Source: Macrostomum lignano (lineage: Eukaryota). From it: DNA of 64,000 bases. The stretch is from the NCBI GenBank assembly GCA_002269645.1, contig NIVC01002960.1:62001-126000 (forward strand). The letters run 5' to 3'. The position numbers were made by a program, and so were the translations under genes. Shown here piece after piece: positions 1 to 64,000 of the stretch (its first letter is position 1; the number at the start of each line of letters is the position of its first letter). Below the pieces are notes generated by a model. That model worked only from the letters and a program-made list of their open reading frames with translations, searched no databases and was not told the DNA's origin.

Positions 1-1226
1 GTGGCCTTCAAGAAAGTGCGGGCCTTTAAGAAGCGGTCGCTTATCCCGCACTCTGACCTCTGCCTCAAGGCTCTCGAGGAGTGTGGCGGGCTCAACATCC
101 TCACGGACTCGATCCCAGCCACCCTTCTCCTGAGCCAAAGGTATAAGGTCACCATTCAGCCTCGACACGAGGCGAGTGACAGCTGGAGCGACTCTGAAGT
201 CCACTGTTACACTGACGGCTCTATGAGGCATGGTCTTTCAGGCTTCGGAGCTTGCGTCTTCTTCAAGGGAGAAGTGGTGTGGAGCTACTCCCAGCACACT
301 GGGCTCAACTCCAGTGTTTTTCAGAGCGAGGTGCTTGCCATCAGCTCCTGCGCGGCAGAGCTGCGCCGAAGGCAGCTTAGCGGCCGGAAATTTATTTTTC
401 ACTCTGACAGCCAAGCAGCCCTTCGGGCCCTCTGCCGCAGCACCGCCAGCTCCAGGTCCGTCCTGGACTGCAACACCCAGCTCAACGGGCTTGCGCTAGG
501 CAACCAGGTGGAGCTCAGATGGATCCCGGGCCACGCCGGCTTCCTCGGCAACGAGCGCGCTGACCTGCTGGCCAAGGCTGGCTCCGCCGGCGCGCTATTG
601 GGGCCGGGCCCGGGTGCCCCCATCCCCGCCTCGGTGATCAATTCCCGCGTTAAGCGCTGGGCTGACTCCGAGCATCTCCGCAGGTGGCACGACACCCGGA
701 ATTGTAGGCAATCCCGTGCTGCCGTCCCCTGTCCCTCTCCTCTCCTGCGTAGAGCCCTCCTCAGTCCTCAGGCTCAACCGCAGAGACCTCAGAGCAGTTA
801 GCATGGCCCTCTCCGGGCATGGCTGCTTCTCTCGCCACCGCTTCCTTCAGGGCCAAGTACCCGAGGAGCGGTGCCCCTTCTGCCGCTCAGGCAGTGAAAA
901 CGCCGAGCATTTTATCTGCCACTGCCCGGTTTTCACCAGGGCCAGGCTTACTCACCTCGGGCCAAACCCGGTTCTCTCCGACGTTTGCAGGCCCGAGAGC
1001 ATCCCGCTGCTCGCCCGGTACCTCAGGGACACCGGACGAGCTGATTTCTTCCCCACCGTCGGTGAGGAGGACCGCGCTGCAGGCGAGACCGACGGGTCCC
1101 CCTGAGCGACACCACTTCAACGGAAGTCGTTGGTCGCCAGGGGCTAGCGGAATGGGCGGTCTCCTCCGCCTCCTCGCTGCATCCGCCGGACGCCCCCTGC
1201 AGCTAAGTCAAGTAAGTCAAGTCAAG
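1..1226 (+). mobile_element. 3' end of a non-LTR retrotransposon (LINE, Loa/R1/I-group-like): RNase H domain, C-terminal CCHC knuckle, 3' UTR and short-repeat tail
   Basis: RNase H motifs YTDGS, SVFQSEVLAI, FHSDSQAAL and WIPGHAGFLGNERADLLAK in ORF 1..801. The continuation in 716..1105 has LSGHGCFSRH and CPFCRSGSENAEHFICHCP. A 7-bp tandem duplication (TCCTCAG, 758-764/765-771) causes the frameshift between them. Ends in TAAGTCAAG/AAGTC repeats at ~1203-1226. Confidence 0.9.
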
Positions 1227-1824
1227 AGGCGTTTGGAATGCAATTAAGAACGCATCTGCGGGCGGTGCCAGGCTTGTTAGTGCAGCAGATAAAACAGGAA
1301 AAGTGCATTTCGGGTCGGGCGGCTCGTTTTTTTCATCCAGACGCCCGCCCAAACGCAGGAAAAGCCGCACGATACAACGCTGATATGGCCGCACCTGAAT
1401 CCTTCGCGTAGACGTACAGCAGGGACGCGGAAAACGGCGGCTGCTGCCTGGAGCTCTGCAGGCGGGTTGGGTTGGTGGGTGGAATTGATGGGTGCTGCTT
1501 TCCTGCCACAGCATGCTAACCTGACGCAAGAGGCCGGGAAAAGCCTTCGCATCAGTAGCGCGCTAGGCACTGATCTACGAGGAGGCGAGTGGTAGGTATG
1601 CACAGTGCCCTTGGGATCTGCTTTGCTATCGCTTCGGAAGATTATCGTTCAAATGTCAGGAGGCGGTGGTCAGGCCAATAAGGAACGCAATTAGTCTAGT
1701 AGTGCCAATATTAGTCCTGCTTTCAGCCCTGACTCCAGCTGCAGTACTTATACAGCCTGTACTATTCACTCAAATTACCTATACTCATGAACTAAATATA
1801 TGGACTGTACGCTGCCTTAATTAT

Positions 1825-2035
1825 TCACTCTAGTATTCACTCTACTATTCACACTACTATTCACTCTACTATTCATTCTACCATTCACTCTACTATTTAC
1901 ACTACTTTTCACCCTACTATTCATTCTACTATTCACTCTATTATTCACTCTACTATGCACTCTACTATTCACTCTACTATTCACTCTACTATTCACTCTA
2001 CTATTCAATCTACTAGTCACACTACTTTTCACCCT
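1825..2035. repeat. 12-bp tandem repeat (ATTCACTCTACT)n
   Basis: Directly visible period-12 array; it produces the spurious SRVN-repeat ORF 1817..2044. Confidence 0.95.
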
Positions 2036-3171
2036 ACTGTTCAAGCGGAGCTACAAACATTGTACTACGAGTATTTCGCCCATCAGACGTCAGACAGACA
2101 TCAATAGCAAAAGTACAGGCGCTAAAGTGCATGTGAAATTTCTATTCCAATCCTTCAACTCACCTCTACGGCAGCCGATGAGTGCCACAAGGCAGCCCAG
2201 CAGCACAAAATCAATGCAAGCATGCCTTGCTGCTTCGAAAAGAGCAACACGAACTCGACAAAATCTCTCTCTCTCCCGTGAAATAATTCTAAGCCCTGCA
2301 AGCTATAGTAGAGAGCTGAGCTTAAAACTCGTCAGAGAAGATCCTCTCGGGCGGAGAGATGTACGCCGTGGCAGAACAGGGCTGCAGGCTGATTGGCGCA
2401 CTGCAGCCGAGATAAAATTAGAGGCCGGGCGCCCCCAGAGACGGAGAGAAAGGAGAGAAAGGGCGCGGCAGACGTGCAAAAGCCAGATTGCAGCCCCGGC
2501 TTGGAAAACGGCTTGGGCTTGGGACCTCGGCCTGGTTGACTCACTCTGCAGAGCCCGCGCAGACAGAGGGCCAGAGAGCGACCCCAAATTTAGACTTTGC
2601 CGTCTCAGCCACTCCGCCCTGGGAGAGCTGCCTGCAATTTGGCATTTTTTCATGTTAATTCTAAAAGAATTTCTTTCAAAAGAAGGCTGTAACAATGCCA
2701 GTGCGGCGCGTGCAGGGTAGAGCGCAGATGTAGCGAACGACAAAGAGACGGCGAGACCAGAGAGTCAGGAAAGAAGCCGAGGGCACATCTTTTTTCCGCC
2801 AAAGCAGAGAGCCGAAAGCAGCCTTTTTATTTGCAAATGCAGTGCGAATTCAAGTCAGATATACTCATTTTTAAGCCTCGTTTGGCGACACAAGACAGCG
2901 CAGCTCTGTGGACCCCGTCAGAATCACTCGGTGTTGCGTTGCCATCTTCTATGACACAAAATATTGGACTGTCTGCTGATCTAAGCCAGCCAGTCCGTCT
3001 TTGGAAATAACATGTGAATATCAGGTATTCAGCGTAGGTCAGAAGTAAGTAAATACGAGAAAGAATATGCGACCTGCAAAATTTTCTGCTCGAAAAATCT
3101 GCAGCCTTCAAACCAAAATTATCCGAACCAACGATTCTCCAACCCACAACTGTCTCAACCCACAACAATAC

Positions 3172-3480
3172 AGCTGAGTCCCCAGCTGTCAACAAAGCTG
3201 AGTAGCTGTCAACAAAGCTTAGCAGCTGTCAATAAAGCTGAATAGATGTCAATAAAGCTGAGTAGCTGTCAACAAAGCTTAGCAGCTGTCAACAAAGCTG
3301 AGTAGCTGTCAACAAAGCTTAGCAGCTGTCAATAAAGCTGAATAGATGTCAATAAAGCTGAGTAGCTGTCAACAAAGCTTAGCAGCTGTCAACAAAGCTG
3401 AGTAGCTGTCAATAAAGCTGAGTAGCTGTCAATAAAGCTGAGTAGCTGTCAATAAAGCTGAGCAGCTGTCAATAAAGCTT
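3172..3480. repeat. 20-bp tandem repeat (AGCTGTCAAYAAAGCTKAGY)n
   Basis: About 15 visible copies. Confidence 0.95.
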
Positions 3481-3625
3481 GTATTCCACGATTTCATTTC
3501 CACAAAATTAATCGAAATAAAAAGGCAGTCAAAAGAGGCTCAAAATCGCAGACGCAAAAATCTCTGGACTAAAAAAGCAGCACGTTAACTGCGCCATCGA
3601 GTGGCAGCATTCAACGCACTGTGGA

Positions 3626-3810
3626 TGTCATGACTTATGGGGTGGGGCCGCGTGGTAGGGGTGGAGCTTGTTTAGTAAGCCTAGCTAGCAGTACGTACGG
3701 TAATGTACATGCGCGGGCCACCGTGCCCCTTGGCCTATAAAATATACAGAGCGTGGAGGGTTTTGCCTCAACTGAGTTTACTCCAGAATAAGCGAATTGA
3801 CTTCATTACA
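3626..3810 (+). repeat. 5' LTR
   Basis: TG...CA termini, TATAAAA at 3736-3742, exact copy at 7733-7917. Confidence 0.97.
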
Positions 3811-3812
3811 AT

Positions 3813-3827
3813 TGGCGACGAGAATGG
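3813..3827 (+). other. Primer-binding site, complementary to the 3' end of tRNA-Ser(GCU); overlaps the gag ATG (3824)
   Basis: TGGCGACGAGAATGG starts 2 nt after the LTR. The typical eukaryotic tRNA-Ser(GCU) 3' end (recalled, not searched) would give TGGCGACGAGGATGG. Confidence 0.75.
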
Positions 3828-6800
3828 CTTCAGTTGGACAACTAGAGCCTTACGAGGAAGGCAAAGATTGGGACGCCTATCAAGAGCGAATGGACTCTTA
3901 CATGCTTGCAAACGGCATAGAAGGCGACGAAAAGAAGAAGGCAGTGTTTCTGACATTGATTGGCGAACGATGCTACGCAGTCCTGCGGGATCTCTGCAGT
4001 CCGACCAAGCCAACAGATCTACAATACAGCGCCCTCACCGAGCACCTTCAAAAGCACTTCAAACCGAAGAAGCCAGTAATCGCTGAACGGTTCAAGTTCT
4101 ACAAGCGGGCACAAAAGGACGGAGAGACGGCTGCTCAATTTCTGGCTGCGCTGCGGAATCTGGCCGATTCGTGCGAGTTCGGGGGTTTCGAGAAGAAGCT
4201 CTCCGAGACTGTTTCGTCTGCGGTCTTCGGGACCAGCGGACCCAGCAGCGACTCCTGATGGAGGAGAAGCTCACGCTGGATGCGGCCAAGAAAATTGCCC
4301 TCGCGGCGGAGATTGCTAAGTCGGAAACGGAGCAGTGGAAATCGAGCTCAGACGTCAGCTCAGTCCAGCAGGTAGCGCCAGACTCGAAGGCGTGCTACAG
4401 GTGCGGATTGAAAGGCCACCTGTCGGCAGCCTGCCACTTCAGGACCGCAAAGTGCCACAACTGCGGGAAAGTTGGACACCTGCAGAAAGTTTGCCGCTCA
4501 GCCAAGAAAGCCTCCAGAACAACGAAAGCCGGACGGCCAGAGAACGGACCAGCGCACGCAATGCAAACGGAAGAGGAGGAGGAAGCAGCAACTGGCTGGA
4601 TTTCGCAAGTCACTGCATCGGCCAAGAAGATCAGCGTAAGCCTGCTGGTGAATGACCAGCCCCTCACCATGCAGCTGGACACCGGTGCCTGCGTCAGCCT
4701 CGTACCGGAGTCGGTGTGGAAGCAGCTCGGCCGACCTCCGCTGACACCAACACGCCTGCGACTCCGGACCTGGACGGGCGAGCCAATACAAGTCAAGGGA
4801 ACAGCCGAGGTCAGGGTCAACTACGACGGAAGACAGCATGATAAGCTGCCGCTGGTGGTCACCAGTCAGACCGGAGCCTGCCCATTGCTAGGACGCAATT
4901 GGCTGGAAAAAGTGCGACTCAACTGGACTCAGTTGTTTGCCAACCAGATCAGCCAGGCGCCGGCGCAGAACAGCGGGCCTCTCGACCAGATGCTGGAGGA
5001 GTTCGCTGATGTTTTCGACGAGAGCCTGGGGCAGTTGAAGGATCAGACAGTCGCACTGAGACTTAAAAGTGACGCACAGCCTCGATTCTGCAAGGCCAGA
5101 CCCGTGCCATTCGCAGTGCGGGACAAGCTTGAGCTCGAGCTCCAGGACATGCTCAACAAAGGGATCATCCGCCCGGTGTCCTACAGTGAGTGGGCTACGC
5201 CAGTGGTTCCGGTACTCAAGGCGGACGGCTCAGTCCGACTGTGCGGCGACTATAAACTGACGTTGAACCCTCAGCTCCACATCGACCAGTACCCGCTGCC
5301 TACGCCTGAAGAGCTTTACGAGCAGATGGGACGGGGTCAGCTGTTCTCAAAACTCGATCTGTCACAATGTTATCTTCAGTTTCCACTCGACGAAGAGAGC
5401 TGCAAGCTGACGACCATCAACACGCATAAAGGGCTTTTCGAGTACCTCCGGTTGCCATTTGGCGTCAGTTCGGCTCCTGCGATTTGCCAGAGGCTGATGG
5501 AAACACTTTTGAAGGGCGTGCCGGGAGTCTGTTGTCGCATTGATGACATCCTGGTCTCCGGTCCGTCAATGAGTGAGCACCTAGCAGCGCTTCGAGAGGT
5601 ACTGACCAGGCTGAGAGCGGCGGGCTTGCGGCTGAAGCGAATCAAGTGCAAATTTCTGCAAGAAGAAGTCGAATACCTGGGCTCGTTGCTGAGCAAGGAC
5701 GGAGTCAAGAAGCTGCCTCAGAAGGTGGAAGCAATAGTCAACAGCCCGAAGCCAGCGACAGTATCAGAGCTGCGATCATTCTTGGGCCTCGCAAACTACT
5801 ATGCTCGACATGTCAAGGACTTCTCCACGATCGCTGCTCCTCTGTATCAACTGTTGAGGAAGGAGACGGACTGGCGGTGGGCTGAGACGGAGGACCGAGC
5901 CTGGGACCATCTTAAGAAAGAACTGAGTTCGGACAGCGTGCTGACGCATTTCAACGAGCAGCTTCCAGTGGTGGTGGCCGCGGATGCTTCATCGGTCGGC
6001 ATCGGCGCGGTGCTGTCCCACACGATGGAGGACGGCTCGGAACGGCCGGTGACTTTTGCTTCAAGGACGCTGTCAGCAGCGGAGCGAAATTACTCGCAAA
6101 TTGAGAAAGAAGCCCTCGCCATCGTGTTCGCCATCAAGCGGTTCCACCAGTACCTGTTCGGCCGGAGCTTCACGATAATTACGGATCATCAGCCGTTGAC
6201 GACGATTTTCGGACCGAAGGTTGGCATCTCGCCGACTGCAGCAGGGCGACTTCAGAGATGGGCACTGCTGCTGTCAGGGTACAGCTACAGCATCCGGTTC
6301 CGCAAGACTGCTCAGCACAGCAACGCAGACGGCCTGTCTCGCTTGCCCCTGCAGATGAAGGACGACAACCCAGACGACGACGATCGGGTCTGTCAGCTGA
6401 CGGGCGAGTTTCCATTGACGGCGGCGGATGTAGCGGCAGCAACGAAGCGGGATGACGAGCTCCGAGATGTTCTCCGGATGATAATGACTGGCTGGCCAGA
6501 GTCGGTTCCGCCGCGGCTCGAGCCCTACTTTCGTCGTCGACTAGAACTAAGCGTGGAAGACGGCTGCGTGATCTGGGGAACTCGCGTGCTGGTTCCGGAA
6601 GCGTTGCGACCTGGAGTTCTGCGCGAGTTACACGTGGAACATTTCGGCATGGCCCGGATGAAAAGTGTCGCCAGAACCTTCGTCTGGTGGCCAGGAATGG
6701 ATTCTGACATCGAGTCGGTTGCCAGCAGCTGCCAAGCCTGCCAATCCGTTAAGCTGCATCCGGTGCTGGCTCCACTGCACCCCTGGGTGTGGCCAGACCA

Positions 6801-7700
6801 GCCCTGGGACCGCATCCACGTTGACTTTGCCGGGCCGGTTCGAGGCCGCCAGTTTCTCCTCGTAGTCGACGCGCACTCAAAGTGGCCGCATGTGGAGGCC
6901 GTGTCAACACTCGAATCGGCCGAGCTGGTTCGCAAGCTGCGAGTGTTGTTTGCACAATGGGGCCGCCGAGAGAACTGGTATCGGACAACGGTCCAGCATT
7001 CATCAGTCAAGGATTTAGCGATTTATGCAAAGCAAATGGAATTCGCCACACAAGAAGCAGTCCATATCACGCCAAGACCAACGGACTGGTGGAACGGCTG
7101 GTGAAGTCGTTCAAGATGGCCATGGAGGCGTCACGGAGCAGTCAGCCGGACCTCGACATCCGCCTGTGCAACTGGCTGCTGGGCTACCGAGCTAGCCCGC
7201 ACCCAACGACCGGTCGGACACCAGCGGAGCTCTTCCTGAAGCGGCAGCTCCGGACTCGAATGGACCTGCTGCGGCCGTCAGCCCGGGATCGAGTACTGCG
7301 GGAGCAATCTGCCCAGAAACGACAGCACGACCGGCGGTCGCGGGAGCTGCCGGAGGAGCCGTGGTCGGAGGCCTGGGCCAGGGACTACCGGCCTAATGCG
7401 GCGGCCTGGCAACCAGCAAAAGTTCTCGAGCAGACTGGGCCGCTGAGCTTCCGAGTCGAAACGAGCGACGGCCTGACCTGGCGCCGTCATGCCGACCAAC
7501 TGCGGGGCCGGCGAGTTGAGAGCGACAAACCTGACGGTCCGGCAGCCGGGACCGAGCCAGCTGAAGCTGCGGACTCGACCGGGACCGGCGCGGAGCACCC
7601 GGAGCCGGAGCCGCCAGACGCGCCCTGCGGACTGCAGCCTGCACGCCGGCGACGGCCACCTGAGAAGCTGACCTACTCGAAACTCGGGAGCTGTGATTGA
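3824..7700 (+). CDS. gag-pol: Gag-Pol polyprotein, interrupted by two -1 frame changes at 4181-4189 and 6959-6962
   Basis: Mag-type Gag start MASVGQLEPYEEGKDWDAYQER; two CCHC knuckles (CYRCGLKGHLSAAC, CHNCGKVGHLQKVC); protease LDTGA; RT WATPVVPV/LPFGVSSAP/RIDDILV; RNase H ADASSVGIGAVL; integrase IHVDFAGP...VSDNG...NGLVER. Built from ORFs 3797..4258, 4171..7104 and 6882..7700. Confidence 0.95.
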
Positions 7701-7719
7701 TAGGAAGCGGACTTCTTCT

Positions 7720-7732
7720 GAGAGGGGAAAAG
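7720..7732 (+). other. Polypurine tract
   Basis: GAGAGGGGAAAAG immediately 5' of the 3' LTR. Confidence 0.9.
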
Positions 7733-7917
7733 TGTCATGACTTATGGGGTGGGGCCGCGTGGTAGGGGTGGAGCTTGTTTAGTAAGCCTAGCTAGCAGTA
7801 CGTACGGTAATGTACATGCGCGGGCCACCGTGCCCCTTGGCCTATAAAATATACAGAGCGTGGAGGGTTTTGCCTCAACTGAGTTTACTCCAGAATAAGC
7901 GAATTGACTTCATTACA
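7733..7917 (+). repeat. 3' LTR
   Basis: Copy of 3626-3810, followed by the TSD GTGGA. Confidence 0.97.
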
Positions 7918-8381
7918 GTGGATTGCTTCTTTTCCGTGTAATTCAGCCAGTTAGGATTTGGCAAAGCAGTTGCTGGTCGTCATCGCATCGCACCAGCTAA
8001 TTGAACTCTTTCAAACTCTTCAGACAAAATTGACAGTTAGTTGCAAAATTGTGTTGGAAAAACGTATACTACTATTTTGTACTACTTAAAACAGTGCAGG
8101 CAGAATCACAATGACAATCGAATGGCAAACTGTATACATGATTTCGCTGCAGACATTTATCGCAGACGGAAATTAACAAAGGTGGTTTAGCAGCAGAGAA
8201 GCAGCAAAGTACATGCTGAAACAGAACCGGAATGCCGGGGCTACTCGTTCCGTTCATCAGCTTCCAATGCTTATGAATACAATGTAGAGCATGGCGAAGC
8301 GCTAGAAAGCAGAGCGACCGATTGCATAGAAGGTTTTTCTAAAGATTATACATGCAAATAAAGTAAGAGTAATCAGAATCA

Positions 8382-11300
8382 TCAGGTCAGGATGTCGGAC
8401 AGAGACTGGAACTTTGGTCCCCAGGCGTCCAGCGTCGGTCTCAAGTCGATGGAGCTGTCCGTGTCGGCCGACACCAGGCTCACCTGATCCAGGTCGGCCG
8501 CGTCGTCGTCCCGCGTGTCCTCGTAGCCGTAGTTCAGCGTCTCGTCACCAGCGGCTGCGTCCGGGGCTCCTGGTTGACGCTGTCTGGCGCCACAGGCTGG
8601 GTGGGCGGCACGCCAATCGGACGCTCCGGGTCGGCTGGAGCGCGGGCTGCAGCTTTTGGGGGTGTTTGTTGGTTGGTTGGTTGATTGGTTGGTTGGTTGG
8701 TTGGTTGGATGGTTGGTTGGTTGGATGGTTGGTTGGTTGGATGGTTGGTTGGTTGGTTGGTTGGTTGGTTGATTGGTTGGTTGGTTGGTTGGTTGATTGG
8801 TTGGTTGGTTGGTTGTTTGGTTGGTTGGTTGGTTGGTTGGTTGGTTGGTTGGTTGATTGGTTGGTTGGTTGGTTGGTTGGATGGTTGGTTGGTTGGATGG
8901 TTGGTTGGTTGGTTGGTTGGTTGGTTGATTGGTTGGTTGGTTGGTTGGTTGGTTGGTTGGTTGGTTGATTGGTTGGTTGGTTGGTTGTTTGGTTGGTTGG
9001 TTGGTTGGTTGGTTGGTTGGTTGGTTGGTTGGTTGGTTGGTTGGTTGGTTGGTTGGTTGGTTAAATGGTTGGTTGTTTGGTTGGTTGGTTGGTTGGTTCG
9101 TTCGTTCGTTCGTTCGTTTGTTGGTTGGTTGTTTGGTTGGTTGGTTGGTTGATTGGTTAATTGGTTGGTTGGTTGGTTGGTTGGTTGGTTGGTTGGTTGG
9201 TTGGTTGGTTGGTTGGTTAAATGGTTGGTTGGTTGGTTGGTTGGTTAAATGGTTGGTTGTTTGGTTGGTTGGTTGGTTGGTTCGTTCGTTCGTTCGTTCG
9301 TTTGTTGGTTGGTTGTTTGGTTGGTTGGTTGGTTGATTGGTTGATTGGTTGGTTGGTTGGTTGGTTGGTTGGTTGGTTGGTTGGTTGGTTGGTTGGTTGG
9401 TTGGTTGGTTGGTTGGTTGTTTGGTTGGTTGGTTGGTTGGTTCGTTCGTTTGTTGGTTGGTTGTTTGGTTGGTTGGTTGGTTGATTGGTTGATTGGTTGG
9501 TTGGTTGGTTGGTTGGTTGGTTTTTTTTTGGTTGGATAGTCTTTTGTCATTTTGCTTCCTGTCAGTGCGGCTTCCCAGTGCTGAAGCTCTTAGTTGAAGA
9601 ATGGAACCAGTTTCATCTGGCAATAAAGCATGTTGGAAACTTACAAGGCGCCGATGAATGAACCGGTTGAAAGTTCGGCAGGCCTCCGTTGCTGTCCTTC
9701 TGAGCGGGTGGAAATTGCAGACTCAGCGGTCCTTTGTAGTCCTCGGGAGCTGAAGTAAAGTGAGTCTGATCAGTGACTCTTGGCGCTTAGAGTGAAACAG
9801 CAATGGTTGGTGGGTCAGAAGATTTACTCACGGACGCCGTCATTTCCGGTGTCATCTCCCATGTCCTGGTTTATCTGCTCGATGTCGCTCTTAGGAGCCT
9901 CGGACCCCCTTTGCTTTCGTGACCGCTTTACAAATGCAAGGAGAATCAACAGGACGATGATGAAGAAAACCACGATGGCAATGATGAGCCACACCCACCA
10001 CTGCACCGCGGCAGTGGAAGGTGCTGGTGTGTTTTCGCCGCCAACTCGGCACATGCGGCTGGTGACCCCCGGCGGGCAGATGCACTCGAATCCCAGGTTG
10101 ACGCCCGTCGCCCGGCACGACCCGCCGCTCGGGCAGCTGATGTTGAACTTGCTGCACGGGTTCACGGCAACGCAGCTCTTGCCCGCGTCTCTCTCCTGTC
10201 CTGCTGGACACTCGCAGGTCATCTTGCCCCAGAGTCTCCGACAGACTTCCATTGATGGACAGTCGCAGGGAGGCGTCAGGTCCACACCGTCGGGACCGAC
10301 TCTGGCATCGCTGGCCAGCACTGGCGTGATGAAGCCACTTGTCGCCTCATTGATAGACCGATCTGCAGCATCCGTAGTTGTAGACATGTACGTGCCGGAG
10401 ACGCGGATGTTCCGCAGCCAGCCTGAGCGAATTCAGTGGAGAGGTGCTAATTGGTTCAATCAAGGTAGGAAACTGACACACTGGCACAGACATTGACTTA
10501 CTGCTGGCGATCTGGGCCGTCAAGTCCAAATTCGAGAGGTCGGCCACGGTTCGGCCCAGGTCGTGCAGCCTGTCGACCCCGTCAACTCTCAGCTTGAGCA
10601 CGGCTTGCCTGGTGGCGGCAAACACGGAGTGCCACTCGCCATCGTCGACTCTGATTGGCGGAAACGCGAAGCAGCTGGACGAGTCGATGCAGAGCTGCAG
10701 CAAGCCGTCCGAAATCTGGAGTCAGGGGAGGAAAATATTTGTATAAATTGAAGTTATGAGCTTCTTGGCTTCAGTTTAAAAAATTTCAGCTCACATCCAA
10801 GCTCTGACTCAGAACGGTTGAACGTGCCGAATTCTTGATTACAGCATGCAGGACGCCAGTCGATGCACTGACTCGAGTTCGCAGCTCCAACTCGATGGAT
10901 ACGGAATTTTTATCGCTTAATGGTAGCGAATTGTTCGGGTTCTCGAACCAGATGCTCGTATTGTTTGATGCGGTGCTGATTATCAGCGGATCTGCAGTCG
11001 AAACGTTTTCAAAATTCAGGCTTTCTAAGAAAACCTTTCGTCTAATGTAGGAAATGTCTCACCTTTGGTGCACGCATTCCAGGTTTCGTTTCTCTTGCAT
11101 AATTCGCTGCCAATAATTGTCTCTACCATTTTTCTCTTCGACCCAAGGCATTCGCAGTTGCAGTCCATCGGAGCTGAGGGATCGTTCTTGATGACCCCGT
11201 AGCACACCGACTGCGCTCCACAGACGTACGGGCGGCTGGACCGCGCACCAGCCGAACCCGTGCATGTTTCGTTCTGTAGCCCACAGAAAGCTCCTATCGT

Positions 11301-13041
11301 GGCGCCTCCACCTTGCGTGACTTCCCTGCCAGCCGCCATGTCTATCAGGTAGCCGTTCACCCGAACTGACTGCACGCAGCCAGAGAGCGCTCTTCCGATA
11401 TCGAGCCATAAATTAGGAAAGTCGCTAACTGGACTGCCTGCACTGATGTTTTGAGAAGAGCATTCAAGTGGTTGCACACTGGCTGAAGTTGGCAGCTTTT
11501 TAGGGCAGACCACCATCCTGCTCTGAAAACGATTGGGTACCTATTCAGCTTCTGTCAAATATGAATATATCCCAGTACATATTGTCCAATCAGAACGTCT
11601 CTTACCAGTTCAGATTTCACTGATACATGGACAGCGAACCAGCTGCCGCTGTTTTGCTGAGGTAGGTCAACGCTAATAGAATCTCCTCCCAGTAAACTTC
11701 CAGCCACTCTGAGCTCTGTCTTCCTGTAGACAAACGTTGCGCTGAGCAATGAGTTATGGGGGTCGGCCGAGCTCTTCAAGACTACGGCGTCCTGGTTTTC
11801 TTGCTGGATAGTTCCGGAAAGTTCAAATGAGATTTCCAGAGACTGAACCGAGTGCGGCAGGCTGCCAATCCAGTGGCGAGTGAAGGCCAGACCGGATGAC
11901 CCGTGGCTGTAGCTTCTGACCGGGTACTCGCATCGAGGACCCCACGGGATGTTCGCGACAGACGGGCAGATGCACCTGCAGAGGGTGAAAAGTTTTTGTA
12001 GGTCTGTTGATGACATCGCTGCTTTTAAATGATGTCATACTTTGCTTTGCCGTAGCTCAGATGGCCGAAATGGCACAGATGGCACACAACTTGCCTGGAT
12101 CCGACACCAGTAAAGTTGGCATCGCATACTCCGTCGTTCAGGCAAGTGGCCGGCCCGCACGGCTCTGCGCTCATCTGCTCGGCTGTCTGAGCCGTCCAGC
12201 TCAGCCCGAATCCCAGGAAGTTCGAGTCGCTGTTGAGCTGCACCACAGCCGGATGCACCGATGGAAGCGAGCTGCTCGAAAAGCGCAGGCGACTGCGGCA
12301 CAGCTGAGCGGACTCAGCGGGACACCGATCCGGCATCACCTGGACTCCGCTACTCGCTTCAGTTTCGTTCTTCACCAGCTCGTACGCCTCCCAGAGGGCC
12401 AAGTAGGAGCTGGTGCTGGCCTTCGGTATGAGCAGGGACACCTCTGAGGTGTCGGCGGCCGGCTGCAGCTGAGAGACGAGGCGAGCCGACAGCCGACTCT
12501 TGAGTCTGGCCACCAGACTGTTGATGTCGTTCGTTCGACCTGCGGGAATTGAGCGGGCAGTTCTTGTGTGTAGGGGAATCAACAGGTCATGCCAAGCTCC
12601 GACAATACTCACCTGAAATGAATATTGCATTGTCGAGCACGCTCAGGGGCAGCCGGGAGACTGTGACACTGAGCTGGTGAATGGCGGTGCCGATGGTCAC
12701 CTGGACTAGGTGTGTGCCACCTGGCAGGTCGGCCTTGAACACAATCCTGTTTGGCACGGAGCTCCTGTCAACATCGAACTTGTCTGGCACCAGCCCGCTG
12801 CTCACGCTGTCGATAAGGTCCGAGCCGCTGATTGTCATGTAGGCGAAGCTGTACTTTGTGAAGTCCGCATCTGAGAAATGATTTAAACAGTTTGATCAGC
12901 AATCCATAGCCATGGCGTCTCACCCATGTCCCGCAAGTGCAACTCACCGTCCGGCAGCCGGACTTCAACGCTGGCCGAGTCGCAGAGGCCGCCAGTGGCC
13001 AAAGCCAGCAGAATGAGGGCTGCAGAGCTGCACCGAAGCAT
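8382..13041 (-). CDS. Classical-cadherin-like protein, paralog 1: SP - one degenerate EC-like domain - NC - EGF - LamG - EGF - LamG - EGF - TM - cytoplasmic domain with beta-catenin-binding C-terminus
   Basis: Phase-consistent exons: 13041-12948 (signal peptide [20 protein letters not shown]), 12870-12613, 12539-12095 (GC donor), 11975-11606, 11522-11063, 11024-10795, 10715-10502, 10422-9832 (EGF + [26 protein letters not shown]), 9749-9645, and a last exon starting at 8596 or 9616 and ending at 8382. The C-terminus [10 protein letters not shown]...[15 protein letters not shown] matches the classical cadherin catenin-binding signature. Confidence 0.85.
8666..9535. repeat. (GGTT)n/(AACC)n microsatellite
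   Basis: About 870 bp of imperfect tetranucleotide repeat inside the last intron or last exon of cadherin paralog 1. Confidence 0.97.
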
Positions 13042-13807
13042 GACCGACCAGCACTGGCTCGGGCTGAAACTGAGGCGAGTCTCTGGCGCTGCGCTCGTGG
13101 CTGCTTTGTGTTTGTTTTGGTGCGCGGCCTCCACCAGTGCGGACTGGCTGGGGTCAGTGGGGGAGTCGGAGGTGGCGGCAGGCACTTTAATCAGCAGGGG
13201 GAGAGAGGGGGGCGCATGGAGGCCGGGCCCAGTCCTAATGCCGAGCTCTGTTGCTGATAAGCGCCGGCCTATGGCGGGTGAGTCAGGCCTTCCCGGGCCC
13301 CGCCCCGCCAGATCGAGCAGCCCGGCAGGCGCAGGACAGGTGCGCATAAAAAGGAATCATTTTTTCCTACTTTATTTCGCCTACTCGCTGCATAATTGCG
13401 GCCCAGCCACCCCCGCCGCCGCATTGCAGGCCCAGCGAGTTGTGGGCCGCAGCTTGGGGGGGGAGTCAGAAATATTCGAATTGCACACGCAGCTCGAGAG
13501 CATTTCTTGGAGCTGCAGGGCGAGACAGAGCAGTCACTGATAAAGTCACCGGGCAGAGCTGAGCCAAGGAGATAAGGCTGCACAGGGCGCGGCTTCGCTC
13601 TGCCGCAGTTGCTCACACTGCACCGCTGCCGCATCTATCTGGCAGGGTCCCGGTGTCTCTTGGATGATCATATTTGACGCCTATTAATATCTATTATAGC
13701 TTTGAGGTTTGAGTATGACCACACTGCTGTCACAGTACACTGGTAATTCTTCAGTTCGAAACAGATTTTAAACAAGAACTTTGTGGTGGATTCAAGTCAA
13801 CTAACCT

Positions 13808-14345
13808 GAGGAGAAGAGAGGAGATGAGAGAAGAGGAGAGGAGAGGAGAGTAGAGGAGAGGAGAGGAGAGGAGAGTAGAGGAGAGGAGAGGAGAGGAGAG
13901 GAGAGGAGAGGAGAGGAGAGTAGAGGAGAGGAGAGGAGAGGAGAGGAGAGGAGAGGAGAGGAGAGGAGAGGAGAGAGAGGAGAGGAGAGAAGAGAGGGAG
14001 AGGAGAGGAGAGAAGAGGAGAGGAGAGGAGAGGAGAGGAGAGGAGAGGAGAGGAGAGGAGAGGAGAGGAGAGGAGAGGAGAGGAGAGGAGAGGAGAGGAG
14101 AGGAGAGGAGAGAGGAGAGGAGAGGAGAGGAGAGGAGAGGAGAGGAGAGGAGAGGAGAGGAGAGGAGAGGAGAGGAGAGGAGAGGAGAGGAGAGGAGAGG
14201 AGAGGAGAGGAGAGGAGAGGAGAGGAGAGGAGAGGAGAGGAGAGGAGAGGAGAGGAGAGGAGAGGAGAGGAGAGGAGAGGAGAGGAGAGGAGAGGAGAGA
14301 GAGAGGAGAGGAGAGGAGAGGAGAGGAGAGGAGAGGAGAGGAGGG
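13808..14345. repeat. (GAGAG)n pentanucleotide microsatellite
   Basis: Directly visible. Confidence 0.97.
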
Positions 14346-14433
14346 AGAAGATAGCTAAGAAGAGACATTAACAATAAGCGGACCGAATTGGTATTGTGAA
14401 GTTTCAAAGGACACGTAGAGAGGCTTTGCGGTC

Positions 14434-14683
14434 CGTATGTGGCCGCCCTGGGTCAGAGCGTCGGACTCGCGGCTTGAAGGTCAGGGGTTCGATTCCTGAT
14501 CCCACTGGAACAATTTGTGTCCTTGAGCAAGACACTTGACTCTGCATTGCTTCAGTTCATCCAGCTGTAAATTGGGTGCCATCATTAGCTGAGGTAATTG
14601 AGGGCGTGTGTGGTGACCCCCAGTCCTTGGACTAAACAGCCGTACGCAGCCTTCAGATGTATTCAATTATTATTATTATTATT
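14434..14683 (+). mobile_element. tRNA-derived CORE-type SINE, family 1, copy A
   Basis: B box GGTTCGATTCC; MIR-CORE-like segment TGTGTCCTTGAGCAAGACACTTGAC...CAGCTGTAAATTGGG; (ATT)n tail; homologous to 16955-17140 and 21690-22000. Confidence 0.85.
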
Positions 14684-15321
14684 ACTTGTATTATAATTTG
14701 ATCAACCAAAATTTGCCAGTTATTTCACTGAAGCCCTCAGCACACCTGTGCAGCGATTCGCGTGACTGCGGCCGGCATAAATAAACTGCAGAATTGCAAA
14801 TCTCGAGCCGCATTGCTTTGCATAAAGCCGGGCCCGCCGAGCTTCCAACTGAGGGCAGTGGCGGTGGCAAATGCCCGCCTGTAACAAAACACCCCGCCAT
14901 GCTAATTAACCTGCGCTGTGCTGGCGTATCAGCCTCTCCGCTGTGGGAACCAGAAACTCTGTAATTGAAGACTCTCAATCTTGCATTTTCGAGGTGCGAA
15001 TGTAGCCATCAGGCTTCAAGAGCTGCTCCAATCAAGATTAATGACTCTAGAAATGGTGAAGTCTAGTGCAAAACTGCTGGCCCAACAGCCAACCAACTGG
15101 ACTGCAACAAATTACAAGTATTTCTGCTGTTACAATAACTCGTAAAATTCGTAATTGTTAGTAAAATCTAGTAAAATTTCTACATGCACTGGATTTCTGG
15201 TCAACTGCGCATTGAAACAGGCAGCTGGAAGAAGCTGGAATTTGGGCGACTTCATTATTTTTACTTCTTTACTTTCATTGCTTTCTACTATGAGTAGTGC
15301 AGTGAGAATTGTTCTGCCGTA

Positions 15322-15452
15322 TGGATAGCTTTATTAGGGACAGGGGCTGGGTGCACTCTGGCGCACATTGTTACACAACCGGCGAGAGGCATTACTGCCC
15401 ATTCCGCCGACTCCCCTGAGCAGGCACACAAGCGAGCGGATACGTACGCAGT
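15322..15452 (+). mobile_element. Fragment of interspersed repeat (SINE family 2), running into a microsatellite
   Basis: About 130 bp matching the reverse complement of ~40510-40668 (ACAACCGGCGAGAGGCATTACTGCCCATTCCGCCGACTCCCCTGAGCAGGCA). Confidence 0.75.
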
Positions 15453-15458
15453 CAAAGA

Positions 15459-15664
<206 letters not shown>

Positions 15665-16319
15665 TAGGCCTCCCAAAAGCCACTTCAATGTGATTGACAG
15701 AAATGAAAAATTTAAATGAGGTGTTGGAAACTAGAAGGGTGATCGATATGTGAGCTCAATAAGTGACCGATGGGAGATCGGTTGATTCGAAGCCAGCAGA
15801 AGCCAGAAATCTAAGAAATGCTTTAACAAACTGGCAATTTTTGCACCCGGCAGCTCTGCACACTCGCCCGAGCGCCCCACCCAGATCGATCCGCTGCCAG
15901 CCCGAACGGGTGAACAGCCTGCAGATTATTTTCAGCCACTCCCCGGCCCTTCAGTGCCAGCTGGATCTGCGCCGCCTTGCCTTCCCAGAGACGCAAAGAA
16001 TCGCGGCAAAGGTTGCGCCAGCCGTCCACTCCGCCAATTGCACTACGTCGTAGCAGCCAGACCAAATCTGGCGGGGGGGGGGGTTCTTCCCTCATCCCTC
16101 TCGGGTCCGCAGGCCCTTGATCCCTGTGTAAGCACGAACTGTTAGTAGGCGCTTTTGTTCGCGACCCCTAGCGGGGTTTTAGCAGGCGGGCAGAGCGGCT
16201 AAAAAGGGGATTTCTGCACGAATTTGAGAGTGCAGACACCTGGAAGCTCTCCGGGACCGCCGATCTTCGTCTGACTCACTGGGCAGCCACTCTACCAGTG
16301 TTTAAAGTTCTCGTGTGTC

Positions 16320-17554
16320 ATGCCGCTGGCGGCTCTCTGGAGTTGCCGTGGCTCCAAAAAGCGGCAGCGGAAAGAGCAGCAGCAGCAACATGGAGGCAAG
16401 GATCCCACTGCCACCTCCCGCGAGGCTGAGGTACCCGAGGATGTCGACTTGACCGAAGCTCTGGCCGACGAAGAGATCGCCGAGTGCGTGCAGACTTTCA
16501 ACACATTCGACTACGACAACGACGGACGCATAAGCATGAAGGAGCTTGGCAACATCCTGCGCTGCCTTGGATACGGCTGCTCTCGGGCAGAGCTCAAGGT
16601 GAACTATCTTGGTATATAGTTGACAATATTCCTAGAGCCGCAAGGAATACTATGGTAGTCTCTAGGTGAGACAAGTCTAAACTCTACAGAGCCTTACCTG
16701 CCGAGCGTTCCTCCAGACCACAGAATTGTCCAGACAGAATCCTCCAGACCACAGAATTGTCCAGACAGAATCCTCCAGACCACAGAATTGTCCAGACAGA
16801 ATCCTCCAGATCACAGAATTGTCCAGACAGAATCCTCCAGACCACAGAATTGTCCAGACAGAATCCTCCAGACCACAGAATTGTCCAGACAGAATCCTCC
16901 AGATCACAGAATTGTCCAGACAGAATCCTCCAGACCATATCCAGACCAGATTCCGGATTCCACTGGAACAATTTATGTCCTTGATTAGCTGGGGTATTTG
17001 AGGCTGTGTGTGGGACCCCCCTGACCATGGACTGAACAGCCGTACGCAGCCTTCAGATGCGCCGCTTCAGCTGCGGCTGATCTGTCGGTTGCACATCTGG
17101 CCCAATCGGAGCTGGTGTAATCAGTTATTATTATATTACTGGGTTGCAGAATTCACTGCAGAGGTCTCTGGATGTTTTTGAGTGGTAAGAATTCCCGCAA
17201 AACTCGAAACTTGGGCCTCAGAGTGCAGCCCTGCTCCCGCAGGAGATGTTCGCCGGCATTGACAAGAACGGAAACGGCTTCATTGACCTGCAGGAGTTCC
17301 TCGGCCTCGTGGGCCTCGGGCAGCTTCGCCACCGGCAGCAGACGGACCGCCAGCTGGCGAAGGCCTTCCGAGTCTTCGACGCCGACCGAGACGGCTTCAT
17401 TGGCCCGGCGGAGCTGCGGGCTGCCCTGCGCCGCCTGTTGAAGCCCGCTGAGGTCACCGACCGACTGGTGGACGACATGATTCGCGGCGCTGACCGTGAC
17501 GGCGACGGACGCGTCTCCTTTGCCGAGTTCGTCGGCATCGTCAGCCCGCGGTAG
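16320..17554 (+). CDS. Calmodulin-like 4-EF-hand protein with a basic N-terminal extension
   Basis: Exons 16320-16598 (AAG|GTGAAC) and 17243-17554 (CCCGCAG|GAG), phase 0. EF loops DYDNDGRISMKE, DKNGNGFIDLQE, DADRDGFIGPAE and DRDGDGRVSFAE. The start codon is not certain. Confidence 0.9.
16710..16945. repeat. 31-bp intronic tandem repeat (CCTCCAGACCACAGAATTGTCCAGACAGAAT)n
   Basis: About 7 copies. Confidence 0.95.
16955..17140 (+). mobile_element. SINE family 1, copy B (5'-truncated, internally deleted)
   Basis: Shares ACTGGAACAATTT, CAGCCGTACGCAGCCTTCAGATG, GGTTGCACATCTGGCCCAAT and the TTA tail with the other copies. Confidence 0.85.
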
Positions 17555-18368
17555 CCGGAGCCATTGTGGATCGAGGCCAGCTGAGAGCTGGGGAATGCGG
17601 CCCAGTTTCTTGCCTTCCATCTGAAGAGCCCAATGACTCCACAAGCTGATATTGGTTGCACTCGTAGTTAAAATTTAGCGCTGTTTTTGCTGTACAGTAC
17701 AGAATTCTTGGATCGCGTGCGTGCGGATGTCATTGCCCCAGGCTGCTGCGAGAAATTTGCTTAAAAACAAACACTTTTTGTTGTCTCGATGAACTGCTGA
17801 GTTTTTTGCTAAGTTTACTCACTTCTCGCTTGTTGGGACGCAGAAGAAGAAATCTATGCACTGTATCAGTGGGTAAATTCGCCCACTGTGCATCAGCCCT
17901 AACCCAAGGCAGATACTCAAGCCTGCTTAGTTTCTCACCGATTGGACATGGAGACATTTTGGGCTCTGTGAAGTCCTCTACTGACTCTACTCAGATGTAG
18001 ATATGACCTCAGTGTAAAATTCTGGTACTACTTAGGATGCTCCGTCAATCTTCGTCCCCCGCGAGCTCGCAGACAACTCGGTGTACAATTGGCATATGTC
18101 TCGGGGCAGAGAAGTACAACTCAGGCTCAGGCGCAAACAATGAGAACTTCAAGGCGTCCATATTTCTTGCACTCAGAGCTTCTCAACAGCAGCGAAGGAA
18201 GAGGAGGCGAGGTTCGCTACCGAAACTTGAAAAACTTTGCCTACATAATTTCTATCAAGGGGACGAAAATAACGAAAATGAAACAGTCGGATGGTTGAAG
18301 CTGTGTTAGCTAACAACTGCTCAAAACGCTGAATTTCTCAAATCACTCCAAAACTCCAATCATCAAAA

Positions 18369-19850
18369 ATGCGAGCAAGTCAAGCAGTCACCGTCGCTCA
18401 CATCGCGGTGCTGCTGACGATGCGCTGCTGCCTGAAGGTTATGGAGTACCAGTTCATCACACTGGCCGCAGCAAGCTCCAATGCCAGCACCGCCACCGAG
18501 GGAGTGGCGGAGTCGGCCTCGCCGATGTCCTGGATGTACACCTGCCGCTTTTTGCTAGGCGCTCTGGGCGGCCTGGTGGCCTGCTGGATCGGCCACGTGC
18601 GCACCCTGCAGCTGGGCGGCTGCGTCCTGCTGGCATCGGCTGGCGCCATGGCCGGCGCCGTGTACACCGACCAGTGGCGCCCGGACTCCGGCGCCGCGCT
18701 GACCGCCTGCGCCCTCATGCTGGTCTACAACGGCCTGGTGATCCCCAACGTGATGTACGCAGTGCTGAGCAAGCGGACGAGGCCGCAGCGCCGCACGGTG
18801 CTCTGCGCGCTCGTCTACATGTCCTCCGCGGCCGGCCTGTTTGTGGGCATCCAGGTGCAGCACCTGCTGACCAACCCGAGCGTTGGCAAACACTGCAGCC
18901 TTGTCTGGCTGGCCTTCGCCCTCGCCTTTGCCGCGCTCGCCTTCCTAGCGCTGCCGCGGCTCGACGGAGCAGCCGCGATGGCACCGAGCTCCGGGCAGCT
19001 CGACACGGCTCCGCCGCCGCCGTTTTCGAAGCTGCTGTGCGACTGCGGGCACGTCCTGCTGCCGACTTGGAGCCGTCTGAAGCGCAGCTGCATTGTCTTC
19101 GGGACGCTGATCCCCTTCCTGGTGGGTCTGTGCGATGACCGGTCCTCGGCCTTCAACGCGCAGCGGGCGCTGCAGCCGCTCATCGCCAACTCCAGCGGAG
19201 GTAACTCCGGAAATGACCGATTGAGCGATTCGCTGGATAGTGCGCTGCTGGCAGTCAGCCTGGTGGCCGTCAACGGAGGTCTGATGGTCGCCGCCTGCTG
19301 CCTGCGCGGTCGCAGACGTCTCCCAGTGCAGCCGCGGCTCCTGGCGGGCATCGTCATGGAGGCGGCCCTGGAGCTGGCGCTGGCGGCAGTCAGTGGCGTT
19401 GGGCTGGCCGACCCTGTGGCCGTGTCCGCGCTGTACACCGCTTCTACAGTGGTGGACGCGACCGCCGCCGCGCTGACGATGGTGGCCGCCTACGAGCTGA
19501 TGGACAGCTTTGAGCGGGACGCCGCAATGCCACTGATTTTCGGCATCATGCTGACTGTGTGGGGTCTCGCGAACCTGGCCAGCCGCTGTATTGTCACGAT
19601 CTGCCGCCGCCTGCCGCCCGACAACCCGATCCTGCAGCCGAGCGCCGGCAAGCCGCCTCTGCTGTTCGTCTACCACTCGCTGCTGCTGGCGCTGCTGCTG
19701 CTGAGCCTCGCCTTCTGGCGGCTGTTCGCCCTGCGGCTTGCCCGCTCGCTGCAGGTTATATATGAGGACGAGGTGCCAGAAGCTTCCGCCGGCCCCGTCA
19801 ACGATAGCGACGGGGAGAACCGGCCGCTGCTGGACCCCGCCATCAACTGA
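18369..19850 (+). CDS. Intronless multi-pass membrane protein, MFS-fold/POT(SLC15)-like transporter (divergent)
   Basis: 493-aa GC3-rich ORF with about 11-12 hydrophobic segments. GALGGLVACWIGHVRTLQLGG resembles the MFS/POT TM2-3 loop. C-terminal ENRPLL dileucine. Confidence 0.75.
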   Translation: MRASQAVTVAHIAVLLTMRCCLKVMEYQFITLAAASSNASTATEGVAESASPMSWMYTCRFLLGALGGLVACWIGHVRTLQLGGCVLLASAGAMAGAVYTDQWRPDSGAALTACALMLVYNGLVIPNVMYAVLSKRTRPQRRTVLCALVYMSSAAGLFVGIQVQHLLTNPSVGKHCSLVWLAFALAFAALAFLALPRLDGAAAMAPSSGQLDTAPPPPFSKLLCDCGHVLLPTWSRLKRSCIVFGTLIPFLVGLCDDRSSAFNAQRALQPLIANSSGGNSGNDRLSDSLDSALLAVSLVAVNGGLMVAACCLRGRRRLPVQPRLLAGIVMEAALELALAAVSGVGLADPVAVSALYTASTVVDATAAALTMVAAYELMDSFERDAAMPLIFGIMLTVWGLANLASRCIVTICRRLPPDNPILQPSAGKPPLLFVYHSLLLALLLLSLAFWRLFALRLARSLQVIYEDEVPEASAGPVNDSDGENRPLLDPAIN

Positions 19851-20313
19851 TGGGTGTCGGCGATGGAATCATAACCGGCTACACATGTAATAATTGACCA
19901 TTCGTAGGCTTTCTCAAGACCTACTTAGGACTTTACGAACTTTAAGAGATATCTTGCTCACATCGAAATCGCGCGCACAGAATTTGCGCAACCTATTTTA
20001 ACAATTTTTGAACTCTCTTCACCGGTTACCCCAGTAGCCACATGGAATCAGTCTGCAAAACTGAGGTCCAGATCGCTCAAAGTCTCAGGTCATGCATTAT
20101 GCTGGGCCGCTACAGTTGATTGATATAATGAATAAGTAAACATATTTTTCGATAAAAAGCTCCACACAGCAATACTTTCGTTTTCATTTAACTTCTGTGA
20201 AGATTACCCTAGCCATTCTAACATAGCGAACTGTAAACACCTTCTGACAATGGTTTATTTAGTCATGAACAACTCCGAAATATGAACTAAATGTATTAAT
20301 CAAGATGTAGAAC

Positions 20314-23300
20314 TCAGATGCGTTTCGCTGCATATCTCCGCGGCGTTGAGCGCTGAGCTCCTGACGATCGTCGAGACTGCGTTCGACGCCGCAACAGAAA
20401 CACAAGAGCCACCACGATGAGGATGAGCACCATGACTCCGATGCTTACGATCAGCCAGACCCACCAGTTGACTCCGGCAGAGGTGAAAACTGTTCTGGCT
20501 TCACTGCTACTCCTGCACATGGTGACCCCCGGCGGGCAGATGCACTCGAATCCCAGGTTGACGCCCGTCGCCCGGCACGACCCGCCGCTCGGGCAGCTGA
20601 TGTTGAACTTGCTGCACGGGTTCACGGCAACGCAGCTCTTGCCCGCGTCTCTCTCCTGTCCTGCTGGACACTCGCAGGTCATCTTGCCCCAGAGTCTGCG
20701 ACAGACTTCCGTTGACGGACAGTCGCAGGGAGGCGTCAGGTCCACACCGTCGGAACCGACTCTGGCATCGCTGGCCAGCACTGGCGTGATGAAGCCCCCT
20801 GTGGCCTCATTGATAGACCGATCTGCAGCATCCGTAGTTGTAGACATGTACGTGCCGGAGACGCGGATGTTCCGCAGCCAGCCTGAGCGAATTCAGTGGA
20901 GAGGTGCTAATTGGTTAAACCAAGGTAGGAAACTGACACACTGGCACAGGCACTGACTTACTGTTGGCGATCTGAGCCGTCAAGTCCAAATTCGAGAGGT
21001 CGGCCACGGTTCGGCCCAGGTCGTGCAGCCTGTCGACCCCGTCAACTCTCAGCTTGAGCACGGCTTGCCTGGTGGCGGCAAACACGGAGTGCCACTCGCC
21101 ATCGTCGACTCTGATTGGCGGAAACGCGAAGCAGCTGGACGAGTCGATGCAGAGCTGCAGCAAGCCGTCCGAAATCTGGAGTCAGGGGAGGAAAATATTT
21201 GTATAAATTGAAGTTATGAGCTTCTTGGCTTCAGTTTGATAAATTCAGCTCACATCCAAGCTCTGACTCAGAACGGTTGAACGTGCCGAATTCTTGATGG
21301 TGGCATGCAGGACGCCAGTCGATGCACTGACTCGAGTTCGCAGTTCCAACTCAATCGATACGGAGTTTTTATCGCTTAACTGTAGCGGATTCTTCGGGTT
21401 CTCGAACCAAGTGCTTGGATTGCTTGATGCGGTGCTGATTATCAGTGGATCTGCAATTTCAATCAGTTCACTGAAGTTCAAGTGGGGGTTGTAGCCAGTG
21501 GGGGTTGTAGCCAGTGGGGGTTGTAGCCAGTGGGGGTTGTAGCCAGTGGGGGTTGTAGCCAGTGGGGGTTGTGGCCAGTGGGGGTTGTAGCCAGTGGGGG
21601 TTGTAGCCAGTGGGGGTTGTAGCCAGTGGGGGTTGTAGCCAGTGGGGGTTGTAGCCAATGGGGGTTGTGGCCAGTGGGGGTTGTGGCCAGTGGGGGGTTG
21701 TAGCCTAGTACTTAGAGCGTCAGACTCACGACTTGAAGGTCGGGGGTTCGATCCCCGATCCCACTGGAACAATTTGTGTCCTTGAGCAAGACACTTAACT
21801 CTGCATTGCTTCAGTTCACCCAGCTGTAAAATGGGTGCCAGCAATAGCTGGGGTAATTGAAGGCGTGTGGTGACCCCCCAGTCCTTGGACTGAACAGCCG
21901 TACGCAGCCTTCAGATGCGCCGCGCAATAGCTGCTACTGAGCTGTCGGTTGCACATCTGGCCCAATTGGGGCAGGTGTAACCAATTATATTATTATTATT
22001 GTTTACTGAAGTTCAGCTTTGGGTTATCAAGCTATGTGTGAATTCCAAACTCGTCTTACCTTGTGTGCACTCGTTGGACTGCCGATCTTTCCTGCACTCG
22101 GCACTGGAGCCGACCGTCTCAAGCTTCTTTCGCTTCGATCCCAGGCACTGGCAGTTGCAGTCCATCGGATATCCTTTGCTTTTAGTCACGATCCCATAGC
22201 AGACCGACTGCGCTCCGCACACGAATGTGCCGGAGCCGCCGCAGCTGCCGCTTTGAAACTTGCAGTCGTCTTCCACCTTGGAGTCCCCGGTTGTCACGGC
22301 CCTGCTGGCCTTCGCGTCCACCAAATAGCCGTTCACGGTGACTGATTGCACGCAGCCAGTGAGCGCCTGGCCGATCTCAAGCCAGAGGTTGGTAAAGTCC
22401 GAGACCGAACCACCAGAATTGACGCTCTTGGTCTGGCACTCAAGCGGAATTGGATTGCTTGAGACGCCTGCGAGCTTCTTTGGGCACAGAACTGCCCGAG
22501 TCTGCAATTGGTTGCCAAGTTGGTTCAGCTTTGGTTGATAAGCCGCAGCATGCGAGATTTATCCCAGAAACTCTCACCAGCTTTGGAGTCATGAGAATGT
22601 GAAAAGTGAACCAGTTCCCTTGGTTAAGGCCTGCAGATGATACATCAAAGCTTTTTCCAAGAAGCAGACTTCCGGCCACTCTGAGTGTTGTAGTCCGGAA
22701 GATCAGCGATGCACTGAGCATTGAACTGCCTGGATTGTTGGGACTCTTCAGCGCCAGCGTCTCGAGGCCGGCTTTTTCGATTGATCCGGACAGCTCAAAT
22801 GAGATTTCCAGAGACAGAGCCGAGTGCGGCAGGCCGCCAATCCAGTGGCGAGTGAAGGCCAGACCGGATGACCCGTGGCTGTAGCTTCTGACCGGGTACT
22901 CGCATCGAGGACCCCACGGGGTGTTCGGCGCTAACGGACAGATGCACCTGCAGATTGGCAGAACTTTTTAATCCGGCTTTGCCAACAGATGCAACTAGCA
23001 ATCTAGTGCCCCCTTCGGGGCGTCCAATAGCAAGAAACGAAAAGTATTTATGAGAACCTTTTAAAACGAATGCATTTCTCTTAAAAGCATTCCTATTTCA
23101 GTTTAATAAATCACTTTGTTCGAGTAAATTTTTCCCAGTAAGCCTTGACATCTCAGCAATTCCCCAGTAAGCCTTGACATCTCAGCAATTCCCCCAGTAA
23201 GCCTTGACATCTCAGCAATTCCCCAGTAAGCCTTGACATCTCAGCAATTCCCCAGTAAGCCTTGACATCTCAGCAATTCCCCCAGTAAGCCTTGACATCT

Positions 23301-25683
23301 CAGCAATTCCCCCAGTAAGCCTTGACATCTCAGCAATTCCCCCAGTAAGCCTTGACATCTCAGCAATTCCCCCAGTAAGCCTTGACATCTCAGCAATTCC
23401 CCAGTAAGCCTTGACATCTCAGCAATTCCCCCAGTAAGCCTTGACATCTCAGCAATTCCCCCAGTAAGCCTTGACATCTCAGCAATTCCCCCAGTAAGCC
23501 TTGACATCTCAGCAATTCCCCCAGTAAGCCTTGACATCTCAGCAATTCCCCCAGTAAGCCTTGACATCTCAGCAATTCCCCCAGTAAGCCTTGACATCTC
23601 AGCAATTCCCCAGTAAGCCTTGACATCTCAGCAATTCCCCCCTACATATCAGAGACAGCAATGAGAAGGGATATACGCTATCAACTTGGAAAGCTTATCG
23701 GCACCTGCGTCAATACTCCGGCATAATGTTTTCGAGACTTCTCTTTGAAAAGCTGAAAAATAACATTCGTGCAGAAAATCTAAGAAAGCGGGCAGAACAG
23801 TCTTTAGCCACGCCTGTGCTTGAGAGCCGCCTGAATTCACCTGAACCCGAAGCCAGTGAAGTTGGCATCGCAGACTCCGCCGTTCAGGCAAGTGGCCGGC
23901 CCGCACGGCTCTGCGCTCATCTGCTCCGCTGTCTGAGCCGTCCAGCTCAGCCCGAATCCCAGGAAGTTCGAGTCGCTGTTGAGCTGCACCACAGCCGGAT
24001 GCACCGATGGAAGCGAGCTGCTCGAAAAGCGCAGGCGACTGCGGCACAGCTGAGCGGACTCAGCGGGACACCGGTCCGGCATCACCTGGACTCCGCTACT
24101 CGCTCCAGTTTCGGTCTTCACCAGCTCGTACGCCTCCCAGAGGGCCAAGTAGGAGCTGGTGCCGACCTTCGGTATGAGCAGGGACACCTCTGAGGTGTCG
24201 GCGGCCGGCTGCAGCTGAGAGACGAGGCGAGCCGACAGCCGACTCTTGAGTCTGGCCACCAGACTGCTGATGGGGTCTCGAGAACCTGTTTAATAATAGG
24301 CAAGCAGTGCGGGTGCCGATAATCGAGTTTGAAAATTAGCATTAGCTATTTATACTGGCAGCTCCATACCAGCAATGAAGATGGCGCTGTCAATGACGCT
24401 CAGTGGCAGGCTGGAGACTCGCAAATTCAACTGATGAGATACAGTTCCAGCTTTCACCTGCACCACGTGTACGCCATTCTTTAGGTCGGGAGGCCTGAGC
24501 ACGAGTCTGTTGGGTGTGGAGCTCTTGTCAACGGTGAACTTGGTCGCAACGTCGCCTGCGCCGATCACTCTGTCCATCCTGTCTACGCTCGATATTCTCA
24601 GGTAGGCGGCGCCGTACTTTCTGAAGTTGGCATCTGCGCGTTGACGGAGAGGGAGCGCAACGTTTTGATTTGTTTTAGCTGGTCGCACGGTTGCACAAAA
24701 AGTAATTAAGGGTGGGATGTGGGCACCCTGGATCAATGCTTCCGGTAAAATCGTCCCACAACCAGCGGTGGGGCGATTCTTCCCATTGCACTGACCTCCT
24801 GAGCACGCGCTGTGCTGTCCCAAGTGGATCAGGCGAGGGGAGAGGGGGACATGTTCAGTAAAGGCTATGGGGGGACATGCCAATGCGTTGTCCCCCCACC
24901 CGACCTCCTGACCCGTTGTGTGCGGCGCTAAAAATAGTGCCTGCGGAGCTAAAGGGAATGCCTGCGGCGCTAAATGAGTGCCTGCGGCGCCAAAATGACT
25001 TCCTGCGGCGCCTAAATGAGTACCTGCAGCGCCAAAATGAGTGCCTGCGGCGCCTAAATGAGTGCCTGCGGCGCCTAAATGAGTGCCTGCGGCGCCTAAA
25101 TGAGTGCCTTTGGCGCCAAAATGAGTACCTGCAGCGCCTAAATGAGTACCTGCGGCGCCTAAATGAGTACCTGCGGCGCCAAAATGAGTGCCTACGGCGC
25201 CAAAATGAGTGCCTGCGCAGCTAAAAGGAATGCCTGCGGCGCCAAAATGAGTGCCTGCGGCTCCAAAATGAGTGCCTGCGGAGCTAAAAGGAATGCCTGT
25301 GGCGCCAAAATGAGCGCTGACAACACCGATTCTCAAAATATGAGTAATGGACATTGTGGAATTTGGTCATGTATATGTACATGTTGAATTCTTGGCTTCA
25401 TCCCCCCACCTTAAAATCCATGGCGACGCCCCTGATGTGGATACTGCACGCAGGCGCGCTCTCATAGACACGCTTCCACAGGGTGTACAGCAGACCTCAC
25501 TTCTTAATCGTCAGGCGTGTGCACTCTCTGCGCCCGAGGGATTGGCCCTCAAAGATGTGTACGTTCAACAGGAGGCTGGCACTCACCATCTGGCAGCAAG
25601 ACTTCAACTTCAGCTTTGTCGCAGTAGGCACTGGCGAGCACCGCCAGCAGGATGGCTGCAACTGCAGGCCCGTACCGGAGCAT
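20314..25683 (-). CDS. Classical-cadherin-like protein, paralog 2: same ectodomain architecture but a ~24-aa basic cytoplasmic tail; exon 6 hit by a SINE
   Basis: Exons: 25683-25587 (signal peptide MLRYGPAVAAILLAVLASAYC), 24633-24370, 24285-23841, 22947-22578, 22501-22060, (21450 or 21480)-21254, 21175-20962 and 20882-20314. Exon lengths 445, 370 and 214 equal those of paralog 1. AATAAA on the minus strand at 20259-20254. Confidence 0.8.
21481..21700. repeat. 16-bp tandem repeat (AGTGGGGGTTGTAGCC)n, amplified from the SINE 5' end
   Basis: About 14 copies running directly into the SINE head GGGGGGTTGTAGCCTAGT. Confidence 0.9.
21690..22000 (+). mobile_element. SINE family 1, copy C (full length), with a 15-bp TSD
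   Basis: A box TAGCCTAGT, B box GGTTCGATCCC, CORE-like segment and ATT tail. TSD GTTCACTGAAGTTCA (21466-21480) / GTTTACTGAAGTTCA (22001-22015) brackets 21481-22000. Confidence 0.9.
23134..23640. repeat. 30-31-bp intronic tandem repeat (CCCAGTAAGCCTTGACATCTCAGCAATTCCC)n
   Basis: About 16 nearly perfect copies. Confidence 0.97.
24935..25315. repeat. 21-bp intronic tandem repeat (TGCCTGCGGCGCCAAAATGAG)n
   Basis: Directly visible, in intron 1 of cadherin paralog 2. Confidence 0.95.
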
Positions 25684-26239
25684 GGCTGAGTCAGACTGGG
25701 CTTCGACCTAGGATGCTCTGCTCTCAGCTTGAATCAGCAGAGCAGCTCTCGGTCGGCTGGGCAGTTCATTTTAAGGTTGCGACTCGCGCGGCCCGGCAGT
25801 GACAGGCGCGCAATTTTCCGCATAATTTGCTAGCAACGCCTGCGGCCCGGCTGAAGCTGGCAAGACCTCGGTAACCCGGTTAAGCTGTCTCTATTAATAT
25901 TCAATTTGTTTGCAATTACGCAGCACATTAAGAAACGTAATTTTATCAGATATTTTCTCGAATTAGCATTTCCACAATGCCTTACGCTTGTAACCGCACC
26001 TGCTCAGACCCCACAGGTAAATCATTGCGAAGTTCTTCTACGAGCGCATGTGCGTATTTTTAACAGAAAGGGATCGAAGTTTTATCCCCATTGCGTTGAA
26101 AAGTCGCATTGATTTTGTCTGTAGGACCGAGAGTTACGCGCGATTTCACGTCTGCAGTTGCTGGCGACGAGCTACGAGAGTAACTGCAACTGCCTGTCTG
26201 TACCAATTTAGTGAACCTAATTGGTCACACAATTCACAT

Positions 26240-26600
26240 GGGCCCTGAGCCCCTGGTCCCTATTCCTTCTACGTTCATCAATCGTCAGATCGATGACTGG
26301 GCTGATTCCCTTCAGAGGGACAGATGGGCGGGCACCCAGGACTGCCGGCGATTCCGGTCCGCGGTTCCGAGCCCTTCCCGCAGGTTCAGAAACATCCTTC
26401 TCACTCAAAATCAGAAGGATATCCGCGCCCTTGTCATGACACTTACCGGTCACGGCTACCTCACCAGGCTCTGCTTCCTCCGAGAGTGAACTTTACCCTT
26501 TTTGCGAATTCCCTTTCTTCACCAAAGACCGGTACCAAAATCGTATCGTATCATACCTCGTACGATACCCGTCTTTTGACGAGGTCTGCCAGCCCAGCCC
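26240..26600 (+). mobile_element. Degraded LINE fragment related to the element at 1-1226 (region after RNase H)
   Basis: GPEPLVPIPSTFINRQIDDWADS...DIRALVMTLTGHGYLTRLCFL aligns with GPGPGAPIPASVINSRVKRWADS...DLRAVSMALSGHGCFSRHRFL. Confidence 0.75.
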
Positions 26601-26734
26601 GAAAGCATCCCACGGCTCATCCAGTTCCTCTGGGAGACAAGACAAGCCATGCACTTTCTTCCCCACGGAAGATCACGCTGCAGGACGGACCGGCGGACCA
26701 ACCCTGACCGGCTCCACGCCTCTCCCTGCCTGCG

Positions 26735-27442
26735 GTCTGAAGGGCTGGCCGCATCCTGGGGAATTCCCATTTCCCATCCAGCGGGTTTAAAGGGCTGGCC
26801 ACATCCTGGGGAATTCCTACCCAGTGGGTCTGAAGGGCTGGCCGCATCCTGGGGAATTCCCATTTCCCACCCAGCGGTTCTGAAGGGCTGGCCGCATCCT
26901 GGGGAATTCCCACCCAGCGGGTCTGAATGGCTGGCCGCATCCTGGGGAATTCCCATTTCCCACCCAGCGGGTCTGAAGGGCTGGCCGCATCCTGGGGAAT
27001 TCCCATTTCCCATCCAGCGGGTTTAAAGGGCTGGCCACATCCTGGGGAATTCCTACCCAGTGGGTCTGAAGGGCTGGCCGCATCCTGGGGAATTCCCATT
27101 TCCCACCCAGCGGTTCTGAAGGGCTGGCCGCATCCTGGGGAATTCCCACCCAGCCGGTCTGAATGGCTGGCCGCATCCTGGGGAATTCCCATTTCCCACC
27201 CAGCGGTTCTGAAGGGCTGGCCGCATCCTGGGGAATTCCCATTTCCCACCCAGCGGGTCTGAAGGGCTGGCCGCATCCTGGGGAATTCCCATTTCCCACC
27301 CAGCGGTTCTGAAGGGCTGGCCGCATCCTGGGGAATTCCCATTTCCCACCCAGCGGGTCTGAAGGGCTGGCCGCATCCTGGGGAATTCCCATTTCCCACC
27401 CAGCGGGTCTGAAGGGCTGGCCGCATCCTGGGGAATTCCCAT
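26735..27442. repeat. 50/43-bp tandem repeat containing the palindrome GGGAATTCCC
   Basis: About 15 units of TCTGAAGGGCTGGCCGCATCCTGGGGAATTCCC(ATTTCCC)ACCCAGCGG. Confidence 0.95.
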
Positions 27443-28477
27443 CCCTCTTGCAAGACACGATGTGAATTCGAGCATGCCTACTGGTTGTTGTCAGTTTGAG
27501 GGGCTGAGCAGGAACTGAAAGAGGCTTCATTTTTCAGTTAAAATGGCTCACTTGAGTCTAAACCTATGTCGGCTATCTGGATAAGGGTCTGCTTCACACG
27601 TCACTATTGGTAGTAGTATCAACAGCAGTTTAAACGTTTTGGTTTCCCTTTTTCGTACCTAGTAGTGATTTTCGTTGCATACTACTGTGACATGATCATG
27701 AGTAAAGTGCAAGTTGATTTTTCTACACGTATTTATGTGTTACAACGCCGAGATGAATCTGACATTCGATCCGGCCAGTTCCAGTTCTCCTATGCTTGCC
27801 TTGGCAGAGCGAGTCTGTTGCTTGCATAGGCTGAGAAAGTCAACACAGACCGCTCCGTTTGTCCTCGACAAACTGTGATGCAGACAGCCCTCCGCTTGTC
27901 TAATATTCATGCTGAGCTGTCTATGACAGAAAAGCTCTCAAAACAAAAAAGACTGCTAGCAACCCGCAGTTAACTCAATCACCGAAGTGCGGGACTGTAT
28001 TTTCCTGATGGCTCTTGGGGCTCGCATCTGTGGGGCGCAGGCGGGAGTCTTCCGAAATCACACGGCGTCATGCAAATAACATGCGAAAATTAATTAAAAA
28101 GCAATTTAGGAAACTGGACCAAAAGTTTACTGGGCATGGAGAAACGAGAGCATCGATTCGATTGACAAAGTATGCGACGTAAATCCGAGGGTGTTTCTCC
28201 TGTGGTTACTGCACAGACAACGATTAGATATCGAAAATTCGAAAGAGGCGCAGACACACTGGGCTCGAGGCCGATGTCGAGCTGAGTGAAGTTAAGCAAA
28301 GCGAGTTCCATGGGGATTCGATCAGGTTCTCAGGGAGAATTTGCGCAAATTCGAGCCAGTCAATCAATATTCGCTGATTAAGAAAATTTACATTTAAGCC
28401 GCAGTCTTTCCACTACAAAGCAAATTAATTACAGAGTGCGCATCGGCCCGAGGAAAGGGGGAGTCGCGTTGGCAGCT

Positions 28478-28834
28478 TCAGGTGCGCACCTGCACGGTGA
28501 CACCGCTGAGGGTGTTCCACAGCTGCAGCACTTTGCCCCTGGAGGCGCTGGCGCTCTTCGCCTGCCTGCGATCGTACAGCGACGGCAGCGGCGGAGCCAC
28601 GAAGTAGGTCGTCGGCCGGCTGCTGGTGTAGCTGAAGGGCGGCCGGTGCTGGCTGGGGTACGGCAGCAGCAGGTTCGGCGCCGTGCGGGCGCGCCGCAGC
28701 TGGGCCTCCTCGCGCTGCCGGTCCTGCTGCTCCAGTCGCTGCCGGCGCATCCGCATCTCCTCGCGCATGTAGAAGCCGTAGATCTGGTTGGAGGTGTGCG
28801 GCTTCTCGCTCAGCCAGTTGTTGTAGTAGTCCAT
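28478..28834 (-). CDS. Small hypothetical protein (118 aa) with a charged coiled-coil-like segment and a Pro/Tyr-rich C-terminal half
   Basis: Strongly GC3-biased ORF (MDYYNNWLSEKPHTSNQIYGFYMREEMRMRRQRLEQQ...) in less GC-rich flanks. No family recognised; it may splice near its 3' end. Confidence 0.55.
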   Translation of the reverse strand: MDYYNNWLSEKPHTSNQIYGFYMREEMRMRRQRLEQQDRQREEAQLRRARTAPNLLLPYPSQHRPPFSYTSSRPTTYFVAPPLPSLYDRRQAKSASASRGKVLQLWNTLSGVTVQVRT

Positions 28835-30708
28835 CCTGGTGCTGCTCTCTGTCTGCTGTCTCCGTGTTGCTTATCCGGTTATCTGCCTCAGGTTGGCTCT
28901 CTGCCTCGGCTTGCGCCTGCTTAAAATACCTGCCCCCCCTTGCCTTCCACCTTGCGTTACCCTTGGATACCGCGTTGTGGGTTGGGGGGCTGGGGTGGAA
29001 AACTGTGTGCGTGCATGAGCGTCTGTCTCTCTCTCTCGGCATTGAGGCGGAGTCAGAGGCTTGAAAGTGGAGGTTGGGGCGGCTGCTGGCGCAAGCAGAG
29101 CGCGTGCATTCGGGTGGCGGAGAGCCCAGCGCCAGTGCCTGAGAAAGGCTGCTGGGCTTTGTGGGCGACAGATGGGGCTGCAGGTCGGGCAATGGCAGAC
29201 TCAGGATCGTGGTGGGGACGAGTTGGGATCGGAAGCGGGCTGGGATCGCGTTGCTATGGGTGAGGGACTGAGGACTGGGTGATTTCTTACTCTTGAAACG
29301 GTGTAAATTCTCTCTAATCATTGCATATAGTGGAGACCGTCAAAACTGAAACCAAGCAGAAGCTTTTATGCGAAGTAAATAATGAATCAGTTGTCAAGAA
29401 TTACGGTAAATTGAAGATAAATATGTACAGTAAGATTTTATGAAAAACATTTTTATCGCTCTTTTGCTAAACGAGCGCAACTCCGGCTGCTTAAGCACGC
29501 ATAAAGCTGTGTACAGGCGGCTCTCTCAGTCGCACTTCTAATCTCGCACAGAAGCGCAGGCCAAAGTTTACCCGATGACAGATAGTGGGGGCTGAGGCCA
29601 CTTCGCAGCGCGCCATATGAATTAGAAGTGGATGGAATTAGGCTCGAATGCAGGGAGGCCCTTCTAGTTTCTGGCCTTCATACACAAGCTTTGGTCCAAA
29701 TATAGGCGAGTTTTTTTAAAAAAACACAGGACTCCAGCTATGTGAAAATTTGATAAGAGAACTCAATATAACTCTCCTGGGCCAGGTGCTCGTAAAATAA
29801 ATTTATGAATACCAAAGCACTGCAGTTTCACTGTTTCAGCAATTAATTGCCTAAGGCACTTTCTCCATTCCTGTCTGACAGCTTCATAATATGTAAATAG
29901 TAATCTCATAAAAGACTGAATTAAGCTGCAGGCACGATTCCCAAATACTATAAAAATATAGAGTAGAATTTGGGAAGCCATCTGGTTCTATCTATATAAT
30001 CTACAAGTTAACATGTGGATAAACTTGCAGTAAGGATCTAGAGTTAAAAGACCAGAAGTCATAAAGAGACATAAAGAGCAAACGTGCACCTGGGCTGTTC
30101 AAATAATGCAGCGCAAATTAGTACGCCAGGATCCATATACATATGATATGGTGTCGATGAAAAGTGCTTGCAATTGTCCAAGCTAACTAGTACTCATTGA
30201 ATGATTCAATTTGACTTTAAATTCAACTAAAGATTCTAGTTTTCATTGAGGCGGTCAATTCTAAGTTGCTTGAATGCATCTAAAAAATTTCTGGCGCTAC
30301 TGAATCCACCCCATACGCAACTCACCGTGGATGTTTACTCAGACAAGCAAAGCAATAGGCATAGAGATATTTAAACTTTATAAATATACAAGTAATCAGA
30401 AAACACAAAGGTACATTTTTGTCATACTTTACTTTTAACTTGTTTTACTGAGGGTTATATGAACTAGTATTGTTTGGGCAAAAATCAAATACCGCCTTTT
30501 ACCAGAATTTCAGTCGACGACAACCTGATTGATTGATCACCTGACTGACTTCCAAATTTGCTTCATGCAGCAAATCAAAGACGAAAAATAAATGATATGC
30601 TCTTTCTGAAAGATGTTTTACTTTCCATTCAAGATTCCCTCAAGGGACTGACCATTGAAAGAAGATAAATTGTTGTTAGACACTTGAAATTTACATTTAC
30701 TTCATTCG

Positions 30709-32075
30709 TTCTTTTAATTGGGTGTAGTTATGTTATAGGAGACTTGTGCAAAATATTAAATTTAAAATGGTTTATTCAGATTACTTTTTTCTTGGTTTTT
30801 TTTCTGATCTGGTTAAGTTTTAAAAATAGTCTTTAAAAATTTTCAATTATACTAAAACTAATTGTCTTTGTAATTGCCATGCTATAATATATACTTTTTT
30901 AATAATAGAAGGAACTAAACTTGCCTTATTATAATCTTTCCTTTGTCTAAAGCTATTATGGCTATTAAGTATTTGATTTTTTGTTCTAAAAGTAGCTTTG
31001 CTTTTGACCAGCTTTAGTACTTAGTTTATTCTAAAGTCATATAGTATTTTAATTTTAGAACATTGATTGATGTCAATAAAAAATTTAAGATCATTATAAA
31101 ATACATGCAATAGCTAAATGTAATATACTTTTTTGAAACTGTTATTGATTTATAAATTTATCTTTAAAGGGTAATATTTAATGTATAAAAATAATAGAAT
31201 CAGTTTTAAAAGTGTGAAAAAGTATAATAAGCATTTTATATAGATCAAACAAATTTCTAAGGTTTTATTTTTATAAACTAAATTTTCAATTTTTTTAATA
31301 TAATAGAATTTGATAAATAAAGCTTTCTAATAAAATGATAATAAAGTTTAATATAATATAATAACTAAGCTATATTATCATATATAGTAAAAATGGTCTA
31401 TTAGCAAATAGCTATATGTGATCAATTAGAGAAAAAATAAATATTCTAATATTTTGGAAGCAAGCTTTACTCTTGAATCTTATATATAGAATTTTCTAGC
31501 ATAAAATAGACATAAAAATTGGTTGGTATAAAATATCTAATATGCAGAAAATCCATTGGGAAATTGTGCCACAGAGCCAGCATATGGCATAGCTATTAGT
31601 GTACAAAAGACCAAAATATTATAATGCAAGAAAGGAAGGTCCTGTATTGTTGCAATGCAAAAAAGGTCCTTTATTATTGCAATGCCTTTCTGATAATGTC
31701 TGGTGTATATATTATAAATAAATTTGTTTTTTTCTGGTATAAACTTGAATTTATGGTGTAGGGAGTCACTTTTTCTGGCATAACTGTGTAACAAATTTGA
31801 GAGTGTAGGGAGCAAGACAAGTGATTGCCACAATTTGACTATTAGCTATTTAGACAGCTGACATTTTATGTTAAACTAGGGTGGTTTAGGTTAGGATTAG
31901 GTTTATTGTTAGCAATCAATCTATACCAAATTGTTGTAGACCTAATATTCCTATATATTTATATATATCTGCATACTGAACATGTCTAGACCATGTTAAA
32001 ACTTGCTAGACCTACAATGAAAAAGAAGTTCACTGCTCTCAAAGCTCTAACTGTAAGCCCCATTTGAGCTTCAGT
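30709..32075. other. AT-rich tract with no CpG dinucleotide
   Basis: No CG found by reading between 30708 and 32076. Confidence 0.85.
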
Positions 32076-32085
32076 CGCCCCCTTC

Positions 32086-42958
<10,873 letters not shown>

Positions 42959-42964
42959 CAGGCC

Positions 42965-44940
42965 GACTGACGCACCGTCTGACTCTCCTGACACACCTGC
43001 CTCCCCCTGACACACCTGCCTCTTCCTGACACACCTGCCTCCCCCTGACACACCTGCCTCCCCTGACACACCTGCCTCCCCTGACACACCTGCCTCCCCC
43101 TGACACACCTGCTTCCCCCTGACACACCTGACTCCCTGACACACTTTCTGACTCCCCTGACACACCTTTTGATTTCCCCTGACACCGTCTGACTCCCCTG
43201 ACACACCTGCCTCCCCTGACACACCTGCCTCCCCCTGACACACCTGCCTCCCCCTGACACACCTGCCTCCCCCTGACACACCTGCCTCCCCCTGACACAC
43301 CTGCCTCCCCCTGACACACCTGCCTCCCGTGACACACCTGCCTCCCTCTTAAACACCTGACTCCCCCTTAAACACCTGACTCCCCCTGACACACCCTTTG
43401 ACTCCCCCTGACACACCTGCTTCCCCCTGACACACCTTTTGATTTTTCCTGACACCGTCTGACTCCCCTGACACACCTGCCTCCCCTGACACACCTGCCT
43501 CCCCCTGACACACCTGCCTCCCCCTGACACACCTGCCTCCCCCTGACACACCTTCTGACTCCCTGACACACCTTTTGACTTCCCCTGACACACCTTCTGT
43601 CTCCCCTGACACACCTGCCTCCCCTGACACACCTTCTGACTCCCTGACACACCTGCTTCCCCCTGACACACCTGCTTCCCCCTGACACACCTGCTTCCCC
43701 CTGACACACCTTTTGACTTCCCCTGACACACCTGCCTCCCCCTGACACACCTTTTGACTCCCTGACATACTTTCTGACTCCCCTGACACACCTTTTTACT
43801 TACCCTGACACACTTTCTGTCTCCCCTGACACACCTGCCTCCCCTGACACACCTGCCTCCCCTGACACCTGCCTCCCCTGACACACCTGCCTCCCGTGAC
43901 ACACCTGCCTCCCCTGACACCTGCCTCCCCTGACACACCTGCCTCCCTCTTAAACACCTGACTCCCCCTTAAACACCTGACTCCCCCTGACACACCCTTT
44001 GACTCCCCCTGACACACCCTTTGACTCCCCTTGACACACCTGCTTCCCCCTGACACACCTTTTGATTTCCCCTGACACCGTCTGACTCCCCTGACACACC
44101 TACCTCCCCTGACACACCTGCCTCCCCTGACACACCTGCCTCCCCCTGACACACCTGCCTCCCCCTGACACACCTTTTGACTCCCTGACACACTTTCTGA
44201 CTCCCCTGACACACCTTTTTACTTACCCTGACACACTTTCTGTCTCCCCTGACACACCTGCCTCCCCTGACACACCTGCCTCCCCTGACACCTGCCTCCC
44301 CTGACACACCTGCCTCCCGTGACACACCTGCCTCCCCTGACACACCTGCCTCCCCCTGACACACCCTTTGACTCCCCCTGACACACCTGCTTCCCCCTGA
44401 CACACCTTTTGACTTCCCCTGACACACCTTCTGTCCCCCCTGACACACGTGCCTCCCCCTGACACACCTTTTGACTCCCTGACACACTTTCTGACTCCCC
44501 TGACACACCTTTTGACTTACCCTGACACACTTTCTGTCTCCCCTGACACACCTGCCTCCCGTGACACACCACTGCCTCCCCTGACACACCTGCCTCCCTC
44601 TTAAACACCTGACTCCCCCTGACACACCTGCTTCCCCCTGACACACCTTTTGACTTCCCCTGACACACCTTCTGTCCCCCCTGACACACCTGCCTCCCCC
44701 TGACACACCTTTTGACTTCCCCTGACACACCTTCTGTCCCCCCTGACACACCTGCCTCCCCCTGACACACCTTTTGACTCCCTGACACACTTTCTGACTC
44801 CCCTGACACACCTTTTGACTTACCCTGACACACTTTCTGTCTCCCCTGACACACCTTTTGACTTACCCTGACACACTTTCTGTCTCCCCTTACACACCGA
44901 CTAAACCTTGATACACCGTCTGACACTGTCTGACTCCTTA
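42965..44940. repeat. Complex ~19-20-bp minisatellite (CTGACACACCTGCCTCCCC and variants)
   Basis: About 2 kb, starting just after the stop codon at 42958. Confidence 0.95.
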
Positions 44941-45699
44941 CTGACACATTGTCTGATACCCCCTGACTCATCATCTGCAGCACCCTCTGAGCGACTTACC
45001 CTCGTGACGTTCCTTGACGCGGTCTCAAACCTCCTTGACCTTCATTTGCCCTTCGGCCCCAGAAATCCGCCATTTCCTCTTCCACTGCCGCAGCGGCTCA
45101 CCCTCCGCAATCTTCCACAATCTGCTCGGCCCTGGCGCTGTAAATCTGCTTCTCCGCCCCTCATCTTTAAGCTGTGATGATTCATTAGGCCGCTGATTTA
45201 GCTTATTGTGCTCCCCACTGTGCTCTGTACAGCCCCGCACAGCCCGGCAGTGCAACTTCTCTGCTTCATCATTTTTGTGTCATTGTGCTAACAGCCAGTG
45301 CAAAACCGTTTTTTATTATTGTCAAGATGAAGCGTTTCTTCAGCCTCCGGTAGGCAGTGGTTTTCGGAGATGACGCGGTTGGGAGGGGTCTGCCTTGTTT
45401 TGCTTCGCCTTTTTTACTGCAGCCCATTTTTACCTGCCCCGAGTTCGGCACACATTTTTACTAAAGGAAAAGCGTTAAATTTTATTCTCTCTGCGTGTTT
45501 CTCTCTTTGACCTTTTTTATCTTCAATAAAAATCTGCTAATAAAAATGCTAAGAACTTTACTGTTTATTATAATTTATCTGCCGGTAATGCGATCAGCGA
45601 GTAGTTCAAAATATATACCTGCGTAATTTACATTTTTATTCTGATCCAATTGGCTTTTTTTACCTTGAGCTTGATCACATGAAGCTGAGCTTTGAGGCT

Positions 45700-46385
45700 T
45701 TATGCTGAGCGGAGGGGATTGGCAGCTGAGCTTTGAGGCTTTATGCTGAGCGGAGGGGATTGGCAGCTGAGCTTTGAGGCTTTATGCTGAGCGGAGGGGA
45801 TTCCCAGCTGAGCGGAGGGGATTCCCAGCTGAGCGGAGGGGATTCCCAGCTGAGCGGAGGGGATTGCCAGCTGAGCGGATGGGATTGCCAGCTGAGCGGA
45901 GGCGATTGGCAGCTGAGCGGAGGGGATTGGCAGCTAAGCGGAGGGGATTGGCAGCTGAGAGGAGGGGATTGGCAGCTGAGCGGAGGGAATTGCCAGCTGA
46001 GCGGAGGGGATTGGCAGCTAAGCGGAGGGGATTGGCAGCTGAAAGGAGGGGATTGGCAGCTGAGCGGAGGGAATTGCCAGCTGAGCGGAGTGGATTGGCA
46101 GCTGAGCGGAGGGGATTGGCAGCTGAGCGGAGGGGATTGGCAGCTGAGCGGAGGGGATTGCAGCTGAGCGGAGTGGATTGGCAGCTGAGCGGAGGGGATT
46201 GGCAGCTGAGCGGAGGGAATTGCCAGTTGAGCGGAGGGGATTGGCAGCTGAGCGGAGGGGATTGGCAGCTAAGCGGAGGGGATTGGCAGCTGAGCGGAGG
46301 GGATTGGCAGCTAAGCGGAGGGGATTGGCAGCTGAGCGGAGGGGATTGGCAGCTGAGCGGAGGGAGGGGATTGCAGCTGAGCGGG
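45700..46385. repeat. 21-bp tandem repeat (GCTGAGCGGAGGGGATTGGCA)n
   Basis: Directly visible. Confidence 0.95.
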
Positions 46386-47094
46386 ATGGTTCGGCAGCAG
46401 TGTGCTGAATGCATTTTTGTCGAATTGGATCCAGGAGTCCAGTAGTATGAACAAAGTGTGCAATTTGGGAGAAGTGAAATATCCGAGTAGGTCAACACTT
46501 TATTGTGCAATTTCATGAGAGTATGATGGGAGATTCCGTACTTGAATGATATATGCTTACATTACAAGTAAGAAAGGAGCGGCCACAGCCCCTGCAAAAG
46601 CTGCAGACAGTGCCTCAAACGGTGCAACCTCACAGATACCACAGGCTCAGTTCGAGTTTGGAGCTGGAGCACGCGGTTCCGCACCCCGAGCGCCATCACG
46701 GAGCCGAGGCCACGGGGCCCGTCCCCCGAACTAGCAGCTTCCGGTCGATGTGGTCCGGATCGCGGATCTCCAGGTCCACCGGCTCCCAGTGCTGCTGCGC
46801 CACCAGCGACTCAACGGACGGCTCCAGCCGGCCTGTCAGCAGCGCCCAGGCGATCAGGATGGCGCAGGCCGCCACCAGGAAGGTCGCAGCGGTCCCGGCC
46901 ACCAGACCAACCCAGCTGTGGCTGCGGACAACTTCCGGCTTGGCCAGCTGCTGCAGCAGGAAGCGGTGGATGTCGGCTGGTAGGTCCGCGTCCATTGCGC
47001 TGCCGATCTGGCGATCACCGTTGGTGCACAGAGCTTGCTGCCGCGGAACTGCAGGTGGGGCTGCTGCTCTGTGACACCGCCTATGTCTCCGTTC

Positions 47095-48860
47095 CCTGTC
47101 TCCCTCCCTCTGTCTCCTCCCTCTGTCTCCCTCCCTCTGTCTCCTCCCTCTGTCTCCCTCCCTCTGTCTCCCTCCCTCTGTCTCCCTCCTCTCTGTCTCC
47201 CTCCCTCTGTCTCCCTCCCTCTGTCTCCCTCCCTCTGTCTCCTCCCTCTGTCTCCCTCCCTCTGTCTCCTCCCTCTGTCTCCCTCCCTCTGTCTCCTCCC
47301 TCTGTCTCCTCCCTCTGTCTCCTCCCTCTGTCTCCCTCCCTCTGTCTCCTCCCTCTGTCTCCCTCCCTCTGTCTCCTCCCTCTGTCTCCCTCCCTCTGTC
47401 TCCCTCCCTCTGTCTCCCTCCCTCTGTCTCCCTCCCTCTGTCTCCCTCCCTCTGTCTCCCTCCCTCTGTCTCCCTCCCTCTGTCTCCCTCCCTCTGTCTC
47501 CCTCCCTCTGTCTCCTCCCTCTGTCTCCCTCCCTCTGTCTCCTCCCTCTGTCTCCCTCCCTCTGTCTCCTCCCTCTGTCTCCCTCCCTCTGTCTCCTCCC
47601 TCTGTCTCCCTCCCTCTGTCTCCTCCCTCTGTCTCCTCCCTCTGTCTCCTCCCTCTGTCTCCCTCCCTCTGTCTCCCTCCCTCTGTCTCCTCCCTCTGTC
47701 TCCCTCCCTCTGTCTCCTCCCTCTGTCTCCCTCCCTCTGTCTCCCTCCCTCTGTCTCCCTCCCTCTGTCTCCCTCCCTCTGTCTCCTCCCTCTGTCTCCC
47801 TCCCTCTGTCTCCCTACCTCTGTCTCCCTCCCTCTGTCTCCTCCCTCTGTCTCCCTCCCTCTGTCTCCCTCCCTCTGTCTCCTCCCTCTGTCTCCCTCCC
47901 TCTGTCTCCCTCCCTGTATCTCCTCCCTCTGTCTCCCTCCCTCTGTCTCCTCCCTCTGTCTCCCTCCCTCTGTCTCCTCCCTCTGTCTCCCTCCCTCTGT
48001 CTCCTCCCTCTGTCTCCCTCCCTCTGTCTCCTCCCTCTGTCTCCCTCCCTCTGTCTCCTCCCTCTGTCTCCCTCCCTCTGTCTCCTCCCTCTGTCTCCCT
48101 CCCTCTGTCTCCCTCCCTCTGTCTCCCTCCCTCTGTCTCCCTCCCTCTGTCTCCCTCCCTCTGTCTCCCTCCCTCTGTCTCCCTCCCTCTGTCTCCCTCC
48201 CTCTGTCTCCCTCCCTCTGTCTCCTCCCTCTGTCTCCCTCCCTCTGTCTCCTCCCTCTGTCTCCCTCCCTCTGTCTCCTCCCTCTGTCTCCCTCCCTCTG
48301 TCTCCTCCCTCTGTCTCCCTCCCTCTGTCTCCTCCCTCTGTCTCCCTCCCTCTGTCTCCTCCCTCTGTCTCCCTCCCTCTGTCTCCCTCCCTCTGTCTCC
48401 TCCCTCTGTCTCCCTCCCTCTGTCTCCTCCCTCTGTCTCCCTCCCTCTGTCTCCCTCCCTCTGTCTCCCTCCCTCTGTCTCCCTCCCTCTGTCTCCTCCC
48501 TCTGTCTCCCTCCCTCTGTCTCCCCCTCTGTCTCCCTCCCTCTGTCTCCCTCCCTCTGTCTCCCTCCCTCTGTCTCCCTCCCTCTGTCTCCCTCCCTCTG
48601 TCTCCTCCCTCTGTCTCCCTCCCTCTGTCTCCCTCCCTGTATCTCCTCCCTCTGTCTCCCTCCCTCTGTCTCCTCCCTCTGTCTCCCTCCCTCTGTCTCC
48701 TCCCTCTGTCTCCTCCCTCTGTCTCCTCCCTCTGTCTCCTCCCTCTGTCTCCTCCCTCTGTCTCCTCCCTCTGTCTCCTCCCTCTGTCTCCCTCCCTCTG
48801 TCTCCTCCCTCTGTCTCCTCCCTCTGTCTCCTCCCTCTGTCTCCCTCTCTCTGTCTCCCT
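47095..48860. repeat. 13-14-bp CT-rich minisatellite (CTCTGTCTCC(C)TCC)n
   Basis: About 1.75 kb; source of the spurious 646-652-aa ORFs. Confidence 0.97.
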
Positions 48861-49164
48861 CTTTGTTATTCGCCCTCTCCCTCTACCATCGCCTTCCATC
48901 TCCAATATCCCTCTACTTCTCTCCCAATCATTCCCGATCCTCCAGTTCGCTGACCAATCGTCTCCGCCAGTCTGAATCATTCCCATCCCACCTGTTCTGG
49001 CGGAACTCACTCCGGATGTAGCCAGCAGATCTCCAGGCGCTTTCAGAGCAATTAAGAAGCGATTTCGTCCTGTAGAGCTCGGTGTTTGAGCTCGACGCTC
49101 CGAACTCCAGCTGTAATTAAAATGTTACTAAAGATTGAGAAGTGGTGATAGACGAATAGGGAGA

Positions 49165-49395
49165 GACGGGTAGAGTGACAAGTAGAGTGACGGGCAGAGT
49201 GACGAGTAGAGTGACGGGTAGAGTGACGGGTAGAGTGACGGGTAGAGTGACGGGCAGAGTGACGAGTAGAGTGACGGGTAGAGTGACGGGTAGAGTGACG
49301 GGTAGAGTGACGGGTAGAGTGACGGGTAGAGTGACGGGGAGAGTGACGGGTAGAGTGACGGCGAGAGTGACGGCGAGAGTGACGGCGAGATTGAC
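49165..49395. repeat. 12-bp tandem repeat (AGAGTGACGGGT)n
   Basis: Directly visible. Confidence 0.95.
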
Positions 49396-49599
49396 GGGGA
49401 GAAGTTGGGAGATTTTTTATGTGATTAGTCATACGGCACCGACTCTAACAGAAGCCGCGCACTCACCAGGATGCGGTAGGCCCGGGAGCAGAACAAAAGC
49501 TTTGCACTGAGGCGCAGCAGGGCGTAGCGATATCTCTGCCCGTCGGGCATAAGCAGCTGCTTCTGCGGGGTTGGCGACTGCTTTTGCTGAACAGCTGGC

Positions 49600-49683
49600 A
49601 AACAGACAGACGGACAGACAGACAGGCAGACAGACAGACAGACAGGCAGACAGACAGACAGACAGACAGACAGGCAGGCAGGC

Positions 49684-49724
<41 letters not shown>

Positions 49725-49727
49725 GGC

Positions 49728-49788
<61 letters not shown>

Positions 49789-49795
49789 GGCAGGC

Positions 49796-49840
<45 letters not shown>

Positions 49841-49867
49841 GGCAGACAGACAGATAGACAGACAGGC

Positions 49868-49932
<65 letters not shown>

Positions 49933-49960
49933 GGCAGACAGACAGACAGACAGACGGACC

Positions 49961-50008
<48 letters not shown>

Positions 50009-50048
50009 GGCAGACAGACAGATAGACAGACAGGCAGACAGACAGACA
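49600..50048. repeat. (CAGA)n microsatellite filling an intron
   Basis: Runs from the donor at 50056 almost to the acceptor at 49595. Confidence 0.97.
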
Positions 50049-50334
50049 GGACTCACCATTTCTACAACTGTCCCGTTGCCATCCTGTTTTCTCCACATGT
50101 CCTCAAAGCAGATCTTGGCCACTTCGGGCTGCCCGCAGTCGCTGGAGTTGTCGCATTGCCAAAAAAGGTGCAGCAGCTGGTCGGAGCCGTTTTGCAGGAC
50201 CTTAGCGTGCAGGGGCAGCGTCTGCTCAGCTGCGGGTTGAACCGCGATGTTTTTTGAAAACTTTGCTTAACTTTGCATGCGGGAACTTGGTTAGCAACCC
50301 GTCTGTTTTCAGTCGCCTACTTGATTTTCCGTCT

Positions 50335-51222
50335 GCCTACCTGTCCTTCTGCTAGCCTACCTGTCCTTCTGCTAGCCTACCTGTCCTTCTGGTAGCCTAC
50401 CTGACCTTCTGGTAGCCTACCTGTACTTCTGATAGCCTACCTGTCCTTCTGGTAGCCTACCTGTTCTTCTGGTAGCCTACCTGTCCTTCTGGTAGCCTTA
50501 CCTGACCTTCTGGTAGCCTTCCTGTCCTTCTGGTAGCCTACCTGACCTTCTGGTAGCCTACCTGTCCTTCTGGTAGCCTTCCTGTCCTTCTGGCAGCCTA
50601 CTTGTCCTTCTGATAGCCTACCTGTCCTTCTGGTAGCCTACCTGACCTTCTGGTAGCCTACCTGTCCTGCTAGCCTACCTGTCCTTCTGGTAGCCTACCT
50701 GACCTTCTGGTAGCCTACCTGTACTTCTGATAGCCTACCTGTCCTTATGGTAGCCTACCTGTCCTTCTGGTACCCTTACCTGACCTTCTGGTAGCCTACC
50801 TGTCCTTCTGGTAGCCTACCTGTCCTTCTGGTAGCCTACCTGTCCTTCTGGTAGCCTACCTGACCTTCTGGTAGCCTACCTGTCCTTCTGCTAGCCTACC
50901 TGTCCTTCTGCTAGCCTACCTGTACTTCTGGTAGCCTACCTGTCCTTCTGGTAGCCTTCCTGTCCTTCTGGCAGCCTACTTGTCCTTCTGATAGCCTACC
51001 TGTCCTTCTGCTAGCCTACCTGTCCTTCTGGTAGCCTACCTGTCCTTCTGGTAGCCTTCCTGTCCTTCTGGCAGCCTACTTGTCCTTCTGATAGCCTACC
51101 TGTCCTTCTGGTAGCCTACCTGACCTTCTGGTAGCCTACCTGTCCTTCTGATAGCCTACCTGTCCTTCTGGTAGCCTACCTGTCTTTCTGGTAGCCTTCT
51201 TGTCCTTCTGGTAGCCTACCTT
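50335..51222. repeat. 20-bp tandem repeat (CTACCTGTCCTTCTGGTAGC)n
   Basis: About 44 copies. Confidence 0.97.
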
Positions 51223-52002
51223 TTTGGATGCTTGTCAGATTTTCTGGTTGCGCGAGTCAGGCGAGTCTCTTACCTGGGCAGCAACATGGGAAGCTGCAAG
51301 CTGAGATGAAGGCAGCCAGCGCCACCAAACAACTGCGAAGGGTCATGGGAGGCGGAGATATTGCACTGCGAATTTCTGAGCACCTCTGCGGCCAGCTGCG
51401 GCACTTGCTAGCTGAGATTGTAGCCTGCAAGGTGTGTCTGAGCTGAGACAGCTATACTTAAGCTAGAGTAAGCCCTGTTACTGTGCCATTGTTCTCCATC
51501 TGTCTCTCTGCCTCTGTTTGTACACTCTGCTTTCACACTATCCTGTTTTCTTGTTTTCTTGTTTGGTTGATTCATCCACAGCGTCTCATTGCCGAAGTCC
51601 TGCATCTAAAGCTTTTTATTTATTTCCGGTACCTGTCGAGTGGTAACTGCGACTGGGCTTACCGGAAAAAATATTTTTAAGAATAATCTTAGCTTAATTT
51701 AATGAAGAAATGAGAGAAGCATCGATTCAAATGCTTGCGGAGCATCTACAATGAATACATTCCGGATGAAGAAAATTTAAATGTAAAAGTATGTCTTAGA
51801 GCTTCATGTTCTGATATTTAAAAAGGTCCTTACATCCTTATTAATGCGGCTTGCTGCATACGAGTAGCTTACTTAAAGTAGCTATCCGTGATGTTGAAGT
51901 TTAAGCTTTTACCACAAAAATTGCCCTGATGAGGTTACGGTTTTTTCTCGTGGTTTCCCACCGAGACTTGAATGGAAAACAGCTGTAAATCTCAAGGGGG
52001 AC

Positions 52003-52350
52003 TCCGAAACTCCAGGTGGGAAAACTCCCAAAACTCCAGGTGGTAAAATGCGGTGGGAAAACTCCGGTTGGGAAAACTCCAGGTGGGAAAACTCCAGTGG
52101 AAAAACTCCGAAACTCCGGGTGGGAAAACTCCGAAACTCCAGGTGGGAAAGCTCCGAAAACTTCAGGTGGGAAAACACCGAAACTCCAGGTGGAAAAACT
52201 CCGAAACTCCAGGTGGGAAAACTCCGAAACTCCAGGTGGGAAAACTCCGAAAACTCCAGGTGGGAAAACTCCGAAAACTCCAGGTGGGAAAACTCCGAAA
52301 ACTCCAGGTGGGAAAACTCCGGTGGGAAAACTCCGAAAACTCCAGGTGGA
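52003..52350. repeat. 23-24-bp tandem repeat (GGTGGGAAAACTCCGAAAACTCCA)n
   Basis: Directly visible. Confidence 0.93.
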
Positions 52351-52959
52351 GCCTGAAGCCATCCCAGCTTAGGGATGAGAATGCACTCGCAATTGAAGCA
52401 AAACGAGCTATCCTCCTCATTTGAAAAAAAAATATTATTTTCCTGAGCCTGCCAGGCCATGCAAAAGCAATTACATGTATAATGCAAGTCAATCTGCTAC
52501 ATTCTAGGGAGCTGTACATTCACTCCACAGTTGTTGGACTGCAACTGCGACAGGCCGTACGGCAGTGCAGAAATCCAGCAAGCTCTTGCTTGAGACGAAA
52601 GACCGCTTCTCTAACCTGCCCGCTCAGCTCAAGCCCGGCCGAGACACAGGGACAAGCCTGCGCCTTCTCTAAACACTTCTCCTGACACATGCAATGTACA
52701 TTGCAGGCGGTGAGTACGCAGGTGGTACGGGGGCTTGGAGTTTCAGGGGGGGAAGAGGGGCGGTCGCGAAGGTAAGGGCAGGGGGGTCCCTCGCTGCTTC
52801 ATTATTGTTCACCCCCTCGCCTTGCGCACACGGGGTCAGGGAGAGAGGGGGAGAGAGAGGGAGAGGGGCGCGGAGCCCCACCTCACCTCCGCCGCCTTGT
52901 CCACAGCTATTCAAGAGCAACCCCCTGCCCCCGCAAGTCGCACAAGCGCGAGAGAAACC

Positions 52960-52967
52960 CCGGAAGT
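52960..52967 (+). promoter_or_regulatory. ETS-type motif CCGGAAGT upstream of the claudin-like gene
   Basis: Exact consensus about 115 bp 5' of the ATG at 53082. A single 8-mer, so weak evidence. Confidence 0.3.
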
Positions 52968-53081
52968 GACTCGGCGCAGCTCAGTGGATTTCATTAGGAG
53001 CAGCTAAAGAATTCTCAAGCCACCGACTTTGGGCAGAGCGAGGCCGGCAGCAGAGGCGACAAAGGCAGCTCCGGCAAAACA

Positions 53082-55111
53082 ATGGCCGACCCCGTGCGCG
53101 CGACCGTGTTCGGCCTGATTGTGATCGGCTTCATTCTCAGCTTCATCGGCCTGGTCACCCCGTTCTGGGGCATGGGCCTGCTCACCCGGCTGGACAAGCA
53201 GAAGGGCGTGCTGGAGAGCCTGGTTAACAACTGGGACAATCCCAACTTCATCAAGGCCAGCATCTGGAACTCCGAGGACTGGTGGCCTGAGATCAGCGCC
53301 ACTGGTGAGTCTGGGTGATGGGGTGGCTGGGAAGGGGTTGATACCCTCCCAGATCCTCAGTTGCCGCCCTCCCAGATCCTCAGTTGCTGGGCCAGCCTCC
53401 CAGATCCTCAGCTGCTTCCCTCCCAGATCCTCAGCTGCCGCCTTCCCAGATCCTCAGTTGCCGCCCTCCCAGATTCTCAGCTGCCGCCTTCCCAGATCCT
53501 CAGTTGCCGCCCTCCCAGATCCTCAGCTGATACCTTCCCAGATCCTCAGTTGCTGAGCCAGCCTCCAAGATCCTCAGTTGGTGGGCCAGCCTCCCAGATC
53601 GTCAGCTGCCAACCGCCCAGATCCTCAGTGGCTGCCCTATCAAATTCTCAGTTGCTGGGCCCCCTCCCCAGAAAAATTAAGATAATAATCGGAATGCAAT
53701 CAACCCAGGAAAGCAAAAATCAGTGGCAGTGAGGCAGATTAAAGGATTTCTTTGCTTGTTTCCCTATTGATTCCCAATTCCCTGCTGTCTCCATCAGATC
53801 CCAGATTATCAAAGGAAATTTCCCATAAATGCAGCTGCCCCCGGGGGCATCTCGATTCGCGGAGGTTCGGGCAGCCAAGCCGAGTTTCTTTTGTGCTGAT
53901 TTTCAATGCCTCGTGCCGCATCTCCTCAATCCTGGATCCCAGTCCATCCAGGCATCACACAGCTCATCCCCAACCCTCTCCGCTGGGCTTTCAGGCAAGG
54001 GCGTGAAGGGCAAGGGCGACCTGCTAGAGGCGAAAGTCTGCGCCATCTTTGCCATCCTGACGGGAGTCGCGGCTCTGATCAGCCAGGGAGTTCACGCCTT
54101 CTCGGCCAGGCACCGCCTGGACAAACTCTGCACCGTCATGGCCAGCGGCTTCCAGGTCACCGCTGGTGAGTTGAGGGATTGGGAGAGTAGAGGGTTGGGA
54201 GATTAGAGGGACTGAGAGAGTAGAGGGTTGGGAGAGTAGAGATGTTGGGAGAGTAGAGATGTTGGGAGAGTAGAGGGACTGAGAGAGTAGAGGGTTGGGA
54301 GAGTAGAGATGTTGGGAGAGTAGAGATGTTGGGAGAGTAGAGGGACTGAGAGAGTAGAGGGTTGGGAGAGTAGAGGGGTTGGGAGAGAGATTCTAGTCGT
54401 TAAAAGAGAGGTAGGGATATCAAGAAGGCAGTGCAGGGAGACTGAGAGACCAGCTGTCACATCAGAGTCAGGAAGGCAGTGCAGGGAGACTGAGAGACCA
54501 GCTGTCACATCAGAGTCAGGAAGGCAGTGCAGGGAGACTGAGAGACCAGCTGTCACATCAGAGTCAGGAAGGCAGTGCAGGGAGACTGAGAGACCAGCTG
54601 TCACATCAGAGTCAGGAAGGCAGTGCAGGGAGACTGAGAGACCAGCTGTCACATCAGAGTCAGGAAGGCAGTGCAGGGAGACTGAGAGACCAGCTGTCAC
54701 ATCAGAGTCAGGAAGGCAGTGCAGGGAGACTGAGAGACCAGCTGTCACATCAGAGTCAGGAAGGAAACCGGGTGCTCCGCAGGGGTGTTCGGCGGCGTGG
54801 TGAGCGGCATCATGGGCGGCTGCCTGACGAACAAGATGGCCTCGAACCCGCTGTTCCGCCTGGGCGACAGCTTCATCCTCACGGTGCTGGGCAGCATCCT
54901 GTTCTCCGTCTGCGGCCTGTTCACAGTGTTCCACTTTGTGTACAGCTTCAAGGAGTCCGCGCTGGACAAGAAGATCCTGCTGCTGTACCCGGAGCTCAAC
55001 AACCCGCAGTACGAGGGGACTCGGTACGCCGAGATGCCGCAGGACCCGTTCCCGACGTCCACCAGCATCGCGCCGCACCTGCAGTCCAGCCAGGGCGAGT
55101 ACACCGCCTGA
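53082..55111 (+). CDS. Claudin/PMP22-superfamily tetraspan membrane protein
   Basis: Exons 53082-53304, 53995-54165 and 54783-55111, all phase 1. TM1 FGLIVIGFILSFIGLVTPFW; ASIW in the first loop (GLW-like); TM4 LGDSFILTVLGSILFSVCGLF; Tyr-containing tail ending GEYTA. Confidence 0.85.
53345..53660. repeat. ~23-bp intronic tandem repeat (CCCAGATCCTCAGYTGCCGCCYT)n
   Basis: Directly visible. Confidence 0.9.
54180..54385. repeat. 17-bp intronic tandem repeat (GGGAGAGTAGAGATGTT)n
   Basis: Directly visible. Confidence 0.9.
54425..54762. repeat. 48-bp intronic tandem repeat, 7 nearly perfect copies
   Basis: GGAAGGCAGTGCAGGGAGACTGAGAGACCAGCTGTCACATCAGAGTCA, ending about 20 bp before the acceptor at 54782. 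Confidence 0.97.
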
Positions 55112-55794
55112 TGGTGTGCACTGGCCAGAGGGAACTTCCGCTAACTACTGACTGAGTCACGAGTAGTGCGATAGGGACATTGCAGGAGAAATTAAGTAGC
55201 AAAAGTAAAGTAGGTCGGCTGTGTTGCCATGGTGATAATTTATAATTGTCATTAATAATCGTGTTTCTGCACCCAAGTTTTGTTTACCTGAACTGTGTCG
55301 CATGTCGCTACTTGATCAGTAGTTTATTTGCACGCTTATGTACCAGTTTTAATTACTTATTGTACATCAGTGTCAGTGAAGAAATTGTTTTTACGAAGCA
55401 TTGTAGATACTGAATGAAGGCTGGCACCATCCGGAACCATTTTTATTGTTTATTGATTTTTCGAATATTCCATCTATCGAGCAATTAAATATTTCGAAAT
55501 GTACGCTTTTCACTTGTATTGATTTCACGTAACTAAAATTACATGTGTACGCTATAATACATTACTAACCATCAGTGCATAACAAGTGGATAACAACTAT
55601 AGCCACCTAAAAATCCTATCTTTAACCTGATTGGTCAATGACAGTTCTTTTAAAAGTACATTCGCATCTGTTCTGTTGAACTTACCCTGCTAACCAGTAA
55701 CACCGCAGCATTTTACTTTATTTGTTTGCGCTTGCAAATTCGTGTGCAAACTCGGGGTGCAAATTCGGGTGCAAATTCGGGTGCACCAACATTC

Positions 55795-56352
55795 AGGGTG
55801 TGGGGTTTAGACAGGTATTGAGGGTGTGGGGTTTAGACAGGTATTGAGGGTGTGGGGTTTAGACAGGTATTGAGGGTGTGGGGTTTAGACAGGTATTGAT
55901 GGTGTGGGATTTAGACAGGTATTGAGGGTGTGGGGTTTAGACAGGTATTGAGGGTGTGGGGTTTAGACAGGTATTGAGGGTGTGGGGTTTAGACAGGTAT
56001 TGAGGGTGTGGGGTTTAGACAGGTATTGAGGGTGTGGGGTTTAGACAGGTATTGAGGGTGTGGGGTTTAGACAGGTATTGAGGGTGTGGGGTTTAGACAG
56101 GTATTGAGGGTGTGGGGTTTAGACAGGTATTGAGGGTGTGGGGTTTAGACACAGGAATTCAGTGTGGGATTTAGACACAGGAATTCAGTGTGGGATTTAG
56201 ACACAGGAATTCAGTGTGGGATTTAGACACAGGTATTCAGTGTGGGATTTAGACACAGGTATTCAGTGTGGGATTTAGACACAGGTATTCAGTGTGGGAT
56301 TTAGACACAGGTATTCAGTGTGGGATTTAGACACAGGTATTCAGTGTGGGAT
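55795..56352. repeat. Two abutting related 26-bp tandem arrays
   Basis: GGGTGTGGGGTTTAGACAGGTATTGA up to ~56150, then CACAGGTATTCAGTGTGGGATTTAGA. Confidence 0.95.
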
Positions 56353-56546
56353 TTGTATGCCACAGACAGCTCGCAAGAACCAGTGGCTATAAGTCAGGCT
56401 GAGCCTATCATAGAATTTTATTTGATACAGGACACCATCACAGCGGACACGCTTAGCAGTACTGCATGCTTCTCAAATGAAAAATACACTACTCGTACTG
56501 TTAGTCTCTCGGGGATTCGATCCGCCTCGTGCTCAGCTAGAGGATC

Positions 56547-57089
56547 TCAACTGTAAACCTGCCTATAAACCTGAGTTGCAACTTCGTCCTCACCGCTGAT
56601 GCGATGGGTTCGCTTCTTGTCCTGCTTTTTCTTCTTTTTCTTGGCCTTGTCTGCTTCCGGCTCTGCCGCTGCCTGCGGCGTTGTTTCTTGTGGAAGTGGC
56701 GGCGGAGGCGGCGCCTTCACCGGCAGCGGCTGCGGCTTCAAAAAGCGACGGCGGAGGCGGCAGACGGCGGCCACCTGGCGCAGCGACCGCCAGCGCGGCG
56801 AATCGGTGGCGGCGGCAGCGGCGGCGGTGGTGTCCCCGGTGACTTCAGAGAGCACCAGCGGCCGGCAGACGGGCTGCAGCCGCTCCAGCACCCAGCGCTC
56901 CGGCATTCGCAGGTGCACCGCTCCGCCAGCGCTGGCCGCGGCAGCCGAGCCGTCCTGGTTGACCAGGCTGACCGGAGCTGCCGATGGCGCGCTGGTCGGC
57001 TCCGGCTGGTCGAAGGCGGGCGTCAAGTTCAGCGAACGGAGCTCCGCGTCCGAGACTGCCGTGGAGACTTCGACCAGACAGTAGTCCAT
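56547..57089 (-). CDS. Coding exon of an unidentified protein (Ala/Pro-rich linker, KKKKKKQDKK basic patch)
   Basis: 180-codon GC3-rich ORF; in-frame coding-like text YPWFPFLAD precedes the ATG; possible donors CAG|GTTTA near the 3' end. Family not recognised. Confidence 0.55.
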   Translation of the reverse strand: MDYCLVEVSTAVSDAELRSLNLTPAFDQPEPTSAPSAAPVSLVNQDGSAAAASAGGAVHLRMPERWVLERLQPVCRPLVLSEVTGDTTAAAAAATDSPRWRSLRQVAAVCRLRRRFLKPQPLPVKAPPPPPLPQETTPQAAAEPEADKAKKKKKKQDKKRTHRISGEDEVATQVYRQVYS

Positions 57090-57116
57090 GTCCGCCAGGA
57101 ATGGAAACCACGGGTA

Positions 57117-57850
57117 GGATCAGGGATAGAGAAACGGGAACTGAGGAGATCAGGGATGAGAAAGGGGAACTGAGGGAGATCAGGGATGGAGAAACGGGAA
57201 CTGAGGAGATCAGGGATGGAGAAACGGGAACTGAGGAGATCAGGGATGAAGAAACGAGAACTGAGGAGATCAGGGATGGAGAAACGGGAACTGAGGAGAT
57301 CAGGGATGGAGAAACGGGAACTGAGGGAGATCAGGGATGGAGAAACGGGAACTGAGGGAGATCAGGGATGGGGAATCGGGAACTGAGGAGATCAGGGATG
57401 GGGAATCGGGAACTGAGGGGATTAGGGATGGGGAATCGGGAACTGAGGGGATTAGGGATGGGGAATCGGGAACTGAGGGAAATCAGGGATGGGGAATCGG
57501 GAACTGGGGGGATTAGGGATGGGGAATCGGGAACTGGGGGATTAGGGATGGGGAATCGGGAACTGAGGGAAATCAGGGATGGGGAATCGGGAACTGAGGG
57601 GATTAGGGATGGGGAATCGGGAACTGAGAGGATTAGGGATGGGGAATCGGGAACTGAGGGAAATCAGGGATGGGGAATCGGGAACTGAAGGGAGATCAGG
57701 GATGGGGAATCGGGAACTGAAGAGAGATCAAGGATAGGGAATCGGGAACTGAAGGGAGATCAGGGATGGGGAATCGGGAACTGAAGAGAGATCAAGGATG
57801 GGGAATCGGGAACTGAGGGAGATAAGGAATTAGGAACCAGGAACTGAGGG
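57117..57850. repeat. ~30-bp tandem repeat (CAGGGATGGRGAAWCGGGAACTGAGGAGAT)n with a polarised variant gradient
   Basis: Directly visible. Confidence 0.95.
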
Positions 57851-59306
57851 GATCAATGATTCTTTTTTTCAAATACAGTGTATGGTGTATGAAAAATTGT
57901 ATATGCAAAATTTATTATGTTAAGTATATACAAAATTAACAACTTTGTTATCAAGAAATATAACAATTAGGCCCATTTTTGCTCCAAAATGGCTTGAAGA
58001 TACTAATATATCATAATTTACTAAATAATATATTGGAATGCATAAAAATCTTTGTACTTTTTCTTATCAATAGATACACTTACATAAATAGTCAAAGATG
58101 GCTTGTGTAGTCAAGAGGTTGGTCTATAGCAAAAATAGAATTATAAACTACATTTTAGTTGCATGTACTTATATGCAAGAATAAATTTTTATACCTATTA
58201 AATGCTTATAATACCTGCAAAAAATAATACCATTTTTATAATCTGGTCTAGCCTTAAATCTGGTCTTAAATATTAAATATTTAAACACTAAGCCTACTAG
58301 ATCCCTATTTATATTTATAATCTCTAGGCTATGCATGACCACAAACTAATGGCCATCTTACATAATACAAGTGTATTTATTTCTATAAAAGGCAGTGCTA
58401 TTAACAAAACAAGAAATATCCTAGTTTCTTAATATTAAGCTATTTTGATACTAGATTTTTAACAAATGAAAACAAGTTTATTAATGCATACTTAAAGTCT
58501 TATAAGGCCTTATGTTTAAGGTTGAGATAAAAAAATATAGTGATTGACAAGCATGTAATTAGGAAGTGCATTGTATGCTTACTAGCCATCTATCAGTCAA
58601 AATGTATATCTTAGGCAACACATATTAGCTAGGCCTATTGCTTTAATTTGCAATAGTGACTTAGCAGACCTTAAATATACTTTAATAAACTTGTTTTAGG
58701 CCTAGTTCATTTGTTAAAAAACTAATGTCAAAATAATTTAATGCTAGAAATTAGGACATTGCCTTAAAACCATATTTGCCAAAATTACCTTTGCAAAAAA
58801 TCCAAAATGTCTTGGGCTAGGCCTATATTTCATTAAAATACCATAGGCCTACTATAAAAAAACTAACTTGTTAAAAATTACAAATTTTGAGTAGGCTAAG
58901 ATAATGGTATTTAAGAATAAGATATTTTTATTTTTGTAGGCCAATCTCAAATGACAAATACCTTAAATTGCCTTATATTTATAGTTATACTCTATAGCTA
59001 TAGGCCCTAGCTAGGCCAAAACTAAACTCAAAATTTTAAATTTACTTGTTATAAACCCTAGTTCTACTTCTAGTCTAGATTAGATTGCAACATAACAAAT
59101 AACTGAATATTAAATAACTTAGTTATATTATAATGCCTACTTGGCTTTTTTAGATCTATTATCACAGATAACTCATTTTTAGTATATTGGACTCTAGCTT
59201 TGTGAAATAAATTAGGGCTAAAATTATCAAATAGGCCCTAAGACACAAAAGATAATCATAATGTTACAAGCATAAGGTGAGTAAGTGATTAAAATTAAAG
59301 GCATGG
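57810..59306. other. AT-rich tract with no CpG dinucleotide and an excess of CTAG/TAGGCC
   Basis: No CG found by reading between ~57809 and 59307; 16 CTAG counted. Confidence 0.85.
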
Positions 59307-60169
59307 CGGCATGGCCCATTGCAATAGGTCTACCATAGGCGTCAACAAATAATGCCTATCACTCTTATCAGTATCAGTGACAGTAACAGTAACTCAGTTG
59401 TCAATGGCAATGTCAAATACAATTGATTTGAATCGGATGGATTCTTTATTGCCATATTGGATGAATTGATTGAATTCTAAGGAAACTTTCAGTTTATTAT
59501 TTACTTCTGAGCCCAGTAACAACCAACAATGAGTTGTCTGGGATGTATCTGACCTATGATATTTTTCTATTCTTCAAGATCGTCAATCCTGGATGCCCAC
59601 GTGCAGAGCATGGTTTCCTCGAAATTTCTAACAATTTAACGAGCTTTTCTACTCGTAGTTTAAAGCATGGGTGAATAAAACCATGGTTTAAGGCCTGCCT
59701 CAGATATATGATACTTATTACATATCTCAGGCGATTTTGTCTGATTCACGATTCAAGATGATGTTGTCTGAGTTGAAGGCTGAGTTAAACAAAAAGGCAG
59801 GATTCAAATAACTTCGATGTTCTGCCTGAGCTCAGATAATTGGATTGCTCCTGATCAACCGCGCAGCTTTCAAGAATTCATTACGTTTTATAATTTCACC
59901 TTATTATCATGCCAATCACCTGTTTAACCAGATATACTGGTATGGCCTGTCATTAATCTAGCTTCTGATCTCCCAGCTTGTAATTTGACAATTGTTGTGC
60001 CTGGGTGCACTTGCAAAACCTGGCACTCTCAGTCAAGTGTGCCCGGCGCCTGCACTTGTCCATTTTTCTCTCTCAGCCCCCCTAAGCTGCTAACTTGTTT
60101 GTGCCCCACCCATTTTTTTGCCCTCTAAGTTGTTTACGCGCCAGCCATGCGACCGCCCCCTAACTCTGC

Positions 60170-60280
60170 TGTGATTGGCTGACCCGCCCAAAGCTGTCTG
60201 CGTCCAGCTGCTTGTACCCTCCTTTGCCCTCTGATTGGCTATTGGTTTTTCGTGTAATTTTAGACTTGGCTTGAACTGAT
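60170..60280. promoter_or_regulatory. Candidate promoter with three CCAAT boxes, a GC box and a CHR-like hexamer
   Basis: ATTGG at 60174, 60234 and 60241; CCCGCCC at ~60183; CTTGAA at 60270-60275. Confidence 0.4.
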
Positions 60281-61285
60281 CGTGGGTCGGAGACTCTATA
60301 GGGCTAAAAGTCAGTGGACCCACATAAGGAGATGTGTGGGGCGCAGCGGGCAGGTTGTTGACATTGCGGCGACCTCGCCCGTCAATTCGATCTACGCGAT
60401 CGTACAAGTATAACAATAAGCGCCAACGGCCACACAGCCTGCTGCCTTACAACGTCGGTGCATTAGTGAGTAGCGCAAGAGCCGGGTAATATATTTACGA
60501 TCGATTAAACGGCCATGCCACAACACAATATATATACATGTATACATGTATAGATGAAATGTATAGATGACAATGTGACCAAATAACCGTGTTAATTATT
60601 TTTAAGTTCCTCGCTGGCATTTCCTCATATTGTCAAATGCGAGTACTTAATTTTAAACGAGTATCCATGCAGACACGGTAGCTGAACAGTGCAATTAGGT
60701 GCTTGTCCAACGGGGGTATTCGTTCAGTTTCACGCAGAAAGCAACACCAGGTTTCTGCAGTATCAGTGTACACACCCTCATTGATGGATGCCCCCAGAAG
60801 AGCTTCTGCAGCATGCGAAACCCATGCCTACACAACTGGGACTGTATCTTACCAATAGGGATTTGTTATACCATGCAGCATAGCCAATCTGTTTGCGCGA
60901 GGATGCGAGAAAGGCGCACTAGCTGCATGTGCGACAAACAATTCAGGCATTCCATTGTCGGCGAGGCAATTTTTAAAGCATTTTTTGTCTGCCGAACGTC
61001 TGCAGCTTTGACAGAAGCTCCGGGCATGATGAACGCGCAGGACCGACGCCCGCCGCTGGTGACCGCTTCTATTTATACGATCTTCCGAATCGGGACTGCA
61101 GCGCGGCGGGCAGGGTTGGGGGGCGAACCGAATCGCTTATCAAGCTGGGAGTTCAACCGCTGAAGTGCGCAGCAGCAAAGTTGGGAGGAGATGCATCGCT
61201 CACTGTTTTGACCAGTTCTCTTTGGACTTGAAAATATTTCGCGGACAGCGGCAGGGAGATTGCGTGCACGGGCGGGATACACGGC

Positions 61286-61540
61286 ATGCAGGCAGCAACC
61301 GGGGATAAATTCCCTTTTGGCCCGGCTGCAGCGGAAACAAAAATGCCTTTCTCGATCTATGCTGATCCCGAGAATCGAGAGAAAATCCTCTCGGAGACAA
61401 TGCAGAGAGGCAGCAACACGCGCTCTCCTGTTGCGGCGTCAGATTTTGCAAACAAATTTTTAAGAGAGTGGCAAGAAGGTTTTGAGCAGCTCGCGGGCTG
61501 CGGGAGCGGCTGGCAATGCCGCATGCAATTTCACCGAAAG
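61286..61540 (+). CDS. Possible first coding exon of an unidentified gene
   Basis: MQAATGDKFPFGPAAAETKMPFSIYADPENREK..., with a plausible donor AAG|GTATTG at ~61540. Downstream exons not resolved. Confidence 0.3.
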
Positions 61541-62344
61541 GTATTGGGGCGATCGCTCGGGATAGGGCAGCACACAAGGTGCCTAAGTGCCTTGATCGGC
61601 CCGAAGAATTCTTGACAAAAGCAATAGGAGAGGTTAGGGAGTCTTCTTGTTGCGCAGGAGCAGAATTTCTAAAGCCGTGATCCCCGGCCTCACGCTATAA
61701 GCCTTGGAAACACTTGGCAAGGCTGCCGATCCCGGGCAAGGGTTTAATTGAAGGTACTCATTCGCCCCGACTGGGTCGTCCCCGCCCTCTAGCCTCTGTC
61801 GACCAGCCGCTGCTGCACTTATGGTCACCGACTCAAGCGAGTCGTTGAAGCGGCTGGGACTCGGCGCGGAAGCATGTGTTCCCGTTCTCAATGCCGGACG
61901 GTCTGGAGATCAGTGGGGGGGGGGGGGGCTGGCGGACGCTTGGGTCTCGGAGCTTCGAGAGCTTTTTGCTGCTGTGGAGGCCGCAGGACAGATAGAAGGT
62001 TGAAGCAGAAAAACTGTGGGACAGCTCCCGACGGCAGAATAGAGGGCTGGCCAGGCGGTCATGGGAAGGGGGACCGAAGGAGACAGTTAGGGAGAAATTC
62101 CCAAGTTCTGCCTGGCTGGGATCAAACTTTTTTTCCACCGCGACCACGCATGCGTTGGTCTCTCTGAGCGAAGCCGCGTTTCAGTTAAATTTTTACTAAT
62201 TAATAATTCTCCAGCCCAGGCCTGCGGCTCGCTTTATCCGATTAAAAGGTTCTGCTGGGGCCGGTTATTGCATTTGGCGGGCGCATCAACACGGGACAGA
62301 CTGCAGTGCTGCCCAACAGGCAACAGGCAGTTGTGCCGCATTCT

Positions 62345-62660
62345 CAGTCAGTCAGTCAGTCAGTCAGTCAGTCAGTCAGTCAGTCAGTCAGTCAGTCAGT
62401 CAGTCAGTCAGTCAGTCAGTCAGTCAGTCAGTCAGTCAGTCAGTCAGTCAGTCAGTCAGTCAGTCAGTCAGTCAGTCAGTCAGTCAGTCAGTCAGTCAGT
62501 CAGTCAGTCAGTCAGTCAGTCAGTCAGTCAGTCAGTCAGTCAGTCAGTCAGTCAGTCAGTCAGTCAGTCAGTCAGTCAGTCAGTCAGTCAGTCAGTCAGT
62601 CAGTCAGTCAGTCAGTCAGTCAGTCAGTCAGTCAGTCAGTCAGTCAGTCAGTCAGTCAGC
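62345..62660. repeat. Perfect (AGTC)n microsatellite
   Basis: About 78 uninterrupted units. Confidence 0.98.
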
Positions 62661-64000
62661 TCAGCGGCCGGTCGCCAACCGAAGCTTGCTGCGAACTCGC
62701 AGCCGCAAGTGCGGCGGACACTGCGGAACAAAAAAGCAAGACACCACGGAGAGAGTTCGGGAAGAGAAACCTGATCCCCTAGGATGCGGGAGTGCCAGAC
62801 CGGCCGGGAGGCGGCACGAGCTGCTGCTGGATTATGAATGCAGCTCCCCAGCCTGCAGCAGCTTTGCAGTTTCCACAACTTGGCTTGCCAAGGCCTGGAA
62901 GTCAGCGCTGGGCCGCCTCATCAGGCTGGCGCCCTCCCACTACTAATCTCCTTCATTATCGCCCCGCTCTGTCCGACGCGGGAGACTTAAGGCGCCTGGG
63001 ATCAAAATATCCATCCATTTCTTCTTTTCCCTTACCCCATCCCAGTCCGGCTCCTCTGGCCTCTCTACCCCCTTCCTCAGATTGAAATCCGTGGAGTCGC
63101 GCCAGCCAGAGGCTGCCGTGGTGTCGTGAAATTAGTGTCAATTATGGCGGCGGGTATCGGGAGGCTCCGAGAGGGGTGGGTTGGGGAGGGGATTTTTCGC
63201 CCTCACGCTCTCTCACTCCCTCTGGGGGGGGGGCAAAAGTACCCGGCTGGTTGCTTGGCGCAGCTGAGACAGCTCGTCCATATTCGCTTAAGCCTCAGCC
63301 TAGGAAAAGTAATTTTGTTGTTTTTTGTTTGCTTTCTTTTCTGGAGCCCGAGAGAGCACACGTTGGTACTCAAGAAGTCGCGAATGGCTCTCCATTCGCG
63401 GTGGCAGAACCTGCTTCCCTTTCAGTCTCATTGCTGCAAGGCTCCAAAAGCAAACAGCGGCATTTTTCTTTTGGGTCAAGCAGCGAATCAGACAGATTCG
63501 TCCTCACGGCTCAGTGTCCTTTCTGGGTTATCTTGAATGCAACCAGCAAGAGAAAATGCAAAATGATGAAGCGTCAAGATAAGAACGGTATGGCAGGCCT
63601 CAGATAAATTTCAAGAATTAGGTAGGTAGGTCACACTACCAAAGCTCTACCAAAGTCAAACCGCATTGTCGTCACGCGTCTTCTGGCACTGTTCCAGGTC
63701 TCTGCATGCGCCAGGGCGACACGCATCGGCTGCTTTCTACAGTCAGGGGCTCAGCTTCCTCTGCGATGGAGCGCGACTCGCTGTTCCAAAGCCCGCAACA
63801 CCGAGGCAGCCCAGTGGAAGTGAAGCCCGGGATGAGCCTATCCTATCTGACAAGTCGCCAACACCGCCCTCAGACCTTCGCAGAGAACTTTGGGTGCGCG
63901 CGAATTCCCAATGAGCGCCAGGGACTTCCGTCATTGGCTGCTAGCGGCGATCCCCCAGCCAGTCTGCACTAAACTTCCTCTCCGTGTCTCTCGTATTCCA

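Follow-up and report, generated by a model that had tools for sequence, protein, structure and literature searches.

The window analysed here, 64 kb of Macrostomum lignano contig NIVC01002960.1, carries two tandem genes, both on the minus strand and both backed by transcript-based models. Gene 1 comprises ten exons, with a stop codon ending at 8382. Paralog 2 (BOX15_Mlig019320g1, 20314–25683) comprises eight GT-AG exons (25683–25587, 24633–24370, 24285–23841, 22947–22578, 22501–22060, 21450–21254, 21175–20962, and 20882–20314), and its translation is identical to the 865-aa protein P0003. Near-identical copies of gene 1 exist in the species (P0001, 96% amino acid identity; P0002, 87%), the sibling copy being BOX15_Mlig000582g1. 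Sequence comparisons indicate that both tandem genes derive from an ancestral classical cadherin, with the EGF/laminin-G (LamG) stalk kept and the canonical calcium-binding cadherin (EC) repeats lost. The first-pass annotation of this locus had proposed such a repeat-less, cadherin-derived gene, and this core reading is confirmed: coordinates and splice sites agree, the paralog keeps the architecture, and the 64 kb contain no EC coding. Four of its elements are unsupported or incomplete, namely the NC domain label, the description of the tail, the choice of HMR-1A as comparator, and a separate EC-chain partner.

Gene Structure and Selection

Exon 1 of gene 1 (12948–13041, minus strand throughout) runs from the ATG at 13041 to a GTGAGT donor after 12948 and encodes a signal peptide region ending in VEVRLPD. 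As originally described, a GT-AG, phase-1 intron of only 77 nt (12871–12947) separates it from exon 2 (12613–12870), which encodes a β-rich domain of ~90 residues containing PDDADF, without LDRE or DxNDN, that we interpret as a vestigial last EC. Exon 3 (12095–12539) encodes an NC-like α/β domain (DRCPAE...CRSRLRFS...FLGFGL) followed by the first half of EGF1; paralog 2 implies that its end is most likely a GC donor (12095) rather than the GT at 12040. The stalk continues through exon 4 (11606–11975; EGF1 end and first part of LamG1, by global hhalign with type III cadherins), exon 5 (11063–11522; LamG1 end and a cysteine-rich EGF2 region, by global hhalign), exon 6 (10795–10991; LamG2 start, by Pfam and global hhalign), and exon 7 (10502–10715; LamG2 core, Pfam Laminin_G_2, E=9e-7). 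Exon 8 (9832–10422) comprises the LamG2 end, the EGF3 region, a hydrophobic transmembrane helix (9929–10000), and a degenerate juxtamembrane segment, and exon 9 (9645–9749) a cytoplasmic linker. The last intron (8653–9644), nearly filled by a (CCAA)n microsatellite (8664–9522), precedes exon 10 (8382–8652), whose catenin-binding domain (DETLNYGYE...SLVSADT) can be read only once the frame is corrected by +1. The annotated EGF-LamG-EGF-LamG-EGF stalk with one transmembrane helix is present, and global hhalign with type III cadherins is collinear over 829 columns; Laminin_G_2 and Laminin_G_1 exceed the Pfam cut-offs in the Macrostomum proteins, while EGF scores weakly.

Paralog 2 has the same ectodomain as gene 1 and a short cytoplasmic tail, and shares, as had been noted, the signal exon and its phase-1 junction (VEVLLPD, then D across the junction). 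The two genes are under purifying selection: between gene 1 and paralog 2, dN/dS is 0.2–0.6 in all ectodomain and transmembrane segments (0.42 for the exon 2 domain) and 0.78 over the 20 codons of the signal peptide. LamG1 and EGF2 diverge fastest between the paralogs (dS 1.3–1.6, ~52% amino acid identity).

The First Exon and the Search for Cadherin Repeats

Upstream of the start codon of gene 1, the frame is open across 13042–13326, and a partial NCBI model translates this segment as an N-terminal extension; nothing in it resembles an EC. P0001, the model of the sibling copy, maps at 100% across 13326 to 12949, and the segment is therefore a genome-collinear 5′ UTR, as it also is in P0002. 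The signal exon is the start in three independent models. In paralog 2 an in-frame stop lies eight codons before the ATG. An in-frame stop also precedes the ATG of P0004, an RNA-like contig of 30% identity whose protein opens with the same signal peptide–PDDPDF start. These comparisons indicate that the N-terminus of gene 1 is genuine, and the first exon as annotated is borne out by the transcript-based models and the collinear 5′ UTR.

Pfam searches of the gene 1 and paralog 2 proteins with PF00028 gave no match at E≤1. An EC profile derived from 40 repeats of type III cadherins (positive control 3e-30) gave no hit in these proteins or across all six frames of the 64 kb, where the best E-value was 4.3; this span takes in the 7 kb separating the paralogs as well as 38 kb on the upstream side of paralog 2. 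The 9.7 kb that precede the sibling copy are likewise free of EC coding. The assertion that the locus leaves no space for hidden EC exons thus holds for every frame of the window. The suggestion that the protein partners a separately encoded EC chain is unsupported, because the window contains no EC-coding sequence. The 7 kb between the paralogs hold an EF-hand gene and another ORF, on the opposite strand.

The Membrane-distal Domains

The exon 2 domain has seven predicted strands and aligns in register with the last EC of type III cadherins (hhalign, E=0.003–0.014). Of the calcium motifs reported missing from it, LDRE and DxNDN are indeed absent, but DxD is not strictly so: PDDADF contains DAD, a triplet that lines up with DPDDWD in the last EC of type III cadherins. 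HMMER profiles applied to the exon 2 domain and to the NC region did not score above shuffled controls. The N-terminal 90 residues may tentatively be taken for what is left of the last cadherin repeat, and the hhalign scores (E=0.003–0.04) hint that the first 225 mature residues are homologous to the last EC plus NC.

The NC domain label had been assigned by motif and is not borne out by profile searches: PF24811 (NC/Ig_Shg), which scores E=2.7e-33 on a Strigamia type III cadherin, has no match in the Macrostomum proteins, and the HMMER profiles fail against shuffled controls. In hhalign, DRC..C.S.L pairs with DEC..C.N.L of the NC domain, a weak match (E=0.04). Position, this match, and a predicted fold are all that the label now draws on, and we use "NC-like" accordingly. 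Two structure models predict a β-sandwich followed by β-α-β-β-α-β at the NC position; the better one (pLDDT 59.5) was built on an alignment into which we had inserted type III segments, and the independent one is poor (pLDDT 38). For both models the sole significant Foldseek match in the PDB was mouse CELSR1 CADH9-GAIN (8vy2_A), with E=1.4e-9 in one search and E=2.2e-5 in the other.

Database Relatives

A phmmer search of P0001 against 1.84 billion representatives returned 39 hits only. The long hits are "neural-cadherins" of 2400–2970 aa from centipede, hemichordate, molluscs, echinoderm, mite, and annelid, which match P0001 only from LamG2 to the C-terminus (E 1.6e-11 to 1.7e-4); this similarity indicates that the LamG2-to-C-terminus segment is homologous with type III cadherins. 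Most named relatives are neural-cadherins, and a few weak hits confined to the EGF region bear other names, LRP2 and SNED1 among them.

A shorter set of "neural-cadherins" (735–784 aa) comes from flukes: Fasciola hepatica P0054, Schistosoma haematobium P0056, Trichobilharzia P0055, and Calicophoron P0015. These begin with a signal peptide followed directly by EGF1, and PF00028 is absent from them. Their alignment with the Macrostomum protein is collinear; with the F. hepatica protein, BLASTP of P0001 gives E=9e-15 and collinearity as far as L(N/E)YGYE. The 60 kb surrounding the S. haematobium gene gave no EC signal. The fluke proteins share with Macrostomum the EGF-LamG-EGF-LamG-EGF-TM order and a tail with L-E-Y-G-Y-E; unlike Macrostomum, they have no EC vestige, no NC-like domain, and a tail without WGPxF..LADMY. 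Their names rest on similarity only.

The Cytoplasmic Tail and Its Frameshift

The β-catenin-binding tail attributed to the gene is recognisable in the sibling copies of gene 1, where the catenin-binding domain is intact (P0001 and P0002). The window copy carries it out of frame, and paralog 2 lacks it, with neither a catenin-binding domain nor tail homology found there. On the corrected tail, PF01049 scores 19.8 bits (E=8.5e-4), below its 24-bit cut-off, and a profile of type III cytoplasmic domains gives 18.1 bits, where 1000 shuffles never exceed 7.6. By our reading, DETLNYGYE would fit the D-x-theta-theta-x-Phi-x-x-E core, and the tail also carries WGPKF. A phmmer search against PDB sequences gave no match, and a profile search detected no juxtamembrane p120 motif of the GGGEED type.

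The frameshift arises in a C-run at 8566–8563 (minus strand) that reads CCCC in the window copy and CCCCC in the sibling copy L003. This 1-nt deletion in the last exon puts the catenin-binding segment out of frame, and the NCBI product consequently ends early, at 1045 instead of 1096 aa. Since gene 1 is frameshifted here and paralog 2 is tail-less, both genes as assembled in the window may be catenin-uncoupled. If the deletion is real, window gene 1 would be a decaying or tail-less duplicate that has lost its catenin-binding domain, a reading to which the truncated product lends itself, as do the several near-identical copies in the species and the example of paralog 2, which shows that tail-less forms are tolerated. 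Single-base homopolymer indels, however, are a common type of assembly error, the other nine exons are intact with consensus splice sites except for the GC donor of intron 3, and a downstream acceptor at 8555/8554 would rescue the frame; we therefore consider such decay possible, if rather unlikely.

Discussion

The two tandem genes probably belong to a flatworm family that arose from the ancestral type III classical cadherin by N-terminal truncation of the ectodomain, a family whose likeliest role would be catenin-coupled, calcium-independent adhesion. The remaining ectodomain would comprise, after the signal peptide, a vestigial β-sandwich without calcium linkers at the last-EC position, an α/β domain at the NC/PCPS position, and EGF1-LamG1-EGF2-LamG2-EGF3. 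In gene 1 and its sibling copies this would be joined to a cytoplasmic domain in which the juxtamembrane part is degenerate and the catenin-binding domain recognisable. By analogy with the Bb1/Bb2-cadherins of amphioxus, the LamG/EGF stalk would itself bind, homophilically or heterophilically, without calcium; the tail would recruit adhesion-type β-catenin and α-catenin, and hence actin, at adherens junctions. Tail-less forms, i.e. paralog 2, the secreted-looking P0004, and window gene 1 if its frameshift is real, would modulate or compete with the catenin-coupled form.

The stalk-only protein might alternatively follow a neurexin- or Crumbs-like logic, as a LamG-based receptor for a ligand or for matrix or as a membrane sink for β-catenin, with no role in adhesion. 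Homophilic binding of Drosophila DE-cadherin does not require the PCPS/EGF/LamG region (PMC3216324), and stalk-only adhesion is therefore not general; the tail-less and secreted-looking variants (paralog 2 and P0004) would suit ligand-binding or decoy roles, and LamG1/EGF2 are the fastest-diverging segments, as expected of specificity determinants. That divergence fits distinct homophilic specificities equally well, however, and the sole experimentally studied EC-less relatives, Bb1/Bb2, are homophilic and junctional, such that we hold a non-adhesive role to be unlikely. Very improbable is a gene-model artefact, in which EC exons farther upstream are served by an alternative promoter and the short form is a minor isoform: C. 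elegans hmr-1 does yield a 2-EC isoform (HMR-1A) and a 14-EC isoform (hmr-1b) from alternative promoters (PMC3216324), but the stretches searched here and upstream of the sibling copy are free of EC coding, the three independent models begin at the signal exon, and P0004 has its stop before the ATG. That the family is instead an unrelated EGF/LamG receptor (CELSR-, Crumbs-, or neurexin-like) with a tail resembling that of cadherins by chance is exceedingly unlikely, for although there is no Pfam cadherin domain, PF01049 stays below cut-off, and the top structural match is CELSR1, every long database relative is a neural-cadherin, the type III alignment runs collinearly from the N-terminal domain through to the final residues, WGPKF..L.D among them, the single transmembrane helix comes without HormR/GAIN/7TM, and the EC-EGF-LamG layout is itself common to CELSR and type III cadherins.

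Classical cadherins are the presumed universal adhesive core of adherens junctions, and their binding is credited to the EC repeats; amphioxus is the single documented exception so far. If truncated adhesion receptors of the proposed kind are at work in flatworms, a second lineage would mark the LamG/EGF stalk plus catenin tail as a recurrent, viable end state, with the flatworm lineage offering both an intermediate, in which the last-EC/PCPS unit is kept, and the shorter fluke form. More speculatively, and on balance doubtfully, flatworms as a whole may lack an EC-bearing, catenin-binding classical cadherin and build their adherens junctions on EC-less, calcium-independent LamG/EGF receptors of type III cadherin descent, reduced stepwise such that the last EC and NC were kept in Macrostomum and lost in flukes. 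If true, a replacement like that proposed for amphioxus would have occurred a second time and independently, and this could connect to the flatworm split of β-catenin into signalling and adhesion paralogs. The question raised is what holds flatworm epithelia together. The locus would also give a tractable system for the role of the long-mysterious PCPS/EGF/LamG region, as RNAi works in M. lignano and planarians and transgenesis has reportedly been achieved in M. lignano. For annotation, these data carry the warning that "neural-cadherin" proteins of fluke genomes contain no cadherin repeat.

Comparison with Known Systems

The likeness of the Macrostomum protein to CELSR1 CADH9-GAIN (8vy2) is limited to the common stalk. 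CELSR proteins have the same membrane-proximal layout, a last cadherin repeat followed by EGF/LamG modules, but possess nine real ECs and continue into HormR-GAIN-7TM; Pfam searches of the Macrostomum proteins gave no match to GAIN, HRM, or 7tm_2, and there is a single transmembrane helix. Type III cadherins (DN-cadherin, "neural-cadherin", cHz-cadherin) are the best database hits, and the Macrostomum protein follows their order NC-EGF-LamG-EGF-LamG-EGF-TM-CP, with an NC-like domain and a putative CP. These cadherins carry many ECs with calcium linkers, e.g. 15 repeats in mature DN-cadherin (PMC8325961) and 17 in spider Pt-cadherins (PMC5473995), whereas the Macrostomum protein has none by Pfam or custom profile. 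C. elegans HMR-1A is likewise a strongly shortened classical cadherin that keeps the stalk and catenin-binding tail, yet two ECs remain, and its gene also makes the 14-EC form, a long isoform that is impossible within the Macrostomum window.

The first-pass annotation had taken HMR-1A as the shortest comparator, but the Bb1/Bb2-cadherins of amphioxus have no ECs at all; they share LamG/EGF with type III cadherins and bind catenins (PMC3216324). They mediate calcium-independent homophilic adhesion at adherens junctions (Oda et al. 2002, 2004, summarised in PMC3216324). Our search found no published description of an EC-less classical cadherin in flatworms, and amphioxus is the only known precedent for a classical cadherin without cadherin repeats. 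Bb1/Bb2, as known from their published description, and the Macrostomum protein are both type I membrane proteins related to classical cadherins and have in common the absence of ECs, type III LamG/EGF modules, and a classical tail. The Macrostomum family differs in keeping vestigial last-EC-like and NC-like domains, in a far more diverged tail, and in its tail-less paralogs; given the phylogenetic distance, the EC repeats were probably lost independently in this spiralian flatworm and in the cephalochordate.

Gene structure and a frameshift in the window copy

The window is eukaryotic in composition, with a GC content of 53%, short introns and many microsatellites. Gene 1, the minus-strand cadherin-like gene, comprises ten exons from a start at 13041. 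Its signal exon (13041-12948, with a phase-1 end and a GTGAGT donor) and the 77-nt intron 1 that follows, between 12948 and 12870, have the coordinates that the first-pass annotation gave them; exons 2 to 10 lie on the same strand at 12870-12613, 12539-12095, 11975-11606, 11522-11063, 10991-10795, 10715-10502, 10422-9832, 9749-9645 and 8652-8382. The introns are GT-AG throughout except for intron 3, where exon 3 ends at a GC donor (AG|GCAAGT, 12093-12094). This boundary agrees with the cysteine pattern of EGF1, with the tandem paralog 2 and with the annotated relatives; the corresponding donor in paralog 2 is GT. A GT donor at 12040-12041, in frame and 54 nt downstream, would run 18 residues into EGF1 if used. 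It was rejected as the end of exon 3, as it breaks EGF1 and as paralog 2 and the protein P0001 favor the GC donor at 12094.

Macrostomum lignano supplies all of the closest proteins: P0001 (BOX15_Mlig000582g1, partial, 1096 aa, or 1001 aa counted from its Met, 96% identity), the product of a sibling copy of gene 1; P0002 (A0A1I8HRW4, 87%); and P0003 (BOX15_Mlig019320g1, 865 aa), the product of paralog 2. The same three were all that a word-based query with the family alignment retrieved. The sibling copy lies on NIVC01001867.1, and its DNA is 98% identical to gene 1 over the gene only, the flanks being unrelated. Its 5' flank (1-9700 of locus L003) carries ORFs of up to 1307 aa that lack a counterpart in the window, and may be a large inserted element.

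The annotation of NIVC01002960.1 holds P0003 and a 1045-aa product beginning at window position 13326, which is gene 1. In the last exon, the window reads CCCC at 8566-8563 (minus strand) where the sibling copy reads CCCCC. The shorter run shifts the frame after ...VNQEP, ahead of the catenin-binding domain, with a stop nine codons on, which accounts for the annotated length of 1045 aa against the 1096 aa of P0001. An acceptor at 8555/8554 that keeps the tail in frame was rejected, since P0001 places the real acceptor at 8654/8653 and thereby exposes the frameshift.

Paralog 2 and selection

Paralog 2 lies upstream of gene 1 on the same strand, in eight GT-AG exons (25683-20314) that translate to P0003 with zero differences. 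It ends 25 residues past the membrane and lacks the catenin-binding domain. Between gene 1 and paralog 2, dN/dS is 0.2-0.6 across every ectodomain and transmembrane segment (0.42 in the vestigial EC) and rises to 0.78 in the 20-codon signal peptide; these values indicate purifying selection on both genes. Synonymous divergence between the two (9832-13041 vs 20314-25683) is a mosaic: the NC-like domain and LamG2 have dS of 0.07-0.09, with introns there also ~96% identical, and the N-terminal domain, LamG1 and EGF2 have dS of 0.9-1.6. This pattern suggests segmental gene conversion, with divergence kept in the other segments.

Descent from type III classical cadherins

Within the gene 1 protein, Pfam places Laminin_G above cut-off and EGF weakly; PF01049, the cadherin cytoplasmic family, reaches 19.8 bits (E=8.5e-4), short of its cut-off of 24, and the cadherin repeat PF00028 is absent. 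An exhaustive phmmer search with P0001 against 1.84 billion representatives returned 39 hits. The long hits from outside the family, 2400-2970 aa in length and named 'neural-cadherins', come from Strigamia, Ptychodera, Ylistrum, Anneissia, Fragariocoptes, Babylonia and Owenia; they are covered only over LamG2-EGF3-TM-tail, through to the last residues (E 1.6e-11 to 1.7e-4). A global profile-profile alignment with type III cadherins, taken over their C-terminal 1140 residues, stays collinear across 829 columns, and identity between flatworm and other type III cadherins is 22-30%.

Against a cytoplasmic-domain (CP) profile of nine type III sequences, the Macrostomum tail reaches 18.1 bits, and shuffled sequences (n=1000) reach 7.6 at most; the profile aligns the tail, including SLVSADT, with D.L..Y.YEG...SLSSL...YL..WGPKF.KLADM. 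It does not detect the p120 juxtamembrane motif, and phmmer with the tail found no match among PDB sequences. The beta-catenin-binding tail attributed to the gene by the first-pass annotation is thus recognizable by profile, but shifted out of frame in the window copy of gene 1 and missing from paralog 2. Overall, this is a real, conserved gene family under selection, derived from a type III classical cadherin and without canonical EC repeats; by sequence, a putative catenin-binding tail is recognizable in some of its copies.

The N-terminus and the search for hidden EC exons

An EC profile, built from 40 EC repeats of eight type III cadherins, detects a fish neural-cadherin at 3e-30 as a positive control. 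It has no match in the six-frame translation of the window (1383 open segments, best E=4.3), in the 25-kb sibling-copy locus or in the 60 kb surrounding the Schistosoma haematobium homolog. P0001 maps to 13326-12949 at 100% identity, and the N-termini of P0001 and P0002 are the translated stretch immediately 5' of the gene 1 ATG, so the underlying models run collinearly into exon 1, with no splicing from elsewhere. The ATG of paralog 2 is preceded, at a distance of eight codons, by an in-frame stop. An EF-hand gene (16275-17551) and a 505-aa ORF (18333-19847) occupy the 7 kb separating the paralogs, both on the plus strand, opposite to the paralogs. This ORF encodes many hydrophobic stretches and has no Pfam match; NCBI annotates only a 177-aa gene there.

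The first 225 mature residues are less easily assigned. The Macrostomum N-terminus does no better than shuffled controls against HMMER profiles built from the type III last EC and the NC domain, and PF24811 (Ig_Shg), which matches the Strigamia N-cadherin at 2.7e-33, misses all family members. With hhalign, the N-terminal domain falls in register on the last EC, though weakly (E=0.003-0.014), pairing V.V..PDD.DF with GRVYA.DPDDWD and F.VD.SS with F.LD.SSG; the pairing of DRCPAE..CRSRL with DEC..E..C.N.L is also weak (E=0.04). Two AlphaFold models concur in predicting seven beta-strands and, after them, a beta-alpha-beta-beta-alpha-beta unit. One, from a family-only alignment, has pLDDT of 50-69 in the N-terminal region; the other, of 270 residues, has a mean pLDDT of 59.5 and is partly circular, as its input alignment included deliberately placed type III segments. 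Within the PDB, both models significantly match only mouse CELSR1 CADH9-GAIN (8vy2_A, E=1.4e-9 and 2.2e-5), which spans from a last cadherin repeat (CADH9) to GAIN.

The profile and structure analysis of this region that was proposed in the first-pass annotation puts HMMER at shuffle level and predicts, at low pLDDT, an EC/NC-like fold with a CELSR1 match. The NC label is favored by a fold predicted at the right position and the weak hhalign pairing, but not by PF24811 or HMMER. LDRE and DxNDN are indeed absent, as is expected at a last-EC position, while DxD is not wholly lost, since the DAD of PDDADF is its remaining piece. The best reading, though not a proven one, is a vestigial last EC followed by an NC/PCPS-like domain, and we do not claim sequence-level membership of either. 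This is consistent with DE-cadherin, in which the last EC and PCPS act as a single functional unit (PMC3216324).

EC-less relatives from other sources

Just one further relative, P0004 (797 aa, 30% identity, E=1.2e-54), covers the ectodomain in full; it comes from an intron-less contig (2698 nt, GC 59%) in the Logan assembly of run SRR30276812. On this contig, an in-frame stop precedes the ATG, followed by a signal peptide and 'VNIVGPDDPDF'. P0004 stops directly after EGF3, without a transmembrane segment, and may represent a secreted version of these proteins.

A fluke-seeded search recovered proteins of 735-784 aa from Fasciola, Trichobilharzia, Schistosoma and Calicophoron, together with a Heterobilharzia fragment (522 aa) ending within LamG2. 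The Fasciola protein carries the name 'Neural-cadherin', and Pfam finds no cadherin repeat in these fluke proteins, only LamG and EGF. Their layout, signal peptide-EGF-LamG-EGF-LamG-EGF-TM, starts at EGF1, and their tails have LDQVLEYGYEG and lack the WGPxF segment. In a BLASTP comparison, P0001 and the F. hepatica protein (E=9e-15) align collinearly between LamG1 and L(N/E)YGYE. No EC signal is present inside the 40-kb S. haematobium gene or in its 10-kb flanks. The search of other flatworms suggested by the first-pass annotation has thus yielded EC-less fluke proteins, so that at the sequence level EC-less descendants of type III cadherins are present in a basal free-living flatworm as well as in flukes. 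The lack of an EC-bearing flatworm cadherin among the P0001 phmmer hits is uninformative, as few type III cadherins of any phylum were detected.

Repeats and mobile elements around the genes

A Ty3/gypsy-type retrotransposon pol (4171-7700, plus strand) encodes protease, RT, RNase H and integrase, with a frame break ahead of the integrase core; the window start (1-798, plus strand) carries an RNase H ORF of its own. Three copies of a ~200-nt element (14455-14659, 16949-17100 and 21700-21960; mutual identity 85-92%), one upstream of gene 1 and one within paralog 2 intron 5, carry a tRNA-like segment, GGATCGAACCC..GACCTTCAAG. ARAGORN called no tRNA in the window despite this sequence; the elements are probably SINEs. 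A (CCAA)n array (8664-9522) fills the last intron of gene 1 and a (CTCCT)n array (13808-14351) lies upstream of it. Paralog 2 holds minisatellites of 16 nt in intron 5 (21481-21705), 30 nt in intron 3 (23134-23641) and 21 nt in intron 1 (24921-25314).

Alternative readings and known precedents

The likeliest alternative to a role in adhesion is that these proteins act as a non-adhesive receptor or sink. Second is decay of the window copy of gene 1, whose four-C run may be a genuine truncation or a homopolymer assembly error. A hidden long isoform of the hmr-1b type is very unlikely, given an EC profile silent in the window and the sibling locus, the occupied 7 kb between the paralogs and an intron 1 of just 77 nt, which bear out the earlier contention that there is no room for hidden EC exons. 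A non-cadherin origin is the least likely of all. For a catenin-coupled adhesion family, the LamG/EGF stalk would mediate calcium-independent binding and the catenin tail would couple the protein to actin, while tail-less or secreted variants may modulate the catenin-coupled form.

Literature searches returned no paper on flatworm classical cadherins, these proteins or their gene identifiers. Planarian beta-catenin studies used co-IP in HEK293T cells with a flag-tagged E-cadherin construct (species unstated) and no planarian cadherin. The finding gains interest for cadherin evolution if flatworms are without EC-bearing classical cadherins.

The case for novelty in the first-pass annotation overlooked a direct precedent. 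HMR-1A retains 2 ECs, and DE-cadherin can bind without its PCPS/EGF/LamG region but requires it in ventral furrow formation (PMC3216324). The amphioxus Bb1- and Bb2-cadherins lack ECs altogether; they have the LamG/EGF domains common to type III cadherins, and their conserved cytoplasmic domains form complexes with catenin. These amphioxus proteins localize to adherens junctions, and the homophilic adhesion they mediate is independent of calcium (PMC3216324). The EC-less classical cadherin is thus a known, very rare kind, of which the flatworm form is new; the amphioxus proteins and the Macrostomum family are alike in being EC-less and in bearing type III-style LamG/EGF domains.
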